Shown here: piece by piece, positions 1 to 64,000 of the stretch
Numbering within the stretch: the stretch's first letter is position 1
How the letters are laid out: each line of letters starts with the position of its first letter
Sequence record: PZ445498.1
Length of the DNA stretch: 64,000 nt
Reading direction: 5' to 3' (one strand)
Origin: a phage
The notes under the pieces: model-generated
Told to the model about the DNA's origin: nothing
The model's database searches: none
The model's input: the letters and a program-made list of their open reading frames with translations, nothing else
Made by a program: the position numbers and the translations under genes

Positions 1-1317
1 ATGAAGGTCTCTAGAGATTATATTAACACCACAGATGTTATTGACTTTGGTATTGACAAACGATTTTTCCGTCTGCCAGTCTCTAGCATTCTAGCTCAAG
101 AGGGGATTACGCCTAACGCCCCTCAGGTTGCAATTATTAACGCGCTGGAAGATCCTAGACACCGTTTCGTAACTGCATGTGTATCACGTCGTGTAGGTAA
201 GTCGTTCATCGCATATACACTTGGGTTCTTAAAACTTCTGGAACCCAATGTGAAGGTGCTAGTAGTTGCACCTAACTACTCACTGGCTAACATTGGTTGG
301 TCACAGATTCGTGGTCTTATTAAAAAGTATGGATTACAGACTGAACGTGAGAACGCCAAAGATAAAGAGATTGAATTAGCGAATGGTTCACTCTTTAAAC
401 TGGCTTCCGCGGCGCAGGCTGACTCCGCGGTTGGTCGTTCATATGACTTCATCATTTTTGACGAAGCAGCGATTTCCGACGTTGGTGGTGCAGCTTTCGA
501 TATTCAGTTACGTCCTACCCTAGATAAGCCAAACTCTAAAGCTCTATTTATCTCTACTCCTCGTGGGGGTAACTGGTTCAAAGAGTTCTATGAGAAAGGA
601 TTTAACGAAACGCTACCTAATTGGGTATCTATTCATGGTACATATCGTGATAACCCACGTGCTGACCTGAACGATATCGAAGAAGCGCGTCGTACTGTTA
701 GTAAAAACTATTTCCGTCAAGAATATGAGGCTGACTTCTCCGTATTCGAAGGTCAGATCTTTGATACCTTCAATGCTATCGAGCACGTTAAAGACCTCAA
801 AGGTATGCGTCACTTCTTTAAAGATGATGAGGCTTTCGAAACATTACTTGGTATCGACGTTGGTTATCGTGACCCTACAGCAGTTCTTACTATCAAGTAT
901 CACTATGATACTGATGTTTATTACATACTAGAAGAGTATCAGCAGGCTGAAAAGACTACAGCCCAACACGCTGCTTATATCCAGCACTGCATAGATCGTT
1001 ATAATGTTGATCGTATATTTGTAGACTCCGCCGCTGCTCAGTTCCGTCAGGACTTAGCTTATGAACATGAAATCGCTTCTGCTCCTGCTAAGAAATCCGT
1101 CCTAGATGGTTTGGCATGCCTGCAAGCACTGTTCCAGCAAGGTAAGATCATCGTAGATGCTTCATGTACCTCATTGATCCACGCCTTAGCGAACTACAAG
1201 TGGGATTTCCAGGAAGGTGAAGAGAAATTATCACGTGAAAAACCACGTCATGATGCGAACTCTCACCTTTGTGACGCACTGCGTTATGGAATTTACTCAA
1301 TTTCCCGTGGGAAATAA
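1..1317 (+). CDS. terminase large subunit
   Basis: 438-aa ORF starting at the window edge; Walker A-like motif (VSRRVGKS) near N-terminus; sits directly upstream of the portal gene as in T5-like phages. Confidence 0.85.
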   Translation: MKVSRDYINTTDVIDFGIDKRFFRLPVSSILAQEGITPNAPQVAIINALEDPRHRFVTACVSRRVGKSFIAYTLGFLKLLEPNVKVLVVAPNYSLANIGWSQIRGLIKKYGLQTERENAKDKEIELANGSLFKLASAAQADSAVGRSYDFIIFDEAAISDVGGAAFDIQLRPTLDKPNSKALFISTPRGGNWFKEFYEKGFNETLPNWVSIHGTYRDNPRADLNDIEEARRTVSKNYFRQEYEADFSVFEGQIFDTFNAIEHVKDLKGMRHFFKDDEAFETLLGIDVGYRDPTAVLTIKYHYDTDVYYILEEYQQAEKTTAQHAAYIQHCIDRYNVDRIFVDSAAAQFRQDLAYEHEIASAPAKKSVLDGLACLQALFQQGKIIVDASCTSLIHALANYKWDFQEGEEKLSREKPRHDANSHLCDALRYGIYSISRGK

Positions 1318-1344
1318 ATAAGTATAGGATAGGATACTACTCAG

Positions 1345-1869
1345 TTGGTATCCCATTCCTGCATTTTAAAATCCCCTTTACAAATTCGACATGATTATGT
1401 ATACTATATTCATACAGTTGAGGAGAATACTGTGGCAGGAAATGTAAAATATAAACGTGATGCTATATCACTCATGCGAGACGGTATAAAAAGTCAATAT
1501 AAAAAAGCCGATCGCTGCGAAATCTGTGGTTGTGGTGAAGAATTAGAACTTCATCATTACCATACAGTGTCTCTACTAGTTAAAAAATTTGCTAAAGAAC
1601 TCCAATTGGATTTCACTGACGAAGAAATAGTCCTCTCAAATAGGACGGCATTCTATGAAAGATATAGGCATGAGCTAGTAGATGACACTGTTACCCTTTG
1701 TGTCCACCATCACCAACTATTACATAAGGTGTACACTAAAGAACCACCCCTTTTCTCTGCTAATAAGCAGAAGGTATGGGTTCTTAAACAAAAGGAAAAG
1801 CTACAGAATCCTCAAGAAAAGACACAAGTCAAGACTGAAACTAAATCAGGATTCGCAAGGTTCTTATAA
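1345..1869 (+). CDS. HNH endonuclease (free-standing, homing-type)
   Basis: Cys/His motifs CEICGCGEELELHHYH and CVHHHQLLH typical of HNH nucleases; alternative GTG start at 1432 has a better Shine-Dalgarno (GAGGAG). Confidence 0.7.
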   Translation: MVSHSCILKSPLQIRHDYVYYIHTVEENTVAGNVKYKRDAISLMRDGIKSQYKKADRCEICGCGEELELHHYHTVSLLVKKFAKELQLDFTDEEIVLSNRTAFYERYRHELVDDTVTLCVHHHQLLHKVYTKEPPLFSANKQKVWVLKQKEKLQNPQEKTQVKTETKSGFARFL

Positions 1870-3086
1870 TGGGTTTAAAAAGCTGGATTACTGAAAAGCT
1901 AAATCCGGGTCAACGTATTATAAGAGACATGGAACCAGTTAGTCATCGCACTAACCGTAAGCCATTTACCACTGGACAAGCCTACAGTAAGATTGAGATT
2001 CTCAACCGAACTGCTAACATGGTTATCGATAGTGCGGCGGAGTGTTCTTATACTGTCGGAGATAAATATAATATTGTCACGTACGCTAACGGCGTCAAGG
2101 CAAAGACTCTAGACACTCTCTTAAATGTACGACCTAATCCATTCATGGATATAAGCACATTCCGTAGACTTGTAGTCACTGATCTACTTTTTGAGGGTTG
2201 TGCATACATCTATTGGGATGGCACAGCACTTTACCATGTCCCTGCTGCACTAATGCAAGTAGAGGCAGATGCCAATAAGTTTATCAAAAAATTCATATTT
2301 AATAACCAGATAGACTATCGCGTAGATGAGATTATCTTTATAAAGGATAACAGTTACGTGTGTGGCACAAACTCCCAAATTTCTGGACAATCTCGTGTTG
2401 CTACAGTTATTGACTCTCTTGAGAAGCGTTCTAAAATGCTTAACTTTAAAGAGAAGTTCCTCGATAACGGCACTGTGATTGGTCTTATTCTTGAGACGGA
2501 TGAAATCCTGAACAAGAAATTGCGTGAGCGTAAACAAGAAGAATTACAACTCGATTATAATCCTAGTACGGGTCAGTCTACTGTCCTGATTCTAGATGGT
2601 GGTATGAAAGCAAAACCGTACTCCCAAATATCCTCTTTTAAAGATCTAGACTTCAAGGAAGATATCGAAGGATTTAATAAATCCATCTGTCTTGCCTTTG
2701 GTGTTCCGCAAGTGTTACTTGATGGTGGTAATAATGCTAACATTCGACCAAACATCGAATTGTTCTATTACATGACTATCATTCCTATGCTGAACAAGCT
2801 GACTAGTTCTCTTACTTTCTTCTTTGGCTACAAGGTTACTCCTAATACTAAGGAAGTGGCTGCACTGACGCCAGATAAAGAAGCTGAGGCTAAACATTTA
2901 ACCTCTTTGGTTAATAACGGTATCATGACTGGTAACGAAGCTCGTGAAGAGCTTAACCTTGAACCTTTAGATGATGAGCAGATGAATAAGATTCGTATTC
3001 CTGCTAACATTGCTGGTTCTGCAACAGGTGTATCTGGTCAAGAAGGTGGTAGACCGCAAGGCACTGCCGATGGGGATAAAGAATGA
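1869..3086 (+). CDS. portal protein (pb7-like)
   Basis: 405-aa ORF immediately after terminase and HNH genes; size and position match T5 portal; stop overlaps next start (ATGA). Confidence 0.8.
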   Translation: MGLKSWITEKLNPGQRIIRDMEPVSHRTNRKPFTTGQAYSKIEILNRTANMVIDSAAECSYTVGDKYNIVTYANGVKAKTLDTLLNVRPNPFMDISTFRRLVVTDLLFEGCAYIYWDGTALYHVPAALMQVEADANKFIKKFIFNNQIDYRVDEIIFIKDNSYVCGTNSQISGQSRVATVIDSLEKRSKMLNFKEKFLDNGTVIGLILETDEILNKKLRERKQEELQLDYNPSTGQSTVLILDGGMKAKPYSQISSFKDLDFKEDIEGFNKSICLAFGVPQVLLDGGNNANIRPNIELFYYMTIIPMLNKLTSSLTFFFGYKVTPNTKEVAALTPDKEAEAKHLTSLVNNGIMTGNEAREELNLEPLDDEQMNKIRIPANIAGSATGVSGQEGGRPQGTADGDKE

Positions 3087-3565
3087 TTGATTATGATGGT
3101 CTAAAGGCCATTTTTGGTGAAAAGCTGCCAGAATCTCATATCTTCTTTGCTACGGTTGCAGCACACAAGTTCGTTCCAAACTACGCTACTCTACGTAAAG
3201 AGTTTGGAATGACCACTGCACATACCAACCGCAAGGTTTGGAACAAGTTCAAAGAAGCATACGAAATTACTGCTCCGGTTGTTCCGGCACTAGCTTTCAC
3301 AAAGAATCTGGCTAAAACTCTAGCTGTTGATACTGGTGCAGCAATTAATCTGGGTGTAACAGTTACTGGTGGTACTGCACCATATACTTATGCTTGGACT
3401 AAAGACGGTTCTCCACTAAGTGGTGTTACTGGCCCTAATTTCAACAAAGCTACAGCTGCTGCAGAAGATGCTGGTACTTACAAAGTTGTTGTAACGGATA
3501 GTAAATCTACTTCCATTACTTCTAATGAGTGTGTAACAACTATCAACCCTGCGCCGGAGGCTTAA
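3083..3565 (+). CDS. capsid decoration protein with C-terminal Ig-like domain (pb10-like)
   Basis: 160 aa; C-terminal segment GVTVTGGTAPYTYAWTKDGSPLSGVTGPNF...AGTYKVVVTD has Ig-like signature; located between portal and protease. Confidence 0.65.
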   Translation: MIDYDGLKAIFGEKLPESHIFFATVAAHKFVPNYATLRKEFGMTTAHTNRKVWNKFKEAYEITAPVVPALAFTKNLAKTLAVDTGAAINLGVTVTGGTAPYTYAWTKDGSPLSGVTGPNFNKATAAAEDAGTYKVVVTDSKSTSITSNECVTTINPAPEA

Positions 3566-3568
3566 TAA

Positions 3569-4201
3569 ATGACAAATGCTGCTATTGACTATAACAAGTT
3601 AAAATCAGCACCGGTTCATTTAGACGCTTACATTAAGTCTATTGATAGCGAATCCAAAGAGGGTGTTATAAAAATCCGTGGATTCGCTAATACAATTAGT
3701 AAAGATCGCGCTGGTGACGTAATTCCTGCTTCGGCATGGAAAACGTCTAATGCACTTGCTAACTACATGAAAAACCCGATTATTCTTTTCGGCCACGACC
3801 ATCGTCGTCCAATCGGCAAGTGTATTGATCTTAACCCTACTGAAATGGGTCTCGAAATTGAATGCGAGATTTATGAAAGTTCTGATCCAGCTATCTTCTC
3901 ACTAATTAAAAACGGTGTACTGAAAACCTTCAGTATCGGATTCCGCTGCCTAGACGCAGAATGGGATGAAGCTACTGACATATTTATTATTAAAGATTTA
4001 GAACTATACGAAGTTTCGGTAGTCTCTGTACCTTGTAATCAGGACTCAACGTTCAACCTCGCTAAGAGTATGAATGGTCACGATTACACTGAATGGCGCA
4101 AATCTTTTACTGCAACAAGTTCTAAGGCTGTCCCAGCTCAAGAACGTAATCTTTCTGAACTAGAAAAACTTGCGATAGCTTTAGGCTACGTTAAAGAATA
4201 A
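3569..4201 (+). CDS. prohead protease (HK97-family, pb11-like)
   Basis: 210 aa; motif ILFGHDHRRPIGK resembles the HK97-type prohead protease catalytic region; directly upstream of major capsid gene. Confidence 0.7.
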   Translation: MTNAAIDYNKLKSAPVHLDAYIKSIDSESKEGVIKIRGFANTISKDRAGDVIPASAWKTSNALANYMKNPIILFGHDHRRPIGKCIDLNPTEMGLEIECEIYESSDPAIFSLIKNGVLKTFSIGFRCLDAEWDEATDIFIIKDLELYEVSVVSVPCNQDSTFNLAKSMNGHDYTEWRKSFTATSSKAVPAQERNLSELEKLAIALGYVKE

Positions 4202-4218
4202 CGGAGAATTATTTAAAA

Positions 4219-5595
4219 ATGACTATTGATATTAATAAGCTGAAGGAAGAACTTGGTCTGGGTGATCTGGCTAAATCTCTGGAAGGTCTGACTGCTGCTC
4301 AGAAAGCTGCGGAAGCTAAGCGTCTGCGTGAAGAGCAGGAAGAAAAAGAACTGGCTCGTATGAACGATCTAGTATCTAAAGCTGTTGGTGAAGACCGTAA
4401 GCGTCTGGAAGAAGCTCTGGATCTGGTTAAGAACCTGGATGAGAAGTCTAAGAAGAGCGCAGAACTGTTTGCACAGACTGTAGAAAAGCAACAGGAAACC
4501 ATCGTTGGTCTTCAGGACGAAATTAAGTCTCTGTTGGCAGCTCGTGAAGGTCGTTCCTTCGTTGGTGATAGCGTAGCTAAAGCTCTTTATGGCACTCAGG
4601 ATGCTTTCGAAGATGAAGTTGAGAAACTGGTTCTTCTGTCTTATATGATGGAGAAGGACGTATTCGAAACTGAACATGGTAAGGCTCACGTTAAAGCTGT
4701 TAACGGTTCTTCTTCCGTTTCCATGTCTAGCGAAGCATACGAAACTATCTTCTCTACCCGTATTATCCGTGACCTGCAGAAGGAACTGGTAGTTGGTGCA
4801 CTGTTCGATGAACTGCCAATGTCCAGCAAAATCCTTACTATGCTCGTTGAACCAGAAGCTGGTCGTGCTACTTGGGTAGATGCTTCCAAATTCGGTACTG
4901 ACGAAACTGTTGGTGACGAAGTTAAAGGTCAACTGACTGAAATCAGCTTCAAAACTTACAAGCTGGCTGCTAAGTCCTTCATCACTGATGAAACTGAAGA
5001 AGATGCAATCTTCTCCCTGCTGCCTCTGCTGCGTAAGCGTCTGATCGAAGCACACGCTGTTTCTATCGAAGAAGCTTTCATGTCTGGTAATGGTACTGGT
5101 CAGCCTAAGGGTCTGCTGAAACTGGCTGCTGATGATGGTGCTAAGGTTGTTACCGAAGCTAAAGCTGACGGTTCTGTTCTGGTAACTGCTAAGACTATCT
5201 CCAAGCTGCGTCGTAAACTGGGCCGTCATGGTCTGAAACTGAGCAAACTGGTACTGATCGTATCTATGGATGCTTACTACGATCTGCTGGAAGATGAAGA
5301 ATGGCAGGATGTTGCCCAGGTTGGTAACGATGCTGTTAAACTGCAGGGTCAGGTTGGTCGTATTTACGGTCTGCCGGTTGTAGTTTCTGAGTACTTCCCA
5401 GCTAAAGCTGCTTCTGCAGAATTCGCAGTTATTGTTTATAAAGATAACTTCGTAATGCCGCGTCAGCGTGCTGTTACTGTTGAACGTGAGCGCCAAGCTG
5501 GCAAACAGCGTGACGCATACTACGTTACTCAGCGTGTTAACCTGCAACGTTACTTCGAAAACGGCGTTGTATCTGGTGCTTACGCTGCATCTTAA
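4219..5595 (+). CDS. major capsid protein precursor (pb8-like, N-terminal scaffolding/delta domain)
   Basis: 458 aa; coiled-coil-rich N-terminal roughly 150 aa followed by HK97-fold-like body; strongly biased optimal codons; followed by an intrinsic terminator. Confidence 0.85.
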   Translation: MTIDINKLKEELGLGDLAKSLEGLTAAQKAAEAKRLREEQEEKELARMNDLVSKAVGEDRKRLEEALDLVKNLDEKSKKSAELFAQTVEKQQETIVGLQDEIKSLLAAREGRSFVGDSVAKALYGTQDAFEDEVEKLVLLSYMMEKDVFETEHGKAHVKAVNGSSSVSMSSEAYETIFSTRIIRDLQKELVVGALFDELPMSSKILTMLVEPEAGRATWVDASKFGTDETVGDEVKGQLTEISFKTYKLAAKSFITDETEEDAIFSLLPLLRKRLIEAHAVSIEEAFMSGNGTGQPKGLLKLAADDGAKVVTEAKADGSVLVTAKTISKLRRKLGRHGLKLSKLVLIVSMDAYYDLLEDEEWQDVAQVGNDAVKLQGQVGRIYGLPVVVSEYFPAKAASAEFAVIVYKDNFVMPRQRAVTVERERQAGKQRDAYYVTQRVNLQRYFENGVVSGAYAAS

Positions 5596-5612
5596 TACAG
5601 GCTTTTCAGCCG

Positions 5613-5643
5613 ATAAGGAGAGCTTCGGCTCTCCTTTTTTATT
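5613..5643 (+). terminator. intrinsic terminator after major capsid gene
   Basis: GGAGAGC-TTCG-GCTCTCC hairpin (UUCG tetraloop) followed by a T-run. Confidence 0.8.
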
Positions 5644-5654
5644 GGGAAAAATAA

Positions 5655-6167
5655 ATGCAAATCATCACTGTTGAAGATTATAAACTATATGGGAATTTAA
5701 AACGTCCTGATATGGAAACTCAGGTTGAGATGATGATTAAAGCTGCCAATACGCTGATTACAAGCCTTCTAGGTATGGATGATGCAGATGCGGTAGATCA
5801 ATTAATCACCACAAAACCTAGCCGTAGGAAATATTTCCTGAGTTCTCCTTCAGCCACATCTATTACAAAGATGACTATTAACGAGAATGAAATAGATACG
5901 GAACAGTTTAAACTGTATCCTGATGGTGTTATCCTCCTTAAGTTTAATCCTCCTGAAGGATATATGGATGTAGAGTATACTCAAGGTGGTTTCAATCCAA
6001 TGCCTGAAGATCTTAAACTGGCAGCATGTCTGTTAGTAGATCACTGGCATAAGCAAGATTATCGTCAAGCCAAGACTATTGGTGGTGAGACAGTTACGTT
6101 TAACAATACTAAGTCTGGTATTCCAGAACATATTCGTACAATCATCGAAGTCTATAGGAGAGTGTAA
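5655..6167 (+). CDS. head completion / head-tail connector protein
   Basis: 170-aa ORF directly after capsid gene; position in module; no diagnostic motif seen. Confidence 0.45.
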   Translation: MQIITVEDYKLYGNLKRPDMETQVEMMIKAANTLITSLLGMDDADAVDQLITTKPSRRKYFLSSPSATSITKMTINENEIDTEQFKLYPDGVILLKFNPPEGYMDVEYTQGGFNPMPEDLKLAACLLVDHWHKQDYRQAKTIGGETVTFNNTKSGIPEHIRTIIEVYRRV

Positions 6168-6934
6168 TGGCTCTTTCTGATCTAGCTAGACAAATTATTA
6201 AAGAGCAGCTAGATACTGCAGGACGATCTGAGAATAATAAGAATACTGTTGTATATACAGTTGAGACTGGTTTGAAGGATCCTACAAGAGATGGCACAGT
6301 TGCACAGGTATCTTTCAAATTCTCAAAACCAGTATCACAAGACTTATTAAATGTTAGGACAGCATCTATACTGAAGGCTGTTTCTTCTAACTTAGATCTT
6401 TCTGGTGATTTAGGCGCTCTAGAGAATTTAATTCAAGCAACCGCAGGTAAACGTTCTGCTGTTGGTAAAAAACGTTCTACCGGTAGAGTTCAGGTAAACT
6501 TTGGAGATCCTAGAGATACTGAAGATGGCTATTCAGGTGCAGTAACAGGTGCTTCCGGTCGTTTCGTATCAAATAGTAACATGCGTGCTATTCTTGAGAT
6601 AGTAGCTAAGGAATACTTAATCAAGGATATGAAAAAAGCAGGGGCACCATTGAAGTTCAGAACTGGTCGCTTTGCTAACTCCTTAAAGATTAAAGATGTT
6701 ATGTTACGTGATGCAGAAACTAGTAAAGGTGCTCCAGAGCTGAATGTGACGTATAACTATATGGTTCGTCCTTACTCTGTGTTCAACCCCGCAGTTTCTA
6801 CATATCGAAGACTTTCTCTACGACCTTACCCTGGCGCTCGAAACCCTCAAAAACTTATTGGGGAAGCAATCGCAAAAGCTGCAAGAGACCTGATTCACTC
6901 TAGATATAAAATCAAGGTTAATCAAGGAACCTAA
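6167..6934 (+). CDS. neck / head-tail joining protein (hypothetical)
   Basis: 255-aa ORF, start overlaps the upstream stop; position in structural module. Confidence 0.4.
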   Translation: MALSDLARQIIKEQLDTAGRSENNKNTVVYTVETGLKDPTRDGTVAQVSFKFSKPVSQDLLNVRTASILKAVSSNLDLSGDLGALENLIQATAGKRSAVGKKRSTGRVQVNFGDPRDTEDGYSGAVTGASGRFVSNSNMRAILEIVAKEYLIKDMKKAGAPLKFRTGRFANSLKIKDVMLRDAETSKGAPELNVTYNYMVRPYSVFNPAVSTYRRLSLRPYPGARNPQKLIGEAIAKAARDLIHSRYKIKVNQGT

Positions 6935-6937
6935 TAA

Positions 6938-7423
6938 ATGGATCACAGAACAAGTATTGCACAAGCAGTGGTTGACCGAATCGCCACACAAATGGATGGT
7001 TCACAACCTGACGAGTATTTCAATAACCTTTATGGAAACGTTTCTCGTCAAACTTATAAATTCGAGGAAATCCGAGAATTTCCTTATGTGGCAGTCCATA
7101 TCGGAACTGAAACTGGGCAGTATCTTCCCTCAGGCCAACAGTGGATGTTTTTAGAACTTCCAATCCTCGTGTATGACAAAGAGAAAACAGATATTCAAGA
7201 GCAACTTGAAAAACTCGTAGCTGACATAAAAACCGTCATTGACACAGGTGGAAATTTAGAATATACTGTTAGTAAACCTAATGGATCGACCTTCCCATGT
7301 GAGGCAACTGATATGAGCATTACCTCAGTAGCTACAGATGAGGGTCTACTGGCCCCATATGGTTTAGCGGAAATAAATGTAACAGTGAGGTATCAGCCAC
7401 CTCGTAGGGCACTTCGCAGATAA
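6938..7423 (+). CDS. tail terminator / tail completion protein (p142-like)
   Basis: 161-aa ORF immediately upstream of tail tube gene; size and position. Confidence 0.45.
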   Translation: MDHRTSIAQAVVDRIATQMDGSQPDEYFNNLYGNVSRQTYKFEEIREFPYVAVHIGTETGQYLPSGQQWMFLELPILVYDKEKTDIQEQLEKLVADIKTVIDTGGNLEYTVSKPNGSTFPCEATDMSITSVATDEGLLAPYGLAEINVTVRYQPPRRALRR

Positions 7424-7449
7424 GTTACAGATTAGGAGAATATAAATAA

Positions 7450-8859
7450 ATGTCTTTACAACTATTACGTAATACTCGAATCTTCGTGTCTACGGTTAAG
7501 ACTGGTCACGATAAGACCAACACGCAAGAGATTCTAGTTCAAGATGATATTTCTTGGGGTCAGGACAGTAACTCAACCGATATTACTGTTAACGAAGCTG
7601 GTCCGCGTCCAACTCGTGGTTCAAAACGTTTCAACGACTCCCTGAACGCAGCTGAGTGGAGTTTCTCTACTTACATCCTGCCTTACTTAGACAAGACTAC
7701 GAGTAAGCAGATCGTTCCGGACTACATGCTGTGGCATGCTCTTTCTAGTGGTAAGCCTATCAACCTAGATGGTGATACAGGTGCACACACTAACGAAACT
7801 AACTTCATGGTTAACTTTAAGGATAACGCATACCACGAACTGGCAATGCTACATATTTACATCCTTACTGATAAAGCATGGAGCTACATCGATTCCTGCC
7901 AGATCAACCAGGCTGAAGTAAACGTTGATATCGAAGATATCGGTCGTGTAACTTGGTCAGGTAATGGTAACCAGCTGATCCCTCTGGATGCTGCTCCATT
8001 TGATCCTGATACTGTAGGTATTGATGATGAAACTTACATGACTATCCAGGGTTCTTATATCAAAAACAAACTGACTATCCTCAAAATTAAGGATATGGAT
8101 ACTGGTAAGGCATATGACATTCCGATCACTGGTGGTAGCTTTACAATCAATAACAACATCACTTACCTGACTCCGAACGTTATGTCCCGTGTTAACATCC
8201 CAATCGGTTCATTTACTGGTGCATTCGAACTAACTGGTTCTCTAACTGCTTATCTTAACGATAAAGCTCTAGGTTCTATGGATCTGTACAAAGATCTAAT
8301 TAAGACCCTGAAAGTAGTTAACCGTTTCGAAATCGCTCTAGTACTTGGTGGTGAATATGATGATGAGCGCCCTGCTGCTGTTCTGGTTGCTAAGCAAGCC
8401 CACGTAAACATCCCAACTATTGAGACTGACGATGTACTTGGTACTTCTGTAGAGTTCAAAGCAATTCCTACTGATCTGGATACTGGTGATGAAGGTTATC
8501 TTGGTTTCTCTAATAAGTACACCAAAGCTACTATTGCAAATCTGATTGCAACTGGTGACGGTGGTAAAGCAGCTCCAGTAAAAGTAACAGGTATTACTGT
8601 TAAATCTGCGGGTGATGCAACTTCCGTCGAGAATAGTGCAACTCTTCAGATGACTGTAGATGTTTTACCTGCTGAAGCTACTAATAAGGAAGTAACTTGG
8701 TCTATTTCCTCTGGTACTGCTGCCACTATTGATGCAACTTCTGGGTTACTAACCGCTGATGCTTCTAAGACCGGTGCAGTTACTGTGAAAGCTGTAGCTA
8801 AAGATGGTTCTGGTGTAGAAGGTACTAAGAGCATTACAGTTACTGCTTCTGGTGGCTAA
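7450..8859 (+). CDS. tail tube protein with C-terminal Big_2 Ig-like domain (pb6-like)
   Basis: 469 aa; C-terminal VKVTGITVKSAGDATSVENSATLQMTVDVLPAEATNKEVTWSISSG...GLLTA is a bacterial Ig-like (Big_2) pattern; optimal codon usage. Confidence 0.75.
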   Translation: MSLQLLRNTRIFVSTVKTGHDKTNTQEILVQDDISWGQDSNSTDITVNEAGPRPTRGSKRFNDSLNAAEWSFSTYILPYLDKTTSKQIVPDYMLWHALSSGKPINLDGDTGAHTNETNFMVNFKDNAYHELAMLHIYILTDKAWSYIDSCQINQAEVNVDIEDIGRVTWSGNGNQLIPLDAAPFDPDTVGIDDETYMTIQGSYIKNKLTILKIKDMDTGKAYDIPITGGSFTINNNITYLTPNVMSRVNIPIGSFTGAFELTGSLTAYLNDKALGSMDLYKDLIKTLKVVNRFEIALVLGGEYDDERPAAVLVAKQAHVNIPTIETDDVLGTSVEFKAIPTDLDTGDEGYLGFSNKYTKATIANLIATGDGGKAAPVKVTGITVKSAGDATSVENSATLQMTVDVLPAEATNKEVTWSISSGTAATIDATSGLLTADASKTGAVTVKAVAKDGSGVEGTKSITVTASGG

Positions 8860-8863
8860 TTAA

Positions 8864-9763
8864 ATGTACTACTCTCTAATGAGGGAGTCAAAAGTTATAG
8901 TTGAGTACGATGGCAGGGCTTATCATTTTGATGCCCTGTCAAATTACGATATCAATACGTCCTATGAGGAATTTAAAACTCTTCGTAGGACTATACATCG
9001 TAGAACTAACTATGCTGACTCTATTATTAATGCTCAAACTCCATCTTCAATATCGCTGGCTATAAATTTTAGTAATACCCTTACTGAAGCTAACTTCTTT
9101 GAATGGATGGGCTTTGACCGAGAGGGTAACACATTCTTACTACCACTTTATAGTACAAATATTGAGCCAACAATGTTTAATATACACATAGTTAATAAAG
9201 ATAATAACTGTGTGTACTTTGAGAATTGCTATGTATCTACTGTAGACTTTTCTCTAGACAAAAGCGTTCCTATCCTAAACGTAGGAATTGAATCTGGTAA
9301 GTTCTCTGAGGTATCCACCTCTACTCCTGCTGGTTCTATTGTTCAGGGTGAAGTTATGTCATACAGTCCCCCTAGAGTATCTACCAACAGTAATGTTTTA
9401 CCAGCTCTTTTATCCGCTTCTATGTCATTCCAGCAACAATGTTCTTGGAGGGAAGATAAAAGCGTATTTGACATAAACAAAATATATAATAATAAGAGAG
9501 CTTATGTTAATGAAATGAATGCTTCGGCAACAATTGCATTTTACTACACTAAGCGATTTGCTGGTGATATGTTTTATAATATTGAACCAGAAACTGACAT
9601 ACCATTAACCATCCGGAATGGACATATTTCGATTGACTTCCCTTCAGCACGTATAACAAAACGCCTACAATTCTCGGATATATACAGAGTTGAATGGGAT
9701 GTAATCCCTACTGCAGACTCTGATCCGGTAAGAATCGACTTCTTTGGAGAAATAAAGAAATGA
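8864..9763 (+). CDS. tail-associated protein (p140-like)
   Basis: 299-aa ORF between tail tube and tape measure genes. Confidence 0.4.
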   Translation: MYYSLMRESKVIVEYDGRAYHFDALSNYDINTSYEEFKTLRRTIHRRTNYADSIINAQTPSSISLAINFSNTLTEANFFEWMGFDREGNTFLLPLYSTNIEPTMFNIHIVNKDNNCVYFENCYVSTVDFSLDKSVPILNVGIESGKFSEVSTSTPAGSIVQGEVMSYSPPRVSTNSNVLPALLSASMSFQQQCSWREDKSVFDINKIYNNKRAYVNEMNASATIAFYYTKRFAGDMFYNIEPETDIPLTIRNGHISIDFPSARITKRLQFSDIYRVEWDVIPTADSDPVRIDFFGEIKK

Positions 9764-10164
9764 TCAATTTAAAAGATATTACCCTTGAAACTCGTACTAT
9801 TGAGCTGGCTTACCCAGGTATGCCTAACTTCAAGCTGCAACTGAACTACATGTCTCGTGCTGCATCTAAGCGTGTTATCTCTTCCGCTAAGCGTGACGAG
9901 TGGGTTAACGGTACTATGATTCAAGTTCAGGACGATGATAAGTTTATTGAAGCTTTCGTTGATACTGCAATTGCTGGCTGGACTGGCTTGACTATTGGAG
10001 ACGTTGAGAAACTGATGCTTATCGAAACTGAAGCTGATCCTACTACTGAAGTTCCATTTAGTCGCGATAACGCTATCATGCTTATGCAGAACTCTGCTGC
10101 GTTTGATTCTTGGATCAACCAGACAGTGTTCCACTTAGACACTTTTCGTAGCTCAAAAGCGTAA
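9760..10164 (+). CDS. putative tail assembly chaperone
   Basis: 134-aa ORF upstream of tape measure gene; GGAG Shine-Dalgarno; position. Confidence 0.4.
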   Translation: MINLKDITLETRTIELAYPGMPNFKLQLNYMSRAASKRVISSAKRDEWVNGTMIQVQDDDKFIEAFVDTAIAGWTGLTIGDVEKLMLIETEADPTTEVPFSRDNAIMLMQNSAAFDSWINQTVFHLDTFRSSKA

Positions 10165-10225
10165 GCAGTTACTAGATGCTGTTGCCGATTTTGCTGATAA
10201 ATGCATTAAATCATCAGCATCTAAA

Positions 10226-10594
10226 ATGACAAAACAACAATATTTAATGCTTTGTGAGTCGCTAGGTATTGAACCTGATCCTAAGGCAATGCCTGTTGAA
10301 CTCGAAGATTTTCCACCTATTGTATCTACTAGTATGAATATTTATAACAGTCTTATTGACTGTTTCATACCAGGTGACTTTCCTATTTTTATAGGAAAAG
10401 ACAAAAGTGCACTAGGTGTTTTATTTGATATCTATGGGATTACTGATCCTATAGAGAAAGAGTTTGTTCTACACATCATCAATATATTTGATTCGAAAGC
10501 TGTAGATGCAGCTCGTAAGAGAGCCGAGAAGCATGGTAAACAAAATGGTCGCACTCCGAACATTAAACCGCATGCTAGATCTCGAGCTCAGTAA
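10226..10594 (+). CDS. hypothetical protein (possible tail assembly chaperone partner)
   Basis: 122-aa ORF with weak Shine-Dalgarno; its frame is open from 10139 and overlaps the end of the upstream ORF. Confidence 0.35.
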   Translation: MTKQQYLMLCESLGIEPDPKAMPVELEDFPPIVSTSMNIYNSLIDCFIPGDFPIFIGKDKSALGVLFDIYGITDPIEKEFVLHIINIFDSKAVDAARKRAEKHGKQNGRTPNIKPHARSRAQ

Positions 10595-10629
10595 AAGTTT
10601 CCTCCAATGGGCGTTCCACGATGAGGCTT

Positions 10630-10662
10630 GGCTCTGGGTGATTTGCCCAGAGCCTTTTTTAT
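10630..10662 (+). terminator. intrinsic terminator
   Basis: GGCTCTGGG / CCCAGAGCC 9-bp stem followed by TTTTTT. Confidence 0.75.
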
Positions 10663-10674
10663 TGGGAAAAATAA

Positions 10675-13600
10675 ATGACTGATAAGCTAATACGAGAACT
10701 ACTTATAGATGTAAAGCAGAAAGGGGCAACCCGTACTGCAAAATCTATTGAGAACGTTTCCGATGCGTTAGAAAATGCTGCTGCCGCTTCCGAACTGACT
10801 AATGAGCAGTTAGGAAAAATGCCCAAAACTCTTTACTCCATTGAGAGGGCAGCGGATAGAGCAGCTAAAAGCCTAACTAAAATGCAGGCTAGCAGAAGTA
10901 TGATGGGTATCACCAAATCTATAGATAGTATTGGTGCTAAGTTAGATGACCTTGCTATTGCTATGATTGAGGTATCCGATAAGCTAGAGTCTGGATTTAC
11001 ACATGTTGGTAAATCTGTTAAGGCGATGGGTAACGATGTAGCTGCTGCAACTGAAAAAGTTCAAGATAGATTATATGATACAAACCGTGTTTTGTCGGGT
11101 ACTACTAGAGGCTTCAATGATACTACCACATCCGCAGGTCGTGCTAGTCGTGCTCTAGGTAATACATCTGGTTCTGCACGTGGTGCTACTCGTGACTTCG
11201 CAGCAATGGCTAAAGTTGGTGGTTCTCTACCTCTTATGTATGCTGCTATTGCATCTAACGTGTTCGTTCTACAATCTGCATTCGAACAACTTAAGATGGG
11301 TGACCAGTTAAACCGTCTGGAGAAGTTCGGTACTATTGTAGGTACTCAAACAGGTACTCCGGTACAAACTCTAGCTAGATCTCTACAAGAGGCTGCTGGT
11401 TATGCAATCTCCTTCGAAGAAGCAATGAGACAGGCATCCTCTGCTTCTGCATATGGATTCGATGCTGAACAACTTAATAAATTTGGTCTAGTAGCTCGTC
11501 GTGCTGCTGCTGTTCTTGGTGTTGATATGACTGATGCACTTAACCGTGTAATCAAAGGTGTATCTAAACAAGAAATCGAACTTCTGGACGAACTTGGTGT
11601 TACTATTCGTCTTAATGATGCTTACGCTGACTACGTTAAACAGTTAAATGCTGCTAACACAGGTATCACATATAACGTCAATAGTCTTTCCACTTTCCAA
11701 AAGCAACAAGCATATGCTAACGCAGTAATTGCTGAATCTACTAAACGTTTCGGTTACTTGGATGACGTACTCCGTGCAACTCCATGGGAACAGTTTGCTG
11801 CTAACGCTGATGCTGCACTAAGAAAGGTTCAACAGGCTGCTGCTAAGTATTTAGGGCCGGTAATTGATTCTATTAACGCAGTATTCTATACTTCTCAAGC
11901 ATCTATCTCGGCTTCTGCTGCTAGAGCACAAGAAGAAACTAACCGTCAGATTGACCCAACTAACGTTGGTGCTGTAGCTTTAAGTCTTTTCGCTTCCGAG
12001 GAAGGATATAATAAAGCTCTTGATATGTATAAAGAGTCTCTGGATAAGCGTAATAAACTAAAGACTGAGTTTGATAAACGTATGTCCCAAGCAGATGCTA
12101 GTACTGCTGCCGCTATTAGATTAGTGGGTGAGGGAATGCCTGTTGGATTAGCTGCTGGGGGATTTGAAGTAGGGGGAGTGCGCATAGGTTCTTCCGAAGC
12201 TAACAAAAAGTTTGTAGAAGAAACCGCAGCTATGGGACTACAGGTAGCAAGGTTAGGTAAAGAAGTTGATGACTCTACTGAAAACCTTAATGCTTGGAAA
12301 TCTGCGTATCAAGCTGCTGGTGCTGCGGCTGCTAAGACTAATCCAGAATTTCAGAAGCAGATTAATCTGCAGAAGGATATGAATGACCCTGATGCGGTTT
12401 ATGACTTTAACTCCGCAACTCTGAAAGGACTGACGGAACAGCAGAAAGCATATGATCAGGCTAAGAAAACTGCTAGTGATTTAGCTAACGATATCCAGAA
12501 CATTGCCGAAAATACTAATACTGCGGCTAAAACTAGTGCATCCCTATCGGATACGATTAAGACTATTGAGTCTCTATCTGCCGGCACTGGTAAAAATGCT
12601 GATGAGTATGTTAAGAGTCTGAACTTAGGGTATAATACTCTTAGTGAGATGAAGACTGCCTCACAAGCTCTTGCTGGTTATGTAAAATTAATTAGTAATG
12701 AGACTAAAAATCAGTTAGAAGTTCAGCAAAAGATTGCCGAAGTGTACAACCAGACCAAGGATAAAGAGAAAGCACAGGAAGCGGGTAGACGTCTAGAAAT
12801 CCAACAGTTAGAAGAACAGGAAGCAGCTCTTAAGCGTGTCCTAGAAACTAACAAGGGTAACAAGGCAATTGAGAATGAAATAGCTAAGGTTCAGTTAGAA
12901 CGTATCAAAATTACTAACCAGGACATGGAAGCTCAGAAGAAAGTTAAGGACTATACGGATAAGATTCTTGGTGTTGATCGTGAAATAGCTCTCCTGAATA
13001 ACCGTACTATGACAGATACTCAATATCGTTTAGCTCAGTTGAACCTTGAACTGACTATCGAGAAAGAGAAGTATGTGTGGTACTCCAAGCAGATTGATAA
13101 GCAGAAGGAAGCTGAACAATCAAGACGTGCTCAGGCACAGATTGAGCGTGAAATCTGGAAAGCTAGGTTAGATAATATATCCAGAGTTGCAGCAAAAAGA
13201 CAGGAAGCATTTGAGAATACATTAACTGGCATGTACCCTCTAGCAGGGGAAATGCAAAAGATGGAAATGCAGTTAGAATTCTATAAACAAATGAAAGAGT
13301 TTACTAAAGGTAATGCGGATGAACAGATGCGATGGAATTCTGAGATATCAAAAACTCAAGCACAAATGTCCGCATTAGCAGCCCAAAGAAATGCTCAAAT
13401 GCAACAACAAGTAGGTTCATCTGTAGGAGCTACATATACACCTACAACTGGACTATCTGGAGATGACAAAGCTTTCGCGGATATGCAGAATAGAATGGCA
13501 TCCTATGACCAGGCTATCTCTAAACTATCCGAGCTGAACTCTGAAGCAACTGCAGTGGCACAAAGTATGGGTAACCTAACTAATGCTATGATTCAGTTCT

Positions 13601-14385
13601 CTCAGGGATCTCTGGATACTACATCTTTAGTTGCTGCTGGTATGCAAACTGTGTCTTCAATGATTCAGTATAGTGTTGGTCAACAGGTAAGTGCTATTGA
13701 TGCAGCTATTGCAGCAGAACAGAAACGTGATGGTAAATCTGAGCAATCCAAAGCTAAGATCAAGAAGTTAGAGGCTGAAAAGCTCAAGATCCAGCAAGAT
13801 GCAGCTAAGAAGCAAATCATTATCCAGACGGCAGTAGCGGTGATGCAAGCAGCAACAGCTGTTCCATACCCATTTTCTATTCCTCTGATGGTTGCGGCTG
13901 GTTTAGCAGGTGCTATGGCTCTTGCTCAAGCATCCTCTGCATCTGGTATGTCTTCTATTGGGGACTCTGGTGCTGAGACAGCTGGTTACTTAACTCTTGG
14001 AGAGCGCCAGAAGAACGTAGACGTTTCTATGTCGGCTAACGCAGGAGAACTTTCTTATATTCGAGGGGATCAAGGGATTGGTAATGCTAACTCTTTCGTA
14101 CCTCGTGCAGAAGGTGGTAATATGTATCCTGGAGTTAGTTACCAGATGGGTGAGCATGGTACCGAAGTAATCACTCCTATGGTTCCGATGAAGGCTACTC
14201 CTACTGATGAACTCAAAGGATCTTCAAAGGGTACATCGGGTAGACCTATTGTGCTGAATATCAGTACGATGGATGCGGCTAGCTTCCGAGACTTTGCTTC
14301 GAGCAACAGTGCTGCTTTCAGGGATGCCGTGGAACAGGCTCTTAATGAGAATGGAACCACCCTGAAATCACTTGGTAATTCTTAA
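10675..14385 (+). CDS. tail tape measure protein (pb2-like)
   Basis: 1236 aa; long coiled-coil/alpha-helical Ala/Gln/Lys-rich protein with C-terminal hydrophobic segment; position before distal tail and hub genes. Confidence 0.85.
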   Translation: MTDKLIRELLIDVKQKGATRTAKSIENVSDALENAAAASELTNEQLGKMPKTLYSIERAADRAAKSLTKMQASRSMMGITKSIDSIGAKLDDLAIAMIEVSDKLESGFTHVGKSVKAMGNDVAAATEKVQDRLYDTNRVLSGTTRGFNDTTTSAGRASRALGNTSGSARGATRDFAAMAKVGGSLPLMYAAIASNVFVLQSAFEQLKMGDQLNRLEKFGTIVGTQTGTPVQTLARSLQEAAGYAISFEEAMRQASSASAYGFDAEQLNKFGLVARRAAAVLGVDMTDALNRVIKGVSKQEIELLDELGVTIRLNDAYADYVKQLNAANTGITYNVNSLSTFQKQQAYANAVIAESTKRFGYLDDVLRATPWEQFAANADAALRKVQQAAAKYLGPVIDSINAVFYTSQASISASAARAQEETNRQIDPTNVGAVALSLFASEEGYNKALDMYKESLDKRNKLKTEFDKRMSQADASTAAAIRLVGEGMPVGLAAGGFEVGGVRIGSSEANKKFVEETAAMGLQVARLGKEVDDSTENLNAWKSAYQAAGAAAAKTNPEFQKQINLQKDMNDPDAVYDFNSATLKGLTEQQKAYDQAKKTASDLANDIQNIAENTNTAAKTSASLSDTIKTIESLSAGTGKNADEYVKSLNLGYNTLSEMKTASQALAGYVKLISNETKNQLEVQQKIAEVYNQTKDKEKAQEAGRRLEIQQLEEQEAALKRVLETNKGNKAIENEIAKVQLERIKITNQDMEAQKKVKDYTDKILGVDREIALLNNRTMTDTQYRLAQLNLELTIEKEKYVWYSKQIDKQKEAEQSRRAQAQIEREIWKARLDNISRVAAKRQEAFENTLTGMYPLAGEMQKMEMQLEFYKQMKEFTKGNADEQMRWNSEISKTQAQMSALAAQRNAQMQQQVGSSVGATYTPTTGLSGDDKAFADMQNRMASYDQAISKLSELNSEATAVAQSMGNLTNAMIQFSQGSLDTTSLVAAGMQTVSSMIQYSVGQQVSAIDAAIAAEQKRDGKSEQSKAKIKKLEAEKLKIQQDAAKKQIIIQTAVAVMQAATAVPYPFSIPLMVAAGLAGAMALAQASSASGMSSIGDSGAETAGYLTLGERQKNVDVSMSANAGELSYIRGDQGIGNANSFVPRAEGGNMYPGVSYQMGEHGTEVITPMVPMKATPTDELKGSSKGTSGRPIVLNISTMDAASFRDFASSNSAAFRDAVEQALNENGTTLKSLGNS

Positions 14386-14392
14386 TACTGGA

Positions 14393-14420
14393 GGAGGACA
14401 TAAAGTCCTCCTTTTCTTTA
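14393..14420 (+). terminator. intrinsic terminator after tape measure gene
   Basis: GGAGGAC-ATAAA-GTCCTCC hairpin followed by TTTTCTTT. Confidence 0.75.
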
Positions 14421-14438
14421 TGGAAAAATAAAAATTTC

Positions 14439-14467
14439 TTGATAAAATTTTCCAATCCTATTATAAT
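14439..14467 (+). promoter_or_regulatory. sigma70-like promoter (TTGATA-N17-TATAAT) upstream of distal tail protein gene
   Basis: -35 TTGATA at 14439-14444, 17-nt spacer, -10 TATAAT at 14462-14467; GGAG Shine-Dalgarno before ATG at 14494. Confidence 0.55.
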
Positions 14468-14493
14468 ATTGTTATTAAGAGGAGAAATTAACT

Positions 14494-15108
14494 ATGAGAC
14501 TACCAGACCCATACACGAACCCAGAGCTATCAGGGTTAGGTTTTGAAAGCGTTAACTTAGTAGACAATGACCCTATGATTCGTGATGAATTACCTAATGG
14601 TAAAGTTAGGGAGGTTAAGGTGTCTGCTCAATATTGGGGTATTAATATCTCTTATCCAGAATTATTCCCAGATGAATTTGCTAAATTAGACTCATTCATT
14701 CTAGATTATAAAAGAACAGGTAGCTATATTGATGTGTTATTACCACAATATGAAGCCTTCCGAGTTCGTGGTGATACTAGTGCTGTAAATATTCCTGCTG
14801 GACAAAAAGGTTCAACAGTTATTATGGACACTAAAGGTACACTTCGTGGACTGCCTAAACCAGGCGATTTATTTAAGTTGTCCAATCATCCAAAAGTGTA
14901 TAAAATCACTTCTATCAACATAGCAGGAAATACTTGGAATATAAGTGTTTACCCTGATCTATTCATTACTACTACGGGTAGTGAGAAACCAGTATTTAAT
15001 GGTATTCTATTTAGAACTAAATTAATGAATGGAGACAGCTTCGGCTCTACGTTAAATAGCAATGGTACATATACTGGTATTTCACTTTCCTTGAGGGAAA
15101 GTCTATGA
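14494..15108 (+). CDS. distal tail protein (pb9-like)
   Basis: 204 aa; first gene after tape measure; size matches T5 distal tail protein. Confidence 0.6.
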   Translation: MRLPDPYTNPELSGLGFESVNLVDNDPMIRDELPNGKVREVKVSAQYWGINISYPELFPDEFAKLDSFILDYKRTGSYIDVLLPQYEAFRVRGDTSAVNIPAGQKGSTVIMDTKGTLRGLPKPGDLFKLSNHPKVYKITSINIAGNTWNISVYPDLFITTTGSEKPVFNGILFRTKLMNGDSFGSTLNSNGTYTGISLSLRESL

Positions 15109-17954
15109 AGAAAATTCTTGACAGTGCAAGAGAGTATTTAAGAACCAATAATAAAATAAAAACTGCATGCCTTATTACTCTTGAATTGCCAAGCTCTACT
15201 GGATCAAGTTCTGCCTACATATATCTTACAGATTATTTTAGAGATGTAAGATATAATGGGATTCTTTATACATCCGGTAAGGTTAAGTCTATAACAACAC
15301 ATAAACAAAATAGAGATCTTTCCATTGGTAGTCTTTCTTTTACTATCACAGGTACTGCTGAGGATGAAGTATTAAAACTAGTCCAAAATGGTGTATCATT
15401 CCTAGATAGATCCATCTCAATCCATCAAGCGGTTATTGATGAAGAAGGTAACATTCTTCCTGTAGATCCAGACACTAATGGTCCTTTACTTTACTTCCGT
15501 GGTAAAATCACTGGTGGTGGTATTAAGGATAACATTGGTACTTCTGGAATTAGCACATCCACTATCACATGGAACTGTTCGAACCAGTTTTACGACTTTG
15601 ATAGAGTAAACGGACGTTTCACAGACGATGCTGACCATAGGGGACTTGAGATTGTTGCTGGCCAATTAGTTCCATCTAATGGTGCTAAGCGACCTGAATA
15701 TCAAGAGGACTATGGATTCTTCCACGCTAACAAGAGTATTTCTATTCTTGCTAAATATCAGGTTCAGGAAGAGCGTTACAAGTTACAGTCTAAGAAAAAG
15801 TTATTTGGTCTTTCTAGAAGCTATAGCCTAAAGAAATACTATGAGACTGTGACTAAGGAAGTTGACATCGATTTTAACTTAGCGGCTAAGTTCCTTCCAG
15901 TAGTGTATGGAACTCAGAAAATCCCTGGAATCCCCGTATTTGCGGATACTGAGCTGCATAACCCTAATATCGTATATATAGTATACGCCTTCTGTGAGGG
16001 TGAGATTGATGGATTTCTAGATTTCTACTTTGGTGATGTACCAATGATCTGTATTGATCCTAACGATAGTAAGTCTCGTACTTGCTTTGGTACTAAGAAA
16101 GTAGCTGGAGATACCATGCAACGTATTGCTTCTGGCCAATCAAGCTCTGAACCCTCTGTTCATGGACAGGAATATAGGTATAACGATGGTAATGGCGATA
16201 TACGTATCTGGACTTATCATGGTAAAACAGACCAATCTGCTGCGGATGTTCTAGTTAACATTGCAAAAGAGAAAGGTTTCTACCTACAGAACATGAATGA
16301 GAATGGACCAGAATACTGGGACTCTCGTTATAAACTGTTAGATACTGCTTACGCTATTGTTCGATTTACTATTAATGAAAACAGAACAGAAATTCCAGAA
16401 GTTAGCGCTGAAGTTCAGGGTAAGAAGATTAAGATCTATCATTCAGATGGTAGAGTAACTGCTGATAAGACTAGCTTAAATGGTATCTGGCAAACTCTGG
16501 ACTACCTAACCTCTGATCGCTATGGTGCTAATATCACTATTGATCAGTTCCCTCTCCAGCAACTTATTCAAGAAGCAGCTATTCTGGATATAATTGATGA
16601 ATCCTATCAGGTTTCTTGGCAACCCTACTGGAGATACGTTGGATGGACTGATGCTGTAGGAGAGAATAGACAAATAGTTCAAATGAATACTATTCTCGAT
16701 ACCTCTGAGTCAGTATTTAAAAACGTGCAGGGATTAATAGAGTCTTATGGAGGTGCTATCAACAACTTATCTGGTCAGTATAGAATAACTGTTGAGAAGT
16801 TCTCGAATACTCCACTGGAGATTGACTTCTTAGATACCTATGGTGATCTGGAATTGTCAGATACTACTGGCAGAAATAAATTCAACTCAGTACAAGCCTC
16901 TATATTAGATCCTGCATTAAGCTGGAAAACTAACTCCATTACATTCTTTAACTCTATATTTAAAGAACAAGATAAAGGATTAGATAAAAAACTTCAGCTT
17001 TCTTTTGCAAACATCACTAACTATTATACTGCACGTAGCTTTGCAGATAGAGAACTGAAAAAATCTCGTTACTCACGAACTCTCACATTCTCATTACCAT
17101 ATCATTTCATAGGTATTGAGCCTAACGATCCGGTTGCTTTTACATATGGTCGTTATGGTTGGGATAAGAAATACTTCCTAGTTGATGAAGTTGAAAACTC
17201 TAGAGAAGGTAAGATTAATATTACACTGCAAGAGTATGGTGAGGATGTATTCATTAACTCCGAGCAGGTTGATAATAGTGGTAACGATATCCCTGATGTT
17301 AGTAATAACGTACTGCCTCCTAGAGACTTTATGTACACACCAACACCGGGTGGACAAGTAGGATCTATTGGTAAGAATGGTGAGCTATCTTGGCTTCCTA
17401 GCTTAACTAATAACGTTGTTTATTACTCCATCGTTCATTCTGGACATGCTGATCCTTATATCGTACAGCAACTAGAAACTAATCCAAATCTACGAATGAT
17501 CCAAGAAATTATTGGAGAACCTGCTGGTTTAGCAGTCTTTGAGATTAGAGCTGTAGATATTAATGGTAGACGAAGTTCTCCTGTAACACTATCGGTAGAA
17601 CTTAACTCTGCTAAAAACTTAAGCGTCGTTAGTAATTTCAGGGTTACTAACACAGCTTCAGGAGATGCATCGGAGTTTGTAGGACCAGACGTTAAGTTGG
17701 CCTGGGATAGAATTCTAGAAGAAGATATCATTGATGGAATCTTCTACACTCTCGAAATCTACGATAACCTAGATAGTTTATTAAGAAGTGTACGAATTGA
17801 AGATCAGTATGTCTACGATTATCTACTGATATACAATAAGGCAGACTATGCTCTTCATAACGAGGATGCTCTAGGTATTAATAGGAAGTTACGCTTCCGT
17901 ATAAGAGCAGAAGGTGATAATGGCGAGCAATCTGTGGATTGGGCATCTATTTAA
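15105..17954 (+). CDS. baseplate hub protein (pb3-like)
   Basis: 949 aa; follows distal tail protein gene with overlapping start; size matches T5 pb3. Confidence 0.7.
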   Translation: MKKILDSAREYLRTNNKIKTACLITLELPSSTGSSSAYIYLTDYFRDVRYNGILYTSGKVKSITTHKQNRDLSIGSLSFTITGTAEDEVLKLVQNGVSFLDRSISIHQAVIDEEGNILPVDPDTNGPLLYFRGKITGGGIKDNIGTSGISTSTITWNCSNQFYDFDRVNGRFTDDADHRGLEIVAGQLVPSNGAKRPEYQEDYGFFHANKSISILAKYQVQEERYKLQSKKKLFGLSRSYSLKKYYETVTKEVDIDFNLAAKFLPVVYGTQKIPGIPVFADTELHNPNIVYIVYAFCEGEIDGFLDFYFGDVPMICIDPNDSKSRTCFGTKKVAGDTMQRIASGQSSSEPSVHGQEYRYNDGNGDIRIWTYHGKTDQSAADVLVNIAKEKGFYLQNMNENGPEYWDSRYKLLDTAYAIVRFTINENRTEIPEVSAEVQGKKIKIYHSDGRVTADKTSLNGIWQTLDYLTSDRYGANITIDQFPLQQLIQEAAILDIIDESYQVSWQPYWRYVGWTDAVGENRQIVQMNTILDTSESVFKNVQGLIESYGGAINNLSGQYRITVEKFSNTPLEIDFLDTYGDLELSDTTGRNKFNSVQASILDPALSWKTNSITFFNSIFKEQDKGLDKKLQLSFANITNYYTARSFADRELKKSRYSRTLTFSLPYHFIGIEPNDPVAFTYGRYGWDKKYFLVDEVENSREGKINITLQEYGEDVFINSEQVDNSGNDIPDVSNNVLPPRDFMYTPTPGGQVGSIGKNGELSWLPSLTNNVVYYSIVHSGHADPYIVQQLETNPNLRMIQEIIGEPAGLAVFEIRAVDINGRRSSPVTLSVELNSAKNLSVVSNFRVTNTASGDASEFVGPDVKLAWDRILEEDIIDGIFYTLEIYDNLDSLLRSVRIEDQYVYDYLLIYNKADYALHNEDALGINRKLRFRIRAEGDNGEQSVDWASI

Positions 17955-20012
17955 ATGATTTCGAATAATGCACCAGCCAAGATGGTCTTAAATAGTATTA
18001 TGACTGGATATACTATGGCGTATATCCAGCATTCTATCTATACCGACTACGATGTTATCGGTAGATCATTCTGGCTTAAACTTGGCGAAGAAGTGGATAG
18101 AAGAGATTTCACTGGAATCGACACTTTCTTTGTTATGATCAATAACTTAACTCCTTCAACTACCTATCAGGTTCAGGGAGCGTTTTATGACTCAATTATT
18201 GACTCAGAACTTTTAAATGCAAAAATTGGTATTAACCTCTCTAATGAAACTAACTTTAAAACAAAAGAGAAGCCAATAATTGTTGCAGCAAGATCTGAGT
18301 CAGAACCTGTGGATGTTGGGGTGGGCGCACCAATAGTTGTTGTGGAAACAACTGGTGAAGCAAGCTACTGTACTATTGAGTTAAAAAGTACAGCCACTGA
18401 AGACAGTCCATGGACTAAATATTACATTGGGGCTTTAGGTTCTACTATTAAATTTGGTGGAGTTCCTATCGGAGATTATAAGATCAGAATATCTGGTCAA
18501 GTAACTATGCCTGATGGTGTTACAGTTGATTCTTCTGGGTACTATGAGTTTCCTAATATTCTAACTGTAGCCTATAACTTTGTTCCTCCTACTGCACCTA
18601 TCGATATTGTTTTTAAAGCTGCACGAATTGCTGATGGTAAAGAACGATATGATGTTAGAATTGAGTGGGACTGGGAACGTGGTGCTGGTGCTAATGTTCG
18701 TGAGTTCTTGGTTACTTATATAAACTCCGAAGAATACGCTAAAACCGGATGGGCTAAAGCTCAAAAGATAAACGTGGGTGCTGCCAGAGCTGCAACAATT
18801 ATATCATTCCCATGGAAAGTTGAACATACTTTTAAGGTATCATCAATTGCCTGGGGACCAAATAAACAAGATATAACAGAGTCATCTCCTGTAACATTTA
18901 TTCTGAATGAAGATACTCCTCTAGATAATAGTTTTGTCAATGAGACGGGTATTGATGTTAACTATGCCTTTATTAAGGGTAGTATGAAAGATGGGGAAAT
19001 CTGGAGACAAACATTCCTAATTGATGCAGCTACTGGTGCTATTAACATTGGTCTGCTAGATGAAGAAGGTAAAGCACCTATTTCTTTTGACCCTATAAAC
19101 CGTGTTGTTAACGTTGATGGCAAAGTAATTACTAGAGATATTAATGCTGCGAACTTTATCATGACTAACTTGTCTGGTAAAGATAACCCAGCAATTTACA
19201 CTCAAGGTAAATCCTGGGGGGATAATAACTCTGGTATTTGGATGGGTATGGATAATACCTCTGCCAAAGCTAAGTTAGACATTGGTAATGCTACACAATG
19301 GATACGTTATGATGGTACTACTCTGCGTATTTCTAGTGGTGTAGTAATTGGAACACCAAATGGTGACGTAGATATTGGAACTGGTTTACAAGGTAAGCAA
19401 ACAGTATTTGTTTATAAGTTAGCAACATCTTTACCGGCCAAACCGTTAGAACAAGATTATCCACCTCCTGGTTGGTCAAAAACTCCACCTAACCGTACAG
19501 ATATGACACAAAATATCTATGCGACTACAGGTACACTTGATCCAGTTACTAACAAACTTCTTGAAGGTACTAGCTGGTCTGATGTAGTTCAATGGAGTGG
19601 TACTGAAGGTACTATAGGACATGATGGACAGCGTGGTCCTGGGATGTACTCCATGGGTATTCCTGGATTAGGCGGTTGGGATGATGGACAAGCTAACGCA
19701 TTCTTTCAAAATAACTTTGGAAAACCTCCGGTTAAATACGATGTTCTAACACAATTTAACAGTAATGCTCCACAAACAGCATTTACCCGCCAATGGAACG
19801 GGGGTGGATGGATTAACCCTGCAATGGTTCTTCATGGAAACATGATTGTTAATGGAACTGTAACTGCGGATAAGATTGTGGCAGGAAATGCCTTCTTATC
19901 ACAAATAGGTGTTAATATAATCTACGATAGAAATGCTGCGTTATCAGGGAACCCTGAAGCATACTACAAGATGAAGATAGACCTAAATAGTGGGTATATC
20001 CATATAAGGTAA
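17955..20012 (+). CDS. central straight fibre protein (pb4-like)
   Basis: 685 aa; follows hub gene; position and size. Confidence 0.6.
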
Positions 20013-20017
20013 TTATA

Positions 20018-20440
20018 ATGAGTACAGAAAACCGAGTTATTGATATTGTTGTTGATGAGAAAGTGCCTTATAGTCTTATCATGCAATTTATAGATGTTGA
20101 TGACAGTGTATATCCACCAACAGAAGTTCCTGTTAACTTAACCGGATATTCACTCCGAGGAACTATTAAATCTAGTCTAGATGAGAACGCCGAGGTTCTA
20201 GCTAACTTTAAAACTCAAGTTATTAATGCTGCTCAAGGTGCTGCTGCAATTAGTCTTTCCATTGCAGATACTACTAATATTGGTGAAAAAGCATCTAAAG
20301 AACGTGATAAGTATAACCCGAGACAACGTTTTGCTGGTTATTATGATATCCTAATGACTCGTGATGTGATTGGCTCTGAAGTCAATTCTTTCCGTATTAT
20401 GGAAGGTAAAGTATACATCAGTTATGGAGTAACTCAATAA
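20018..20440 (+). CDS. collar protein (p132-like)
   Basis: 140 aa; immediately upstream of the tail fibre gene. Confidence 0.5.
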
Positions 20441-22933
20441 TGGCACTTAAAACAAAAAATTATTGTACAGCAGATTCTTAACATAGATGATACTACAACT
20501 ACTGCTAGTAAATATCCTAAGTATACAGTAGTTTTAGGTACTTCTATTAGTTCTATTACTGCTGGTCAACTAACAGCGGCTGTTGAGGCCTCTGCTGCTT
20601 CTGCTGCGGCAGCAAAAACTTCTGAAATCAATGCAAAAACTTCTGAGACTAACGCTGAAGTTTCAGAGACTAACGCTAAAGCTTCCGAAGTAGCGGCCGC
20701 TACTTCGGCTACGAATGCTGCTACTAGCGAAACTAATGCATTAGCAAGTAAAAATGCTGCTGCTACATCACAAACAGCAGCAAAAACTAGTGAGACTAAT
20801 GCAAAAACTAGTGAGACTAATGCAAAAACTAGTGAGACTAAGGCAAAAACTAGTGAGACTAATGCAAAAACTAGTGAGACTAATGCAAAAACTAGTGAGA
20901 CTAAGGCAGCAGCATATGCAGCAGCAGCAAAAAATAGCGAGACTAATGCTGCCCTATCCGCTGCCTCTGCCTCTGAATCCAAAGGATTCAGAGATGAAGC
21001 AGAAACATTCGCTACACAAGCCTCTACATCAGCATTAGCAGCAAAAAATTCAGAAACTAATGCAAAGACTAGCGAAATTAACTCAAAAGCTAGTGAAGAC
21101 GCTGCTAAGTTAGCTCAACAAGCTGCATCAGGTAGCGCGAGTACTGCTATGCAAGCTGTGACCACAGTACAGAATCTTAAGTCCGACGTTGAGCAGTTAA
21201 AGAGCGACACGCAAACTATTAAAGACGGTGCTGTTGGAGAAATTAATACCGCTAAAACGGATGCAACAACCAGCATTACCCAGTCAAAAGACGCAGCGTT
21301 AACGGCAATAGGAAGTGCTAAATCTAGCGCGATTGGTGGTGTTAACACAGCCAAGGTTGCTGGTGTTAACGCTATTAATACTGCTAAAACTGAATCACTG
21401 AACGCAATGACACCGCTGAAAGAAGCAGCAGAAGATGCTGCGGCTTTAGCTACGCAAAAGGCTACCACAGCTACGGAACAGGCTACGTCGGCTGCTGGTA
21501 GCGCTACAACGGCAAGCGAGAAAGCTACTAACGCTACCAGTGCAGCAGATAGAGCAGAGACAGCGGCTGCATCCGCAGAACAGGTTATGCAAGCGTCTTT
21601 GAAAAAGGACCAGAACCTTAAAGACCTTACTGATAAAAGCGCGGCGCGGGCTACCTTAAACGTGCAAGGCGCAAAATGTATTACTAGCACCGCGCCGGGA
21701 GATTTCAATGCGCTATCTTCACCTGATGACAAACTAAACTTGCTGATTGCTAATAACGGCACCTGGGGTGTACAAAGCGTAGGGGGAGTTGTTAAGCCGT
21801 TAGTTATTGAACGCGGTGGCACAGGTGCAACAAACGTAAGCCAAGCAAGGAATAATCTTGGAATTGGTGAAACTGCTATACCTGTTTTTGGTGGTATTGC
21901 CCTTGATGCTAAAAATAGCACTACATCCGGTATTCTTTATTTAAGAAATAAGAATCCAGAAAGTGTTCAGATTTCATACTCAAGAATCTATAATGAAATT
22001 CAGGGTGGAGTTGCAAAGGCAACTATTCAAGTAACTAGAGAAGGTGAGGACACAAACTATTATCAGTTTGATGAAGCAGGTAACGCATTAAACTACAATA
22101 CAATAACAATAGGTAGGGGTATTGGTAATGCTCTTGGTAGTAATTCTCTTGTTATTGGTGATACTGACACTGGCTTTAAATGGGGTGGTGATGGTATTAT
22201 TCAAATTCATTGCAATAGTAGTAATATTGCTTCTTTTGATGCGAGAAATATGCACCTTAACGGACTTTTAAATATACGGCCTGTTGATAATAACGCTAAC
22301 GGCATTAGAGTTTCAGGAGCTAGAACTGGCGTCGGTAATGCGTTAATTGGTGGTTCAGTTTCTGGGGGTGCTTATATTGCATGGCGCGATAGAGCAACCG
22401 GAATACTCATAGAGGTTCCAAATCCAGATGTTGCTGTAAGCATATTCAAGGCAGTTCAATGGGGTGCTGAGTGGCTTACTGGATTTGATGTAGCAAGATA
22501 TTCATCAGGTACGACTGAATCTAGATTATTTGTTCGTGGTGCCGAATTTACATTCCACGACAATGGAATTGCATCCGCCGCTAACTGGATTAGTACTTCC
22601 GATATTAGGCTGAAGACCCAATTGAAAGAGATTAAAACGGCTAGAGAGAAGGTTAAAGCAATAAAAGGTTACACTTATTTTAAGCGTAATAATATTGATG
22701 AAGATGAACATTCTTTTTATTCTGAAGAAGCTGGTGTAATAGCTCAAGATGTGCAAACCGTTTTGCCCGAGGCTGTCTATAAGATATCTAATAGTGAATA
22801 TTTAGGTGTAAGCTATAGTGGCGTTACTGCTCTCCTAGTTAATGCTTTTAATGAACTCAATGAAGTTGTTGAAAAGCAACAGCAAGAAATTGATGAGCTC
22901 AAAGAATTGGTAAAACAGTTACTTGATAAATAA
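20441..22933 (+). CDS. L-shaped tail fibre protein (pb1-like) with C-terminal intramolecular chaperone domain; apparent frameshift near N-terminus
   Basis: Frame open from 20441 to 22933 (about 830 codons) with no start codon until 21149; ATG at 20440 is in the +1 frame and stops after 13 codons; heptad KTSETNA repeats; C-terminal SDIRLKTQ...autoproteolytic chaperone-like region. Confidence 0.75.
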   Translation, partial: WHLKQKIIVQQILNIDDTTTTASKYPKYTVVLGTSISSITAGQLTAAVEASAASAAAAKTSEINAKTSETNAEVSETNAKASEVAAATSATNAATSETNALASKNAAATSQTAAKTSETNAKTSETNAKTSETKAKTSETNAKTSETNAKTSETKAAAYAAAAKNSETNAALSAASASESKGFRDEAETFATQASTSALAAKNSETNAKTSEINSKASEDAAKLAQQAASGSASTAMQAVTTVQNLKSDVEQLKSDTQTIKDGAVGEINTAKTDATTSITQSKDAALTAIGSAKSSAIGGVNTAKVAGVNAINTAKTESLNAMTPLKEAAEDAAALATQKATTATEQATSAAGSATTASEKATNATSAADRAETAAASAEQVMQASLKKDQNLKDLTDKSAARATLNVQGAKCITSTAPGDFNALSSPDDKLNLLIANNGTWGVQSVGGVVKPLVIERGGTGATNVSQARNNLGIGETAIPVFGGIALDAKNSTTSGILYLRNKNPESVQISYSRIYNEIQGGVAKATIQVTREGEDTNYYQFDEAGNALNYNTITIGRGIGNALGSNSLVIGDTDTGFKWGGDGIIQIHCNSSNIASFDARNMHLNGLLNIRPVDNNANGIRVSGARTGVGNALIGGSVSGGAYIAWRDRATGILIEVPNPDVAVSIFKAVQWGAEWLTGFDVARYSSGTTESRLFVRGAEFTFHDNGIASAANWISTSDIRLKTQLKEIKTAREKVKAIKGYTYFKRNNIDEDEHSFYSEEAGVIAQDVQTVLPEAVYKISNSEYLGVSYSGVTALLVNAFNELNEVVEKQQQEIDELKELVKQLLDK
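20779..20904 (+). repeat. six tandem 21-bp repeats (GCAAAAACTAGTGAGACTAAT/G) encoding KTSETNA heptads
   Basis: Six near-perfect tandem copies read directly from sequence; degenerate copies extend upstream from about 20610. Confidence 0.9.
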
Positions 22934-22973
22934 AAGAAAACCCCAGTGGACAATCCACTGGGGTTTATTATTA
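22932..22973. terminator. bidirectional intrinsic terminator between convergent late and early blocks
   Basis: CCCCAGTGGA-CAAT-TCCACTGGGG 10-bp stem flanked by an A-run upstream and a T-run downstream. Confidence 0.85.
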
Positions 22974-23234
22974 TCTATTTCCGGCAATAACACCTAGATT
23001 AAATACTGCTAACATAGCACGTAAGGTAGGATCTTCCGACTTACTACACAGCTCTACGAAAGCATCTTCATTCCACTCAATTACATTACCATTTCGATCA
23101 ACTTTGAGAACCACATTATTCATGTTAGGTTCTGCAACTGCAACATGATAAGTAGTCGGTTGTTCAAAGCTACCTACCATATTAGGGTCAACAAAATTAC
23201 TTACTTCCTGAGCTTCCAAAGCCACCTTCTCCAC
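22971..23234 (-). CDS. hypothetical protein
   Basis: 87-aa ORF with GTG start preceded by GAGGAGA Shine-Dalgarno. Confidence 0.4.
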   Translation of the reverse strand: MEKVALEAQEVSNFVDPNMVGSFEQPTTYHVAVAEPNMNNVVLKVDRNGNVIEWNEDAFVELCSKSEDPTLRAMLAVFNLGVIAGNR

Positions 23235-23643
23235 GATCAGTCTCCTCTAGTTCGTCAACGATTTCAAAATGATGGGTTGAGTAGTGTGGTAGTACCACTA
23301 GCTGACAAAGTCTCTCGAAATTCTCCAGAGTTTGCATTTCAGAACCGTAGTTAAACAGGTTCATCTTAATAGTACCACGGTAGTCTGAGTCGATCACTCC
23401 TGCGGTATTTGCGATCATTAGTTTACGCTTACCTAAAGAGCTGCGAGGAACTACCAAACCAAACCAACCTCGCGGAATTTCCACCGCGACACCGGTGTCG
23501 ATCATAAGGGATTTGCCTGGTGCAATAGCACGTAAATCTGCCGCAAGGTTAGTACCAAAGAATGCACGCAGATCCATACCTGCGGCATCATCAGAACCAA
23601 TCTTCGGCATGCAATCTGGATGAGTTAGTTTAATTTTAATCAT
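23197..23643 (-). CDS. dut: dUTP diphosphatase
   Basis: 148 aa with trimeric dUTPase motifs AAGMDLRA, RSSLGKR, GVIDSDYRG and C-terminal GGFGSSG. Confidence 0.85.
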   Translation of the reverse strand: MIKIKLTHPDCMPKIGSDDAAGMDLRAFFGTNLAADLRAIAPGKSLMIDTGVAVEIPRGWFGLVVPRSSLGKRKLMIANTAGVIDSDYRGTIKMNLFNYGSEMQTLENFERLCQLVVLPHYSTHHFEIVDELEETDRGEGGFGSSGSK

Positions 23644-24515
23644 TGTCCTGCGATCTCCAAAATATCTTTCGTAAACTTATCTAATACGTCTTGACCCACA
23701 GCAGCAATAGCATCTACACAATAGGTCGGTAAATCAACCAGAATCAGATTTCGGAAAAGCAACTCCTCCGATGCGTTCAGATTCTGTATATATTTCTGTT
23801 TCCCAGGCAGAGGGAGTTGATCAATAATATCCAGAACATTACCAAATTCACGGATAATATTATAACCACGTTTTGCACCGATGCCTTCAACACCACGGAT
23901 GTTATCACCGAGATCTCCCATGATTGCTTTCAGAGAGATAAACTGATCAACATCATCAACGTTGTGGTGTTCATACATATCACGAAGATGGTATTCACGA
24001 CGTGTAGTAAAAGAGAAGCGAGAAACTCGATCTGTCAAGAGAGTATCCCAGTCACCATCGGTAGAGATCAACCAAACGTGATCATAATAATGACCAATGA
24101 GCTTAACAATATAAGCTGCCATATCATCTGCTTCTACACCACGAATAGTGAAGGTTGGAAATGTGGTTTCACACAACTCGAAAGCATCACGAAGATACTC
24201 AAAGAACTGCTCATCTAGTGCTTTCTCTTCTTCTGTACGTTGTGCATACTTTTCGTCACGGTTCCCTTTGTAATCGGGAAGATGTTCTAAACGGAATACA
24301 GACTTTCCTTTATCGCCGAGAACGATTGTAGTTCTAGCTGAATAGGATTTTGCTAAAGATTGAATTGTAGAAACATAACTTGAAGCGAATGGTTTCTTAC
24401 TATTATTATGTTTGAAGCGGAAGCCTAAGTTAGTTCCATCAACAATCATTAGGTTGCGACTAGAAGCCAGCTCAGCTTCTTCCTCTTCAATAAATTTTCC
24501 CCAGGATTTACTCAT
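23640..24515 (-). CDS. flap endonuclease / 5'-3' exonuclease (D15-like)
   Basis: 291 aa; N-terminal MIVDGTNLGFRF, YKGNRDE and GDLGDNIRGVEGIG motifs of the 5'-nuclease family. Confidence 0.85.
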   Translation of the reverse strand: MSKSWGKFIEEEEAELASSRNLMIVDGTNLGFRFKHNNSKKPFASSYVSTIQSLAKSYSARTTIVLGDKGKSVFRLEHLPDYKGNRDEKYAQRTEEEKALDEQFFEYLRDAFELCETTFPTFTIRGVEADDMAAYIVKLIGHYYDHVWLISTDGDWDTLLTDRVSRFSFTTRREYHLRDMYEHHNVDDVDQFISLKAIMGDLGDNIRGVEGIGAKRGYNIIREFGNVLDIIDQLPLPGKQKYIQNLNASEELLFRNLILVDLPTYCVDAIAAVGQDVLDKFTKDILEIAGQ

Positions 24516-24997
24516 TATTTAATTAAGTCCTCAACAGATGCGTGATGTAACCACGGTTCGAATAACCCGATTACGATTTCCATGTCTTTCTTATTTAACA
24601 CCATATGGGTACGACTCATTAAGTTGTCGACCATCGGGTCTGAGCTATCCAAAGCAATTAACCACTGTCCTCTGTCTTTCTTGAATATTAAGGCTGGTTT
24701 GGAGTTCATCTGTTCACCTTCACGGGAACACTGCTGCCACCACTTCTCTAGAGTGGATTCACCAACGTTAAATAAATTACTTGATATGTTATCATCTTTA
24801 TACCACTTAACTTCGAAGCAGTATTTACTAATGTGTCCGCTTTGTGGTGGAAGGTAGATGTCACCCTTCAGTCCATGGCTCTGGCCAAAAGCACCAGAGC
24901 CTGGAACACGTTCCCACTCAAGACCTGTACGTTCACGCAGTATATCTCTTACCTGATATTCACCACGTTTACCTTTCTCTCTACTATCTACGGCCAT
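24515..24997 (-). CDS. hypothetical nuclease-like protein (possible PD-(D/E)xK fold, D14-like)
   Basis: 160 aa; GDIY...FEVKW resembles a D-x(n)-E-x-K nuclease motif; between SbcC-like and flap endonuclease genes. Confidence 0.35.
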   Translation of the reverse strand: MAVDSREKGKRGEYQVRDILRERTGLEWERVPGSGAFGQSHGLKGDIYLPPQSGHISKYCFEVKWYKDDNISSNLFNVGESTLEKWWQQCSREGEQMNSKPALIFKKDRGQWLIALDSSDPMVDNLMSRTHMVLNKKDMEIVIGLFEPWLHHASVEDLIK

Positions 24998-25000
24998 GTT

Positions 25001-26839
25001 TTATTCTAAGTAGGAAAATCCTTCTGCATCTTTTTTGACAGTAATCTTATGGGCTAATGGATGCGTATGCCCATGAGAAACTATGATGGAATTCAGACTA
25101 TCTTCCTCATTTAATAATTCAACGAGGGTATCAAGTCCTTTCGTATCAATAAAGCTAATAACTTCGTCAAGGAACAGAAGATTAATATTAACTTTACTAA
25201 TAGATGTTAACAGCATTCGAATAGCTAACAGAGTTGCTAGGTTAATTCTACTTTGCTGACCAGTAGAGCAGTTCTCCATACTGGTACGGTTCCCCTCATT
25301 GAAGATTACTACTTGTAATTTCGTTTCATCAAGCTCAAATCCAAGTGCGAACTTACCACCCGTCATAATAGAAAGATATTTATTAATCAATTCCTCAAAT
25401 ACTTTCACACTATGCTCTAATTTATATCCTACCAGATTTTTCAATGCAGTGATCAGAATATCAAGATCAGCAACAGCTTCTGATACTCCATCCAGTTTGG
25501 ACGTTATCTCAGACATTTCTGCCTCAGCTTTCTCAATCTGTTCTAGTTTCGCTTTATATTTTGCATTGGCTAATTCGACATTTGCATTATGCTCTTTGGC
25601 AATTGCAACTTTAGAACGGCCATCAGCGATTTCCTGTTCTAATTGTCGGATTTGCACCTGTAGGATCTGCACATTGAGTTCTTCAAAAGAAGCATCACTC
25701 ATTGAATTTTTGAACTCGTCTCTAGCTGCTACTGCCTTATCCAAAGCATCCTTAGTTCTAGTATATGCAGTGTACTCGACTTGTTCTTTCTTCAACTGCT
25801 CTAGTGTAGCTTCAAGAGATTGTTTCTCTTTAAACAGAGGATCATATTCTATTCTAGCCATATCCATTGCTTTTTGAGCAGCAGTTGTATCAAGGTGAGT
25901 ACCACAAGTAGGACATTCAGTATTTGAAGCCTCTTGCTTGAACTTCTGATAACGTTTCTTGACTTCTCCCGCACGTGAGGTAACAATCGTTAGATCACGC
26001 GTAACACTTGAGATCTCTTCAGATTGGTCAGTGGGCGCAAGGAAATTTTTGAAAGGCTCGAAAGATTGTTCGGCAACTTGTACAGCTTTGTCCAAATTAC
26101 GGAGTTTAGTAATATTAGCCTCTTGTGATTTGGCTAATGCCGCCTTAATTTTCGACTCAGTAAGTTCTTGTGCTAACGGTTCTTCATCAAACTCTGGAAC
26201 TTCAACTGGCTCTTGTAAACTTCCGAGATTACCTTTTCCATTGAGGATCTTCGTAATTACAGCCATCTGGCCTTGCAAGTTACTTAACGTACTTGCCACT
26301 TCTTTACGATCAGCCTTAATAGTTTCTGACATCTCTTTATACTGTTCCTGATTAAACAGATTAACAAGAAAAGCTTTACGTGTCGCGTCGGTTGCTTTGA
26401 GGAAGTCTAGATTGGAACCTACAGATTGATAGATCAGTTTAGTGAATGTTTGGAAGTCACCACCCATAATCTCTTCAATCATCTTATATGTTTGGGTTGC
26501 TGTGTGTCCACTGATATCTTCTCCATTCTTAATCAGTGTAACCTTAGCAGTTGATTTAACTACTTTATGCAATTCATACTCATCTTCATCTTTCGAGAAG
26601 TAAGCATGCATATCATACTCTTTCTTCGGAGAACCCCAAGAGAATAAGGCGTCCTTCTTGATACCACGTGAGTTCTTGTTATAAAACAATTCCTCAATAA
26701 CAGTAGCAATAGTGGACTTCCCTAGACCGTTTCCTCCGATTAACTGAGTAACTGGATTCTTATCGAAATGAATTACGATATCCTTACCGTAAGACATAAC
26801 GTTGCTGAATTTTAGTGTCTTAATTATAATCTTTGACAT
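25001..26839 (-). CDS. SbcC/Rad50-like recombination ATPase (D13-like)
   Basis: Walker A GGNGLGKST near N-terminus, long central coiled coil, C-terminal signature/Walker B region LLFLDEVISFID; probable start at the internal ATG 26839 (MSKIIIK). Confidence 0.75.
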   Translation of the reverse strand: MSKIIIKTLKFSNVMSYGKDIVIHFDKNPVTQLIGGNGLGKSTIATVIEELFYNKNSRGIKKDALFSWGSPKKEYDMHAYFSKDEDEYELHKVVKSTAKVTLIKNGEDISGHTATQTYKMIEEIMGGDFQTFTKLIYQSVGSNLDFLKATDATRKAFLVNLFNQEQYKEMSETIKADRKEVASTLSNLQGQMAVITKILNGKGNLGSLQEPVEVPEFDEEPLAQELTESKIKAALAKSQEANITKLRNLDKAVQVAEQSFEPFKNFLAPTDQSEEISSVTRDLTIVTSRAGEVKKRYQKFKQEASNTECPTCGTHLDTTAAQKAMDMARIEYDPLFKEKQSLEATLEQLKKEQVEYTAYTRTKDALDKAVAARDEFKNSMSDASFEELNVQILQVQIRQLEQEIADGRSKVAIAKEHNANVELANAKYKAKLEQIEKAEAEMSEITSKLDGVSEAVADLDILITALKNLVGYKLEHSVKVFEELINKYLSIMTGGKFALGFELDETKLQVVIFNEGNRTSMENCSTGQQSRINLATLLAIRMLLTSISKVNINLLFLDEVISFIDTKGLDTLVELLNEEDSLNSIIVSHGHTHPLAHKITVKKDAEGFSYLE

Positions 26840-27797
26840 ATTTAGCAGCTCTAGCCAAGATTCTATCAATGTCGTCTTGAGACAGCTTTTCAACTTCACG
26901 GAAGTAAAGTTCCAGCTCGCCTAACATATCAAGATCAACAAGATTTAACTTAGCATCTTTAGTAACTCGATGGTTAATCTTTTTATCTAAGAGATCGGAA
27001 TCTTTAATAGACTTTAACTGAACGACGTCACCAGTGACTTCATAAATTACACGGTCATAGTCACTAGGCTCCATTTCCTCACCAACTCCGATTGTTTTAC
27101 GAATCAGTTGAGGTAAGTCACCAAGTTCAATCCATTCTACTTTTAATGTGTCGGTATCAACGATAAAACAACCATTTGTACCTTTTGTGCGTTCTCTGTG
27201 GAACGATGTAGTTAATGGAGATCCTGGATAAAGAAGTCTAGTAGAACCAACAGTTTGACTATTAGTATAAGAATGTAAATCGCCAGCAATTACAGTGTCA
27301 TAACAGTTATACCTCGTTAGATCAATCTCTGGTTTTACATGCGGAGGGATTTCACCACGAACATGCGTGAAACATAGTTTTGATTCAGATGGTTTCCACT
27401 TTGGTTTGTGGATTTCATCATAAGGGATAATATCAAATTCAGGAGAACGATATGGTTTAGTAATGACTTCCCAATTTCCGTTTGTTACTTTATTAATAAC
27501 TCCTGCATAATGATACAGACATGAAATAGTTTTAGTTAACATTTCATGGTTCCCTGTGAAGATCTTGCCTGGATGGTCAAGTCTTGACATGAACTGTTCA
27601 AGAAGTTCTATTTCTTCCGACGATGGGTCGGCAACATCAAGAATATCACCACCAGCAATATGCAGATCACAGTTATGATTATGGAATATGTCATTTAACC
27701 GTTCTCCTAGCATCAGGAAGCGACGCTTCTGCCATTCCTTTGGAACTTTATCTTGTCCTAATTTGATATGATGATCAGCACTAAATAGTATTCTCAT
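26820..27797 (-). CDS. SbcD/Mre11-like nuclease (D12-like)
   Basis: 325 aa; calcineurin-like phosphoesterase motifs MRILFSADHH and TGNHEM. Confidence 0.75.
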   Translation of the reverse strand: MRILFSADHHIKLGQDKVPKEWQKRRFLMLGERLNDIFHNHNCDLHIAGGDILDVADPSSEEIELLEQFMSRLDHPGKIFTGNHEMLTKTISCLYHYAGVINKVTNGNWEVITKPYRSPEFDIIPYDEIHKPKWKPSESKLCFTHVRGEIPPHVKPEIDLTRYNCYDTVIAGDLHSYTNSQTVGSTRLLYPGSPLTTSFHRERTKGTNGCFIVDTDTLKVEWIELGDLPQLIRKTIGVGEEMEPSDYDRVIYEVTGDVVQLKSIKDSDLLDKKINHRVTKDAKLNLVDLDMLGELELYFREVEKLSQDDIDRILARAAKYVKDYN

Positions 27798-27802
27798 AAG
27801 TT

Positions 27803-27830
27803 AAAAAGAAAGGGAGCCGTAGCTCCCCTT
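27803..27830 (-). terminator. intrinsic terminator/attenuator inside the replication gene cluster
   Basis: On the minus strand a GGGAGC-TACG-GCTCCC hairpin followed by a T-run, between the 27837-28610 gene and the SbcD-like gene. Confidence 0.5.
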
Positions 27831-27836
27831 GGTTTA

Positions 27837-28610
27837 TTAGTCGTCCAGATCGCTAGCAGCTTCAGCGTCGATGCCTTTCTGAGAACCAGCATCACCACCA
27901 GACTTAGCGTCACCGCCGTCTTGCTTCTCACGACCTTCCATGAAGGCAAGAATAGCTTCTTTCTGCTCTTCGTAGGACGGAACCGGGTAGGTTTCTTCCA
28001 GAGAAGGAACTTTTTCGAACTTGATGAACTCACCAGTATCATCACACATAGCTTCACCGAGGATATCAACATCAGCGGCGTGCAGTTTAGACTCAGCACT
28101 GGTAGGATCTTTCAGTTTCATCTGGAACTGCATTGCTGCGATCTGCTGTACATCGTACTCAGTATCGAAGCCTTTACCTTTCTTCTCGATAGAAATATCG
28201 ATATCGAATGGATCTGCCAGTTCAAGCTGCTTCATGATAGACTGGATGCCTTTCAGGATAGTAGCTTTAACTTCCATAACTTTCAGTTTGTTATCGGAAC
28301 GGTCGATAACGAAGGCGATGTAGTTTTTCTTCGGTTTCAGCGGAACACGATTACCATCTTTGTCCAGCTCTTTTTCGAAGAAGCCCATTTCGTGAATCGG
28401 GTCAGCTTTACCGCGAACGAAGCTCTCTTTAGTACGGTTGAAACGCAGGCACTCAAACGGAGCTGCATTACCATCTTTGTTAGTCAGCCAGTAGACATAA
28501 CGTGGAAGAACACCAGAAACGATACGAACACGAGTTACACCGTTGTTGAATTTCAGGAAGTCGATTTTATCGTTAGAACCGCCAGTAGTTTCGCCCCAAG
28601 ACTTAGCCAT
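27837..28610 (-). CDS. abundant early protein with acidic C-terminal tail (possible ssDNA-binding protein, D11-like)
   Basis: 257 aa; strongly optimal codon usage; C-terminus GGDAKSGGDAGSQKGIDAEAASDLDD resembles SSB acidic tails; function not proven. Confidence 0.35.
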   Translation of the reverse strand: MAKSWGETTGGSNDKIDFLKFNNGVTRVRIVSGVLPRYVYWLTNKDGNAAPFECLRFNRTKESFVRGKADPIHEMGFFEKELDKDGNRVPLKPKKNYIAFVIDRSDNKLKVMEVKATILKGIQSIMKQLELADPFDIDISIEKKGKGFDTEYDVQQIAAMQFQMKLKDPTSAESKLHAADVDILGEAMCDDTGEFIKFEKVPSLEETYPVPSYEEQKEAILAFMEGREKQDGGDAKSGGDAGSQKGIDAEAASDLDD

Positions 28611-28965
28611 ATTTTATTTCCTCTTTAAAGATTATCTTCGATTTATTGATTGCAATTAGTGGGTTAGTATCGATTACAGAACGTGGTATCCATACGGGAA
28701 CATATTGCATGTCCAAACTCGGATCGTTTGTAAACTTATATTCGGCATAATTTCGTAGACTTAGAATTCCTAGATATTCTGCCAGTTGTCTATTAGACAA
28801 TTTGTAAGGGTTATCAACAATAGTTGATTCATTCAAGATGAATGAAGAACCGACCAGTAGTTGGTGAGCATCAGGCTCTGCAAGCATTCTATTAAATAGC
28901 TTGACAATCAGGTCGGAGTTTCCTCTAGCTAAGAGGTAAATTCTCTCGTAATCAAAGAATTTCAT
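28603..28965 (-). CDS. hypothetical protein
   Basis: 120-aa ORF downstream of tandem early promoters. Confidence 0.4.
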   Translation of the reverse strand: MKFFDYERIYLLARGNSDLIVKLFNRMLAEPDAHQLLVGSSFILNESTIVDNPYKLSNRQLAEYLGILSLRNYAEYKFTNDPSLDMQYVPVWIPRSVIDTNPLIAINKSKIIFKEEIKYG

Positions 28966-28992
28966 TTTTGTCTCTCATCAATTTATGTATAT

Positions 28993-29022
28993 ATTATACA
29001 TTAAATCGGGAGGATTTGACAA
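28993..29022 (-). promoter_or_regulatory. early sigma70-type promoter (minus strand)
   Basis: Reverse complement gives TTGTCA-N18-TATAAT followed by ATAAATTGATGAGAG leader. Confidence 0.6.
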
Positions 29023-29093
29023 GTACAATTTTTATTTTTCTGCTTCGGACTTTCTTATCAATCCGAAACTTTCTCTCTCAAATTTATGTGTAT

Positions 29094-29122
29094 ATTATAC
29101 AATAATTATGAGCAGTTGCCAA
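29094..29122 (-). promoter_or_regulatory. early sigma70-type promoter (minus strand)
   Basis: Reverse complement gives TTGGCA-N17-TATAAT followed by ACACATAAATTTGAGAGAG leader. Confidence 0.55.
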
Positions 29123-30458
29123 ATGCAATTTTAGCTAATTGTACTGCTTTCTCCGGAGTCATAGTAATAGTTTTCCATGCATTATTGCGATACACGGCCA
29201 TACGTCCAGAAGCCTGTCTTAAACCAGTACCTCCTTTCATAATTAAATCTACAACAATCGGATCTAGTTTTCCGTCAACAATACGTTGAACGCGACCTGC
29301 TAGCTGTTCTATGAGAGATTCATTATTAATGAGACTTCCCATTATTAAACAAGATAGCTCGTTAAGAGAAATACCTTCTGAGAAGATACTCTGAGCTGCT
29401 GCAAGTACACAAGGTCCGCCCTCCGCTACATCTTTCTGGATTCTCAATCGATCATCCAAAGGAGTTGCACCTATAATCTCATAGGTTGTAACACCACGTT
29501 GTGCGAGAGCTTCTAGTATTGTTTGAATTAGTTCTGTTCTATCACTTACAAAGAGAACCTTATGCCCCATAGACACATATAAATGAGCTAGATTTATAAT
29601 AGTCTCTCGATATTCAGGATGGTTATACACATCGTTAGCACGTAATGCCCACGGTACGTTCTGGTTTCCTGATAACTCAACAGGCACGGAGTACCTATGG
29701 ATTGTGGGTGGAACAGTGTTATTGACAGGCGGACTAAAGATCTTATATCCAAAGAAATCTTTGAACATAACTTGTAGGCCATCTTTACGTTTTAACGTAC
29801 CCGATAAACCAATCTTGTAGCGAGCACACGAGATCTCTAAGAAATTAGTGAAAGTTGTAGCCACACAGTGGTGAACTTCATCAACTATAACAGTACCGAA
29901 CACCTTAGAAAGATTATTCGCATGTTTATTCACGGTTTGTATATTACTGACCACGATTGGTGGATCAATATTATACTTTCCAGAACCTATAATACCAGGC
30001 TCGAATCCAAACCATTTACGAACTTCTGCAGCCCACATTTCCCGTATGGATGTGTTGGTGCAGATTACCAGAGTTTTCTGGCCAAACTTATATGCAAGAG
30101 CTAAAGCTAGGATAGTTTTACCAAATCCGGGCTTACCATTGATAATACAAGTATCATCACACTCTTCATATATAGGGAGTTGATCTTCTTCACGCAGCTT
30201 GAACTGAGGTTCTGGTATTTTTACCGGAGCTAACGTGCGTTTATCAACTAATTCGTATTTTACTCCCTTAGCATCTAGCAAATCCAGACGCGTAATGGGA
30301 ATCCACTTAATCTCTTTAGCAACAACACCACTATTCTTATACATAATAGGGTATTTACTAGTCATTGTCTCGATGTGGTAAGTGGTTTGTTTACTACAAT
30401 AATCCCAGAGTTCATCATCGGGCTTGAAATAGGCTTTATTAGATATAACAACCTTCAT
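29106..30458 (-). CDS. SF2 DNA helicase (D10-like)
   Basis: 450 aa; Walker A GKPGFGKT, DExH box VIVDEVHH, helicase C-terminal motifs. Confidence 0.8.
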   Translation of the reverse strand: MKVVISNKAYFKPDDELWDYCSKQTTYHIETMTSKYPIMYKNSGVVAKEIKWIPITRLDLLDAKGVKYELVDKRTLAPVKIPEPQFKLREEDQLPIYEECDDTCIINGKPGFGKTILALALAYKFGQKTLVICTNTSIREMWAAEVRKWFGFEPGIIGSGKYNIDPPIVVSNIQTVNKHANNLSKVFGTVIVDEVHHCVATTFTNFLEISCARYKIGLSGTLKRKDGLQVMFKDFFGYKIFSPPVNNTVPPTIHRYSVPVELSGNQNVPWALRANDVYNHPEYRETIINLAHLYVSMGHKVLFVSDRTELIQTILEALAQRGVTTYEIIGATPLDDRLRIQKDVAEGGPCVLAAAQSIFSEGISLNELSCLIMGSLINNESLIEQLAGRVQRIVDGKLDPIVVDLIMKGGTGLRQASGRMAVYRNNAWKTITMTPEKAVQLAKIAFGNCS

Positions 30459-30952
30459 AATTTTATTCTAAGTCTAGGAATTTCAGGCTCCTCTTGATGG
30501 ACTTGGTAAATAACAGGGCTATTATTTACCAGAATATAGCTTATATAAGCTGGAACATAGGATAGTACGAATGGATATGGAACTTTGGCCACATAACATT
30601 GATAATTTCCATTATAAATTCTTGCAGAATGCAGAACTTTAGACGTGATAACATCATAGAACGTAGTTTTCTTCCAATTAATAAGATTTCCATCAGAATC
30701 TATGAACTGGCTACGCTTTGACCCAACTAATTGGGACAACATTGATATTCTACCACGAATAGGATAGAGCTTATAAGGTAATTCTTTCCGCTTCTCGAAT
30801 AGGTCTAACCTACGTTGAGAGAATGTGCCAGGCAACTTCCTGTTATCTAGCACATATTTATTATATCTTGTTGTAATTACGGAATAATCACCTTCCTGCT
30901 CAATTGATACAAACGCCCGTAAAGCATATACGGGCAATTTGAAATCAAGCAC
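30455..30952 (-). CDS. hypothetical protein
   Basis: 165-aa ORF between polymerase and helicase genes. Confidence 0.4.
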   Translation of the reverse strand: MLDFKLPVYALRAFVSIEQEGDYSVITTRYNKYVLDNRKLPGTFSQRRLDLFEKRKELPYKLYPIRGRISMLSQLVGSKRSQFIDSDGNLINWKKTTFYDVITSKVLHSARIYNGNYQCYVAKVPYPFVLSYVPAYISYILVNNSPVIYQVHQEEPEIPRLRIKL

Positions 30953-33512
30953 CGAGAATCCTTTTCACGTTATCCAGATCTTTACATACAGCAATAAACT
31001 TATCATCCTTGTACTTGCTGTGGTCTGGATGCTCTTTATCCATTGCAGCTAACTTCTTATACTCGAAATCTGCATCGAGTAATACACCCTTAACATAACG
31101 AGTATATTCATCATCATCAATACAAGCGATTGATGGGTGCTGTTTCTTCATCTTACCACAAGAGTAGTCGCGAGAACCACCTTTCTCAGAATCAGAATCA
31201 ATACCGATTGGGCAGCCAGGGATACTAATACCACGATCCTTCTGGATGTTACGAATCAGAATCTCGTTATACTGATCGATCAGATCTTCACGTACAATGG
31301 CAACCACGGAGTCGTGAACCAACATGACGATCTTCATCTCTTTTCCTAGACCCAGTGACAGGATTTCTTCATCAGCATCAATAGCACCTAACAACAGGCT
31401 ATCAGAAGATGCAGACTGAATGATTGCGTTAAATCCAGAACGGATTTCTTCACCCTGAACACCACGATCTTCGGAATGGATGTTGTGCAGACGACGCTTA
31501 CGACCAAAGTGACTATAGATGAATCCAAAGTTCTTGATCTGATCGTGGCACTTATCAATCCAACGCTTAAGCTGAGGGAACTGACCGAAGTAAGTTTCGA
31601 TATAGTCCTTAGCATCTGCAACGGTACATTCAACAAACGGTTCGCCTGTCTTAGCAGCCTGTTCCAGAAGAGCTTCGTTAACAGAATGAGCTACTTTAGC
31701 TGGGCCAGAACCATACAGAATACCGAAGGTAATTGCCTTAGCAGCCTGACGCAGAGCTGGGAACAACTTCTTAACATCACGCGGTTCACAGGTCAGTTTA
31801 AATACCATGTGTGCAATGTTTGAGTGGAAGTCAGGGTATTTATCTGGCTCATTCTTCATGTTGATAAATACTTGTTGCATATTTCTGTCACCAGACAGAA
31901 CAGCAGCGTAATAAACTTCCGCAGTTGTCAAGTCCCATGCGATTACACGATATCCCGGGGGAGCTACTACACAACCCTTGATAATAGATTCATCACGTGG
32001 TAGCTGTTGCAGGTTCAGCTTACCAGAAGAACTCAGACGACCAGAAGTAGTCATATGTTCATGGAAACCAGTACGAATGCAACCATCTGCATCAATGCTC
32101 AGAAGAATCTTCTCAACATAAGTAGAGATCAGCTTAGTCAGCTTACGAATCTCTAGCAGAGTCTTAGCAATTGGATGCTGAGTAGCCAGTTCGTTCAGAG
32201 CTTCTGCGTTTGTAGAATCTGCACCTGTATCCGTCAGTTTACCAGTTGGAGTCAAACCAACATAATCAAACAGAAGAACACGGAGTTGCTTAACAGAGTT
32301 AGGGTTAAATGCTTCGTTCTGGTCTTTTTCTAGCTGAACGACTTCTGGATAAGTATACAGTTTCTCACGAGCCTTGTTCAGATTGTGAGTTAGCTGATAC
32401 TGAGCTTCTTTCAAGCGATCAACAGAAATCGGTACACCACGATCTTCCACACGTTGCAAGAATACACAACCAGGCATCAGAACGTCATAGTATAGACTGC
32501 AAAGCTTTTCATTCTTCTCAATTTTCGGTAAGAAGAAGTTATGCAGACGCAGAGTAGCATCGGTATCTTTTGCAGCATAAGGCCACATAATATCAAATGG
32601 AATCAGATCATAGCTGAAATCCTCTTTTTTGATCTTATGTGCCTTGCAATAATCATCCTTGAACTTATCCAGTTCAAAGTCATAATCGCCCATGTCAGTA
32701 TACTTCATAGCCAGAGATTTCAAGCCGTGAGTACCACGACGTTCATCAAGAACATAGTGTTGCAACATGGTATCATGAAGTCTACGCTCTTTATGTGCTT
32801 TCTCGAAGGAAAGTCCTAGATGATAGGAGTAAAAGTGCATATCGAACTTCAAGTTATGAAAAACGATCTGATGATTCTTGCTATCCAGAATTTTCTGGAG
32901 ATAATGTACAGCTACTTCGGTGATGCTATCAGAGTCAATATAAACACCCTGATACTCTTGGTGAGACATAGAAACACCAAGAAGATAACCATCACGAGCA
33001 TACAGAGCTGAGGTTTCGGAGTCGAATGCGATAGGTCCGATAACCATATTATACACCATCTTGATGTATTCTTCAGCTTCATCTGGATCAGTAATAGGGC
33101 GATAATCACCAGCTTTTGCAATCTTCTCACGACCATTAATAATGTCATGAATACTTTCTACAGTTGCATCGAAAACTGGTTTCATTTCAGGTTTAAAGTG
33201 TAACTGAGCTGGACTAATACTTGCAATCCAATTGGCATAGCCACCATGCTCTACACGTTTACCAGTATAATCACCGATACCTTTCTTACCTGCGAAATAC
33301 AGGAAAGGTTCAGCACCGACTAGCACAACAAAATCGTAATCATTCGGATCAAACGGGTTATCTGGAGTTCCGATTGTAATATGCTTTTTCAGCAAACGAC
33401 CAGATAACTTCTCGTTACACATATGGAATACATCAACTTCCTCCCCATAAAGCTGGAAGTGTTTATCATAACGAGTGTTATTTAGAGCTTTATCAACTAC
33501 TGCAATTTTCAA
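30945..33512 (-). CDS. DNA polymerase, family A, with 3'-5' exonuclease domain
   Basis: 855 aa; Pol A motif B (KAITFGILYGSG) and exonuclease-domain acidic motifs; apparent TTG start codon preceded by AGGAG Shine-Dalgarno. Confidence 0.9.
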   Translation of the reverse strand: MKIAVVDKALNNTRYDKHFQLYGEEVDVFHMCNEKLSGRLLKKHITIGTPDNPFDPNDYDFVVLVGAEPFLYFAGKKGIGDYTGKRVEHGGYANWIASISPAQLHFKPEMKPVFDATVESIHDIINGREKIAKAGDYRPITDPDEAEEYIKMVYNMVIGPIAFDSETSALYARDGYLLGVSMSHQEYQGVYIDSDSITEVAVHYLQKILDSKNHQIVFHNLKFDMHFYSYHLGLSFEKAHKERRLHDTMLQHYVLDERRGTHGLKSLAMKYTDMGDYDFELDKFKDDYCKAHKIKKEDFSYDLIPFDIMWPYAAKDTDATLRLHNFFLPKIEKNEKLCSLYYDVLMPGCVFLQRVEDRGVPISVDRLKEAQYQLTHNLNKAREKLYTYPEVVQLEKDQNEAFNPNSVKQLRVLLFDYVGLTPTGKLTDTGADSTNAEALNELATQHPIAKTLLEIRKLTKLISTYVEKILLSIDADGCIRTGFHEHMTTSGRLSSSGKLNLQQLPRDESIIKGCVVAPPGYRVIAWDLTTAEVYYAAVLSGDRNMQQVFINMKNEPDKYPDFHSNIAHMVFKLTCEPRDVKKLFPALRQAAKAITFGILYGSGPAKVAHSVNEALLEQAAKTGEPFVECTVADAKDYIETYFGQFPQLKRWIDKCHDQIKNFGFIYSHFGRKRRLHNIHSEDRGVQGEEIRSGFNAIIQSASSDSLLLGAIDADEEILSLGLGKEMKIVMLVHDSVVAIVREDLIDQYNEILIRNIQKDRGISIPGCPIGIDSDSEKGGSRDYSCGKMKKQHPSIACIDDDEYTRYVKGVLLDADFEYKKLAAMDKEHPDHSKYKDDKFIAVCKDLDNVKRILGA

Positions 33513-33573
33513 ATTTAGTCTCCTTTTGGTAAGTAAGTATAACTTCAGTGTTTCTTCTCTAACTTACCAATAT

Positions 33574-33603
33574 ATTATACCAAATCTTTGAGCGATTCGG
33601 CAA
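33574..33603 (-). promoter_or_regulatory. candidate promoter for DNA polymerase gene
   Basis: Reverse complement TTGCCG-N18-TATAAT; followed by a 9-bp inverted repeat TTGGTAAGT / ACTTACCAA in the leader. Confidence 0.4.
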
Positions 33604-34465
33604 CTAAAATTTCAATACGTTGAGCCAACATATCGATCTCTTCTTTATTTAAGTCACCTGGGTCTTTGCCTTCTGGAAGAAGGAAGTTACCAACTACAGG
33701 TGTTAAACGCGTTTTTGTACGAATTAGCTTCGCTAGTGCTTGTGCGGCTTTATTACCAGAGGCATCATTATCTAATAGGATAACTACTACTCTTACTCCA
33801 GCAATAATGTAAGGACTGAACTTATCGGCAATGTTATCAGATGTAAACTGATGTGTACCAAAGCAGCAAGAAGCATAATCCACACCGTTATCTTCTAGAT
33901 TTAACATATCAAAGATACCTTCAACTAGAACAAGAACTGGTGTATTATATCGTACAGGAAAAATCGGTGGTGAAACTTGTTTTGGTTTTACTAAGTATTT
34001 AGGAGGGGCAGAACTGTTTATAGAACGTCCCAGGAATAGGATATTGCGTCCAACAGCATCTGTTATTGGGAATACAATTCTGCCTTCCCAGTCTGCTTGA
34101 TGTTGGAAAGCAAAATATTTCTTCAAGGTCTTAGAACTGATACCTCGGAAATCACCTTCGAAAAGGTAAGCAGATTCAGGAATTGCAAGATTCGTAGATC
34201 CATTCCTAATCTCTGAAATCTTTTTACGTACTTGTGACAATCTTGGGGACTGTCTGTACTGAGTCTCATTAAAATAATGGTAAATGCTCGGTATTCCTCT
34301 ACCGAAGCCACAGCTCAAGCAATGCATAATACCTGATTCAGGATCAATACGCAAGCTTGGGTGTTTATCATCATGATCTGGATTGAGACAACAGATGAGG
34401 ATGTCCCCACCTGTGTCTTTGTATTCAATGCCTTTCAGATCAAGTAGTTCTGTTATTCTACTCAT
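33575..34465 (-). CDS. DNA primase (zinc-binding + TOPRIM)
   Basis: 296 aa; N-terminal zinc-finger C-x(n)-H...C-x2-C (CCLNPDHDDKHPSLRIDPESGIMHCLSC) and TOPRIM-like acidic motifs. Confidence 0.8.
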   Translation of the reverse strand: MSRITELLDLKGIEYKDTGGDILICCLNPDHDDKHPSLRIDPESGIMHCLSCGFGRGIPSIYHYFNETQYRQSPRLSQVRKKISEIRNGSTNLAIPESAYLFEGDFRGISSKTLKKYFAFQHQADWEGRIVFPITDAVGRNILFLGRSINSSAPPKYLVKPKQVSPPIFPVRYNTPVLVLVEGIFDMLNLEDNGVDYASCCFGTHQFTSDNIADKFSPYIIAGVRVVVILLDNDASGNKAAQALAKLIRTKTRLTPVVGNFLLPEGKDPGDLNKEEIDMLAQRIEILVAESLKDLV

Positions 34466-35934
34466 ATATCGCTGGCCTGTTCACCTGTTGAATTTTCAGC
34501 TTTGTCTTTCTTAGCACGTTTAGGTTGAGCTGGTTTATCCTTTTCAATAGGAATAACGAACTCAGCTTCCATTTGCGCAATATCTTCCATTGCTAGGTTG
34601 GTAGTGTTATCCATTCGCAGAGTTTCCCAGTTCATCTTAGGCATAAACTTCACACTATCAGAGGAACGAGTCTTAACGAAGTCAAACATAATAGCACCTT
34701 GACCATTATCAGCTTTTGCAGCATTAAGATTAGCAGCCATATCTGCGGAATCAAGAATCCCTTTAGACATACGCGTTCTACCATCTTGGTCAATCTGATA
34801 AGGAGCAACACCAGCCACGTTATGTTTCTGGCAGATAGATTTGAAAGACGAACTAACAACCATCTGTTCTTTCCAGTCATACATGTCAATGGTCTTTGAA
34901 TCTGGAAGTCTTGTTTGGTTAATATAGTCTAGAAGAGCTACAGTAACCTTATCACCATACTTAGCAACTAGTTTATTTAATTCTACGTCAACCGTCGTAA
35001 TAGACAGTTCAGGATCGTAAACGATGATCATAGGAGTGTGAAGCTCATAGCCTTCAAGGAGTTTACTTTCCATATCATAGAAGTCACTCATTTTAGCCAT
35101 AGTGTATTGCTTAACGAAGTTATCGAAAAGCTCTTCACCACCATTAAACATCCTAGCCCTAGTTCTGGCTAATCTCAACAGAGCAGCACCTTCAAGAGTG
35201 TTGTTACGCATTGCTAATGCAGATACTCCAGCTAACATAGCCAGATTACGTCTAAACACTTCGTGCTCTTTCATCTCAATTGAGAAATATGGAGCAATGT
35301 CTCCATTCAAATATTGCTGAACCTGTATGTTTGAGCAGATAATGGATTTACCAGTACCACGCCAACCACCAAGCAGTAACGTTTCTGTGCGAGCTAAACC
35401 AATTTGAGCGTCGAACTCATTACAAATACCAAGAGCGATCAAGTTCAGTTTGGTATCTTCTTCTCTCTGGAAAATACGCATTGTGTCTGCGTTGAATACC
35501 TTTCCAGTATTCGTTACTTTCTCTTCTAATTTTAAGTGAAGGGAGGCAACTCGGTTGAGAATTTCTCCCTGATCCAGCATTGTTAAATCTTGAAGCACGT
35601 CTGTTTCTAGAAGTTTCAGGAATAGATCCTGTGTATATTCGGCTTCTAGGACTTCAAGCGCCTGTTCCATGCTCACTTCTGGAATTTGAGTGTTAGCTAA
35701 GACGACAAGAGCTTGAGAAAGGCGGGCGTTCCTATTGGCCTCAAGCATCAGTGCGTCAATGGACGGCATTGCGTTATATTTCTTATAATAATTCTGGACG
35801 GCTTGGTAAATTGAGGAGAAAGCGTCATTAAAATGATCTTTATGCAGTTTTGAGAATGTTTCCAATGCTATTTGCTTCTGTTCAGAAGCGAGAAGCATCT
35901 TCAACACTACAGCTTGCACGTTAAACAAGGTCAT
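34462..35934 (-). CDS. replicative DNA helicase (DnaB-like)
   Basis: Walker A GGWRGTGKS in C-terminal RecA-like domain; start uncertain (35934 preferred; upstream in-frame ATG at 35985 lies inside a terminator hairpin). Confidence 0.7.
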   Translation of the reverse strand: MTLFNVQAVVLKMLLASEQKQIALETFSKLHKDHFNDAFSSIYQAVQNYYKKYNAMPSIDALMLEANRNARLSQALVVLANTQIPEVSMEQALEVLEAEYTQDLFLKLLETDVLQDLTMLDQGEILNRVASLHLKLEEKVTNTGKVFNADTMRIFQREEDTKLNLIALGICNEFDAQIGLARTETLLLGGWRGTGKSIICSNIQVQQYLNGDIAPYFSIEMKEHEVFRRNLAMLAGVSALAMRNNTLEGAALLRLARTRARMFNGGEELFDNFVKQYTMAKMSDFYDMESKLLEGYELHTPMIIVYDPELSITTVDVELNKLVAKYGDKVTVALLDYINQTRLPDSKTIDMYDWKEQMVVSSSFKSICQKHNVAGVAPYQIDQDGRTRMSKGILDSADMAANLNAAKADNGQGAIMFDFVKTRSSDSVKFMPKMNWETLRMDNTTNLAMEDIAQMEAEFVIPIEKDKPAQPKRAKKDKAENSTGEQASDI

Positions 35935-35957
35935 TCTCCTTTGCACGCTTTCGTGCC

Positions 35958-35990
35958 TTCTAAATGCAAAAAGGGGAAGGAGCATAGCCC
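35958..35990 (-). terminator. intrinsic terminator after D5-like gene
   Basis: On the minus strand AAGGGGAGGG...CCTTCCCCTT hairpin followed by TTTTT. Confidence 0.55.
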
Positions 35991-36016
35991 CCTCCCCTTA
36001 GGTTTAATTTACCAGA

Positions 36017-36784
36017 TTATTCAGCAGCCGCAGCTTTTGCATCCAGTTTAGCACGCTTAGCGGCACCATCATAGTCCTTAGCAACCAGACCACGACGAGA
36101 CAGCATAGATTTAACACCGCGCTCAGACTTACCAGTTTTCTCAGCGATCTCAGCAACAGTCATGTTAGCCAGATCCAGACCTTCTAACAGATCTTCACGA
36201 GTTTTAGCACTTGAAGTTTCCTGTACCGGCATAGCAGCGATACGACCTTCACGAAGCAGGCTCAGAGCTTTACCACGGATCTGCTTAATATTGCGACCGA
36301 AGTGAGCAGCGATAGCTTCAATAGTAGCACCAGCAACAACCTGATTAACGAAATCAGTTTCTTCGTCAGGAGTGAAGGAACGAACAGCAGCAGCTTTTTC
36401 AGTTGGCTTAACAGAAGCGGTCATTTCCAGACTCAGGATCTTACCCTGTACCTGCTTAGCACCGAACTGACCACCAGCTACAGCAGCAGCGATTTCAGCG
36501 TAAGTATACTGACCAGCATGAGCGTTCAGGAAATCAACCAGTTCAGCTTCTTGTTCAGGAGTCCACGGGGATTTCTGTACTTCGTTAGCTTTCTGTACTT
36601 CGAAACCTTCTTTACGCAGCTTAGAGCCAACAGAGCGAGCGGTAACGTCTTTACCAGTCTCGGTAGCCAGTTCAGCAGCGATAGCAGCTACTTGTTCTTG
36701 AGAGATTACAGCAACACCCAGAGCAGTGGCTTTTGCTTTCAGAGACTCGGTTACACCTTCTACGTTCCAGTTCAGTTTAGACAT
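36017..36784 (-). CDS. abundant early DNA-binding protein (D5-like)
   Basis: 255 aa; strongly optimal codon usage; repeated helix-turn-helix-like modules (TVAEIAEKTGKSERGVKSMLSRRGL). Confidence 0.5.
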   Translation of the reverse strand: MSKLNWNVEGVTESLKAKATALGVAVISQEQVAAIAAELATETGKDVTARSVGSKLRKEGFEVQKANEVQKSPWTPEQEAELVDFLNAHAGQYTYAEIAAAVAGGQFGAKQVQGKILSLEMTASVKPTEKAAAVRSFTPDEETDFVNQVVAGATIEAIAAHFGRNIKQIRGKALSLLREGRIAAMPVQETSSAKTREDLLEGLDLANMTVAEIAEKTGKSERGVKSMLSRRGLVAKDYDGAAKRAKLDAKAAAAE

Positions 36785-37559
36785 TATTATTTTTCTCCAA
36801 TAGTTCTTTAATCGACAGGATTTCTATCCCATTCGTTTCGGCTTTCTTATAAGATGAGGAAGAACGTTTTGATTCATCCTCACAGATTAGGTATTTGACG
36901 TCTTTGGTAACGGACTTCTTAACCGTATATCCTAGACTTTCTAAATAGTTTGTTGCATCCGTTCGATTTGCAAAATCTTGCAAAGATCCGGTAATACAGA
37001 CCGTGATTCCATTTGGCTGGGCAACTAAATCATCAGTAATGATGATATCAGCTTTAGCACCTCGAATACCAGTTGAGAATTTCCACGGTAATTCAATAAC
37101 ATCCTTGCCTTGTGGGGAATTTAGCCAGGTTTTGTAATTTTCTCCAGCCTTGCCGTCAGCCTTCACATCGTGGAAGCTAGTGCAATTTTGGGACAGTTTC
37201 TTTGCTGCAACCTCTCCAATAAGAGGAATTCCTAAAGAACCGAGAACTGAACCAAAGTCAATGTCTCCGCGAACCTTAGTATTTAACTCGCTAATCAACT
37301 TAGTGGCAACCTTGCTACCCACAGCTCCGACCAAATCTTCTTCGGTCAGGTAAAACAGTTCTGAGATCTTAGTCAGTTCCAGCTTCTCAATAGTTTTTGG
37401 GCCAAAGCCCTTTAACTTCATTTTTGTGCAGAAGTTCTCGATTAACTTACTTGATTGCGCTGGACAGTTGGACTTATTCCTACAGAATAATTGCCCGTTG
37501 ACAAGATCTAGCTTAGAACCACAAGAGGGACATTGTGTTGGAATTTCGATTTTCATCAA
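36777..37559 (-). CDS. NAD-dependent DNA ligase, C-terminal subunit (Zn-finger, HhH, BRCT)
   Basis: 260 aa; starts with Cys4 zinc finger CPSCGSKLDLVNGQLFCRNKSNCPAQ; C-terminal BRCT-like region. Confidence 0.8.
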   Translation of the reverse strand: MMKIEIPTQCPSCGSKLDLVNGQLFCRNKSNCPAQSSKLIENFCTKMKLKGFGPKTIEKLELTKISELFYLTEEDLVGAVGSKVATKLISELNTKVRGDIDFGSVLGSLGIPLIGEVAAKKLSQNCTSFHDVKADGKAGENYKTWLNSPQGKDVIELPWKFSTGIRGAKADIIITDDLVAQPNGITVCITGSLQDFANRTDATNYLESLGYTVKKSVTKDVKYLICEDESKRSSSSYKKAETNGIEILSIKELLEKNNNV

Positions 37560-37586
37560 ATTTCTTCCTTATCAATTTATATAAAT

Positions 37587-37615
37587 ATTATAGCAAGTAT
37601 TTAAGCATTTAGCAA
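37587..37615 (-). promoter_or_regulatory. early promoter inside the ligase inter-subunit spacer
   Basis: Reverse complement TTGCTA-N17-TATAAT followed by ATTTATATAAATTGATAAGGAAG leader. Confidence 0.6.
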
Positions 37616-37679
37616 CTACAATTTTAACTAACTTTGCTTACCCTCGCCATAACTTTCTATCCCTCAACTGAATGATAAT

Positions 37680-37708
37680 AGTATATACCTAAGCGGCGAA
37701 AATGTCAA
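37680..37708 (-). promoter_or_regulatory. second candidate promoter in ligase spacer
   Basis: Reverse complement TTGACA-N17-TATACT. Confidence 0.45.
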
Positions 37709-37758
37709 TAACCACTTTATAATTCCGACATGGTAAACGGGTAGCAAAGGGTTACGAA

Positions 37759-38733
37759 TTAGTCGTATACTCGCTCTACTATACAAGGGATTACACCACC
37801 AGCACGAATCACTCGAATCTGGCAACCGATCTCTAAATCGAGAGCGTTAATATAATCAACGTTATTAAGAGTTGCTTTAACGATTGTGGCATCATCAATA
37901 ATCACCGGCTCGAAATAACCAACTGGAGTTACTTTACCAGAAGCCCCTACTTGCCATTCAACTTTAACAAGTGTGGTAATTTCGCCTTCTTCATCCTCTT
38001 TAATAGCAAATGCACCACGAGGAAATTTATTAGTCCAACCTTCACGGAAGAATTTATTGTTGTCGTTAATACGAACAACTTTACCGTCCGTCGGAATCCA
38101 TTTAAAAAAGGAACGAACATTAACAACTGTCAAGAAGTTCTCATTCTCTAGCCAAAGCATATCTTTTAAATAGGCTTCTGTAATACCGACTGTTTCCGCT
38201 GAACACTGTATACCATATGCAACGAAGATTAAACCACCTTCACCAATACGTTGCATGAAATCATCGCTGTCTTTCAGGTTAATAGCACCCGAAGCGTAGT
38301 TACGTTTGTTCTCTACTTCTTTAGTAATGAGAACTTCACCAGTGATTTGAGTTGGTACTTTTTGGGAAATAGTTTTGGGGATGTTCAGCATTTTAACATT
38401 ATGCGTTACATCATTCCCTAGAATACCGTTACCACGAGTTAACGCTTGAACAAACTCACCATTAATATATAATAGAGAAATCGCACAACCATCTAACTTA
38501 TCAGTTTCAACCTGACCAAGTGGGTTGAATGGAGCTTTATCACCACGATCGTAATAGACTTTCTGCAAAGAATACATACGATACAAATGAGGGATATCAC
38601 CTTTCGGTCCGATTTCTTCCTCTAGTGGGAATCTTTTAATCAGACGATCATATTCTTCATCGGAAATAAGACTCATTCCCTGGTAGTACGCTTCTTGACA
38701 ACGTTTAATAAAGTCTTTTACATTATTCATCAT
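37759..38733 (-). CDS. NAD-dependent DNA ligase, N-terminal subunit (adenylation + OB domains)
   Basis: 324 aa; adenylation motif KLDGCAISL (KxDG) and OB-fold region. Confidence 0.8.
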   Translation of the reverse strand: MMNNVKDFIKRCQEAYYQGMSLISDEEYDRLIKRFPLEEEIGPKGDIPHLYRMYSLQKVYYDRGDKAPFNPLGQVETDKLDGCAISLLYINGEFVQALTRGNGILGNDVTHNVKMLNIPKTISQKVPTQITGEVLITKEVENKRNYASGAINLKDSDDFMQRIGEGGLIFVAYGIQCSAETVGITEAYLKDMLWLENENFLTVVNVRSFFKWIPTDGKVVRINDNNKFFREGWTNKFPRGAFAIKEDEEGEITTLVKVEWQVGASGKVTPVGYFEPVIIDDATIVKATLNNVDYINALDLEIGCQIRVIRAGGVIPCIVERVYD

Positions 38734-38941
38734 CTGCGATTTCCATTTTGAGTTCTTTACTATACTGCGCAGCCATACCAGCTAAATCAGCAGCTTCTTT
38801 CAACCACGCATCTTTGTACGCTTTCTGGTTTGGAGTGCCGATACTATCCTGGTAATTGATTCTTGCTATGGAGAGCAAATTAAGTTTTGCTTGAATCTTT
38901 GGAAGTGTTATTATCATTGCCATAATTGATCCTCTCATCAA
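38723..38941 (-). CDS. hypothetical protein
   Basis: 72-aa ORF directly downstream of an early promoter. Confidence 0.35.
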   Translation of the reverse strand: MMRGSIMAMIITLPKIQAKLNLLSIARINYQDSIGTPNQKAYKDAWLKEAADLAGMAAQYSKELKMEIADDE

Positions 38942-38952
38942 TTTATATAAAT

Positions 38953-38981
38953 ATTATATATGAAAACTGAGTCGAAAGCAA
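38953..38981 (-). promoter_or_regulatory. early sigma70-type promoter (minus strand)
   Basis: Reverse complement TTGCTT-N17-TATAAT followed by ATTTATATAAATTGATGAGAG. Confidence 0.65.
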
Positions 38982-38992
38982 GTACATTTATA

Positions 38993-39025
38993 AAGAAAAA
39001 GCCAAGAACTAGGCATTCTTGGCTT
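38993..39025 (-). terminator. intrinsic terminator
   Basis: GCCAAGAA / TTCTTGGC 8-bp stem; T-run on the minus strand. Confidence 0.6.
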
Positions 39026-39317
39026 TGAGTTCTTCAGCTCGTTTCTGTACTTCATGCAAGACCTCTGATTCACTGAGGATTTGCGTAAAAGCGTAGAATA
39101 GCTGTGATGTAGTTTCTAGGGTATAAGGAAAAGAGAAGCCGGATTTCGTTGGAAACCACTCTCCAGTAATATCTTGGAGCCAGTAACGAATTCCCATGTA
39201 TAGATTCCCACGAAATTCAGATACGGTTAGTCTTACTTGTTCCCCCTCCTTCTCCCAAAGCATGATGGACTGGTCGTCAACGTGTCCTTCATAGTTTTGA
39301 TTTACTTGATCGCTCAT
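39009..39317 (-). CDS. hypothetical protein
   Basis: 102-aa ORF. Confidence 0.4.
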   Translation of the reverse strand: MSDQVNQNYEGHVDDQSIMLWEKEGEQVRLTVSEFRGNLYMGIRYWLQDITGEWFPTKSGFSFPYTLETTSQLFYAFTQILSESEVLHEVQKRAEELKAKNA

Positions 39318-39332
39318 TTACATATCCCAAAT

Positions 39333-39358
39333 ACACAAAAAGCCCCATATAGGGGCTA
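39333..39358 (-). terminator. intrinsic terminator
   Basis: AGCCCC-ATATA-GGGGCT hairpin with T-run on the minus strand. Confidence 0.6.
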
Positions 39359-39367
39359 ATTGGTTTC

Positions 39368-39664
39368 TTATCGGCCTACTGGAGAAGCACGATCTAACTC
39401 TGACTGGAGGCTCGTCACACGGCGAACTTTCGCAACAGGAATGAAACGGAAGCTATCATTAGTACGAGAGAAAACGAGGATTTCATCCTCTTTCGGCTTA
39501 CGGATGCGCTCACGTTTAATACGCTCAGCCAGGTATTTATCCTGAGCTGGATCAAATTCCATCGTACCCTGAAGGTACGTGGTTCCTTTCTGACGAAGTT
39601 TTTCGTAATGAAGATAAAACTCACCAAATTTTTCGCATTGAGCAATAATTTCAGCTTTATTCAT
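39368..39664 (-). CDS. hypothetical protein
   Basis: 98-aa ORF. Confidence 0.4.
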   Translation of the reverse strand: MNKAEIIAQCEKFGEFYLHYEKLRQKGTTYLQGTMEFDPAQDKYLAERIKRERIRKPKEDEILVFSRTNDSFRFIPVAKVRRVTSLQSELDRASPVGR

Positions 39665-39700
39665 AACTGTATTCCTTGTGTTGGTGGATTTATCTAAGAA

Positions 39701-40111
39701 TTACTTAGTAATAGCTCTGATAGCTTCTGCCAGATGAGCAGCTGCTTTACCGGTCAGCTTGTCGACGATCGTGTCGTCCAGGAAGTCCGGTGCTAAGCCA
39801 GCATCAGAGAATGCAGAGCGAAGATCGGAGTGAGCCTGAGCTTTGGAAGTACGAGAACCACCAGAAGCTTTTTCTCCAGTAGATGCGCTTGATTTAGAAG
39901 TAGAGCCAGCAGCTTTCTTGATATACAGACCTGCTTTGGTCAGCTTCATACGAAAACCGTTCGGAGTTACACCATTTTCCTGAGCAATTTCGCTAACAAT
40001 TTCCATGCTAACGCCCGGACGCTCATCTTCTGGGAATTGCTCCATACGAGCAACGTAGTCGGAAGACATTTTTTCGAACAGTTCATCAGTCCACTGAGTT
40101 GGAGTAGTCAT
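39701..40111 (-). CDS. hypothetical protein
   Basis: 136-aa ORF downstream of early promoter at 40170-40198. Confidence 0.4.
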   Translation of the reverse strand: MTTPTQWTDELFEKMSSDYVARMEQFPEDERPGVSMEIVSEIAQENGVTPNGFRMKLTKAGLYIKKAAGSTSKSSASTGEKASGGSRTSKAQAHSDLRSAFSDAGLAPDFLDDTIVDKLTGKAAAHLAEAIRAITK

Positions 40112-40169
40112 ATTTTTCGATTTCCTTAATTAAGAATTAAACAGAATAGTTCTTTCAAACTATGAGAAT

Positions 40170-40198
40170 ATTATATCAAGAATTACAGGATTAAGCAA
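40170..40198 (-). promoter_or_regulatory. early sigma70-type promoter (minus strand)
   Basis: Reverse complement TTGCTT-N17-TATAAT. Confidence 0.6.
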
Positions 40199-40215
40199 CT
40201 GAAATTTTTCAGTAG

Positions 40216-40491
40216 TTACTCCACCAGGCCAACAGCAAGCATATCATCAATGCTGGCAATCTCCCAATCGTCGGCAATAGCTTCGCACACTGTTAACGTA
40301 ACAACCTCACTATAGGGATAATTACCAGCTACCCAGATATGTTGGGTAACTACATCTGAGTCAGCGTCTAAAGTTATTAACACTAAGCCATTATTGTCAT
40401 TATCCCAGCTTCTACGATATAGAGTTTTTACTTCCCCATCTTTAAGCAAATCTGTTAATTTACTCACTGCGTCTTCCTTTTTCTTTATCAA
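40216..40491 (-). CDS. hypothetical protein
   Basis: 91-aa ORF. Confidence 0.35.
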   Translation of the reverse strand: MIKKKEDAVSKLTDLLKDGEVKTLYRRSWDNDNNGLVLITLDADSDVVTQHIWVAGNYPYSEVVTLTVCEAIADDWEIASIDDMLAVGLVE

Positions 40492-41164
40492 GTTTCAGGG
40501 CAGCTTTAACAGCTTCATTGACTAATGTGATTACTTCTTCACGGCTATACTTGAATCCTAAAGCCTTAACATCGACTCCCAGCTCTTGAAGGTGTTTTAC
40601 AGAAGCTAACTCGTAATTCATATAGTGAACGTTCTGTTGTTTACCTTCTGATAACAACCAAACACGGTAGCAGCCAACTGGGTTAGTCATTGCTTTCTTG
40701 ATTTCACCAATACACTGATAGCCAGGAACCCAAACAAGTTCACCAACTTCAAATTCTTCCGCCATTGCATCATCTGGAATCAACGGAGGATTCAATGGAT
40801 CAACGATATCGTTAATTCGAAGCAGGGCACCATAACGTTCAAGAACAGATTTAACCATAGCTACGGAACGATAGTTACGATCGGCAATTTCTTCAAAAGA
40901 ATCGCCAGATAAATACTGTTCAATTACGTTTGCAAGCTCAACACCTTCAATCAGTGTTCCGCGCTTCTTCTTTTTCATTTCCGCAACCTGAACCTGACGA
41001 TCTCTCCATTCTTCGATCATTCGTTCCATAGTTGGGTTAGAAGAAACACCGAGCATTTCACATGCTGCTTTCTTAGTACCACCATTCTCCAGATGTTCAA
41101 TGACCTTTTTAAAGGTTTCATCAGGGATTTCATGGATAAGTTTCTTTCTACGAGAACCAGCCAT
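40460..41164 (-). CDS. hypothetical protein with N-terminal helix-turn-helix-like region
   Basis: 234-aa ORF; segment KKAACEMLGVSSNPTMERMIEEW resembles an HTH. Confidence 0.4.
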   Translation of the reverse strand: MAGSRRKKLIHEIPDETFKKVIEHLENGGTKKAACEMLGVSSNPTMERMIEEWRDRQVQVAEMKKKKRGTLIEGVELANVIEQYLSGDSFEEIADRNYRSVAMVKSVLERYGALLRINDIVDPLNPPLIPDDAMAEEFEVGELVWVPGYQCIGEIKKAMTNPVGCYRVWLLSEGKQQNVHYMNYELASVKHLQELGVDVKALGFKYSREEVITLVNEAVKAALKLDKEKGRRSE

Positions 41165-41196
41165 ATTTAAAACTCCTCTCTCAAATTTATGAATCT

Positions 41197-41225
41197 ATTA
41201 TACAGAAAATTTTTGCAAGATGCAA
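41197..41225 (-). promoter_or_regulatory. early sigma70-type promoter (minus strand)
   Basis: Reverse complement TTGCAT-N17-TATAAT followed by AGATTCATAAATTTGAGAGAGGAG. Confidence 0.55.
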
Positions 41226-41233
41226 GTAAATTT

Positions 41234-41467
41234 TTAGGATTCTTTGAGCAAAGAAGCAAGCTCAGCATAGACTTTATCTAACTCAAAGCCAATGCGAAGA
41301 GACACACGAGTCTTCCGTTGTTTAAGTAACCATATGGAGACGTTAGGGATGCCAGCGAGACGAGGTGGTACAACCCTACATAGTTTCTCCGCGGTATCGT
41401 AAACAGAAGTTTTACGTTCTTTTACTGGAAACTTCCTTGTTTCCCACTTTTTATTCTTCACTGTCAT
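41234..41467 (-). CDS. hypothetical protein
   Basis: Start placed at internal ATG (MTVKNKK) preceded by GGGAG. Confidence 0.35.
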   Translation of the reverse strand: MTVKNKKWETRKFPVKERKTSVYDTAEKLCRVVPPRLAGIPNVSIWLLKQRKTRVSLRIGFELDKVYAELASLLKES

Positions 41468-44240
41468 TTCTAGCTCCCAATTCAGCAAGAGCTTCCTCAT
41501 GCATCTGACGTTCTTCATCTGTCATAAACTTAACTGGAATCGGCATACATTCGATCTTACAGTAAGTTCTGTACCAGTCCACAATCTTTTCCGTATCCAG
41601 ATCTTTACCGATACCCATCATGCCAAGATACATACGGGCATATTTTGGGTTAGCGCTCTGACCTGTCTTAAGGAAGAAATCCTTCTTCTTATTCTTAAGA
41701 GCTTCGATAAACGGTTTGATTGTTACATTTGAACACTTCTTGATATCTTCCCAAAACATGTCGTGCATCTTATGGAAGAATGCAGCTCTATCGTTTGGTT
41801 TATCCTTGATATACTGTTCAACGTGTTCCACTGTTACATCTTTAATAGAATCCAGATGATAATAGCGAACCAGAAGTAACTTGGCTTCATAGGCATCTGC
41901 ATGACGTGGTGCGCAATATTCAGGAGTTGAGTACAAAATAGCTTTGATTCGCTCTTCTGTATACTCTTTGCCTGCACCTTCGATAGTTCCCCAGCTTTCA
42001 CTGAAAATATCAATAGTTGCACCCTGATCAAGTAGATAATAACGCAAAGTACTAGTATAGTTTCTAGATTCCAGCTCACGACGACGTGCGTACAGTTGTT
42101 GGGCTAACTCAATCCAACCTTCGTCAATATTATACTGCTCGGAACCGGCAGAAAATCCACTCGTAGATTTATCAATAAAATAATAAATGTTCTGAGCACC
42201 ACGGTCGCGCCTGATTGCTTGAAAACGCATGTTTGGCGCTTGGTTTGAGGTTCTAGTGATTACGAATACGTTATCAAAATAGTTAAAGTCAACACCACTC
42301 GTTACAGATGGACTACATAATAAACAATCAATCTGTTGATCAATTAGCTCATTAGTTGTATAATCCAGAATACGTCGGATATCTACATCAGACGTAGAGT
42401 TTGAGTGAATTTCTTTAACTAACGCACCAGTATTACGACGTAATGCCATTCCCTTCTCATTCAGTTCATCCGGGCCACAGTCAGATACTAGGATTGATTT
42501 CTCCCCCATCTCTAAAGATGTTTGAAGTGCAACCCAAATACTGGATTCATCAGGGAATTCATAAGCATGAGCTTTCGCCAGCATTTTACGGTGGTGATTA
42601 TAAAATGCGACTGGTTTATCAAAATCAATCAAAGAACCATAGGCTTCAATCGTTTCTGCACTGATATCACCATCGGATAAGATAACAGTTTTAGCAGTAA
42701 TAAGGATATCACGAAGAACCTGAATACATTCACGACGGTTTTTAACAACCGGAGCGAATAACAGATCATTCATTACTGCGTCACATTCATCAATAAAGAT
42801 CGTATCAATCTGACCCACAAAGCTCTTGAACTTATGGATAGAGTGAATAGTTGAAGACATACGATCAATGGCACCACGTTTGAAGTTCAGCATATCAACT
42901 GACTTATCATACTGACCAGCACCGAATTTCTTCGCGTTAGAAGATACAAGTGCCCTAGTATTTGTGATTGCAATAAAGTTTCCTGGAAGAACACCTGCAT
43001 CTAGCCACTTAGTTACTGCGGTAGTTTTACCCGTACCAAGACTTGCCTTAACAAATGTTAAATGTCCTTTTGGTGGTACAATGTTAATTTTCAGGTATGG
43101 AACTTCTGGTGGAGAATCTGTGTCTAGACGTTTTAATGGTACACCTTTTAAGTTTGGTGGAATCTCACGTTTGGAGTTATTTACAAAGGCTTTGAGAGCC
43201 TGCTTACGACCGTTATTAAAGTAATCTTGAATATTACGACTATTATCTTTAGTCGTAATATACTCAGATAAAGCTGGTTTAATCTCACGTTCTAACCACG
43301 TAAAGTCAACACCATCTTCTAACGCTCTGTGATAAAGTTTTGGGATAATACGCAGGTACACTCCATCCTCAGCTTCTTCTAGTTCGCTGATGGTTTCTTC
43401 CACTTTATCAGATGCAGCCTTCTTGCCTTTAATTTGATCAAGTAAGGAGTAGAACTCTTCTTTAAACTCACCTCTAGTTGTCTCAAAGTCAACTAGGTTA
43501 TTAGGTAGATTCACCTTCGAACCCTTAACATACACAAGGCGTGGTTTATTCTCCGCTTTAAACGGATCGACTATACCATCATCAAATAAGGGATCTGCGA
43601 AATAGTGAAGCTGAACAGAAGAATAATAAGCTAAGTCAGCAATATCAAAGCCATACTTTTGCTTACTACTGTCATTGATAGATGTAAATAAGAACTTTAA
43701 CTGTCCCTGCGTTACCTTGACATTAGATTCTAGCATTAAGTGCATTCGGATACCTGGTTTTAATCCAGCCGAAGACGATGCATGGGCAATAAACCCTGCA
43801 TCAAGAGGAAACATATCCTCACTAATACTATTCAACATCTTAATAATATGACGTGCCATGCCAACAAGATTAAACTTGTCATAGCCACCAGTATCTACAA
43901 TACCATCCACGTCCATAGCAATAATATGACTAGGATTGGATACGTTAAAGTTTCCCCTGGTACGACGCACATTATCTTTTGGAGCTAAACATTTACCACG
44001 AATAGCTACAATATGCGGGTCTTTGGTAAGACGACGCATGATAGGTAACATTTCAGCAAGGTTTTGCGGGTCAAGTTCTTCAAGTACATCAAATTTGAAG
44101 GGCATGGAAGCTGGTTTACCTTCTGGATGCTCTTTAGAGAATCGCTTTGCAAAGGTGTAATCTTCCACTTTGATCTCTTTCCAGATGCCAGTGGCTTTAT
44201 CTCTGGAAAATCCTGCGTGACCTTGTAGGATTGAGAACAC
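41451..44240 (-). CDS. replication origin-binding-like protein / P-loop NTPase
   Basis: Walker A LGTGKTT and Walker B IFIDECD; start placed at GTG 44240 with AGGAG Shine-Dalgarno rather than the upstream ATG at 44363. Confidence 0.55.
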   Translation of the reverse strand: MFSILQGHAGFSRDKATGIWKEIKVEDYTFAKRFSKEHPEGKPASMPFKFDVLEELDPQNLAEMLPIMRRLTKDPHIVAIRGKCLAPKDNVRRTRGNFNVSNPSHIIAMDVDGIVDTGGYDKFNLVGMARHIIKMLNSISEDMFPLDAGFIAHASSSAGLKPGIRMHLMLESNVKVTQGQLKFLFTSINDSSKQKYGFDIADLAYYSSVQLHYFADPLFDDGIVDPFKAENKPRLVYVKGSKVNLPNNLVDFETTRGEFKEEFYSLLDQIKGKKAASDKVEETISELEEAEDGVYLRIIPKLYHRALEDGVDFTWLEREIKPALSEYITTKDNSRNIQDYFNNGRKQALKAFVNNSKREIPPNLKGVPLKRLDTDSPPEVPYLKINIVPPKGHLTFVKASLGTGKTTAVTKWLDAGVLPGNFIAITNTRALVSSNAKKFGAGQYDKSVDMLNFKRGAIDRMSSTIHSIHKFKSFVGQIDTIFIDECDAVMNDLLFAPVVKNRRECIQVLRDILITAKTVILSDGDISAETIEAYGSLIDFDKPVAFYNHHRKMLAKAHAYEFPDESSIWVALQTSLEMGEKSILVSDCGPDELNEKGMALRRNTGALVKEIHSNSTSDVDIRRILDYTTNELIDQQIDCLLCSPSVTSGVDFNYFDNVFVITRTSNQAPNMRFQAIRRDRGAQNIYYFIDKSTSGFSAGSEQYNIDEGWIELAQQLYARRRELESRNYTSTLRYYLLDQGATIDIFSESWGTIEGAGKEYTEERIKAILYSTPEYCAPRHADAYEAKLLLVRYYHLDSIKDVTVEHVEQYIKDKPNDRAAFFHKMHDMFWEDIKKCSNVTIKPFIEALKNKKKDFFLKTGQSANPKYARMYLGMMGIGKDLDTEKIVDWYRTYCKIECMPIPVKFMTDEERQMHEEALAELGARNDSEE

Positions 44241-44736
44241 AACAATACTCCTATGTTGGTTATTCGGATATCTTTCTTTAGGACTATTCAAAAGAATAGA
44301 ACAACTATTACTACCATTTACACAAACATTAATCATCATCAAGCAGTATGAATAAGTTATCATACCTCAGTGCTGCGCTCTCTTAACTCTTATCCAGATC
44401 AGAACCTAGGTCATTGGCCGCTAAGCCGATTCTGATTGCCCTCACTATCCTATTGGTAGGTGGCTACTGGACGTGTCACCATTCGCTGCTCTTTTCGTTC
44501 GCACCCCCATATAAAGCTCTGCCTATATAACGAGCTAAATATGCACGGTTTGGATTTACCTTTCCGAATTCAGGGTACGCAGATCACTTAATTGATAATT
44601 AACTAATGCAGTATAAACACTAGTAATAGTTAAAACAACCCTTAATGGGGCAGCCTAACTGTTCCGTATTGCGGATTGTAAACAAGAAAAATTAGCAAAA
44701 TCAATTTTTACTAATGTCTCTCAATTCAATATAAAT

Positions 44737-44765
44737 ATTATATCAAGATTTTGAGCATCCTGCAA
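44737..44765 (-). promoter_or_regulatory. early promoter about 490 nt upstream of the origin-binding-like gene
   Basis: Reverse complement TTGCAG-N17-TATAAT followed by ATTTATATTGAATTGAGAGA leader. Confidence 0.55.
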
Positions 44766-44856
44766 GTAAAATTTTTCCGAAGGTGCTATCAGTGTCTTTG
44801 AGCACAGAGAAAACCGAGCCAAAATGACTCGGTAATCAGGATTGGGCTAACGAAAA

Positions 44857-45252
44857 TCAATCATCATTTAGACCTGGGACATAGATCCCAATGCGATTTA
44901 ATTGACCTTTAGCTTCTTCGAGAATATCTTCGGTGTACTCCCAAATATCATCTTCTACTTGCAAAAGATAAGGGGATTCACCAGTTTCGGGGTCACGTGT
45001 AATGGCTAAGCCACGTGAATGGAATATAGAGAAGTTGAGGGCAACAATCAAGCCCATGCTGGACAATTCATTCCAGTCAGCTTCCCAACCATCATCTTCA
45101 TCTTCGTCCACAAATACACCTACACTAGGGTCTGTTACAGAAGTAAACGGAAATGTTACACTAACCTTGTCAACCCCCAACCAACGTGCAAGGAGCCCCT
45201 CAGCACGCTCTACCAAACTAGGATCTATCTGACGCCAAAATACTTGTTCCAT
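44857..45252 (-). CDS. hypothetical protein (tandem paralog A)
   Basis: 131 aa; shares W.EL..MGL..ALN...F....TGE.P......D.W.Y..E.....L.R.G...PGL pattern with the adjacent gene. Confidence 0.45.
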   Translation of the reverse strand: MEQVFWRQIDPSLVERAEGLLARWLGVDKVSVTFPFTSVTDPSVGVFVDEDEDDGWEADWNELSSMGLIVALNFSIFHSRGLAITRDPETGESPYLLQVEDDIWEYTEDILEEAKGQLNRIGIYVPGLNDD

Positions 45253-45261
45253 TCTGCCTCC

Positions 45262-45690
45262 TTAAGCAGTTAAACCTGGGATCATATACCCGAAACGACG
45301 AAGTTTCTGAATCCCCTCATTTACTTCCTCGGGCGAATATGACCAGCCATCACGTTCATTTACCTGGAAAGCAGGAGCTTCACCAGTGCGATAATTTACA
45401 ATAAGACGGTGATTTGCAGGCATAAACAGCTTATGATTCAAGGCAAAAACCAGACCCATTTCATCGAGTTCTTTCCAGTCTACAATCTCTTCTACTCCCT
45501 CCCCTAAATCCACGCTAACTCCAATACACGGAGCTTCCTCTAGCGGGCCTTTAAAGGATAAGAAGATATCGTTATTCTCACACCAAATCTTGAGCAGATT
45601 GATGGTTTCATTATACATACCATTAGGGAGAGAGCGCCAGAAGTTGAGAAGCATAGGATTTACCTCTTTCATGAAAATATTATTGAACAT
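45262..45690 (-). CDS. hypothetical protein (tandem paralog B)
   Basis: 142 aa; paralogous to 44857-45252. Confidence 0.45.
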   Translation of the reverse strand: MFNNIFMKEVNPMLLNFWRSLPNGMYNETINLLKIWCENNDIFLSFKGPLEEAPCIGVSVDLGEGVEEIVDWKELDEMGLVFALNHKLFMPANHRLIVNYRTGEAPAFQVNERDGWSYSPEEVNEGIQKLRRFGYMIPGLTA

Positions 45691-45692
45691 GC

Positions 45693-46232
45693 TTATACCT
45701 TAAGTTTCTGAAGAGCCTTACACATTTCAAGATTTGGACTAAACTCCAGCATATAGCTGATAGCGTTTAAATCTTGAAGGTTTATTCCAGTCCTGCCGTT
45801 TACAATAACAGAAGGAAATTGATACATCATAGCACCAGCATCATCTAGGACACACCAATGCTTGAGCTTATATTTTTCTACAAAACGTAAAACAGAATTA
45901 CCCCGAGATAAACCACCTCCAGTAAAGTCTGTTGTACCAAGAAAACGATCGATCAAACCGAGTCCGGTCATAATCTGAACGTTCTCCATTTCATTTCGTA
46001 CAGAAAACCATGAAGATACCCCAACAATCATTATTGGGGGTGGCTTAAGAAAGTTCTGAAAAGCCTGGAGTAATGGCTTGTAAACCCAATCACCACCAAA
46101 GAATAGCTTCTCACTATCTGGAGCATGATGGTGAGAGATGCTCGAATTGAGCACCCCATCAATATCCAGGAAAATCACAGGAGTATTACTTATTTCCACC
46201 AGTAGCATCCCACGTCCAGACTTTAACTTCAT
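45693..46232 (-). CDS. HAD-superfamily phosphatase-like protein
   Basis: Motif I FLDIDGVLN (DxDG[TV]); start probably at an internal Met. Confidence 0.5.
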   Translation of the reverse strand: MKLKSGRGMLLVEISNTPVIFLDIDGVLNSSISHHHAPDSEKLFFGGDWVYKPLLQAFQNFLKPPPIMIVGVSSWFSVRNEMENVQIMTGLGLIDRFLGTTDFTGGGLSRGNSVLRFVEKYKLKHWCVLDDAGAMMYQFPSVIVNGRTGINLQDLNAISYMLEFSPNLEMCKALQKLKV

Positions 46233-46371
46233 CAGTAAAAGGAACTGGAACCTTCAATTCACCTTTACCCCACATAACAGATAGGAACAGAGAATAAATG
46301 GTAATCATACCGATTAGGTTGACAAACCATACTAGACCTTTCCAGATACCCTTAAAAATCTTCTTCACCAT
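46186..46371 (-). CDS. small membrane protein
   Basis: 61 aa from ATG 46371 with GGAGGGAG Shine-Dalgarno; one hydrophobic helix (LVWFVNLIGMITIYSLFLSVMW). Confidence 0.4.
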   Translation of the reverse strand: MVKKIFKGIWKGLVWFVNLIGMITIYSLFLSVMWGKGELKVPVPFTDEVKVWTWDATGGNK

Positions 46372-46534
46372 ATTCTCCCTCCTTAATAAGGAACTCTTTC
46401 CATTCTGCTGTATCCTCATAGATAACGCAGAAATCATCACTCTTCCATGAGAAGTCATCAGTAGCAAATTCGAAACGGTAGCACCAACTACCATCTGGCC
46501 ATATTAAAAGATCACACATGCTTTTCTGGGACAT
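46352..46534 (-). CDS. small hypothetical protein
   Basis: 60 aa from ATG 46534 with GGAGGGA Shine-Dalgarno. Confidence 0.35.
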   Translation of the reverse strand: MSQKSMCDLLIWPDGSWCYRFEFATDDFSWKSDDFCVIYEDTAEWKEFLIKEGEYGEEDF

Positions 46535-47363
46535 AAATATTTCCCTCCATAAAAGCTTCAACTTGATCAATAAAGTGTTTATTACCAAAAACTTCGGCAG
46601 CTCCAGCACGCCATACAGTAACACCACGTTTCTCATACTCAAGCTGTTCGTCATAACGAACTTGTGGGTTAACAACCATCATCTTAGTTCCACGACATAC
46701 AGCAGGAAATAATTCCCAGTTGAAGTTGATAACTTGGTTACTACAACCCACCACAATAACCATGTCATTGCTAGTAAGAGTATCAAACAGGTTGATTTGA
46801 CCCATGTACCACGGAGCTGTCTCACCAAAGAACACCACGTTTGGTTTTACCCATTCGTAATCTTCAGGGGCAATCGCAGTATACCCAACATCTTCGATGA
46901 TTTGATTGCGACCCTGACGATAGATCACCTCTTTCAAGTACCCGTGAGCGTGAATTATTTCATCACGAGGGATACCAGCACGTTCCAGAAGGTCATCAAC
47001 GTTAGTAGTGAAGTTCTTCACGCTATCCGCACCATAACGCTGGAACCATTCTGCAATTCGCAGATGGGCAATGTTAGGCTCAACAGTCTGTAGTTCCTGA
47101 CGACGCATGTTGTAGAACTCATGAGTCTTGAGATACAGATCGTTACCATCTTCATCAATGCCAGGGAAACGAGCACTGAAGTAGTTAGGATCATCTTCAC
47201 CACAGAAGCGACGGAAGCCAGCTTCAAAGTTAGGCAAGCTACATACTTCCTCTAGATCGTACTCATCCCACAAGGATTTCCCACTAGCAGTATCAGTACG
47301 GAAAGCACGAACACCACTATCTACACTCAAACCTGCACCACTAACAACGATTAGTCTACGCAT
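46512..47363 (-). CDS. Sir2-family (sirtuin-like) NAD-dependent protein, lacking zinc-ribbon cysteines
   Basis: 283 aa; sirtuin motifs GAGLSVDSGVRAFR, TTNVDDLLERAG, HAHG, VVFFGE and VVGCS align with bacterial CobB; no Cys-x2-Cys pairs between HG and VVFFGE. Confidence 0.75.
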   Translation of the reverse strand: MRRLIVVSGAGLSVDSGVRAFRTDTASGKSLWDEYDLEEVCSLPNFEAGFRRFCGEDDPNYFSARFPGIDEDGNDLYLKTHEFYNMRRQELQTVEPNIAHLRIAEWFQRYGADSVKNFTTNVDDLLERAGIPRDEIIHAHGYLKEVIYRQGRNQIIEDVGYTAIAPEDYEWVKPNVVFFGETAPWYMGQINLFDTLTSNDMVIVVGCSNQVINFNWELFPAVCRGTKMMVVNPQVRYDEQLEYEKRGVTVWRAGAAEVFGNKHFIDQVEAFMEGNIYVPEKHV

Positions 47364-47557
47364 TATACGATTCCTTGCTTGAATCCTTCGATGATATTTT
47401 GGAGCAGAATTGCTTCTTCTGGGCGAACCTTCTCTTGCTTAATAAGCATATCCAAACCAGCAATACAGGTAGCTACTCCAGCATTATACCCAGCATTCCA
47501 CTGCTCCATAAGCATATTTTCTAAATTACTTTTTAGATTCTGATTCAAGAAGTCCAT
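47363..47557 (-). CDS. hypothetical protein
   Basis: 64 aa from internal ATG with GGAGGA Shine-Dalgarno. Confidence 0.3.
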   Translation of the reverse strand: MDFLNQNLKSNLENMLMEQWNAGYNAGVATCIAGLDMLIKQEKVRPEEAILLQNIIEGFKQGIV

Positions 47558-47729
47558 AAAGTTTTTCCTCCAATTCCATAATACGATTTTCGTAAGAAGC
47601 ACGCAGCTTCTCGATGGACAAAGCACGAACTGTAACTTCATCTGAATTGATCGCTAGCTGAGCTAGATCTTCTGTTTCCATACGTCCGTTGTAAATTAAG
47701 CGATATTTAAGATGTTTTACGTTTTTCAT
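47526..47729 (-). CDS. hypothetical protein
   Basis: 67-aa ORF. Confidence 0.3.
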   Translation of the reverse strand: MKNVKHLKYRLIYNGRMETEDLAQLAINSDEVTVRALSIEKLRASYENRIMELEEKLYGLLESESKK

Positions 47730-47738
47730 TCTTGTTCC

Positions 47739-48020
47739 TTAGTTCTGTACTGTAAATTCATTCTTATCACAGTGAGCATAATAATACCCATACATACGAT
47801 AAATTTTCACAGCCTTAGTAGACCCCTTCGATTCTTCATAATCAATCCAGAGCCACTTGTCTTTACCTACATAATGTACCCGAAACTTCTTAACTTTCTT
47901 ATCATTCCATGTTGCAACAACACGACGATAATCAAATCCGCCCAACCAATCTAGAGCCTTACGTTCTTCACTAGGCTCTCCAAGATAGGAAACATCTACT
48001 TTCGGAAGCAATTCGCTCAT
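47739..48020 (-). CDS. hypothetical protein
   Basis: 93-aa ORF downstream of promoter 48049-48077. Confidence 0.4.
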   Translation of the reverse strand: MSELLPKVDVSYLGEPSEERKALDWLGGFDYRRVVATWNDKKVKKFRVHYVGKDKWLWIDYEESKGSTKAVKIYRMYGYYYAHCDKNEFTVQN

Positions 48021-48048
48021 AGCTTTCTCCTCTCAAATTTATAAATCA

Positions 48049-48077
48049 ATTATACATAAGTTTTAGCTCGAAAGCAA
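48049..48077 (-). promoter_or_regulatory. early sigma70-type promoter (minus strand)
   Basis: Reverse complement TTGCTT-N17-TATAAT followed by TGATTTATAAATTTGAGAGGAG. Confidence 0.65.
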
Positions 48078-48085
48078 ATAAAATA

Positions 48086-48118
48086 AAAGCCAGATCGACT
48101 AGCGACCTGGCTGATTCA
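48086..48118 (-). terminator. intrinsic terminator after nrdD
   Basis: AGCCAG...CTGGCT hairpin followed by TTTTATTTTATTT on the minus strand. Confidence 0.6.
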
Positions 48119-49993
48119 TTATTTAGCTCTTACATCTGCATGCTTGATTCGTCCCATAACCTCATGCTGTTTACCTGGGTTAAATGGGCGTGCACCTGGA
48201 TTACCAAGGTACCCACAAACACGACGTGTTACCTCAAGAGTCTCAGGATCATGGTTGCCACAAATTGGGCATTTAAATCCATCTTCAGAAGCAATTGTTT
48301 CGCCTAAGAATCCACACTCACCACAAGAATCAACTGGAGTATTAATACCAAAGTAGTGAACTTTACTTGCAGCATAGTTAATTACCCATTCTAGGGCATC
48401 TGGGAATTTCTTCATGTCAGGTAATTCCACGTAGGAAATGCACCCACCAGAAGCAATAGGAGTAAAGTTAGACTCATAATCAAATTTCACATTTGGAGCA
48501 ACCTTACGTTCTACATCAAGGTGATGGGAGTTAGTGTAATATCCTTTAGCCAGAATATCCTCATGCTCTGGGAAGTACTCACGGTCTAGACGACAGAAGC
48601 GATCACACAGAGATTCAGATGGTGTAGCATACAGACTATAACCTAACTGAGTCTCTTCCTTCTTCTGATCAGCACGATCACGCATATATTGTAGCACACG
48701 TTGAACGAACTTGATACAAGACTCAGACATTGTATCTACATCTTTACCAAACATGAGCTGCAACATTTCGTGGCAACCAATATATCCTAGAGATACGGAA
48801 GCACGCTTGTAGAAATGATCAAATACATATTCATCTGGCCCCAGACGTAATCCAAAGGCTCCTGACATATAGAGGATGGGCGCAGCTTTAGCTTGAATGT
48901 ATTTTAAGCGATCAACCCTCCACTCCAATGCTTTTAACGCGGTATCCACACGCAGCTCAAGCAGATCGAAGAATAGATCAATATTTCCTTCCGCTTCGAT
49001 AGCGATTCGAGGAAGGTTTACGGAAACAACGCCTAAGTTGTTACGACCAGAAGTTTCACCATCTTCCGCAGCAGCCAGGAATGAACGACAGCCCATAGAG
49101 ACTTTGTAGTCTCCCGTAACTTCTACAACCTTATCATAACTGATGTAGTCAGGATACATACGTTCAGCAGTACATTTCATAGCTAACTTCTTGATATCAT
49201 AGTTAACATCACCAGGTTTCATGTTTACGCCATCACGCAAAACAAATACCAGTTTAGGGAAGATAGCTGTACGTTTATTGATACCCAAACCATCCATACG
49301 CACTTCTAGGATTGCTTTCTGTACAAGACGTGCTTCCCAAGAAGTTCCTAGACCAAACCCAAAGGTAATAAACGGACTTTGACCATTAGAGTTGAACATC
49401 GTATTGATTTCATACTCCAGGCCCTGACAGGCATCGTAAACTTCTTTCTCAGTCATTTCCGTAGCCATTACAGATGCTTTGGCTTCATCCTTAGTCCAAC
49501 GTTTTGCAAACGCATGATTCTTATCATAAGACTTACGAACATAAGGAGCCAGTACTTCATCTAATCGGTCTACAGAAGTACCACCATATTGATGGGAGCT
49601 AACCTGAGTAATAATCTGAGCTGTAATAGCAGCCGCAGTAGTAATGGAGTTTGGCGTACTGATTTCAGCATTACCAACCTTCATACCGTTTTTCAACATA
49701 TCTTCCAAAGCAACCAGGCAACAGTTAGTCATACCTAATGCAGCGTAATCAGCATCATGGAAGTGAATATCACCAATCATGTGAGCATTTCGAATCTGGA
49801 TTGGCATTTCTTCCAGAATCAGATATTTACTCAATTCCCCTGCAAGCATATCCCTTTGTGTAGGGAAACGTTCTGAGGGCTTATTGGCATTATTAAACAG
49901 CAGCTCTTCATCTGCTGAACCTTCGATAATTTCTTTGCAGTTTCGAATTAAGGACTGCATTCCTTTATATTTTAGTTCTTCATTGCGATTCAT
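48119..49993 (-). CDS. nrdD: anaerobic ribonucleoside-triphosphate reductase (class III)
   Basis: 624 aa; C-terminal glycyl-radical motif RVCGYLG preceded by a Cys cluster (CGECG...CPICG). Confidence 0.85.
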   Translation of the reverse strand: MNRNEELKYKGMQSLIRNCKEIIEGSADEELLFNNANKPSERFPTQRDMLAGELSKYLILEEMPIQIRNAHMIGDIHFHDADYAALGMTNCCLVALEDMLKNGMKVGNAEISTPNSITTAAAITAQIITQVSSHQYGGTSVDRLDEVLAPYVRKSYDKNHAFAKRWTKDEAKASVMATEMTEKEVYDACQGLEYEINTMFNSNGQSPFITFGFGLGTSWEARLVQKAILEVRMDGLGINKRTAIFPKLVFVLRDGVNMKPGDVNYDIKKLAMKCTAERMYPDYISYDKVVEVTGDYKVSMGCRSFLAAAEDGETSGRNNLGVVSVNLPRIAIEAEGNIDLFFDLLELRVDTALKALEWRVDRLKYIQAKAAPILYMSGAFGLRLGPDEYVFDHFYKRASVSLGYIGCHEMLQLMFGKDVDTMSESCIKFVQRVLQYMRDRADQKKEETQLGYSLYATPSESLCDRFCRLDREYFPEHEDILAKGYYTNSHHLDVERKVAPNVKFDYESNFTPIASGGCISYVELPDMKKFPDALEWVINYAASKVHYFGINTPVDSCGECGFLGETIASEDGFKCPICGNHDPETLEVTRRVCGYLGNPGARPFNPGKQHEVMGRIKHADVRAK

Positions 49994-50020
49994 TATACCC
50001 TCCTTCTCTAACTAAGACTA

Positions 50021-50049
50021 CTATTATAACTCATTAGAAGGCGGATGTC
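50021..50049 (-). promoter_or_regulatory. consensus sigma70 promoter for nrdD
   Basis: Reverse complement TTGACA-N17-TATAAT; AGGAGG Shine-Dalgarno before the ATG. Confidence 0.7.
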
Positions 50050-50102
50050 AACAATATTTTACTATAAAGTTCTGTAACATGATCTGAGTCAAAAAATTTT
50101 AT

Positions 50103-50131
50103 TTGCCAACCTCTATTAAAAATAGTATAAT
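50103..50131 (+). promoter_or_regulatory. sigma70-type promoter (distal, divergent from nrdD)
   Basis: TTGCCA-N17-TATAAT. Confidence 0.5.
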
Positions 50132-50242
50132 CACGCGCCCGTGTACGCGATATAAAATGATTATCTAGTACCATACATCTCCCAATAAAAGCAAGCAAAT
50201 TTTTTATTTAAATGCAATATCATAGGCTTATTTAAAATTGTA

Positions 50243-50271
50243 GTTGCTTTCTCCCGTATATATTGGTATAA
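50243..50271 (+). promoter_or_regulatory. early promoter upstream of phoH
   Basis: TTGCTT-N17-TATAAT. Confidence 0.6.
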
Positions 50272-50345
50272 TATATTTGTAAGTTGATAAACAAGATCTT
50301 TTTGTTGATCCTCTGTTAGCGAAGTACACTATAGGAGTGTTATTT

Positions 50346-51098
50346 ATGGGAAAAGCACGTCAAAAAAGAGAGAACCGCAATGGTTCAAGAAAGCGTGGCA
50401 ACAAGTATGAGAGTAACGTAATTCAAGCAGATTTCTCTGGTGATTACGCCAATCCAGTTGCTAAATCCCTAGTTGGTAAAAACCGTGAGCAAAAATCATA
50501 TATCAATATGATCAAGAACAACACAGTGACTGTGGGTATTGGTGAACCAGGTACTGGTAAAACCTTTATTCCGTCCGTTCTTGCAGCTCAGGAACTCGTA
50601 GACATTCACTCAGATATTGAGCAAGTGATCCTCGTGCGTCCGAACGAACCTCTAGGTAAATCTCTTGGTATGCTCCCAGGTGATCTGGCAGAAAAGCTAG
50701 AGCCTTGGTTGGAACCAATAGCCGATGGCATGAAATGGTCAATCGGTGATCACGCCTACAAAGGATATGTCGAACGTCAGAAAATTAAATTCCTGGCTAT
50801 CGAACATGCCCGTGGCCGAACTTTCAACAACTCCTATGTAATTGTCGATGAAGCTCAGAATATCTCCGTTGAAGCAATGATCTGTCTCTTGACTCGTGTA
50901 GGACAAGATTGTCGTTTAATTATCTGTGGGGATATAGCTCAGAAAGACATCAAGGGTGATTCAGGTCTAGCACTTCTTATGGAAGTCTATGAGAAGTACG
51001 AAAACTCTCCTTTCTCTATGATCGAACTGATCGACAACGTTCGCTCACCAGAGTCTAAAGCATTCTACGATATCTTTAAGGATATGGGGAAGGTGTAA
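50346..51098 (+). CDS. phoH: PhoH-like ATPase
   Basis: Walker A GEPGTGKT and Walker B VIVDEAQN; start at ATG 50346 with AGGAG Shine-Dalgarno. Confidence 0.8.
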   Translation: MGKARQKRENRNGSRKRGNKYESNVIQADFSGDYANPVAKSLVGKNREQKSYINMIKNNTVTVGIGEPGTGKTFIPSVLAAQELVDIHSDIEQVILVRPNEPLGKSLGMLPGDLAEKLEPWLEPIADGMKWSIGDHAYKGYVERQKIKFLAIEHARGRTFNNSYVIVDEAQNISVEAMICLLTRVGQDCRLIICGDIAQKDIKGDSGLALLMEVYEKYENSPFSMIELIDNVRSPESKAFYDIFKDMGKV

Positions 51099-51099
51099 T

Positions 51100-51342
51100 A
51101 TGGGAAACGTCGTACATCTGCACCGCAAAACTAAGATCCACCGTACTTCATTGAGTGCTGCTAATATGATTACACGTAAGGAAGGGGAAGAAAGTCCTAA
51201 GACTACCCTAGCGTGGAAAATTGTAGCCTCTAATCCAAATCGGCCTTTCAACTATAATGAACTGAGTACTTCTATAGACATTCTTATGGCTAAGGAAATA
51301 CGACAGAAACTAACTGATATGACCGATAAACTTAAATGGTAA
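51100..51342 (+). CDS. hypothetical protein
   Basis: 80-aa ORF translationally coupled to phoH; followed by a terminator. Confidence 0.4.
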   Translation: MGNVVHLHRKTKIHRTSLSAANMITRKEGEESPKTTLAWKIVASNPNRPFNYNELSTSIDILMAKEIRQKLTDMTDKLKW

Positions 51343-51349
51343 GACAGAC

Positions 51350-51383
51350 GAGCCTGGGTATGAAAATATCCGGGCTCTTTTTA
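51350..51383 (+). terminator. intrinsic terminator
   Basis: GAGCCTGG...CCGGGCTC stem followed by TTTTT. Confidence 0.6.
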
Positions 51384-51398
51384 TCTGTAAAATTGTAC

Positions 51399-51427
51399 TT
51401 GCAAAATGACTCAAAACAAAGTAGAAT
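51399..51427 (+). promoter_or_regulatory. early promoter upstream of nrdA
   Basis: TTGCAA-N17-TAGAAT; the ORF-track start at 51406 falls inside this promoter. Confidence 0.55.
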
Positions 51428-51465
51428 ATCTCCTAAATCCTGATAACTACAAAAAGGAAAGCCAA

Positions 51466-53799
51466 ATGAGCCATCGTATAGAAAAAGTAATTAAACGTGA
51501 CGGTACTGTTCAGGACTTTGCTCCTGAAAAACTCAATGATTGGGCTGCATGGGCATGTAAAGATACTGACGTAAGTTGGTCTGCCGTAGTTATGGCTGCC
51601 CTGAAAAATCTACCCAAAGGTGTTGTAGACTCCGATACACTCCAAGATGTGTTAATTAAAGCCGCTGAAGGTCTTATAAAAGACAATCCAGCATATGATA
51701 CTGTAGCAAAGGAATTACGTCTTGCGCAGATGCGTAAACGCCTATATGATTCCTTCGAACCACCTTCTCTGCGTTTCTTCCACGATCATATGGTTCGTGT
51801 TGGCGCTTGGGAAGACATGAGTGCATGGATTAGCGATGATCAGTTTGATGCTCTGAATCAAGTTATTGATCATGATCGCGATCGTTTATTCACTAGTGGT
51901 GGACTGAAACAGTTCTTCGACAAGTATTCCCGTCGTAATATTGCAACTGGTGAAATTTATGAAACTCCGCAGTTTGCCTACATGGGTATGGCAATGGCGA
52001 TGTTATCTCAACCTAACTGGACAATTCTAGATGCAATCGACCTCTACAATGCAATGTCGCTCCACAAAATCAACGTTCCTACGCCGCCACTGGTTGGTCT
52101 GCGCTCTAGTGACCGTGGATTTGCTAGTTGCTGCCTCGTGGATTCCACTGACACGCTGGATTCAATCGACACAGCCGAGCACATCGTCTTCAAAATGGTC
52201 GCAGCCAGAGCGGGAATCGGGTATCATCTTGAAAGCCGATCAATTGCTGATCCGGTGCGAAATGGGGCATTCCCGCATTCCGGAAAACTGCCATATTATC
52301 GACACATTGACCGATCAGTAAAAGCTAACACTCAGCAAACCCGTGGCGGTTCTGCTACTGTGTCTTATCCATACTTCGATCCTGAAATCATTCAGTTGAT
52401 GCAGGTTAAGCAGCAACGTGCTACAGACGAGAATAAAATCGATAAGATGGATTACTCTCTGAGCTTTAACAACCTTCTATTAAAACGTTACCTGAAAAAC
52501 GAAGATATTACGCTAATGTCCTACTTCTACGCACCAGAAGTTCATGAAGCGTTTTATGGCGAAGATGAGGCTAAGTTTGAAGAAATCTACGTGGCAGCGG
52601 AGAAACGTGTGGCTTCTCTTACAAAGATCGACCACGAAGGAAAAACAATTCCAGCAGCTCCTAGAATCTCTGCAAAAGAAATCCTAGATACTTGGTTACG
52701 TATCCGTATGGAAACAGGGCGTATGTATGCTCATCACATTGGTGAATCTAACCGTCATGGTAACTTCCTTGACCCGATTCGTATGACCAACCTATGTGTT
52801 GAAATTACTCAGCCAACCAGGCCATTCCATCACATTACGGAGCTGTATAAGACCCAAGATCAGTTAGATGATATGCGTCCAGAAGATATTGGCGAAGTAT
52901 CTCTGTGTAACTTAGGTGGAGTTGTACTAGGACGCATGGAATCTCTGGCTGAATGGGAAAAAACTTGCTACATTCTTCTGAAATTCGTTGATACCATCAT
53001 TGAAATTCAGGACTATCCGTTCCCTACTATGGAATACACGGCTAAGAAGCGTCGTAACGTAGGTATTGGTCTGATGAACGCAGCAGGTGCAATGGCAGCA
53101 GAAGGTCTGGCTTACGAAGGTGAAGAAGCCCGTAACTGGATTCACCGTGAAGCTGAGAAACTTTCTTACTTCCTGCATAAAGCCTCTGTACGTCTGGCTA
53201 AAGAACAAGGTGCATGTGACTGGTTTAATCGTACTAAACCATCCAAGGGGACTCTGGTAATCGACACGTATAAGAAAACTGTTGATGAACTGGTAACTGT
53301 AGATCTAGAAATGGATTGGGAATCTCTGCGTGCAGATATTCTGAAATATGGTATGCGTAACTCTGTTCTGACTGCTCAGATGCCCGGTGAAAGTTCCTCT
53401 GTACTGCTAGGTGTTACTAACTCTATCGAACCGCCTCGTAAGATTGTATCTATCAAGGGTAGTGCAGTGAATAAAGTAATTGCAATTGCTCCAGGTGCAA
53501 CTGATTGGGATACATTAATGAGTTATAAACTGGCTTATGATGTAGATCGTATCGAGTGGGTCAAATGGGTAGCAACCATGCAGAAATTCTTCAGTCAGTC
53601 TATAAGTACGAATATGTACTATGACTACACCAAGTTTGAGAATGAAATTATTCCTGGCCCAGTAGTAGTTCGTGATTTCATGACTGCTGTTAAGTACGGT
53701 TGGAAAACTTTCTACTATGCAAACTTTAACACCGAGAATGGTGGTGGTGCAGGGGAAGAAACTGCTGCTGGATGCGCATCTGGTGGTTGTCAATTATAA
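51466..53799 (+). CDS. nrdA: ribonucleoside-diphosphate reductase, large subunit (class Ia)
   Basis: ATP-cone-like N-terminus, catalytic Cys-containing core, C-terminal Cys pair (CASGGCQL); start at ATG 51466 (MSHRIEKV) after AAGGAAA. Confidence 0.9.
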   Translation: MSHRIEKVIKRDGTVQDFAPEKLNDWAAWACKDTDVSWSAVVMAALKNLPKGVVDSDTLQDVLIKAAEGLIKDNPAYDTVAKELRLAQMRKRLYDSFEPPSLRFFHDHMVRVGAWEDMSAWISDDQFDALNQVIDHDRDRLFTSGGLKQFFDKYSRRNIATGEIYETPQFAYMGMAMAMLSQPNWTILDAIDLYNAMSLHKINVPTPPLVGLRSSDRGFASCCLVDSTDTLDSIDTAEHIVFKMVAARAGIGYHLESRSIADPVRNGAFPHSGKLPYYRHIDRSVKANTQQTRGGSATVSYPYFDPEIIQLMQVKQQRATDENKIDKMDYSLSFNNLLLKRYLKNEDITLMSYFYAPEVHEAFYGEDEAKFEEIYVAAEKRVASLTKIDHEGKTIPAAPRISAKEILDTWLRIRMETGRMYAHHIGESNRHGNFLDPIRMTNLCVEITQPTRPFHHITELYKTQDQLDDMRPEDIGEVSLCNLGGVVLGRMESLAEWEKTCYILLKFVDTIIEIQDYPFPTMEYTAKKRRNVGIGLMNAAGAMAAEGLAYEGEEARNWIHREAEKLSYFLHKASVRLAKEQGACDWFNRTKPSKGTLVIDTYKKTVDELVTVDLEMDWESLRADILKYGMRNSVLTAQMPGESSSVLLGVTNSIEPPRKIVSIKGSAVNKVIAIAPGATDWDTLMSYKLAYDVDRIEWVKWVATMQKFFSQSISTNMYYDYTKFENEIIPGPVVVRDFMTAVKYGWKTFYYANFNTENGGGAGEETAAGCASGGCQL

Positions 53800-53808
53800 T
53801 AAAAACAA

Positions 53809-53836
53809 GGAGATCTTCGGGTCTCCTTTTTCTTTG
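53809..53836 (+). terminator. intrinsic terminator after nrdA
   Basis: GGAGATC-TTCG-GGTCTCC hairpin followed by TTTTTCTTT. Confidence 0.8.
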
Positions 53837-53845
53837 AAATTTTAC

Positions 53846-53874
53846 TTGCTAATCGCTACCAGATTTGCTATAAT
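53846..53874 (+). promoter_or_regulatory. early promoter driving the HNH endonuclease gene
   Basis: TTGCTA-N17-TATAAT. Confidence 0.65.
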
Positions 53875-53898
53875 ATCTCTATATTAAGGAGATATACT

Positions 53899-54417
53899 GT
53901 GAAACCTCAACTAACAAAAGAATTTCTAGAGAAATATCTAGAACTCAGAGAAGATACTCTCTATTGGAAGCCAAGAGAGACTAATAAAGGTGGATTTAAT
54001 ACTAGATTTGCTGGAAAACCTGTAGGAGCCGTCAATGGAAATGGCTACCTATGCTTCCGACTTAACGTGGAAGGTTATAGATGGGAATTAAGAAATCATG
54101 TAGTAATCTTCTGTCTCTATTATGGATATTACCCAACTAAGACAGTAGACCATAAAGATACAAATAAACTTAATAACCATCCTTTAAATCTACGAGAATC
54201 AACCGATGCTGGTAATGCCCAAAATAGGGGAGCCGGTAAAAACAATACCCATGGACATAAAAACCTAGAGCCTCTTAGTTCAGGAAACTGGAGGGTTAGG
54301 ATAACACACAACGGTACTGTTTACAGATCTTCCGCAATGCCTCTAGAAAAAGCTCTAGAACATAGAGATATTAAACTTAAAGAATTTCATGGCGAATACG
54401 CTAATAATGGAGAATAA
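53899..54417 (+). CDS. HNH homing endonuclease inserted between nrdA and nrdB
   Basis: 172 aa, GTG start after AGGAG; motif GYRWELRNHVVIFCLYYGYYPTKTVDHKDTNKLNNHPLNLR typical of HNH_3-type homing endonucleases. Confidence 0.7.
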   Translation: MKPQLTKEFLEKYLELREDTLYWKPRETNKGGFNTRFAGKPVGAVNGNGYLCFRLNVEGYRWELRNHVVIFCLYYGYYPTKTVDHKDTNKLNNHPLNLRESTDAGNAQNRGAGKNNTHGHKNLEPLSSGNWRVRITHNGTVYRSSAMPLEKALEHRDIKLKEFHGEYANNGE

Positions 54418-54420
54418 TTA

Positions 54421-55566
54421 ATGACAACCTTACTAAATCTGAACTGGAATCCTGATTCTGAAGAGCTATTTCTCGGAGATGCCCTGGGAGTAGCAGACTA
54501 TGTTCGTGTTGCTCATCCAGAGCTAGAACGACTCGCACTATTACAGAGGAGCCAGTTTTGGACTGAAACTGAAATCAGTCTAGAAAGTGACAAAAAGCAA
54601 TGGCCTAATCTTCCAAGAGAAATACAAGAAATCACTCTGCTGAACTTAGCTTGGCAGGTTCAAACAGATTCTTTCATTAGTCGTGCTCCTGAGGCAGCTA
54701 TTATGCCACTTGTAAGCCGTCCTGAATTGGAAGGTATGCTCAAGCAGTGGAGCTACTTCGAAGATCTGCATAGCCGTGCATATAGTAACATTATTCGTAA
54801 CGTTCTGACTGATCCAGCAGAATTTATTGATTCTGTAACTAAAAACCAAGAAGCATTTGCACGTATCGCAGATTCTGTTGAACTGTTTGATGAATTGTAT
54901 CTGTTAGGCCAGTATTTCCTTGCAGTACGTGATCATCGTGGTGATAATACTTATCCAGAAACTGAGTTCCCTGAAGTTAAACGTGAAACTCAGGCTAAAC
55001 TGTTAGACGCTTACTTTGCAATCTACGGTCTGGAAGCAATGCAGTTCTACGCATCCTTTGCATGTACCTTTGCTCTAGCAGAGAACGATATTCTGCAAGG
55101 TATTGCTAAGAACCTGCAATTAATCGCTAAAGATGAAGCTCTACATACTCAAATGTCTAAAGCTATCATCCAGATTATGTTCCAGCAGTTTGATAAAGAT
55201 CTGGTAGATGAAGCATTAGCTAAAGCACCAACACAACTCCTAAAAACTCTGAAAACTGAGATTGAATGGGGTCACTTTATCTTTAAAGGCCGTAGTCTGA
55301 TTGGTTTGAACGCAGAACTGCTTGAAGAATACCTTTACTTTGTAGGACGTAACGCATTTATGCACATTGGTGTAGAATGGCCAAGCCACTTACCTGTAAT
55401 TACTAAGAACCCTATTCCGTGGATTATGAACTGGCTGGATACTACTTCCTTACAGCCTGCCCCACAAGAAATCCAGATTGGTGCAGCATATCGTGTGGGT
55501 CAGGTAACTGAAACTTCTGCTGATACCCTGAAAGATCTGGGTAACGAATTTGAGGGCATGTTCTAA
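54421..55566 (+). CDS. nrdB: ribonucleoside-diphosphate reductase, small subunit
   Basis: 381 aa; di-iron ligand motifs (E..H) and FYASF radical-site region. Confidence 0.85.
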   Translation: MTTLLNLNWNPDSEELFLGDALGVADYVRVAHPELERLALLQRSQFWTETEISLESDKKQWPNLPREIQEITLLNLAWQVQTDSFISRAPEAAIMPLVSRPELEGMLKQWSYFEDLHSRAYSNIIRNVLTDPAEFIDSVTKNQEAFARIADSVELFDELYLLGQYFLAVRDHRGDNTYPETEFPEVKRETQAKLLDAYFAIYGLEAMQFYASFACTFALAENDILQGIAKNLQLIAKDEALHTQMSKAIIQIMFQQFDKDLVDEALAKAPTQLLKTLKTEIEWGHFIFKGRSLIGLNAELLEEYLYFVGRNAFMHIGVEWPSHLPVITKNPIPWIMNWLDTTSLQPAPQEIQIGAAYRVGQVTETSADTLKDLGNEFEGMF

Positions 55567-56096
55567 TGATAGCAGCAATCTATGCAACTGGGCCGAATGG
55601 GGAGTTCGGCCTCAATGGTAAACTCCCTTGGGGTTCTTTCAAAGAAGAACTAAATACTTTCTATGCTACTTTGGATTCTCTAGCACCTGATAATATTATT
55701 GTAGGAGCAGGAACTTGGTTAGCCTTCCCTGAGACTCTGCAAAAAAGAATACTAGGAGATTCTGACCTATTTATTTATGCAAATAGACCACTACCTAACT
55801 CTGTAGGATCAGCTACACGCATAAGCAACATTGGATACCGTCTGCCTGATTTTCTCAAGGAAGAGGTAACTGTAGTATTAGGGGGAGCAACTCTGCTTCT
55901 TGAAATGTATGTCAAAAATCATCTAGATATGGCGTATATCTCTACTATTACTTCAGCCACACCATTATCTGCTGATGTACATCTGCATCATCATATTACT
56001 TTAACTAATTCAATGGCAACTAGAATGGACTATGTGGCAGGACAGAATGCAGATAAAACGCTTTCATTCTTACAAGAATTGGTGATATTTAAATGA
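55566..56096 (+). CDS. frd: dihydrofolate reductase
   Basis: 176 aa; N-terminal [22 protein letters not shown] matches the DHFR signature. Confidence 0.8.
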
Positions 56097-56947
56097 AGCA
56101 ATATATTGAAACTGGAAAACGTATTCTTGAAGAGGGTGTATGGGTAACGAATCCTAGAACAGGGGTTCGTTGCCTAACCATTATTGATGCAGACTTTACC
56201 TTTAACGTAGGAGCAGGAGAACTGCCGCTAGTAACTACTCGTAAAGCATTTGCTAAACAAGCAATAATGGAAATGATCGGATATCTCCGTGGGTACGACT
56301 CAGCAGCACAATTCCGCGCTATTGGTGTTAATACATGGAATGCTAATGCAAATGAAAATATTGCCTGGCTAGGTAATCCATTCCGTAAAGGCGAGGATGA
56401 TATGGGACGAGTTTATGGTGTTCAAGGACGTCATTGGACTAATTCTGATGGTATGGTATTTGATCAGTTAGCCAAAGTCTATCATAATTTGAAAAGAGGG
56501 ATTGACGATCGTGGAGAAATTTTAACTTTTTGGAACCCTGGGGAATTTCGTAAAGGATGCCTACGTCCATGTATGCATACCCATCAATTCTCTATTTTAG
56601 GTGATACACTATACCTAAACTCTTTCCAGAGGTCTAATGATTTCTTGCTGGGCCAAGTATTTAATATGGTGCAATGCTATGCACTTCTAGCTATTATGGC
56701 ACAGATTACAGGTCTTAAGCCAGGTATTGCTCGTCAAAAGATTATTAATCTTCATATCTATGAAGATCAGTATAATGTTCTGATGGAGCACAAGCAATTC
56801 GATCGTGAACCTTTTGCACCTCCTACTTTAGAAATCAATCCAAATATTAGAACTTTGGATGATGTATTAACGTGGGTAAGTAAGGATGATTTTACTGTTC
56901 GTGGCTATGAACACCATCCTGCTATTGCATATCCATTTACGGTGTAA
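56093..56947 (+). CDS. td: thymidylate synthase
   Basis: 284 aa; catalytic-Cys region [11 protein letters not shown] and downstream [14 protein letters not shown] pattern resembling ThyA. Confidence 0.8.
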
Positions 56948-56950
56948 CAT

Positions 56951-57304
56951 ATGTTAATTATACTATTATTTGTCATATTCTTTCTAAAACATTTTATGGC
57001 CGATTATCCACTCCAAACACCATATATGCTAAGAAAGACGCATAAAATAGGGTGGAAACTTCCATTATTAACCCATTCGCTAGTACATGCTGGATTAACA
57101 TTTGCAATTCTAATCCTATTCACATCACCAGGAATGTCTATAGCTTTAGCTATTATGGAATTAATTCTACACTTTATTATAGATTATTGGAAAGCACAAC
57201 GCTGTAAATACGCTATAAGCGATGCTAAGTTTTGGATAGCTTTAGGATTTGATCAGTTACTACATTATCTGACATACGCCCTAATAATCTTGATTATAAT
57301 CTAA
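56951..57304 (+). CDS. integral membrane protein (hypothetical)
   Basis: 117 aa with 3-4 hydrophobic helices. Confidence 0.45.
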   Translation: MLIILLFVIFFLKHFMADYPLQTPYMLRKTHKIGWKLPLLTHSLVHAGLTFAILILFTSPGMSIALAIMELILHFIIDYWKAQRCKYAISDAKFWIALGFDQLLHYLTYALIILIII

Positions 57305-57310
57305 TTCAAA

Positions 57311-57335
57311 TAGCCCTTCGGGGCTATTATATTTA
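57311..57335 (+). terminator. intrinsic terminator
   Basis: AGCCC-TTCG-GGGCT hairpin followed by ATTATATTT. Confidence 0.6.
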
Positions 57336-57343
57336 AATTTCAT

Positions 57344-57372
57344 TTGCTTACTGAGTGAAATTCAAATATAAT
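57344..57372 (+). promoter_or_regulatory. early promoter
   Basis: TTGCTT-N17-TATAAT. Confidence 0.65.
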
Positions 57373-57402
57373 ATACTTCTAATTTGACAGAAGGATTTAA
57401 TA

Positions 57403-57981
57403 ATGACAGCCATAGTAGCATTTAAATATAAAGATAAAGTATACTTAGCTGGTGATCGTATGGGTTCTAATGGCTATACGAAACTGCTGGTTAAAAATCC
57501 GAAAGTATTCAAAATCTCTGATGATTTGTACTTCGGATACACTAGTTCCTTCTACATGGGACAATTACTAGAGCATAGCTTTACTGTACCACCACGTTTA
57601 GCAGATATTTCTGATGATAAATATTTATACACGGAAATAGTACCTAAATTACGTGATATGTTTAACCAGAAAGATTTTGGCGAAAAGAAAAATGAAAAAT
57701 ATGCTGAACCTAATCTGGGACAATTTATTATGCTCTACAAAGGAAGAATCTTTATTTTCCAATCTAATGCTTCTATTCTAGAAGTTGAATATGCCGGTGT
57801 AGGCTGTGGAGGAGAAGATGTACTTTCCAGTATTCGTACAGGTTTAGCTATTGCGGATTGTCGAGCCACAGATTTAGATGTAGATGATATATTTGAAATC
57901 ATTGATCTGGCTTTTACGCATTGTGCAGATTATATGTGTGGTGTATCTTCTCAACATGATGTTTTAGTAATTGGAGAATAA
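57403..57981 (+). CDS. HslV/proteasome-beta-like (Ntn-hydrolase) peptidase homolog
   Basis: 192 aa; N-terminal MTAIVAFKYKDKVYLAGDRMGSNG parallels HslV [20 protein letters not shown] (Thr right after Met); later GVGCGG parallels HslV GSGG. Confidence 0.5.
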   Translation: MTAIVAFKYKDKVYLAGDRMGSNGYTKLLVKNPKVFKISDDLYFGYTSSFYMGQLLEHSFTVPPRLADISDDKYLYTEIVPKLRDMFNQKDFGEKKNEKYAEPNLGQFIMLYKGRIFIFQSNASILEVEYAGVGCGGEDVLSSIRTGLAIADCRATDLDVDDIFEIIDLAFTHCADYMCGVSSQHDVLVIGE

Positions 57982-57983
57982 AT

Positions 57984-58253
57984 ATGTCTATTCTTTTATC
58001 TGCTCTAGAAGCAAAACAAAATACTATTGCTAGCATTAAAAAGGAAGTAATTGACCTAGAATCACTTATTGCCGTAGAGATTGACAAAGCTATTAAAGAT
58101 AAAGAATTTAATTGTCACATCCAGGGATTAACTGAATACTCAGAAAACGCTAGAAATAGCGTCATGCAAAAACTTAGCAAACTAGGTTATGTTGTGGAAG
58201 CTAAGTATGAGCAACGTGAAGGTTTTTGGCTTGAAATTGATTGGAGCAAATAA
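57984..58253 (+). CDS. hypothetical protein
   Basis: 89-aa ORF. Confidence 0.4.
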   Translation: MSILLSALEAKQNTIASIKKEVIDLESLIAVEIDKAIKDKEFNCHIQGLTEYSENARNSVMQKLSKLGYVVEAKYEQREGFWLEIDWSK

Positions 58254-58729
58254 TGTCGGTTTTCCACATATATACAGATGGTGCATGTAAAGGCAATCCT
58301 GGTTTAGGTGCGTGGGGATTCGTTGTCTATAATGATAATGATGATCGTATTGGCTCTAAATCTGGCTTCAGCCCTAAAACTACTAATAACGAAATGGAAC
58401 TTACTGCAATTGTAGAAGTTCTTCGTTGGTCTACTAAGAAAGATAATCGTCCAGTAATTATCTACACTGATTCTGCTTACTGCAAAAATGGTATGGAAAG
58501 CTGGATGTGGTCTTGGCAGAAGAAAGGCTGGAAGAAGGGAGATGGTGAAACTCCTCTTAATCTAGAACTCTGGCAAGAAGCATTTAAACTAACTCAACAG
58601 TATATTAACTTCCATGATACCAATCCAACCTTTGTTAAGGTTAAAGGTCACTCAGGTATTCGTGGTAATGAAGAAGTTGATGCTCTATGCAATACTGTAA
58701 TTACTGAGCAAGAACTTGCTGAGATGTAA
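58241..58729 (+). CDS. rnh: ribonuclease H (RNase HI-like)
   Basis: 162 aa; YTDGACKGNPGLGAWGFV and downstream acidic catalytic residues. Confidence 0.8.
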   Translation: MEQIMSVFHIYTDGACKGNPGLGAWGFVVYNDNDDRIGSKSGFSPKTTNNEMELTAIVEVLRWSTKKDNRPVIIYTDSAYCKNGMESWMWSWQKKGWKKGDGETPLNLELWQEAFKLTQQYINFHDTNPTFVKVKGHSGIRGNEEVDALCNTVITEQELAEM

Positions 58730-58749
58730 TAAATAATTTAAAAATTCAC

Positions 58750-58778
58750 TTGCTTAAAGCCCTCGAATTTAGTATAAT
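58750..58778 (+). promoter_or_regulatory. early promoter
   Basis: TTGCTT-N17-TATAAT. Confidence 0.65.
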
Positions 58779-58805
58779 ATTCGTATTGAAAGTGAGGAGG
58801 GCTTT

Positions 58806-59084
58806 ATGCGAATTTACAACTCAAATTCATTAGGATTTAAACCTTTGAGAAAACGCGCACAATCTCCGCGTCAGATCAGAAAGGCAAATATTGGTGAGCC
58901 AGAAACTAGGCTTCCACCACCTCCGGAGCAGCGTCTAGTTTATCTAGATGAAGAATTAGCCGAAAGGGAACGCAAAGCTCAAGAAGAAATTGAGCGCAAG
59001 AAACTGTGTACTGCTCCTGCATATAACAAGGGTGGTTATCAGTACGTTTCCAGTGAGGAACAAGCTAAGATGATCGGCAGATAA
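58806..59084 (+). CDS. hypothetical protein
   Basis: 92-aa ORF with GAGGAGG Shine-Dalgarno. Confidence 0.4.
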   Translation: MRIYNSNSLGFKPLRKRAQSPRQIRKANIGEPETRLPPPPEQRLVYLDEELAERERKAQEEIERKKLCTAPAYNKGGYQYVSSEEQAKMIGR

Positions 59085-59100
59085 TTTTTAAAAAATTCAT

Positions 59101-59129
59101 TTGCTAAACGCTTCAAAATTTCGTATAAT
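59101..59129 (+). promoter_or_regulatory. early promoter
   Basis: TTGCTA-N17-TATAAT followed by ATATCTCATAAATTGATCAACAAAAAGGAAA. Confidence 0.65.
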
Positions 59130-59167
59130 ATATCTCATAAATTGATCAACAAAAAGGAAAACAAATA

Positions 59168-59683
59168 ATGGCTAAGCAGAAAAACGCAAAAACTCAGGCA
59201 GCTCCGGCAGTTAAAACTTTCGCTCAGACCGAAGCCAATCGTAAGGCTCGTCTGGAACGTCATCTGCGTAAGCATCCTACTGATGCTCAGGCTCAGACTG
59301 CCCTGAAGTCTGCGGCTCCGGTTCGCCAGAAGCCGAAGGCCAAGAACTCTACTCGCGCAACTGCTAAGCAGGTTGTGTTCATCAAGGGTGAAGGTCATAA
59401 GTCTGTACCTGTAACTCTGAGCTTTAACGGCGGTGCTGAGATGTTCGCCCGCAACGGTATGGCTCTGAAAGACTACGAAAAAGCAGTCAATCAGAAGCGT
59501 AAGCCAATGGCTGACGTAATGCGTGAATCCCGTGGACAGTTTGGCTCCGTTAAACCGAATATTTTCGGTGTAGAGTATAGCCGTGACAACGTTCGCGCTC
59601 TGTGCTACGGTATCGGTATTAAGTTTACTGGTGCTTCTGATCGTAAATCCGCTAAACCTACTCGTAAGCGTAAAGCGAAGTAA
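59168..59683 (+). CDS. highly basic, highly expressed hypothetical protein
   Basis: 171 aa; Lys/Arg-rich; strongly optimal codon usage. Confidence 0.45.
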   Translation: MAKQKNAKTQAAPAVKTFAQTEANRKARLERHLRKHPTDAQAQTALKSAAPVRQKPKAKNSTRATAKQVVFIKGEGHKSVPVTLSFNGGAEMFARNGMALKDYEKAVNQKRKPMADVMRESRGQFGSVKPNIFGVEYSRDNVRALCYGIGIKFTGASDRKSAKPTRKRKAK

Positions 59684-59744
59684 TGATTGAGGGGGCGAAA
59701 GCCCCATATACTAACTCTTTCTCTGACTAATCAAGGATATTTTT

Positions 59745-59960
59745 ATGTTCTCTAAGAAACCACGTTCCGTTACTGAAATCGTTGCTTCCTTTACCACTAT
59801 TACTGATGAACTTCAAGCTCGTATTGAAGCTGACCAGAAAACTGCTGCTGATATTCAGAAACAGCAGGAAGAACTCGCTCTGAAACTGGCTGAAACCAAT
59901 AAGAGTGAAAAATCTGCTCAAACTATTAAGGAAAATATCCTTAAACTGCTGGGCAAGTAA
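59745..59960 (+). CDS. hypothetical protein
   Basis: 71-aa ORF. Confidence 0.4.
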   Translation: MFSKKPRSVTEIVASFTTITDELQARIEADQKTAADIQKQQEELALKLAETNKSEKSAQTIKENILKLLGK

Positions 59961-60001
59961 TTTAAATCAGGGGGCGAAAGCCCCTCTTATTTGGAGAAAC
60001 T

Positions 60002-60214
60002 ATGCGTAACTTCGTTGCAAAGAATGATTTTAACCGTGCTAGCACTCACAAGTCTGCTAGAGACTACACTCGTCTTTCTAAACATGAGCTTCTAGAAGAG
60101 ATCATGGAAGAAAACTGGGATGTTAACGAAAATGGAACAGACCTGTTTGAAGAAGAGGAACTTCCTCTGAAAGACCCCAAACAGTGGGAGTCTATTAAAG
60201 AGACAGCTCTTTAA
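60002..60214 (+). CDS. hypothetical protein
   Basis: 70-aa ORF with GGAG Shine-Dalgarno. Confidence 0.4.
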   Translation: MRNFVAKNDFNRASTHKSARDYTRLSKHELLEEIMEENWDVNENGTDLFEEEELPLKDPKQWESIKETAL

Positions 60215-60244
60215 TAGTTTTCTACAACAATAAAGGACATAATT

Positions 60245-60946
60245 ATGAAATTCAAGCCCTTTGGTATGCTGGACATTGAATCTCTAGGTACTCCAGGAAA
60301 TTGCGGTACTACTCATATTGCAATGCCTTCTTTCGCTTTTGTAGCTATGCACGGAATTGATAAAGATCCTGATCTGGTATTCGTTACTCTAGACGTTCAA
60401 GATCAGCTTAATGCGGGTGCTAAGGTAACTGCCTCTACTATTGCATTCTGGATGGATCAAGCTAAAAACAGTCCATCTGCGCTCCATATTATGGAGGCTC
60501 TGAACGGTCGCAATCCAAAACTGATTGCCTTCCGTGATGGTAAGCATCACTGCACTAATGATGTAGGCTCCAATTACGCTGCCTTCTCTATGGCTCAGAA
60601 CATTATGGAATTGTCTCTAGGAGATAATGCTCTGTATTACGGCAATGGCCCAGAGTTTGATATGACTATCTACTCTGCAAATACGTTCCATGCCGGAACC
60701 CATGAAGAAATAGTTCCGTGGAAATTCTGGAACTTAGGTAACGTTCGATCTTTCCGTAATCAGTGGATGCAAGCTGGTTATACTTATAAAGATCTAGAAG
60801 CCGAAGGTGCTAGCTGGGCAAAAGCTAAAATGGAAAAGATGGACACCATTCGTTATGGAATCTATCCTGTGAAGCATGATCCAGCATTTGATGCTTTAGT
60901 TGAAAGTTATTGTGTAGCCGTCATGATCGAAAAAATCAAAATTTGA
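60245..60946 (+). CDS. DEDDh-type 3'-5' exonuclease-like protein
   Basis: 233 aa; Exo I motif LDIESLG and Exo III-like H-x4-D (KHDPAFDALV). Confidence 0.45.
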   Translation: MKFKPFGMLDIESLGTPGNCGTTHIAMPSFAFVAMHGIDKDPDLVFVTLDVQDQLNAGAKVTASTIAFWMDQAKNSPSALHIMEALNGRNPKLIAFRDGKHHCTNDVGSNYAAFSMAQNIMELSLGDNALYYGNGPEFDMTIYSANTFHAGTHEEIVPWKFWNLGNVRSFRNQWMQAGYTYKDLEAEGASWAKAKMEKMDTIRYGIYPVKHDPAFDALVESYCVAVMIEKIKI

Positions 60947-60947
60947 T

Positions 60948-60976
60948 TTGCTTTCAGCTCCAAAATTCTGTATAAT
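60948..60976 (+). promoter_or_regulatory. early promoter
   Basis: TTGCTTTCAG...TTCTGTATAAT then ATATTCATAAATTTGAGAGAACAA; matches the architecture I recall for T5 early promoters. Confidence 0.7.
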
Positions 60977-61016
60977 ATATTCATAAATTTGAGAGAACAA
61001 CAAAAGGAAAATAATT

Positions 61017-61199
61017 ATGCCAGTATCTAAAAACGTCCGTAAAAATGGTAAAGTAGCAAAACGTAACCTGGGTCTGCGTCGTATGGCTGAGCGTCAGTCC
61101 GGCATCCAGAAAATCTTTAATGTGCTGAATCGCGCCAACCCGAATATTGATAACAGTTCTGATACTGTTCTGCGCACTCTGCTGGCAATCGGTCTGTAA
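61017..61199 (+). CDS. hypothetical protein
   Basis: 60-aa ORF. Confidence 0.4.
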   Translation: MPVSKNVRKNGKVAKRNLGLRRMAERQSGIQKIFNVLNRANPNIDNSSDTVLRTLLAIGL

Positions 61200-61251
61200 T
61201 AGACTGTTTTTTAAAACAAATTCAAATCTCAAACTTCATATAAGGAAGCAA

Positions 61252-61893
61252 ATGATGACTACTCGTATCTCTAAAACTCGTGCTCTGGCAACTATCAAGT
61301 CTCTGGAATCTAAAATCCGTAAAGCTACTGAACAACAGCTTTTGATTGCTGTTGGTGAAGGTAAAGACAAGAATCAAGTTGTCGTTGGTGCTGCAATCGA
61401 AGTAGATGCTCTGTCTACTCGTATTAAAACTGATTTCCAGTCTCTGCTGGATATGATGACCCAGCGTGATCAGCTGAAAGCAGCGCTGATCAAGAGCAAT
61501 GCTGAAACTGTTGTAGAGATCGGTTCCCGCTCTATGACTGTTGCGGAAGCAATCGAAGCTAAGCGTTCTATGGAACTCAAAGCTCAGTTGCTGGCTAACA
61601 TGCGTAAGCAGTTCCATGCTGCTACTGTTAAGTTTAACACTCAGAAGGCTCAGTTTGATGCCAAGTATGAGCGTTTGCAGGATACCATGGCTACCCGCGA
61701 CAAGAAGACTTCCGAGGATGAAGTTAAGATGCAGCTTAACCTGCTGGAACTCAAGAACACTCCATTCCTGATCGATCCGCTGGAGCTGGAAAAGCTGATC
61801 AAGCAACACGACGAAGAATACCAGGACTTTGCAACCAACGTTGACTTTGTTCTGTCTGAGTCCAACGCCTCTACTTTTATCGAAGTAGAGTAA
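61252..61893 (+). CDS. hypothetical protein (highly expressed)
   Basis: Start at ATG 61252 after AAGGAAG; optimal codon usage. Confidence 0.45.
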   Translation: MMTTRISKTRALATIKSLESKIRKATEQQLLIAVGEGKDKNQVVVGAAIEVDALSTRIKTDFQSLLDMMTQRDQLKAALIKSNAETVVEIGSRSMTVAEAIEAKRSMELKAQLLANMRKQFHAATVKFNTQKAQFDAKYERLQDTMATRDKKTSEDEVKMQLNLLELKNTPFLIDPLELEKLIKQHDEEYQDFATNVDFVLSESNASTFIEVE

Positions 61894-62273
61894 TAATTTA
61901 AAAGACTAGTAAATCGGTAGACGAAAGCCCAAGCATCTTACCTCGCAGCAGCGGTTGAAATACGAGGTTAAATAAGACCGCTGACCATACTATAAAGTAT
62001 AATCTATTGGAGATTATGTTTATTACACCAGCCTCTTAAGCTGAACTGTAAAAACGGTCGTTGGTAGTACCAACACAACTTCAAAGATCAACGCTCAAGT
62101 ATGAAAGCTGAAAAGTTAAAAGCACTCAAACTTCTAACCTTCTAAAGCTAAAAGATGCAAAGTATTCGTTGATGATTCAAACCCTAGATCAAAGGTACAT
62201 GGCTCATAAGATATGGCCTGTGGCGCCTCTAGGCTGTTTATCGGTTTACTAGTCTCTCAATTTAAAAATGTAT

Positions 62274-62302
62274 TTGCTAATTAGTTTAGTTTTCTATATA
62301 AT
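62274..62302 (+). promoter_or_regulatory. early promoter
   Basis: TTGCTA-N17-TATAAT followed by AAATTGATGAGA. Confidence 0.65.
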
Positions 62303-62332
62303 ATATTTTTAAATTGATGAGACGAGGCTATT

Positions 62333-62650
62333 ATGATTTTTCATATTCTAATTGATGATGTTCGTGACCTACATGGGATGGATATTATCATTCGAACCCC
62401 CGAAGCCGCTATTGAGTTTCTGAATACAACCGATACCACCGGACATTTCGTTTATATGGATAACGATCTGGCTGTAGATGGTATGGAAGGTTATCAAATT
62501 CTTCGTTTACTCCTAAAATTTGGTCAGAGACCCAAGAAAGTGGTACTAGTAACCTCGAACCCAGTAGCTAAAGAGACCATGCGTAATGATCTCTTAGACG
62601 AAGGGTATCAAGAAAGCCCTAATCGTATTGAGTACGATTGGCCGGAGTAA
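62333..62650 (+). CDS. CheY-like receiver-domain-like protein (stand-alone)
   Basis: 105 aa; ILIDDV (acidic pocket), VYMDNDLAVDGMEGYQIL (phospho-acceptor-like D followed by GM.G), VVLVTS (conserved Thr/Ser position). Confidence 0.4.
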   Translation: MIFHILIDDVRDLHGMDIIIRTPEAAIEFLNTTDTTGHFVYMDNDLAVDGMEGYQILRLLLKFGQRPKKVVLVTSNPVAKETMRNDLLDEGYQESPNRIEYDWPE

Positions 62651-62655
62651 ATAAA

Positions 62656-63105
62656 ATGAAGGCAGCTTTGCTTTTAATAGCTGCCCTAACCTATAGCTTC
62701 AATAGTCATGCGACCTACGACTCAAAGCAGATTGATTGCATTGCAAAAAATATCTACTTCGAAGCACGAGGTGAGGGCACTAAAGGAATGATCGCAGTTG
62801 CACAGGTTACTAAAAACCGTGTTAACTCTGGTACTTTTCCTGATTCTTACTGTAAAGTAGTATATCAGTCTAACCAGTTCTCTTGGGTGGCCAAGAGACC
62901 AAAAGTTGATAAAACCGATGAGGCTTGGCAAGTTGCTAAGAATTTAGCTAGAGTGATATACTACGTTGATTTACCACAAGATCCAACACATGGAGCGTTA
63001 TACTTCCATAGTGGTAAAGATAAACCGTACTGGACAAAGAAGTTTAAGAAAACAACGAAGATTCAAGGCCATACGTTTTACAAGCCTGTGGTTAAGAAAA
63101 CTTAA
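62656..63105 (+). CDS. SleB-like cell wall hydrolase with N-terminal signal peptide
   Basis: Start at ATG 62656 (MKAALLLIAALTYSFNSHA signal-like); Hydrolase_2 pattern NIYFEARGE...AVAQVTKNR...GALYFHS. Confidence 0.6.
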   Translation: MKAALLLIAALTYSFNSHATYDSKQIDCIAKNIYFEARGEGTKGMIAVAQVTKNRVNSGTFPDSYCKVVYQSNQFSWVAKRPKVDKTDEAWQVAKNLARVIYYVDLPQDPTHGALYFHSGKDKPYWTKKFKKTTKIQGHTFYKPVVKKT

Positions 63106-63113
63106 AAAATTCG

Positions 63114-63142
63114 ATTGCTTAAAGCCTTAAATTTCTGTATAA
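63114..63142 (+). promoter_or_regulatory. early promoter
   Basis: TTGCTT-N17-TATAAT followed by AACTGTATAAATTGATGAGAGG. Confidence 0.65.
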
Positions 63143-63154
63143 TAACTGTATAAA

Positions 63155-63346
63155 TTGATGAGAGGAAAGCGAACAATGAAAACCTTAGTAATTATTGGTG
63201 TTAACACTCACGGTATTCGTACTACGAAAACAGTTAAAACTACTAACGTTGCTGAAATTACTACAAATCCTAAGAAGTTTGATTTCGCCAAAGTCTCAGC
63301 AGTTATGACAGAACAATCTTTTAACCAAGCACTGGGAATTAAATAA
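63155..63346 (+). CDS. hypothetical protein
   Basis: 63-aa ORF. Confidence 0.4.
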   Translation: MMRGKRTMKTLVIIGVNTHGIRTTKTVKTTNVAEITTNPKKFDFAKVSAVMTEQSFNQALGIK

Positions 63347-63789
63347 TGGAAGAGAATATTCTAGATGTTTTGCGTAGGGCTTTGCAGGAATCCAAGTTTA
63401 ATGGTTCTGATAAAGAAGTAGCTAAAAGCTACCAGACCATAATCGGAGATCTTCAGCGTGTTGATAAAGACTTCATTACTTCTGAACAGTTTGTATCTTA
63501 TCTAAAAGCTCAACTGAAAAGCATTAATCAGACGAAAGCTAAACTTCACGGTCAAGACCTTGATAATTATAGCTTGCAGTCTGCTCAGTATGAATATATA
63601 CTGAACAAATGGTTACAGCAGTATCTGCCGCCTCAGTTATCTGATTCTGAGATTCGCAAATACTTTGCAGAATTAGTTAAGTTGAATCCTGGGATTACAA
63701 AAGGTATGCTGATGAAAGCGATTAAGGAAGAGTTTCCTGGTCGTTACGACGGTGGCATTGCTGCTCAGGTTGCTGGCGAATTTAATTAA
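63346..63789 (+). CDS. GatB/YqeY-domain-like protein
   Basis: 147 aa; C-terminal GITKGMLMKAIKEEFPGRYDGGIAAQVAGEF resembles the YqeY-family C-terminal motif. Confidence 0.45.
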   Translation: MEENILDVLRRALQESKFNGSDKEVAKSYQTIIGDLQRVDKDFITSEQFVSYLKAQLKSINQTKAKLHGQDLDNYSLQSAQYEYILNKWLQQYLPPQLSDSEIRKYFAELVKLNPGITKGMLMKAIKEEFPGRYDGGIAAQVAGEFN

Positions 63790-63797
63790 AAATTGAT

Positions 63798-63826
63798 TTG
63801 CTAAACGCCTCAAAATTCTGTATAAT
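63798..63826 (+). promoter_or_regulatory. early promoter followed by at least 170 nt with no ORF
   Basis: TTGCTA-N17-TATAAT followed by AGATTCATAAATTAGAGAACAG; no start codon with Shine-Dalgarno before the window end. Confidence 0.6.
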
Positions 63827-64000
63827 AGATTCATAAATTAGAGAACAGCGAGCCGATTACGCTGAGTGAGTTTAGTGATTCCTACTAGGATAGCTATTCC
63901 ACTGAATAGAGTCGGTGAGTTTAGAATGATCACCTGTTAGAGTTCCGAGTCCAGTCCGGTATATCCGGCCAAGTGACTAGAGTAACGAATATAGGTTCGA

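What the first reader, a model, noticed from the sequence alone, without database searches (positions are those of the whole stretch)
5632..5657. Identical 25-nt terminator-to-start module duplicated at two late-gene junctions
CCTTTTTTATTGGGAAAAATAAATG occurs identically at 5632-5657 (after the capsid gene terminator, giving the start of the 5655 gene) and at 10653-10677 (after the terminator at 10630-10662, giving the tape measure start). A related copy, TTTCTTTATGGAAAAATAAAAA, follows the tape measure terminator at 14415. The structural operon therefore reuses a cassette of terminator T-tract, GGGAA ribosome-binding site and ATG, suggesting partial termination coupled to re-initiation to set protein stoichiometry.
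Basis: seen in the sequence. Interest (0 to 1): 0.35.

Follow-up and report, generated by a model that had tools for sequence, protein, structure and literature searches.

The report
Shared terminator-to-start junctions, T5-like phage
Two gene junctions in the late operon of a T5-like phage share the same 25 bases because each is the tail of a transcription terminator running straight into the weak ribosome-binding site and start codon of a low-copy virion gene; this is an ordinary, though unusually well conserved, way of turning expression down.

Summary
CCTTTTTTATTGGGAAAAATAAATG occurs exactly twice (5633-5657 and 10653-10677), with a 76% copy at 14410-14434. The window is an Epseptimavirus, a T5-like phage.

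The 25-mer is not a duplicated cassette. It is a composite of two adjoining signals:
- The 3' end of an intrinsic terminator: the last stem bases plus U6AUU.
- A weak translation-initiation region: GGGAA, an A-rich spacer and ATG.

Site 1 separates the major capsid gene from the head-completion gene. Site 2 separates the tail-tube/chaperone genes from the tape-measure gene. The same layout is found across Demerecviridae, including Proteus and Vibrio phages. The hairpins keep their pairing through compensatory changes. In Vibrio phage phi3 a true GGAGG sits where this window has GGGAA.

In T5 itself an HNH endonuclease gene is inserted exactly between ...TTTTTTATT and GGG, so the two halves are separable. 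Variants at one site are not mirrored at the other, so there is no gene conversion. The third copy precedes a sigma-70 promoter, not a start codon.

Attenuation that matches protein copy number is plausible but untested. "Coupled re-initiation" is unsupported. Both whole spacers are ultraconserved (99.6-99.9% against 82-95% for flanking genes), and a block upstream of the site-2 hairpin remains unexplained. Ordinary kind, low interest.

The parts
4219..5595 (+). Major capsid (head) protein gene, upstream of junction J1
   Evidence: Pfam Phage_capsid and phrog_10; annotated in Salmonella phage bastian
5601..5612 (+). Small conserved hairpin GGCU-UUUC-AGCC in the J1 spacer
   Evidence: Fold; variants in relatives still pair (GGC..GCC in Sealy and KEY, GGCU..AGCC in L012); 100% conserved in 27 unique sequences
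5615..5636 (+). J1 intrinsic-terminator hairpin AAGGAGAGC-UUCG-GCUCUCCUU (cUUCGg tetraloop)
   Evidence: Terminator scan; -15.0 kcal/mol, z -4.7; 5 of 10 pairs show compensatory changes
5633..5657 (+). 25-mer copy 1: last two stem bases CC, U-tract T6ATT (5635-5643), weak SD GGGAA (5644-5648), A-rich spacer, ATG (5655-5657)
5655..6167 (+). Head completion / head-tail adaptor gene (low copy)
   Evidence: Pfam PF24163 HCP, E = 1.2e-78; phrog_442
7239..7267 (+). Internal sigma-70 promoter TTGACA-17-TATACT with an upstream ATAAAAAC, inside the tail-terminator gene and about 210 nt before the tail-tube gene
   Evidence: Best promoter match of the region; conserved from E. coli to Proteus and Vibrio phages inside coding DNA
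10226..10594 (+). Second tail assembly chaperone gene, upstream of junction J2
   Evidence: phrog_3914 and phrog_313; annotation
10595..10629 (+). Conserved non-coding block AAGTTTCCTCCAATGGGCGTTCCACGATGAGGCTT, function unknown
   Evidence: 100% conserved; recognisable in Klebsiella, Erwinia, Proteus and Vibrio phages; no Rfam match
10630..10654 (+). J2 intrinsic-terminator hairpin GGCUCUGGG-UGAUUU-CCCAGAGCC
   Evidence: -20.3 kcal/mol, z -5.4; 6 of 14 pairs show compensatory changes
10653..10677 (+). 25-mer copy 2: CC, T6ATT (10655-10663), GGGAA (10664-10668), spacer, ATG (10675-10677)
10675..14385 (+). Tape measure protein gene (pb2 homologue, a trimer in the virion)
   Evidence: Pfam TMP_N and TMP_C, phrog_3779; stoichiometry from 10.1101/2024.10.16.618446
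14390..14414 (+). J3 terminator hairpin after the tape measure gene
   Evidence: -15.4 kcal/mol, z -3.9
14410..14434 (+). Partial (76%) copy CCTTTTCTTTATGGAAAAATAAAAA: T-tract plus the A/T-rich upstream region of the next promoter
   Evidence: T5-type promoters carry AAAAATT around -43 (PMC3326045)
14439..14467 (+). Sigma-70 promoter TTGATA-17-TATAAT for the distal-tail and baseplate genes (DTP starts at 14494)
   Evidence: invariant in Tequintavirus and Epseptimavirus, with equivalents in Sealy, KEY, Proteus and Vibrio phages

Best explanation
The 25-mer is two adjoining, separately constrained signals that happen to abut at both junctions.

The 5' part (CC-U6-A-U-U) is the end of a Rho-independent terminator. 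RNA polymerase coming from the highly expressed upstream genes (the capsid gene at J1; the tail tube and chaperone genes at J2) mostly stops there, and the hairpin also caps the 3' end of the abundant upstream mRNA.

The 3' part (GGGAA, A-rich spacer, AUG) is a weak translation-initiation region. It is used only on the minority of transcripts that read through. On those transcripts the U-tract lies just 5' of the Shine-Dalgarno and probably serves as an A/U-rich ribosome (S1) landing site.

Together, a strong but leaky terminator and a weak Shine-Dalgarno keep the head-completion group and the tape-measure protein far below the capsid and tail-tube proteins. A conserved internal promoter at 7239 restores high transcription for the tail tube gene, and a terminator-plus-promoter pair at J3 resets it after the tape measure gene.

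The two copies are identical because both have been held near the same preferred sequence by purifying selection since early in the family. No cassette was copied recently.

Shown: the sequence features, their conservation, hairpin covariation, separability of the two halves, and the absence of concerted change. Inferred: actual termination, its leakiness, use of the Shine-Dalgarno and U-tract, and the stoichiometric purpose.
For: Terminator features:
- Strong hairpins each followed at once by U6AUU, with compensatory changes across genera.
- J2 reads G(-11) C(-10) C U6 A(-2) U(-1), which matches the GC(U)7RU bubble-edge consensus reported for strong terminators (read). J1 matches C(-10), A(-2) and U(-1).
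- The homologous sites are already annotated as terminator plus RBS in Klebsiella phage Sealy, and as terminators in Erwinia phage KEY.

Initiation region:
- Anti-SD duplex of -4.2 kcal/mol at both sites, against -5.4 to -9.5 for the other late genes that have an evident Shine-Dalgarno.
- Vibrio phage phi3 has TTTTTTATTGGAGGTAATAAAATG at J1, so GGAGG occupies the GGGAA position.
- AATAAATG precedes 5 late-gene starts out of its 9 occurrences in the window.
- A/U-rich tracts 5' of a Shine-Dalgarno raise translation 3-5 fold, and intercistronic hairpins that do not cover the SD or AUG are largely neutral (PMC3592434).

Separability:
- In T5 an HNH endonuclease gene sits exactly between ...CCTTTTTTATT and the GGG position, and the tape measure gene keeps a GGAAAA-type leader on the far side.
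- In Tequintavirus the J2 ATG is 3 nt further from the shared core.

No concerted evolution:
- J1 variants (GG; ATTATTAGG; T13) and J2 variants (T5; A4; single C) never co-occur in a matching way within one genome.
- The same tail, TTTTTTATTGGGTAAAATAAATG, is at J1 in Proteus phage 2 and at J2 in Erwinia phage KEY.

Selection: the J1 and J2 spacers are 99.9% and 99.6% identical across 27 unique sequences, against 82-95% for flanking coding DNA.

Operon logic:
- No promoter-like site between hairpin and ATG.
- The internal promoter before the tail-tube gene is conserved family-wide.
- Downstream proteins are low copy: TMP trimer, TrP hexamer, TCP about one per virion.
- Leaky terminators are a documented way for phages to balance expression (PMC9163698).
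Against: - I found no transcript 3'-end, read-through or ribosome data for any T5-like phage. Termination and its efficiency are therefore inferred.
- By sequence alone the hairpins look strong, so enough read-through for essential genes has to be assumed. A late-phase modification of RNA polymerase could change that.
- Conservation covers the whole spacers, including loops and a 35-nt block upstream of the J2 hairpin. That is more than a terminator plus RBS usually needs.
- GGG lies 9 nt from the ATG here and 12 nt at Tequintavirus J2, at or beyond the usual range for a Shine-Dalgarno.
- The J3 copy keeps GGAAAAATAAA without any start codon, so a role for the A-rich part that is unrelated to translation is not excluded.
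Confidence: 0.72

Rival explanations
1. The identity results from a copying event: duplication of a module, or short-patch gene conversion between J1 and J2. The shared sequence as such would then have no particular functional meaning.
For: A 25-nt exact match is far beyond chance. In the T5/EPS7 lineage both sites read GGGA, where outgroups read GGGT at J1 (Proteus 2, Sealy) or at J2 (KEY/AAS21). J1 of T5/EPS7 resembles its own J2 more than it resembles J1 of KEY or L034.
Against: The identity has no flanking homology: stems and coding sequences are unrelated. Within single genomes the two sites vary independently. The same tail occurs at J1 in one genus and at J2 in another, which points to an old shared optimum. 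Sealy has T at J1 but A at J2, so the T-to-A changes happened at different times. Both spacers are far better conserved than neutral DNA, so selection is needed in any case.
Confidence: 0.1
2. The shared RNA (U6AUUGGGAAAAAUAAA, possibly with the conserved neighbouring blocks) is the binding site of a trans-acting factor that coordinately controls read-through or translation of the head-completion and tape-measure genes. Candidates are a phage late protein or the host proteins Hfq or CsrA.
For: Conservation of the whole spacers (99.6-99.9%) exceeds what a generic terminator and RBS require. The J1 hairpin plus tail is 42 of 44 nt identical in Proteus phage 2, whose adaptor protein is only 32% identical. 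The tail contains a U-rich post-hairpin tract and AAN/ARN triplets, and a GGA that a weak AU stem could place in a loop. A further conserved, unexplained block lies next to J2.
Against: No direct evidence for any factor. The sequence varies freely in more distant genera while the layout is kept. T5 tolerates replacement of the GGGAAAAATAAA half at J2. The AU-only hairpin is marginal. No Rfam family matches.
Confidence: 0.08
3. The hairpins act mainly as 3'-end stabilisers or processing barriers for the capsid and tail-tube mRNAs, blocking exonucleases after endonucleolytic cleavage in the AU-rich tail. They would not be sites where RNA polymerase terminates.
For: The very stable cUUCGg tetraloop hairpin at J1 is of the kind known from phage T4 intercistronic regions (own knowledge: Tuerk et al. 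1988). The AU-rich single-stranded tail is a plausible RNase E target. This would also yield more upstream than downstream message.
Against: A U-tract directly abutting a GC-rich stem, with a C/GC at the stem edge and an A-U at -2/-1, is the specific signature of intrinsic termination. A stabiliser needs no U-tract. The two roles are not exclusive.
Confidence: 0.08
4. Chance resemblance of two low-complexity AT-rich stretches.
For: The sequence is low in complexity. The 23-nt core also turns up after two unrelated bacterial terminator hairpins, about the number I estimate would arise by chance (my own rough estimate, about 2) among all terminators in 596 Gb.
Against: 0 expected in shuffles of the window. 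Both copies are conserved in position across dozens of genomes.
Confidence: 0.01

Closest known systems
Leaky terminator after the major capsid gene of phage T7 (T-phi after gene 10), and weak terminators in other phages
   Same: A hairpin terminator placed right after the most abundantly needed structural gene, with read-through supplying the lower-copy genes downstream. Inefficient terminators as a way of balancing phage gene expression are documented (PMC9163698; the T7 details are from my own knowledge).
   Different: T7 uses its own RNA polymerase and a class I T7 terminator. Here host sigma-70 polymerase transcribes late genes (PMC7472727). The terminator tail here runs directly into the next gene's RBS, and read-through has not been measured.
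Predicted terminators and RBSs annotated at the homologous junctions of Klebsiella phage Sealy and Erwinia phage KEY
   Same: Same three junctions and same elements: terminator 9446-9469 plus RBS 9473-9476, and terminator 14156-14185 plus RBS 14189-14191 in Sealy; three terminators in KEY.
   Different: Those are in-silico annotations with no comment on the shared tail, its conservation or its function.
E. coli rnd (RNase D) leader: terminator-like hairpin plus U8 just upstream of the Shine-Dalgarno, with the U-tract required for translation (Zhang & Deutscher 1989/1992; own knowledge, the 1989 paper is cited in PMC3592434)
   Same: Hairpin, then a run of U, then the SD and start codon within about 20 nt. 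The U-run is proposed to help ribosome binding. A/U-rich enhancers act independently of the SD.
   Different: rnd is a 5' leader behind its own promoter, not an intercistronic junction. Dual use of the U-tract has not been tested in the phage.
GC(U)7RU 'hairpin, U-tract, bubble-edge' definition of intrinsic terminators (bioRxiv 10.64898/2026.05.29.728758)
   Same: J2 reads G C C U6 A U and J1 reads U C C U6 A U at positions -11 to -1. This would explain why the 5' half of the 25-mer is fixed in sequence and not merely U-rich.
   Different: One position of the U-run is C (the closing stem base), and J1 lacks the -11 G. The rule was derived for B. subtilis and E. coli terminators, not for phage ones. 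It is a preprint.
CUUCGG tetraloop hairpins in phage T4 intercistronic regions (Tuerk et al. 1988; own knowledge)
   Same: The J1 hairpin closes with C(UUCG)G. A similar hairpin recurs at 53807-53828, and a UACG-loop one at 27830-27809 on the minus strand.
   Different: In T4 many of these hairpins lack a U-tract and are thought to stabilise RNA. Here a U-tract follows directly.

Membership tests
Rho-independent (intrinsic) transcription terminator | GC-rich RNA hairpin more stable than expected for its composition | tested here: met
   J1 -15.0 (z -4.7), J2 -20.3 (z -5.4), J3 -15.4 kcal/mol (z -3.9); 0 of 200 shuffles fold as well
Rho-independent (intrinsic) transcription terminator | U-rich tract immediately 3' of the stem | tested here: met
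   T6ATT at J1 and J2, T4CT3AT at J3
Rho-independent (intrinsic) transcription terminator | Hairpin maintained in relatives by compensatory substitutions | tested here: met
   5 of 10 pairs (J1) and 6 of 14 pairs (J2) have both-sides changes across 8-9 diverse phages
Rho-independent (intrinsic) transcription terminator | Bubble-edge dinucleotides: GC at -11/-10 and RU at -2/-1 | tested here: inconclusive
   J2 has G, C and A, U at the right spacing. J1 has U, C and A, U. J3 fits poorly. The termination point itself is unknown
Rho-independent (intrinsic) transcription terminator | RNA 3' ends and polymerase release at the U-tract | not testable with these tools
   No transcript-end data for T5-like phages found
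Shine-Dalgarno-led translation initiation region | Complementarity to the 3' end of 16S rRNA | tested here: met
   GGGA pairs with UCCU at -4.2 kcal/mol, which is weak. GGAGG occupies the same position in Vibrio phage phi3
Shine-Dalgarno-led translation initiation region | Spacing of roughly 5-10 nt to the start codon of a conserved gene | tested here: inconclusive
   9 nt from GGG (7 from GGGAA) in this window, but 12 nt at J2 of Tequintavirus. The ATGs begin conserved proteins
Shine-Dalgarno-led translation initiation region | 30S binding and initiation at this AUG | not testable with these tools
   Needs toeprinting or reporter fusions
Duplicated or mobile sequence cassette (dispersed repeat, gene-conversion tract) | Copies share sequence beyond the functional core, or have defined ends or flanks | tested here: not met
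   Identity is exactly 25 nt and the flanks are unrelated
Duplicated or mobile sequence cassette (dispersed repeat, gene-conversion tract) | Copies within one genome change together | tested here: not met
   J1 and J2 variants are independent in 34 loci. The same tail is at J1 in Proteus phage 2 and at J2 in KEY
Duplicated or mobile sequence cassette (dispersed repeat, gene-conversion tract) | Further copies elsewhere in the genome or in other elements | tested here: not met
   The 23-nt core occurs at most twice per contig, only in T5-sized contigs of IMG/VR. Only 5 sporadic hits in 596 Gb of bacterial genomes
Translational coupling / termination-reinitiation | Upstream stop codon overlapping or within a few nt of the downstream start | tested here: not met
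   Stop-to-start distances are 59 nt (J1) and 80 nt (J2), with a stable hairpin in between
Terminator followed by sigma-70 promoter with A/T-rich upstream region (applies to J3 only) | -35 and -10 hexamers at 17 bp, with an A/T-rich -43 region | tested here: met
   TTGATA-17-TATAAT, 11 of 12, preceded by AAAAATAAAAATTT. T5-type promoters have AAAAATT near -43 (PMC3326045). Conserved in relatives
Any curated RNA family (Rfam 15) | Covariance-model match at or above the gathering score | tested here: not met
   No hit in the window at gathering thresholds; only chance-level hits around J1 and J2

The most novel reading that the evidence does not exclude
The near-invariant J1 and J2 spacers would be more than terminator plus RBS. 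On this reading the shared U6AUUGGGAAAAAUAAA tail, together with the family-wide conserved block upstream of the J2 hairpin (10595-10629), is recognised by a dedicated trans-acting factor. That factor could be a phage late protein acting as antiterminator or translational repressor, or a host RNA-binding protein. It would set read-through and translation of the head-completion and tape-measure genes in a coordinated, possibly assembly-responsive way.
Probability: 0.08. Interest if true: 0.55.

Novelty: new member of a known kind. Interest (0 to 1): 0.2.

Why it matters
This gives a simple, testable map of how T5-like phages may set very different amounts of virion proteins from one late transcription unit: capsid gene, leaky terminator, low-copy neck genes, internal promoter, tail tube and chaperones, leaky terminator, tape measure, then terminator plus promoter. 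The junctions are compact, well conserved parts that could be reused in phage engineering or synthetic operons. They also offer a natural case for asking whether a terminator U-tract doubles as a ribosome landing site. It does not reveal a new kind of element. Its main value is to stop the identical 25-mer from being read as a mobile or duplicated cassette, and to flag the unexplained conserved block next to J2.

Tried and rejected
- Rfam search of the whole window, and sensitive searches around J1 and J2: nothing above chance.
- Long-range pairing of the conserved J2 upstream block with the U-tract and GGGAA. It appeared in one fold, but it depends on the exact sequence ends and is not reproduced in Sealy, Proteus or Vibrio homologues. 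Rejected as a conserved structure.
- Predicted pairing of the capsid-gene 3' end with the adaptor AUG. The capsid 3' codons vary freely in relatives, so rejected.
- A promoter hidden between terminator and ATG at J1 or J2: none found, and there is no room for one.
- A mini-ORF, ATG GAA AAA TAA, inside the J3 copy: not conserved in Sealy, so treated as chance.
- Reading the J2 block as a read-through extension of the chaperone gene: the frame differs between genera (sequences), so rejected.
- Gene conversion between J1 and J2: no co-variation.
- A universal post-terminator motif: a scan of 185,579 bacterial genomes gave only 5 hits. Three are coding (Saprospiraceae...ITPFLLGKIKEL...) and two follow unrelated terminators, about my own rough chance estimate (about 2).
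- Literature searches for T5 Term-seq, RNA-seq or terminator mapping found none. The BF23 late-gene paper (PMC197117) is not held. The BF23 genome paper gives no nick consensus to compare with the J2 block.
- A degenerate-pattern scan for the J2 block returned only Demerecviridae among hits that have a following T-tract. These were too invariant for a covariation test.
Full report
**Where the window comes from.** The region 4000-16000 is 96-97% identical to many Epseptimavirus genomes (Salmonella phages 3-29 and bastian, Escherichia phage EPS7). An 801-bp piece around the first site is 100% identical to Escherichia phage vB_Eco_mar003J3. The window is therefore a T5-like phage (Demerecviridae). 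Gene identities were taken from the annotated relative bastian and checked with Pfam and PHROGs:
- major capsid protein, 4219-5595
- head completion/adaptor, 5655-6167
- tail completion, tail terminator, tail tube (7450-8859) and a minor tail protein
- two tail assembly chaperones, 9760-10164 and 10226-10594
- tape measure protein, 10675-14385
- distal tail protein, from 14494

**The observation.** CCTTTTTTATTGGGAAAAATAAATG is present exactly at 5633-5657 and 10653-10677. Even with three mismatches allowed there are no other copies, and none are expected by chance. The identity is exactly 25 nt. It begins at the last two bases of each hairpin stem and ends at the ATG, and the hairpins and coding sequences on either side are unrelated. 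A 76% copy lies at 14410-14434. GGAAAAATAA occurs three times in 64 kb, each time right after one of the three strongest terminator-like hairpins of the late region.

**Anatomy.**
- J1: stop codon at 5593-5595, a small hairpin (5601-5612), a 9-bp hairpin with a cUUCGg loop (5615-5636), T6ATT, GGGAA, AAATAA, ATG.
- J2: stop at 10592-10594, a 35-nt conserved block, a 10-11-bp hairpin (10630-10654), then the same tail.
- J3: hairpin 14390-14414, TTTTCTTTAT, GGAAAAATAAAAATTTC, then TTGATA-17-TATAAT (14439-14467) and a strong GAGGAG Shine-Dalgarno for the distal tail protein.

The hairpins are much more stable than shuffled controls. At J1 and J2 only 18-20 nt separate stem and ATG, and no promoter-like site lies there. 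Transcripts of the downstream genes must therefore pass through the hairpin.

**Comparison with relatives.** I extracted the three junctions from 29 IMG/VR loci (including T5 itself), five GenBank phages at first, and later four more distant ones.
- J1 carries the identical tail in almost all Tequintavirus and Epseptimavirus genomes.
- J2 carries the identical 25-mer in Epseptimavirus. In Tequintavirus it reads ...GGGAAAAATAAA followed by ACATG, ATATG or TTATG. The shared core is thus 23 nt and the start codon sits 3 nt further away.
- Rare variants at J1 (GG for GGG; ATTATTAGG; a T13 run; one C fewer) and at J2 (T5; A4; one C fewer) never appear as matching pairs in one genome.
- Further out the layout persists while the sequence drifts:

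| Phage | J1 tail | J2 tail |
|---|---|---|
| Klebsiella phage Sealy | TTTTTTATTGGGTAAAATATG | TTTTTTATTGGAAAAAATCATG |
| Erwinia KEY / Pantoea AAS21 | TTTTTTATTATAGGTACATAATG | TTTTTTATTGGGTAAAATAAATG |
| Proteus phage 2 | TTTTTTATTGGGTAAAATAAATG | TTTTTTATAGGTGAAATTCATATG |
| Vibrio phage phi3 | TTTTTTATTGGAGGTAATAAAATG | TTTTTATTAGGAGAAAACTCATAATG |

Three points follow. First, the arrangement (a terminator abutting the next start at J1 and J2; a terminator plus promoter at J3) is family-wide and old. Second, the G-run occupies the position of a canonical GGAGG in phi3, so it is a degenerate Shine-Dalgarno. Third, the same tail occurs at J1 in one genus and at J2 in another. This argues for a long-held common optimum, or an ancient common origin, rather than recent copying within this genome.

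**Separability.** In T5 itself the J2 hairpin and ...CCTTTTTTATT are intact, but the next bases are TATAAACATATAGG... and a 250-codon HNH-type endonuclease gene (phrog_681, E = 1.7e-68). The tape measure gene follows, with its own leader ...ACAGGAAAACATTAGATG. The insertion point falls exactly at the T-tract/GGG boundary. The 25-mer is therefore two units: a terminator tail that stays with the upstream hairpin, and an initiation region that belongs to the downstream gene.

**Why each half is fixed.**
- Terminator half. A 2026 preprint maps termination sites on about 10^4 templates. It finds that strong intrinsic terminators need GC at -11/-10 and a purine-U at -2/-1 around a 7-nt U-run. J2 reads G C C U6 A U, and J1 reads U C C U6 A U. 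So CC-T6-AT is close to a sequence-specific optimum, not merely U-rich.
- Initiation half. The anti-SD duplex is -4.2 kcal/mol at both sites, the weakest among late genes that have an evident Shine-Dalgarno. The last eight bases, AATAAATG, are a recurrent late-gene start context: five late-gene starts among nine occurrences in the window. A/U-rich sequence just 5' of a Shine-Dalgarno is a known S1-dependent enhancer, and hairpins between cistrons are largely neutral unless they cover the SD or AUG (PMC3592434). The U-tract may therefore do double duty on read-through RNA. This is inference.

**Strength of selection.** Across 27 unique Tequintavirus/Epseptimavirus sequences the J1 spacer (59 nt) is 99.9% identical and the J2 spacer (80 nt) 99.6%. 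The adjacent 300 nt of coding DNA are 82-95% identical, and the J3 spacer is 94%. The hairpins nevertheless show compensatory changes in more distant phages. The J1 hairpin plus tail is 42 of 44 nt identical in Proteus phage 2, whose adaptor protein is only 32% identical.

**Operon logic.**
- Upstream of J1 lies the capsid protein, the most abundant virion protein (own knowledge: 775 copies in T5).
- Downstream lie head completion, TCP (about one copy) and TrP (a hexamer).
- A near-consensus promoter, TTGACA-17-TATACT with an upstream ATAAAAAC, lies inside the TrP gene about 210 nt before the tail-tube gene. It is conserved from E. coli to Proteus and Vibrio phages despite being in coding DNA.
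- J2 then precedes the trimeric tape measure, and J3 plus a promoter resets transcription for the tail-tip genes.
- T5 late promoters are ordinary sigma-70 promoters (PMC7472727), and leaky terminators are an established means of balancing phage gene expression (PMC9163698).

I found no 3'-end or read-through data for any T5-like phage.

**What is not supported.**
- The stop-to-start distances (59 and 80 nt) rule out translational coupling, and there is no room for transcriptional re-initiation.
- The third copy is the T-tract plus the A/T-rich -43 region typical of T5 promoters (PMC3326045), not an RBS.
- The element is not dispersed. The 23-nt core occurs at most twice per contig, and only in T5-sized contigs of IMG/VR.
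- In 596 Gb of bacterial genomes there are five sporadic hits: three coding, and two after unrelated terminators with no adjacent ATG.
- No Rfam family matches.

**Context within the genome.** Stereotyped regulatory cassettes are common here. The early promoter-leader cassette occurs eight times at 60-84% identity, and J1-like UNCG-loop terminators recur at 53807 and 27830. The J1/J2 pair is simply the most perfectly matched example.

**What remains open.** The spacers are conserved beyond what a terminator plus RBS needs. The clearest case is the block 10595-10629 (AAGTTTCCTCCAATGGGCGTTCCACGATGAGGCTT), which is recognisable even in Vibrio phages. Its predicted fold is not consistent between genera, and it is too invariant for a covariation test. 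A specific RNA-protein interaction controlling read-through or tape-measure translation cannot be excluded. I put that at under 10%.

**Verdict.** The feature is an ordinary kind of element, a leaky intrinsic terminator abutting a weak translation start. It is already annotated in silico at the homologous sites of related phages and is notable only for its compactness and extreme conservation.

Noticed in passing
window 10595-10629 (+): A 35-nt non-coding block, AAGTTTCCTCCAATGGGCGTTCCACGATGAGGCTT, between the chaperone stop codon and the J2 hairpin. It is 100% conserved in Tequintavirus and Epseptimavirus and recognisable in Klebsiella, Erwinia, Proteus and Vibrio phages. It contains a CCUCC (anti-SD-like) motif. 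No consistent fold, no Rfam match, function unknown.
   Followed up: partly
window 7239-7267 (+): A near-consensus sigma-70 promoter (TTGACA-17-TATACT, preceded by ATAAAAAC) embedded in the tail-terminator gene about 210 nt upstream of the tail-tube gene. It is conserved across the family despite lying in coding DNA, and is probably the promoter that boosts tail-tube expression.
   Followed up: partly
L013 (phage T5) 14960-15772; L010, L012, L029 upstream of J1: Homing-endonuclease-type genes sit in these junctions in some relatives. In T5 an HNH-type gene lies exactly between the J2 T-tract and the tape measure leader. In three IMG/VR phages extra sequence replaces the normal capsid-gene 3' end just upstream of the J1 hairpin; the GenBank phage TrudiRoth has a homing endonuclease gene annotated in this region.
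   Followed up: partly
window 9760-10164 and 10226-10594 (+): The two tail assembly chaperone ORFs match the two halves of a single PHROG profile (phrog_313 positions 12-141 and 170-257). In Erwinia phage KEY and Pantoea phage AAS21 the two ORFs overlap. This suggests a G/GT-like programmed frameshift product; the slippery site was not looked for.
   Followed up: no
window 5601-5612 (+): A small hairpin, GGCU-UUUC-AGCC, between the capsid stop codon and the J1 terminator. It is kept with different loop and stem bases in Sealy, KEY and L012. Purpose unknown.
   Followed up: partly
window 20571-21147 (+): Tandem 21-nt (7-codon) repeats, GCAAAAACTAGTGAGACTAAT-like, inside the long tail-fibre gene. 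This is a repetitive coding segment that may vary in copy number between phages.
   Followed up: no
window 50226-63844 (+), and minus-strand sites 28972-55180: Eight or more copies of a stereotyped early promoter-leader cassette (AAAATT..TTGCT..N17..TATAATA..AAATTGAGAGG) at 60-86% identity. Several sit directly after terminator hairpins.
   Followed up: no
window 53807-53828 (+) and 27830-27809 (-): Terminator hairpins closely resembling the J1 hairpin: AAGGAGAUC-UUCG-GGUCUCCUU and AAGGGGAGC-UACG-GCUCCCUUU. UNCG-loop terminators appear to be a house style of this genome.
   Followed up: no
window 22938-22966 (both strands): A perfect 13-bp hairpin flanked by A-runs and T-runs, scored as a terminator on both strands. 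Probably a bidirectional terminator; the flanking genes were not examined.
   Followed up: no
L083 7868-7890 (-), L086 1104-1126 (+): The same 23-nt tail (CC-T6-ATTGGGAAAAATAAA) follows unrelated terminator hairpins in a Margulisiibacteriota genome and a Lactobacillus genome, with no adjacent start codon. The number of such hits is about what I estimate by chance.
   Followed up: yes
window 17955 vs 18015 (+): The pb4-like gene can start at 17955 (longest ORF, directly after the pb3 stop) or at 18015 as annotated in phage bastian. A 10-bp hairpin (18004-18029) overlaps the second start.
   Followed up: no

What the first reader, a model, noticed from the sequence alone, without database searches (positions are those of the whole stretch)
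20438..20482. L-shaped tail fibre gene appears frameshifted at an A6 run, six codons after its start
The ATG at 20440 (overlapping the stop of the collar gene) opens a frame that reads MALKTK and then stops after 13 codons. The long fibre frame (20441-22933, about 830 codons, KIIVQQILNIDDTTTTASKYPKYTVVL...) has no start codon for its first 236 codons. Deleting one A from the run at 20454-20459 joins the two into one continuous protein, MALKTKIIVQQ..., which matches the N-terminus I recall for T5 pb1. This is therefore either a homopolymer sequencing/assembly error, a genuine inactivating mutation of the dispensable side fibres (fibre-less T5 variants are known), or a site of slippage.
Basis: partly seen in the sequence, partly recalled or inferred. 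Interest (0 to 1): 0.6.

Follow-up and report, generated by a model that had tools for sequence, protein, structure and literature searches.

The report
Frameshifted side-fibre gene in T5-like phage
This T5-like (Epseptimavirus) phage has one extra A six codons into its side tail-fibre gene; the extra base also appears in an independent re-assembly of the raw reads, so the phage most likely lost its dispensable side fibres, which is a well-known kind of event.

Summary
The ATG at 20440 overlaps the collar gene's stop (TAATG) and reads [13 protein letters not shown], then stops. An A6 run sits at 20454-20459. The 830-codon fibre frame (20441-22933) has no ATG, GTG or TTG for its first 236 codons. 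Removing one A gives MALKTKIIVQQILNIDD..., which is the exact N-terminus of 41 homologue clusters and of the solved DT57C LtfA (PDB 8hqz).

All relatives inspected have one base fewer here, either A5 or TAAAA. No public collection searched holds an A6 copy.

This is not an assembly artefact. A Logan re-assembly of run SRR27112537 matches the window 100% over 16018-20808 and carries A6. The fibre gene is the only coding sequence in the window with a frame-breaking indel relative to phage bobsandoy. The other net frame-changing indels are all intergenic.

Nothing supports programmed recoding. The site is in frame in every relative, no RNA structure or Rfam element was found, and A6 is short.

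Most likely this is a recent, genuine A5-to-A6 insertion that abolishes the side fibres, comparable to the stf frameshift of laboratory lambda and to fibre-less T5-like mutants. A systematic read-level error remains a minor alternative. It matters for annotation and host-range prediction, but it is not novel biology.

The parts
17955..20012 (+). Central straight fibre gene (pb4 homologue), upstream neighbour
   Evidence: Pfam PB4 Fn3-I, Fn3-II, Fn3-III and PB4_spike, E down to 9e-199. Same position as in S114 and bobsandoy.
20018..20440 (+). Collar gene (LtfC/p132, 140 aa), the ring to which the side fibres attach. Its TAA stop (20438-20440) overlaps the fibre ATG. It carries the rare substitution D136Y (GAT to TAT, base 20423).
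   Evidence: Pfam PF23926 LtfC, 54 bits. 119 homologue clusters. Position 136 is D in 115 of 118 other clusters.
20426..20429 (+). GGAG Shine-Dalgarno-like motif 10 nt upstream of the fibre ATG
   Evidence: Read directly from the sequence. GGAG or GGGG occupies this position in all 14 relatives examined. Its function is inferred.
20440..20481 (+). Conserved fibre start codon, now opening only a 13-codon ORF (MALKTK, then out-of-frame NYCTADS and a stop)
   Evidence: Relatives read MALKTKIIVQQ from the same ATG.
20454..20459 (+). A6 run, the site of the one-base insertion. Relatives have AAAAA or TAAAA here.
   Evidence: Alignments. 59 of 59 full-length rows sampled from 457 matching phage records are shorter by 1 base modulo 3. 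The same A6 is in Logan contig SRR27112537_0.
20459..22933 (+). Body of the side-fibre gene (codons 7-830 of the repaired protein), intact but cut off from its start codon
   Evidence: Open frame. 3494 homologues at E <= 0.001. dN/dS 0.25-0.40 against four relatives.
20780..20908 (+). Array of 21-bp tandem repeats (6.1 copies, KTSETNA heptads) in the fibre shaft
   Evidence: TRF score 244. These are the only repeated 31-mers in the window. The Logan contig ends here.
21149..21151 (+). First in-frame start codon of the long frame (ATG, codon 237). A gene caller would start a 594-aa 'tail fibre' here.
   Evidence: No Shine-Dalgarno motif at a usable distance. That 594-aa product is not on record in the gene-position collection.
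22598..22780 (+). C-terminal intramolecular chaperone domain (Peptidase_S74), complete
   Evidence: Pfam PF13884, 49 bits, profile positions 1-58 of 58.
22938..22966 (.). 13-bp-stem hairpin between the fibre stop and the convergent minus-strand genes. It scans as a terminator on both strands, so the fibre gene appears to be the last gene of its unit.
   Evidence: Terminator scan. ORF map.

Best explanation
The DNA that was sequenced really carries a one-base insertion (A5 to A6) in codons 6-7 of the lateral (L-shaped) tail fibre gene of an Epseptimavirus, a T5-like phage.

Ribosomes that start at the conserved ATG make a 13-residue peptide and terminate. The 824 downstream codons have no usable start. 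Even if the internal ATG at 21149 were used, the product would lack the N-terminal ~40 residues, which in DT57C insert as beta-strands into the LtfC collar.

The stock is therefore expected to be side-fibre-less, or nearly so. It would adsorb through its receptor-binding tip protein alone.

The lesion is recent, because the rest of the gene is intact and shows purifying selection. It most likely arose by replication slippage in the A run. It was probably tolerated or favoured during propagation on a host where the fibres are dispensable. It should revert readily from A6 to A5.

Shown here: the insertion, its uniqueness, its presence in the read k-mers, and the intact remainder of the gene. Inferred: the absence of fibres on virions, and how the mutation arose and became the majority allele in the stock.
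For: 1. The lesion is derived and unique.
   - Close relatives read AAAAC-AAAAA-TT (GRNsp8, NCBI contig AAOGDZ010000015, ERR13714557/8) or AAAAC-TAAAA-TT (S114, bobsandoy, nine IMG/VR contigs).
   - All 59 full-length rows sampled evenly from 457 matching phage records are shorter by 1 base modulo 3.
   - Pattern scans of IMG/VR and JGI metagenomes found only the shorter form; the representative-genome scan found no copy at all.
2. It is not an assembler artefact.
   - Logan contig SRR27112537_0 is 100% identical to window 16018-20808, A6 included.
   - Contig _10 is 100% identical to window 22460-27234.
3. The assembly is not prone to homopolymer errors.
   - Against bobsandoy, the fibre gene is the only coding sequence with an uncompensated frame-changing indel across 64 kb.
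   - About nine other net frame-changing indels all lie between genes (37762, 39695, 41165, 44727, 53883, 61207, 62056, 63104, 63166). This is the pattern left by selection, not by random error (using the annotation).
4. The one hit is in a gene reported to be dispensable and often lost.
   - About 30% of DT571/2 clones grown on E. coli C600 had spontaneously lost fibre function (PMC4728585).
   - A paper titled for the dispensability of T5's L-shaped tail fibres (Saigo 1978) and the stf frameshift of laboratory lambda are cited in PMC12617516.
5. The gene was functional until recently. It has 830 open codons, against 43 and 135 stops in the other two frames. dN/dS is 0.25-0.40. The S74 chaperone domain is complete.
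6. There should be no polar cost, because the fibre gene is followed directly by a strong hairpin and convergent genes.
7. The N-terminus is needed for attachment. The repaired residues 1-33 are identical to DT57C LtfA in PDB 8hqz. In DT57C the N-terminal region before the helix that starts at T40 donates beta-strands to the LtfC ring (PMC10713586).
Against: - I could not see the reads, their platform or the allele fractions. The Logan contigs come from the same run that probably produced the deposited genome, so a systematic read-level homopolymer miscall would appear in both.
- No virion or phenotype data are available.
- The fibre gene holds 18 of the window's 196 homopolymer runs of 5 or more (9%). 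A single random homopolymer error landing there is therefore not very improbable.
- The isolation and propagation host is unknown. If it is a smooth Salmonella strain, a fibre-less phage might be expected to plate poorly.
Confidence: 0.78

Rival explanations
1. Read-level sequencing error. The phage has A5 and an intact fibre gene, and the platform systematically over-called the homopolymer, so both the deposited consensus and the Logan k-mer assembly read A6.
For: - The lesion lies in a homopolymer, the classic site of such errors.
- The gene is otherwise perfect, as expected if nothing is really wrong.
- Other records in this family carry flagged frameshifts. The GRNsp8 fibre gene is annotated 'frameshifted'. 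The authors of PMC10713586 suspect a frameshift error in the T5 reference LtfC.
- Both assemblies derive from one run.
Against: - No other coding sequence in 64 kb is frame-broken, although the window has 196 runs of 5 or more and 27 runs of 6.
- I infer the reads are accurate, because error-rich reads would be unlikely to give ~10-kb k=31 de Bruijn contigs that match the deposit 100% over 9.5 kb.
- A majority over-call of A5 as A6 is not, to my knowledge, a typical systematic error of accurate short reads.
- The only affected gene is the one structural gene known to be dispensable.
Confidence: 0.15
2. Recoding. The A6 run is a working slippage site, either +1 ribosomal frameshifting on A-AAA-AAT or loss of one A by RNA polymerase. 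Full-length fibre would then still be made at a useful level.
For: - After AAA (20455-20457), re-pairing of the Lys tRNA on AAA one base ahead is perfect and leads straight into ATT ATT GTA.
- From general knowledge, A runs are known sites of transcriptional slippage.
Against: - The site is in frame in every relative, so no shift is conserved.
- The flanking RNA is no more structured than shuffled sequence (z = +0.64).
- No Rfam frameshift element was found.
- No internal Shine-Dalgarno motif, rare codon or stop codon sits at the site.
- By general knowledge, efficient transcriptional slippage needs runs of about 8-9 or more. The window has no run longer than 6.
- The DT57C authors argue that the entanglement of nine fibre chains with the collar excludes an incomplete fibre number (PMC10713586), so rare shift events should not dress the particles.
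Confidence: 0.03
3. An alternative product rescues function. This could be a 594-aa fibre started at ATG 21149. It could also be a collar-fibre fusion made by read-through of the collar TAA, because after the insertion the fibre frame is the collar's own frame.
For: - ORF 21149-22933 exists.
- The collar frame (20018...) and the long fibre frame (20441...) are the same frame, separated only by TAA 20438-20440.
Against: - No Shine-Dalgarno motif sits at a usable distance from 21149.
- That product lacks residues 1-236, including the collar-binding strands and the start of the trimerising helix (PMC10713586; PDB 8hqz match).
- By general knowledge, TAA read-through in enterobacteria without an ochre suppressor is very rare. 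No tRNA gene lies in the window.
- The shared frame has a one-in-three chance of arising by coincidence.
Confidence: 0.02

Closest known systems
Laboratory lambda (PaPa) stf frameshift, compared with Ur-lambda
   Same: A frameshift in an otherwise intact side tail-fibre gene removes dispensable fibres that speed up adsorption, and the phage remains viable (PMC12617516).
   Different: Different phage family and a non-homologous fibre. In lambda the loss of fibres is experimentally established, whereas here it is inferred from sequence.
Fibre-less T5 and T5-like mutants: Saigo 1978 for T5, spontaneous LTF-less clones and ltfA amber mutants of DT57C and DT571/2
   Same: Same gene family and same collar-attachment system. 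Fibres were dispensable on rough hosts but needed on the O-antigen-bearing hosts tested. About 30% of DT571/2 clones on C600 had spontaneously lost fibre function (PMC4728585; Saigo 1978 as cited).
   Different: - The spontaneous DT57C mutant described was a 3-bp in-frame deletion, and the engineered ones were amber or opal. Here the lesion is a +1 insertion in an A run at codons 6-7.
- This phage has a single-gene fibre with an S74 chaperone, not the branched LtfA/LtfB arrangement.
Intact Epseptimavirus lateral tail fibre genes (S114, bobsandoy, GRNsp8, cott162) and DT57C LtfA (PDB 8hqz)
   Same: Same synteny (pb4, collar, fibre), the same TAATG start overlap, and an identical first 30-33 residues once the extra A is removed.
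   Different: - Those genes are in frame.
- The window's allele is a new mosaic. The best full-length protein match is 64% identical.
- The last ~900 nt of the gene are only ~80% identical at DNA level to the nearest record.
Frameshifts in T5-family database records that are attributed to error
   Same: Single-base frame breaks in the fibre or collar genes. The GRNsp8 fibre gene is annotated 'frameshifted'. The T5 reference LtfC is split into gp135/136, and the DT57C authors suggest this is a sequencing error (PMC10713586).
   Different: Here the extra base is reproduced by an independent re-assembly of the raw reads.

Membership tests
T5-family lateral (L-shaped) tail fibre, pb1/LtfA | N-terminal collar-binding segment homologous to pb1/LtfA | tested here: met
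   The repaired residues 1-33 are identical to DT57C LtfA in PDB 8hqz, E 8.5e-32 over residues 1-120. 41 homologue clusters share the exact first 30 residues.
T5-family lateral (L-shaped) tail fibre, pb1/LtfA | Gene lies directly downstream of pb4 and the LtfC/p132 collar gene | tested here: met
   Pfam assignments for the two upstream genes. Same gene order in S114 and bobsandoy.
T5-family lateral (L-shaped) tail fibre, pb1/LtfA | C-terminal intramolecular chaperone (Peptidase_S74) | tested here: met
   PF13884, 49 bits, full profile length.
T5-family lateral (L-shaped) tail fibre, pb1/LtfA | Continuous reading frame from the conserved ATG, so that a functional gene is present | tested here: not met
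   The +1 insertion at 20454-20459 brings a stop after 13 codons. By descent this is a fibre gene. As written, it is a pseudogene.
Programmed frameshift or transcriptional slippage site | The out-of-frame arrangement is conserved among relatives | tested here: not met
   All relatives examined are in frame.
Programmed frameshift or transcriptional slippage site | Slippery motif together with a stimulator (structure, Shine-Dalgarno motif, slow codon) or a long homopolymer | tested here: not met
   Only an A6 run is present. The fold z-score is +0.64. No Rfam match above threshold. No stimulatory motif is seen in the sequence.
Programmed frameshift or transcriptional slippage site | Measurable shifted product | not testable with these tools
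   Needs a reporter assay or virion mass spectrometry.
Loss of side fibres by mutation (lambda PaPa stf type, fibre-less T5-like mutants) | A small lesion in an otherwise intact, recently functional side-fibre gene | tested here: met
   A single extra A. 830 codons are otherwise open, dN/dS is 0.25-0.40, and the domains are complete.
Loss of side fibres by mutation (lambda PaPa stf type, fibre-less T5-like mutants) | The lesion is present in the phage DNA and not only in the consensus sequence | tested here: inconclusive
   An independent k-mer re-assembly of run SRR27112537 has A6. Read counts, platform and strand balance could not be seen.
Loss of side fibres by mutation (lambda PaPa stf type, fibre-less T5-like mutants) | Virions lack the fibres and adsorb more slowly, or fail on hosts bearing O-antigen | not testable with these tools
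   Needs electron microscopy, SDS-PAGE or mass spectrometry, and adsorption assays.
Homopolymer sequencing or assembly artefact | Other coding sequences in the same assembly are also frame-broken at homopolymers | tested here: not met
   None across 64 kb against bobsandoy. The other net frame-changing indels are all intergenic.
Homopolymer sequencing or assembly artefact | The lesion disappears when the reads are re-assembled independently | tested here: not met
   Logan contig SRR27112537_0 keeps A6 and matches the window 100% over 4791 bp.

The most novel reading that the evidence does not exclude
The short A run just after the fibre start codon acts as a reversible on/off switch. A5/A6 slippage during replication would keep a phage population mixed between fibre-bearing and fibre-less particles. 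Alternatively, low-level +1 recoding at A6 would give a small fibre-bearing fraction. Either way the phage would hedge between rough hosts and hosts bearing O-antigen.

The evidence does not exclude this. GRNsp8 and three sequence-database contigs (the NCBI contig AAOGDZ010000015 and the two ERR13714557/8 contigs) carry A5 at this spot, while most relatives examined break the run with a T. Allele fractions in the reads were not visible.
Probability: 0.04. Interest if true: 0.6.

Novelty: new member of a known kind. Interest (0 to 1): 0.2.

Why it matters
The importance is practical.

- **Annotation:** automatic annotation will either call a 594-aa 'tail fibre protein' from the internal ATG or silently 'repair' the gene. 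Either choice hides the fact that this stock probably has no side fibres.
- **Host range:** in T5-like phages these fibres bind O-antigen. In the DT57C/DT571/2 experiments they decided whether O-antigen-bearing strains could be infected at all. Host-range predictions, therapeutic cocktail design and receptor studies based on this genome would therefore be misled.
- **Fibre tip:** the gene carries a new mosaic receptor-binding tip. A revertant would be needed to study its specificity.
- **Selection:** it is one more example that side fibres are lost readily during propagation. It opens no new question.

Tried and rejected
- **Finding the phage record or an intact copy of this fibre allele.** None was found.
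  - No phage record covers 80% or more of the gene.
  - The best protein match is 64% identical.
  - The 594-aa internal-start product is not on record.
- **A second broken fibre gene.** Homologue P0056 (607 aa, starting at the homologous internal Met) looked like one. Its contig has an intact 951-aa ORF with A5, so it was only a short gene call.
- **Exact-pattern scans for A6.** IMG/VR and JGI metagenome scans gave only the one-base-shorter form; the representative-genome scan found no copy at all.
- **A link between collar D136Y and fibre loss.** The substitution lies 31 nt upstream of the run. D is present in 115 of 118 other clusters. However, the only other carrier of Y (ERR13714557/8) has A5 and an intact fibre start, so the link is rejected.
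- **Recoding signals.** No RNA structure beyond shuffled sequence, no Rfam frameshift family, and no tRNA in the window.
- **Literature on run SRR27112537.** No paper mentions it.
- **A non-canonical ATT start at 20459.** Rejected, because it lies 29 nt from the only Shine-Dalgarno-like motif.
Full report
**What the window is.** The window is the left 64 kb of an Epseptimavirus genome (T5-like, Demerecviridae). It runs from the terminase gene through the head and tail genes into the replication genes.
- It is about 96% identical over long stretches to Salmonella phages such as bobsandoy, STK8t, UTK0010 and 1-29.
- It is not itself in the phage collection. No record covers 80% or more of the fibre gene.
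- Around the finding the gene order is pb4 straight fibre (17955-20012), LtfC/p132 collar (20018-20440), then the lateral tail fibre gene. This rests on Pfam and on the annotation of S114 and bobsandoy.

**The observation.**
- The collar stop and fibre start overlap as TAATG at 20438-20442.
- The ATG frame reads [13 protein letters not shown] and stops at 20479-20481.
- The A run is exactly six bases, 20454-20459.
- The frame from 20441 is open to 22933. Its first ATG, GTG or TTG is at 21149, codon 237.
- Removing one A gives an 830-aa protein starting MALKTKIIVQQILNIDDTTTTASKYPKYTV.
- The other two frames of this stretch hold 43 and 135 stops, so the open frame is not a matter of chance.

**The lesion is derived and unique.**
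- A 181-bp probe across the site matched 457 phage records. In all 59 full-length rows sampled evenly down the ranking, the relative is shorter by one base. The T5-like group, which also lacks one codon, is shorter by four.
- Base-level alignments show AAAAC-AAAAA-TT in GRNsp8, in NCBI contig AAOGDZ010000015 and in two ERR13714557/8 contigs. They show AAAAC-TAAAA-TT in S114, bobsandoy, nine IMG/VR contigs and one metagenome contig.
- Of the two exceptions, one (P0041) is named as a partial protein by its source. The other (P0056) proved to be a short gene call on an intact 951-aa ORF.
- Scans of IMG/VR and of JGI metagenomes with a pattern that accepts either length returned only the shorter form; the representative-genome scan returned no copy at all.

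**Artefact or real?** Three lines of evidence bear on this.
1. *An independent re-assembly agrees.*
   - The exact collar protein occurs on only one contig in the gene-position collection, Logan contig SRR27112537_0.
   - That contig is 100% identical to window 16018-20808 and carries A6.
   - A second contig of the same run is 100% identical to window 22460-27234.
   - Logan assembles raw SRA reads with a k-mer graph, so A6 is the abundant allele in the reads. It was not introduced by the depositor's assembler or polisher.
   - Contig _0 ends inside the 21-bp tandem repeat array, which holds the only repeated 31-mers in the window. The break there is therefore expected.
2. *The assembly is not error-prone.*
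   - A full indel scan against bobsandoy, plus a protein-level frame check of 138 relative ORFs, found no other coding sequence with a net frame change.
   - About nine other net frame-changing indels all lie between genes. Several are in homopolymers, such as T6 at 61207 and A6 at 63104.
   - Random errors would fall mostly in coding DNA. This distribution is what selection leaves behind.
3. *The single hit is in a dispensable gene.*
   - The fibre gene is the one large structural gene reported to be dispensable and frequently lost.
   - Golomidova et al. found that about 30% of DT571/2 clones grown on C600 had spontaneously lost fibre function (PMC4728585).
   - A 1978 paper on the dispensability of T5's L-shaped fibres (Saigo) and the stf frameshift of laboratory lambda are cited in PMC12617516.

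The caveat is that both assemblies derive from one run, and I could not see its platform or pile-ups. I put a genuine mutation at about 0.78 and a systematic read-level miscall at about 0.15.

**Consequence.**
- Translation from the conserved ATG ends after 13 codons.
- The downstream frame has no start until 21149, and that ATG has no Shine-Dalgarno motif at a usable distance.
- Its product would lack residues 1-236.
- In the DT57C tail-tip structure, the residues before the trimerising helix (which starts at T40) form beta-strands that extend the LtfC sheets and build a lasso-like ring of nine chains (PMC10713586).
- The repaired N-terminus is identical to that LtfA over residues 1-33 (PDB 8hqz).
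- A truncated product therefore could not attach, and the stock should be fibre-less.
- The gene is followed at once by a 13-bp-stem hairpin (22938-22966) and convergent genes, so no polar damage to essential genes is expected.
- The gene is otherwise intact. Its S74 chaperone domain is complete and dN/dS is 0.25-0.40 against four relatives. The lesion is therefore recent and should revert easily.

**Recoding.** I found no support for it.
- The site is in frame in all relatives.
- The flanking RNA is no more stable than shuffled sequence (z = +0.64).
- No Rfam frameshift family matches.
- No stimulatory Shine-Dalgarno motif, rare codon or stop sits at the site.
- A6 is the longest run class in the whole window, and by general knowledge it is well below the lengths that give efficient transcriptional slippage.
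- One curiosity: after the insertion the fibre frame is the same as the collar frame, separated only by the collar's TAA. Ochre read-through would therefore give a collar-fibre fusion. This has a one-in-three chance of being coincidence, and I give it very little weight.

**Comparison and verdict.**
- By descent this is a T5-family lateral tail fibre gene. Its N-terminal domain, synteny and chaperone domain all meet the family features. It fails the test of an intact reading frame, so as written it is a pseudogene.
- Functionally it belongs with the known cases of side-fibre loss by small mutation: the stf frameshift of laboratory lambda, the fibre-less T5 mutants, and the spontaneous LTF-less DT57C and DT571/2 clones.
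- It is a new instance of a known kind, with low novelty. It matters for annotation and for any host-range inference drawn from this genome.
- The fibre allele is a new mosaic. The best protein match is 64% identical. The last ~900 nt of the gene are only ~80% identical at DNA level to the nearest record.

Noticed in passing
window 20423 (collar codon 136, 20423-20425): The collar protein has Tyr where 115 of 118 other homologue clusters have Asp (ISYGVTQ instead of ISDGVTQ), 31 nt upstream of the A run. The only other carrier (Logan ERR13714557/8, 96% identical collar) has A5 and an intact fibre start. The substitution is therefore a rare natural variant and is not tied to fibre loss.
   Followed up: yes
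window 20438-20441: After the insertion, the long fibre frame is the same frame as the collar gene, separated only by the collar's TAA. Read-through would produce a collar-fibre fusion. This is probably coincidence.
   Followed up: partly
window 22460 (end of Logan contig SRR27112537_10): The re-assembled contig stops inside the fibre's C-terminal region at a place with no repeat of 20 nt or more elsewhere in the window. Possible causes are a repeat shared with the unseen part of the genome, a coverage dip, or heterogeneity in the fibre tip within the stock. This is unexplained.
   Followed up: partly
window 20780-20908: Six nearly perfect 21-bp tandem repeats (KTSETNA heptads) lie in the fibre shaft. 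Copy number and arrangement differ between relatives, and bobsandoy's authors annotate repeat regions in the same gene.
   Followed up: partly
window 22000-22933: The last ~900 nt of the fibre gene, including the S74 chaperone domain, are only ~80% identical at DNA level to the nearest phage record (STK8t, KFSSM, PECP14). This looks like a new fibre allele of unknown specificity.
   Followed up: partly
window 29133/29134, 41236-41312, 53893-54416, 62253: Homing/HNH endonuclease genes present in bobsandoy are absent from the window at 29134 and 62253. They are replaced by non-aligning sequence at 41236-41312 and at 53893-54416. This is the usual presence/absence mosaic of T5-like phages.
   Followed up: no
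window 41165, 61207-61212, 63104-63109, 63166: Single-base length differences from bobsandoy, several in homopolymers (T6 versus T5, A6 versus A5). All lie between genes or just past a stop codon.
   Followed up: yes
window 20519-20796, minus strand: A sub-threshold Rfam match to the Salmonella sRNA isrG (29 bits against a gathering score of 100, E 3.8e-5), lying across the Ala/Ser/Thr-rich repeat region of the fibre gene. It is probably a composition or repeat artefact.
   Followed up: no
L004 17828-17902 (phage bobsandoy, just beyond the region matching the window's end): ARAGORN reports a tRNA-like gene with an abnormal anticodon loop (tRNA-???, 'aa'), which the record annotates as tRNA-OTHER. 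The matching region of this phage lies outside the window.
   Followed up: no
L001 1941-4816 (Salmonella phage GRNsp8): The closest relative at the fibre's 5' end has its own fibre gene annotated as 'frameshifted, insertion/deletion at around 30155', near the 3' end. This is another broken or mis-sequenced fibre gene in the same genus.
   Followed up: no

What the first reader, a model, noticed from the sequence alone, without database searches (positions are those of the whole stretch)
33513..33603. DNA polymerase gene: apparent TTG start and a long inverted repeat in its leader
The 855-aa polymerase ORF begins at a TTG codon (33512-33510) seven nt downstream of AGGAG; the next in-frame Met is 30 codons in. 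The leader between the candidate promoter (33574-33603) and the Shine-Dalgarno contains a 9-bp inverted repeat TTGGTAAGT ... ACTTACCAA with a 27-nt loop. A rare start codon plus a structured leader suggests translational down-regulation or autoregulation of polymerase synthesis.
Basis: partly seen in the sequence, partly recalled or inferred. Interest (0 to 1): 0.35.

Follow-up and report, generated by a model that had tools for sequence, protein, structure and literature searches.

The report
T5-type polymerase gene: TTG start, leader hairpin
This is the DNA polymerase gene of a T5-like phage, with the TTG start codon and private promoter already annotated for phage T5; the inverted repeat in front of it is a real, conserved RNA stem-loop, but it leaves the ribosome-binding site free and does not look like a translational switch.

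Summary
The window is a T5-like phage (Demerecviridae), about 99% identical to some Salmonella phages and 91.5% to T5.

The TTG start is genuine:
- All 27 T5-like contigs examined have TTG.
- 13 of 14 variable sites in codons 1-31 fall at third positions.
- The N-terminus aligns from residue 1 with ATG-starting homologues in other genera.
- The T5 reference record annotates the same 855-aa TTG start and a promoter just upstream. An early promoter named Ppol has been seen by primer extension in T5 infection.

The 9-bp/27-nt-loop repeat is unremarkable by folding energy alone (z = -1.24). Its leader is nevertheless far more conserved than synonymous sites, and the arm pairing is kept with compensatory and G·U changes in Klebsiella and Proteus relatives.

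The stem spans the predicted transcription start. It is therefore complete only in RNA read through from the primase gene, and it ends one base before the Shine-Dalgarno sequence, which stays mostly unpaired. Vibrio relatives carry a true terminator hairpin at the same place.

Verdict: a known start codon and promoter, plus a modestly new boundary stem-loop. Autoregulation is untested and has no support here.

The parts
33598..33603 (-). -35 hexamer TTGCCG of the polymerase promoter, lying inside the primase coding sequence
   Evidence: A TTGC(T/A/C)N hexamer sits at the same 17-18 nt spacing in T5, Klebsiella, Proteus, Pectobacterium and Vibrio relatives.
33574..33582 (-). Extended -10 element TGgTATAAT. 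The primase stop codon TAA (33577-33575) lies inside it.
   Evidence: It falls within the 'promoter' feature of T5 AY543070 (70987-71061). It is followed by ATATT, the discriminator consensus reported for T5 early promoters (PMC7472727).
33567..33567 (-). Predicted transcription start (+1), the second G of TTGG, seventh base after the -10
   Evidence: This is an inference. The position fits the usual -10 to +1 distance. The T5 promoter feature also spans exactly -55..+20 if this G is +1. It has not been mapped in this phage.
33562..33570 (-). 5' arm of the stem, TTGGTAAGT, covering -3 to +6 relative to the predicted start
33535..33561 (-). 27-nt loop (TAGAGAAGAAACACTGAAGTTATACTT) with weak inner helices. 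Its sequence is conserved across genera.
   Evidence: An inner C-G pair becomes U-A in the Providencia and Proteus phages.
33526..33534 (-). 3' arm of the stem, ACTTACCAA, ending directly 5' of the SD
33520..33525 (-). Shine-Dalgarno AAGGAG, 7 nt before the start codon and not part of the stem
33510..33512 (-). TTG start codon of the DNA polymerase gene
   Evidence: 27 of 27 T5-like contigs have TTG. The T5 reference CDS starts at the same codon.
30945..33512 (-). DNA polymerase gene, 855 aa, family A with a 3'-5' exonuclease domain
   Evidence: Pfam DNA_pol_A scores 4.7e-65 and DNA_pol_A_exo1 1.1e-37. The first 200 aa are 94-95% identical to many T5-group phages. Residues 1-148 match phrog_17, DNA polymerase.
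33420..33422 (-). First internal in-frame ATG (codon 31). One T5 record uses it as the start, but it is not the real start.
   Evidence: AY587007 starts there. Codons 1-30 are under protein-level selection.
33575..34465 (-). Primase gene immediately upstream. Its last codons carry the polymerase promoter.
30914..30936 (-). Terminator-like hairpin just past the polymerase stop codon
   Evidence: (8 pairs, 5 of them G-C, then TTTGTATC).

Best explanation
This is the T5-type DNA polymerase gene with its own early sigma-70 promoter (Ppol in T5) and a genuine, lineage-fixed TTG start codon.

The TTG sits behind a well-spaced AAGGAG. It most likely sets polymerase translation at a constitutively reduced level from a transcript made by a strong T5-type promoter (inferred).

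The inverted repeat is a selected RNA stem-loop on the sense strand, but its 5' arm straddles the transcription start. It therefore forms completely only in polycistronic RNA that reads through from the primase gene. In promoter-initiated RNA it is truncated and weak. In either RNA the Shine-Dalgarno sequence and start codon lie outside the stem.

The most likely role is a transcript-boundary element between primase and polymerase. It would be the counterpart of the intrinsic terminator that sits at the same place in Vibrio relatives, but without a U-tract. Possible effects are capping the primase cistron or keeping the polymerase ribosome-binding site in open RNA. It is not a switch that hides the ribosome-binding site.

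Shown: the start codon, the promoter homology, conservation and covariation of the stem, and its position relative to the SD. Inferred: the exact +1, the effect of TTG on yield, and what the stem does.
For: Start codon:
- 27 of 27 T5-like IMG/VR contigs have TTG. 13 of 14 variable sites in codons 1-31 are third positions, and the encoded peptide is nearly invariant.
- The N-terminus aligns from residue 1 with ATG-starting homologues (MKIAVVDK...) in Sugarlandvirus, Hongcheonvirus, Novosibvirus and Vibrio phages.
- T5 AY543070 annotates the same 855-aa CDS. The exonuclease mutations D164A/E166A used in PMC8284885 match the invariant D164/E166 of the 855-aa numbering.

Promoter:
- The -35, spacer and TG-TATAAT are conserved across the family although the -35 lies in coding sequence.
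- It is annotated in T5, and Ppol was detected by primer extension.

Stem-loop:
- Leader identity to the Klebsiella, Providencia and Proteus phages is 85%, 78% and 69%, while fourfold-degenerate sites match only 29-45%.
- The 63-nt leader is at least 95% identical in 438 of 439 T5-group records. The surrounding 401 nt reach that level in only 210 of 441.
- Cognate arm duplexes are -12.7 (T5-like), -13.1 (Klebsiella) and -10.5 kcal/mol (Proteus, different sequence). The non-cognate T5 x Proteus duplex is only -3.6.
- RNAalifold recovers the stem. 93% of cells pair, against 26-50% when partners are slid, and 0 of 500 shuffles reach the observed covariation.
- Both departures from a perfect palindrome in the Klebsiella phage arms, and the L025 variant, are G·U pairs on the sense strand.

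Geometry:
- Stem pair probability is about 1.0 in read-through RNA and 0.04 from +1. The SD is 0.56-0.79 unpaired.
- Two Vibrio phage lineages have unrelated 13-bp hairpins plus a T-run starting 2-3 nt after the same -10.
Against: - The stem is not thermodynamically distinctive on its own (z = -1.24; z about -0.2 from +1).
- Independent lineages are few. The Proteus row supplies most of the double changes in an automatic alignment, so the shuffle statistics overstate the support (caveats).
- The hairpin is degraded in Providencia phages (-5.8 kcal/mol) and absent in Pectobacterium phages, so it is dispensable in some relatives.
- The loop and the 3' arm are conserved as primary sequence beyond what pairing needs. 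This hints at another reader, protein or RNA, that was not identified.
- In T5-likes there is no U-tract, so terminator function does not transfer directly from the Vibrio phages.
- The +1 is inferred, not mapped, and read-through from primase has not been demonstrated.
- No experiment links TTG to polymerase level.
Confidence: 0.55

Rival explanations
1. The hairpin together with TTG forms a translational operator. The structured leader represses initiation, possibly with the polymerase binding its own leader, as T4 gp43 does.
For: - The hairpin lies directly 5' of the SD of a DNA polymerase gene, a layout that resembles the T4 gene 43 operator (from general knowledge).
- Loop and 3'-arm sequence are conserved beyond pairing needs, which a protein-binding site would explain.
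- The start codon is weak.
Against: - The SD and start codon are outside the stem and mostly unpaired.
- The stem is truncated to 6 bp, with probability 0.04, in RNA from the gene's own promoter.
- Hairpin and TTG do not co-occur across genera.
- The 27-nt loop is unlike the compact T4 operator.
- No evidence was found that T5 polymerase binds RNA or is autoregulated.
Confidence: 0.1
2. The stem is a 5'-terminal stabilising hairpin of the promoter-initiated polymerase mRNA. It would protect the mRNA from 5'-end-dependent RNase E decay, as the ompA leader hairpin does.
For: The predicted +1 falls inside the 5' arm, so the RNA would begin G(G)UAAGU, paired with ACUUAC(C) and with no 5' overhang.
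Against: - Complementarity continues 3-5 nt upstream of +1 in the T5-like, Klebsiella and Proteus lineages. Selection on a 5'-terminal hairpin would not maintain that.
- The truncated stem is weak: -4.9 kcal/mol with z about -0.2, and pair probability 0.04 in longer context.
- In the Proteus phage only about 4 bp would remain.
Confidence: 0.15
3. The complementarity has no function of its own. The 5' arm is constrained as the discriminator and initially transcribed region of a T5 early promoter. The rest of the leader is conserved for other reasons, and the pairing is incidental.
For: - The 5' arm overlaps the ATATT discriminator. The sequence GTAAGTTAGAGAAG resembles the ATAAATTGAGAGA stretch downstream of other T5-type promoters in the window.
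- Folding energy is not significant.
- The hairpin has been lost in Pectobacterium phages.
Against: - The Proteus phage has different arm sequences that still pair (-10.5 against -3.6 non-cognate).
- The Klebsiella phage has matched one-base insertions in both arms, giving an extra G·U pair, and changes that are wobble-only on the sense strand.
- Vibrio lineages have unrelated hairpins at the same offset from the -10.
Confidence: 0.15
4. The inverted repeat acts in DNA, as a two-half-site operator across the promoter start for a phage regulator of early transcription.
For: - The repeat spans -3 to +42 of a promoter whose transcripts appear and then disappear during infection.
- Half-sites that covary are also what a dimeric binder would produce.
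Against: - The asymmetries are G·U-type on the sense strand only, which fits RNA pairing and not a DNA palindrome.
- The half-sites are 36 bp apart centre to centre.
- The motif occurs nowhere else in 64 kb that contains many early promoters.
Confidence: 0.05

Closest known systems
Phage T5 DNA polymerase gene (pol, D7-D9) as annotated in the reference genome AY543070, with its upstream promoter (Ppol)
   Same: - The gene is the same: 855 aa, TTG start, SD at the same spacing.
- The promoter is homologous.
- The stem-loop itself (arms and loop) is identical to T5. The whole 61-nt leader from the -10 to the start codon differs from T5 at only 2 positions, both 3' of the stem.
   Different: - The window is a different phage, 91.5% identical to T5 over this region and about 99% to several Salmonella phages.
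- The stem-loop is not annotated in any record inspected.
T4/RB69 gene 43 translational operator, where the DNA polymerase represses its own mRNA (recalled from the literature, not tested here)
   Same: A hairpin lies immediately 5' of the Shine-Dalgarno sequence of a phage DNA polymerase gene.
   Different: - The polymerase here is family A, not family B.
- The stem is 9 bp with a 27-nt loop, not a short stem with a small loop.
- The stem straddles the transcription start.
- There is no evidence of RNA binding or autoregulation.
Intrinsic terminators at the primase-polymerase junction of Vibrio Demerecviridae (pVp-1 group, phi 3 group)
   Same: The position is the same. The hairpin starts 2-3 nt after the conserved TG-TATAAT that follows the primase gene, on the same strand (against 3 nt in the window).
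   Different: - The Vibrio hairpins have 13-bp stems, 4-8 nt loops and a T-run.
- The window's stem has 9 bp (3 of them G-C), a 27-nt loop and no T-run. It is followed at once by the SD.
5'-terminal stabilising stem-loops such as the ompA leader hairpin (general knowledge)
   Same: The predicted 5' end of the promoter-initiated RNA lies within a stem.
   Different: Pairing extends upstream of +1, and the remaining stem is weak.

Membership tests
T5-type family A DNA polymerase gene | DNA_pol_A polymerase domain plus a 3'-5' exonuclease domain | tested here: met
   Pfam PF00476 scores 4.7e-65 (residues 368-760). PF01612 scores 1.1e-37 (residues 137-331). The Klenow fragment is the best solved-structure match.
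T5-type family A DNA polymerase gene | The T5-specific N-terminal extension is present and starts at the TTG-encoded residue | tested here: met
   The first 200 aa are 94-95% identical to many T5-group phages. Alignment with other genera runs from residue 1. phrog_17 matches residues 1-148. The T5 CDS starts at the same TTG.
T5 early sigma-70 promoter (Ppol) | -35 TTGCTA-like hexamer, 17-18 nt spacer, TATAAT, ATATT discriminator, A/T-rich -43 region | tested here: met
   The window has TTGCCG, an 18-nt spacer, TGgTATAAT and then ATATT, with GAAATTTTAG upstream. The consensus comes from PMC3326045 and PMC7472727.
T5 early sigma-70 promoter (Ppol) | Initiates transcription in infected cells | not testable with these tools
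   Primer extension detected a Ppol product in T5 infection (PMC7472727). That Ppol is this promoter is inferred from its name and from the T5 annotation.
Intrinsic (Rho-independent) terminator | G+C-rich stem, short loop, and a U-tract directly after the stem | tested here: not met
   The stem has 3 G-C pairs out of 9, the loop is 27 nt, and the tail is AAAAGGAG. The terminator scan does not list it.
RBS-sequestering translational repressor hairpin | SD and/or start codon base-paired within the structure | tested here: not met
   The stem ends at 33526 and the SD is 33525-33520. P(unpaired) of the SD is 0.56-0.79.
T4 gp43-type autoregulatory operator | Specific binding of the polymerase to its own leader RNA, with derepression in polymerase mutants | not testable with these tools
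   No data were found. Literature searches returned nothing on T5 polymerase autoregulation.
5'-terminal stabilising stem-loop | A stable stem beginning within a few nucleotides of the mRNA 5' end | tested here: inconclusive
   The predicted +1 lies inside the arm, but the remaining 6-7 bp fold weakly (-4.9 kcal/mol with z about -0.2; pair probability 0.04). The +1 has not been mapped.
Any curated RNA family (Rfam 15) | Covariance-model match at or near the gathering score | tested here: not met
   Only three chance-level matches (12-17 bits, against gathering scores of 47-86).

The most novel reading that the evidence does not exclude
Across Demerecviridae the primase gene runs into the polymerase promoter. 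A stem-loop is therefore placed just after the -10 so that its 5' arm spans the transcription start.

RNA arriving from upstream contains the whole stem and is terminated (Vibrio phages, which have a U-tract) or capped or insulated (T5-likes, which have none). RNA initiated at the promoter lacks the base of the stem and escapes.

This would be a promoter-embedded terminator or insulator that distinguishes transcripts by their origin.
Probability: 0.2. Interest if true: 0.5.

Novelty: new member of a known kind. Interest (0 to 1): 0.25.

Why it matters
The practical value is for annotation. GenBank holds three different start calls for T5 polymerase:
- an out-of-frame ATG caused by a one-base sequencing error (829 aa),
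- the internal ATG at codon 31 (825 aa),
- the TTG (855 aa).

The comparative evidence here settles on TTG for the whole T5 group.

Biologically, a fixed weak start codon on the replicative polymerase is a small example of expression tuning. Providencia phages echo it with a second TTG three codons upstream.

The stem-loop would matter more if the transcript-origin-dependent terminator or insulator idea holds. That would be a compact design principle for densely packed phage genomes and a usable part for synthetic biology. At present it is only a hypothesis.

Tried and rejected
- Rfam scan of 33300-33800 at a permissive E-value gave only chance hits.
- The solved-structure search found no T5 polymerase entry, so no construct N-terminus could be checked.
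- The primary papers I recall were not in the library. These are Chatterjee et al. 1991, Gene 97:13, which I recall as the cloning paper that addressed the start of the T5 polymerase gene, and Andraos et al. 2004, JBC, on deletion of the N-terminal 30 residues. They are cited from memory only.
- Several literature searches were too broad and returned nothing relevant.
- The supplement of PMC7472727 held as text does not contain the promoter alignment, so the Ppol +1 could not be read.
- Searching the window for further copies of either arm or leader motif found none beyond chance. A general operator was therefore rejected.
- A leader peptide (uORF) was considered. The only in-frame candidate is a CTG without an SD, and the frame is closed in the Klebsiella phage (read from the sequences). 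It was rejected.
- The MAFFT alignment of leaders misplaces part of the Klebsiella and Proteus arms. A cognate versus non-cognate duplex test was therefore added.
- The IMG/VR pattern scan for ATG or GTG variants of the start found only the 27 contigs already seen, all with TTG.

Full report
**What the window is.** The 401 nt around the finding match 441 phage records. The closest are Salmonella T5-like phages at about 99% identity; T5 itself is 91.5% identical. The ORF at 30945..33512 on the minus strand (855 aa) is a family A DNA polymerase with a 3'-5' exonuclease domain. The gene upstream (33575..34465, minus strand) is the primase.

**Checking the observation.**
- TTG at 33512-33510.
- AAGGAG at 33525-33520, with a 7-nt spacer.
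- The first internal Met at codon 31.
- Arms TTGGTAAGT (33570-33562) and ACTTACCAA (33534-33526), exactly complementary, with a 27-nt loop.
- -35 TTGCCG, an 18-nt spacer and TGgTATAAT at 33603-33574.

An in-frame TAA lies 17 codons upstream of the TTG, with no ATG, GTG or TTG in between.

As a bare statistic the repeat is ordinary. About 12 perfect 9-bp repeats with loops of 3-40 nt are expected per 64 kb, and 48 are seen. The local fold of -10.7 kcal/mol has z = -1.24.

**The start codon.**
- All 27 T5-like contigs in IMG/VR that carry this junction have TTG.
- Across them, codons 1-31 have 14 variable sites, 13 at third positions, and an almost invariant peptide. These codons are therefore translated.
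- The N-terminus aligns from residue 1 with homologues in Sugarlandvirus, Hongcheonvirus, Novosibvirus and Vibrio phages. Those begin with ATG at the equivalent codon (MKIAVVDK, MQIAIVDK, MKIALVDK, MKVAIIDK).
- A phage polymerase family profile matches from residue 1.
- The T5 reference genome AY543070 annotates the same 855-aa CDS. Published exonuclease mutants D164A/E166A (PMC8284885) match the invariant D164/E166 in this numbering.

Other records disagree, for understandable reasons. The 1989 entry M24354 has one extra A in an A-run, which brought an out-of-frame ATG into frame and gave 829 aa. AY587007 uses the ATG at codon 31.

A crude SD-guided gene call finds 63 ATG, 6 GTG and 3 TTG starts among 72 ORFs of at least 80 codons. 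Only the polymerase TTG has an SD, so the codon really is rare in this phage.

Providencia phages PR1 and PSTCR5 also start at a TTG. It lies three codons upstream, and the codon homologous to the T5 TTG is CTA. From memory, the cloning paper of Chatterjee et al. (Gene 1991) addressed the start of the T5 polymerase gene. I could not retrieve it.

**The promoter.** The -35 hexamer, the spacing and the TG-TATAAT are kept in every Demerecviridae lineage inspected. This holds even though the -35 lies in the last primase codons and the primase stop falls at different places around the -10.

AY543070 carries a 'promoter' feature at 70987-71061. That span equals -55..+20 if +1 is the second G of TTGG, which corresponds to window G33567. 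Klimuk et al. (PMC7472727) detected an early primer-extension product they call Ppol. They also note that T5 early promoters share an ATATT discriminator, and this promoter has one. Other T5-type promoters in the window show the same overall layout.

Conservation:
- Against the Klebsiella, Providencia and Proteus phages the leader is 85%, 78% and 69% identical. Fourfold-degenerate sites in the flanking genes match only 29-45%.
- Compared with the Klebsiella phage, the leader ranks at the 90th percentile of 61-nt windows, most of which are coding.
- Across 439 T5-group records the 63-nt leader is at least 95% identical in all but one. The surrounding 401 nt reach that level in fewer than half.

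Pairing:
- Cognate arm duplexes are -12.7 (T5-like), -13.1 (Klebsiella) and -10.5 kcal/mol (Proteus). The Proteus arms are TTGGAT/ATCCAA. The non-cognate T5 x Proteus duplex is only -3.6.
- The Klebsiella phage has one extra base in each arm, forming an added G·U pair. Its other difference, and the variant in contig L025, are U·G pairs on the sense strand. That points to RNA rather than a DNA palindrome.
- RNAalifold returns the stem. Pair counting gives 93% of cells paired, against 26-50% with partners slid, and 0 of 500 shuffles reach the observed covariation.
- Lineages are few, and the Proteus row drives most of the double changes, so these statistics need caution.
- The stem is weak in Providencia phages and absent in Pectobacterium phages.

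**Geometry and consequences.** The 5' arm covers -3 to +6 of the predicted start.
- RNA made from the polymerase promoter keeps only 6-7 bp of the stem. These fold at -4.9 kcal/mol with z about -0.2 and are predicted to pair with probability 0.04 in a 128-nt context.
- RNA reading through from primase forms the stem with probability about 1.0.
- In both RNAs the SD is mostly unpaired (0.56 and 0.79), because the stem ends one base before it.
- Complementarity that continues upstream of +1 in three lineages argues that the read-through RNA is the molecule under selection.
- The nearest strong terminator upstream is at 35999-35971, before the helicase gene. No promoter-like site as strong as this one lies between it and the polymerase promoter, and a terminator-like hairpin follows the polymerase stop codon. 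The helicase-primase RNA would therefore run into this junction.

**Relatives with a terminator at the same place.** In two Vibrio phage lineages with unrelated hairpin sequences, a 13-bp stem followed by a T-run begins 2-3 nt after the same TG-TATAAT. The T5-like stem begins 3 nt after the -10 but has no T-run and a long loop, so it fails the terminator definition.

My reading is that a boundary hairpin belongs to this junction throughout the family. Because the primase gene overlaps the promoter, the hairpin can only sit after the -10. In T5-likes it has lost, or never had, terminator character. What it does there is inferred, not shown. Candidates are capping the primase cistron against 3' decay and isolating the polymerase ribosome-binding site from upstream RNA.

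The TTG half is reasonable. A weak initiation codon behind a good SD on a transcript from a strong promoter type should hold polymerase synthesis down, and the codon is fixed in the T5 group. The hairpin half is not supported as stated:
- The ribosome-binding site is not occluded.
- The gene's own transcript barely contains the stem.
- Hairpin and TTG occur independently in relatives.

Autoregulation in the manner of T4 gp43 remains possible only in the sense that it was not tested. The conserved loop sequence is the one feature a binding protein would explain.

**Novelty and score.** The start codon and promoter are already in the T5 reference annotation. The stem-loop is not annotated in any record I inspected. 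Its cross-genus conservation, and its shared position with the Vibrio phage terminators, appear to be new but modest observations. Interest is 0.25. The most novel reading not excluded is a promoter-embedded, transcript-origin-dependent terminator or insulator, at a probability of about 0.2.

Noticed in passing
window 35920-36000 (minus strand); L093 100-160: The helicase (D6) start looks misannotated in T5. AY543070 starts D6 at an ATG that sits in the loop of the strong terminator AAGGGGAGGGGGCTATGCTCCTTCCCCTT (35999-35971). Downstream, AGGAG is followed by an in-frame ATG after 1 nt (35934) and an in-frame TTG after 7 nt (35928). D6 may therefore be a second TTG-start replication gene.
   Followed up: partly
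L003 (phage Bf23 OR083247) 1676-2130; also hits H20, H21, H26, H35 and H37: Some T5-group phages carry an insertion of about 390 bp between primase and polymerase, encoding a 109-aa hypothetical protein. The -10 is present on both sides of the insert. The copy next to polymerase has a better -35 (TTGCTA, 17-nt spacer) and keeps the whole stem-loop.
   Followed up: partly
L040 1120-1215 (Providencia phage PR1); L090, L091: The Providencia phage polymerase genes are annotated with a TTG start three codons upstream of the position homologous to the T5 TTG, where they have CTA. The GG of the 5' arm is TT in these phages, which weakens the stem, while the 3' half of the leader (TTATACTTACTTACC) is identical to T5.
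   Followed up: partly
L046 1093-1165; L045 1078-1152: In Vibrio Demerecviridae a consensus-like promoter (TTGCAA or TTGCTA, 17-nt spacer, TG-TATAAT) is followed within 2-3 nt by a 13-bp terminator hairpin and a T-run. The predicted start therefore lies inside the terminator stem. Variants among L046-L050 change the stem through wobble pairs.
   Followed up: partly
window 44742-44660 (minus strand): Another T5-type promoter (TG-TATAAT at 44742) is followed, about 25 nt after the -10, by an A/U-rich 10-bp hairpin (ATTAGTAAAA...TTTTGCTAAT) and then TTTTCTTGTTT. It may be a promoter-proximal attenuator. It has too few G-C pairs for the terminator scan to list it.
   Followed up: no
L001 (M24354) nt 121-170 compared with L093: The original 1989 T5 polymerase entry has one extra A in the run CTCAAAAA(A)GC. 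This explains its 829-aa product that starts at an out-of-frame ATG preceded by GAGGAAG.
   Followed up: yes
window 33578-33584 and 33565-33570 (minus strand): TTGGTA occurs twice, 7 nt apart (gaTTTGGTAtaatataTTGGTAagt). Read-through RNA therefore has two alternative partners for the 3' arm TACCAA(A) (repeat I6). The upstream copy is lost in the Bf23-type promoter.
   Followed up: no
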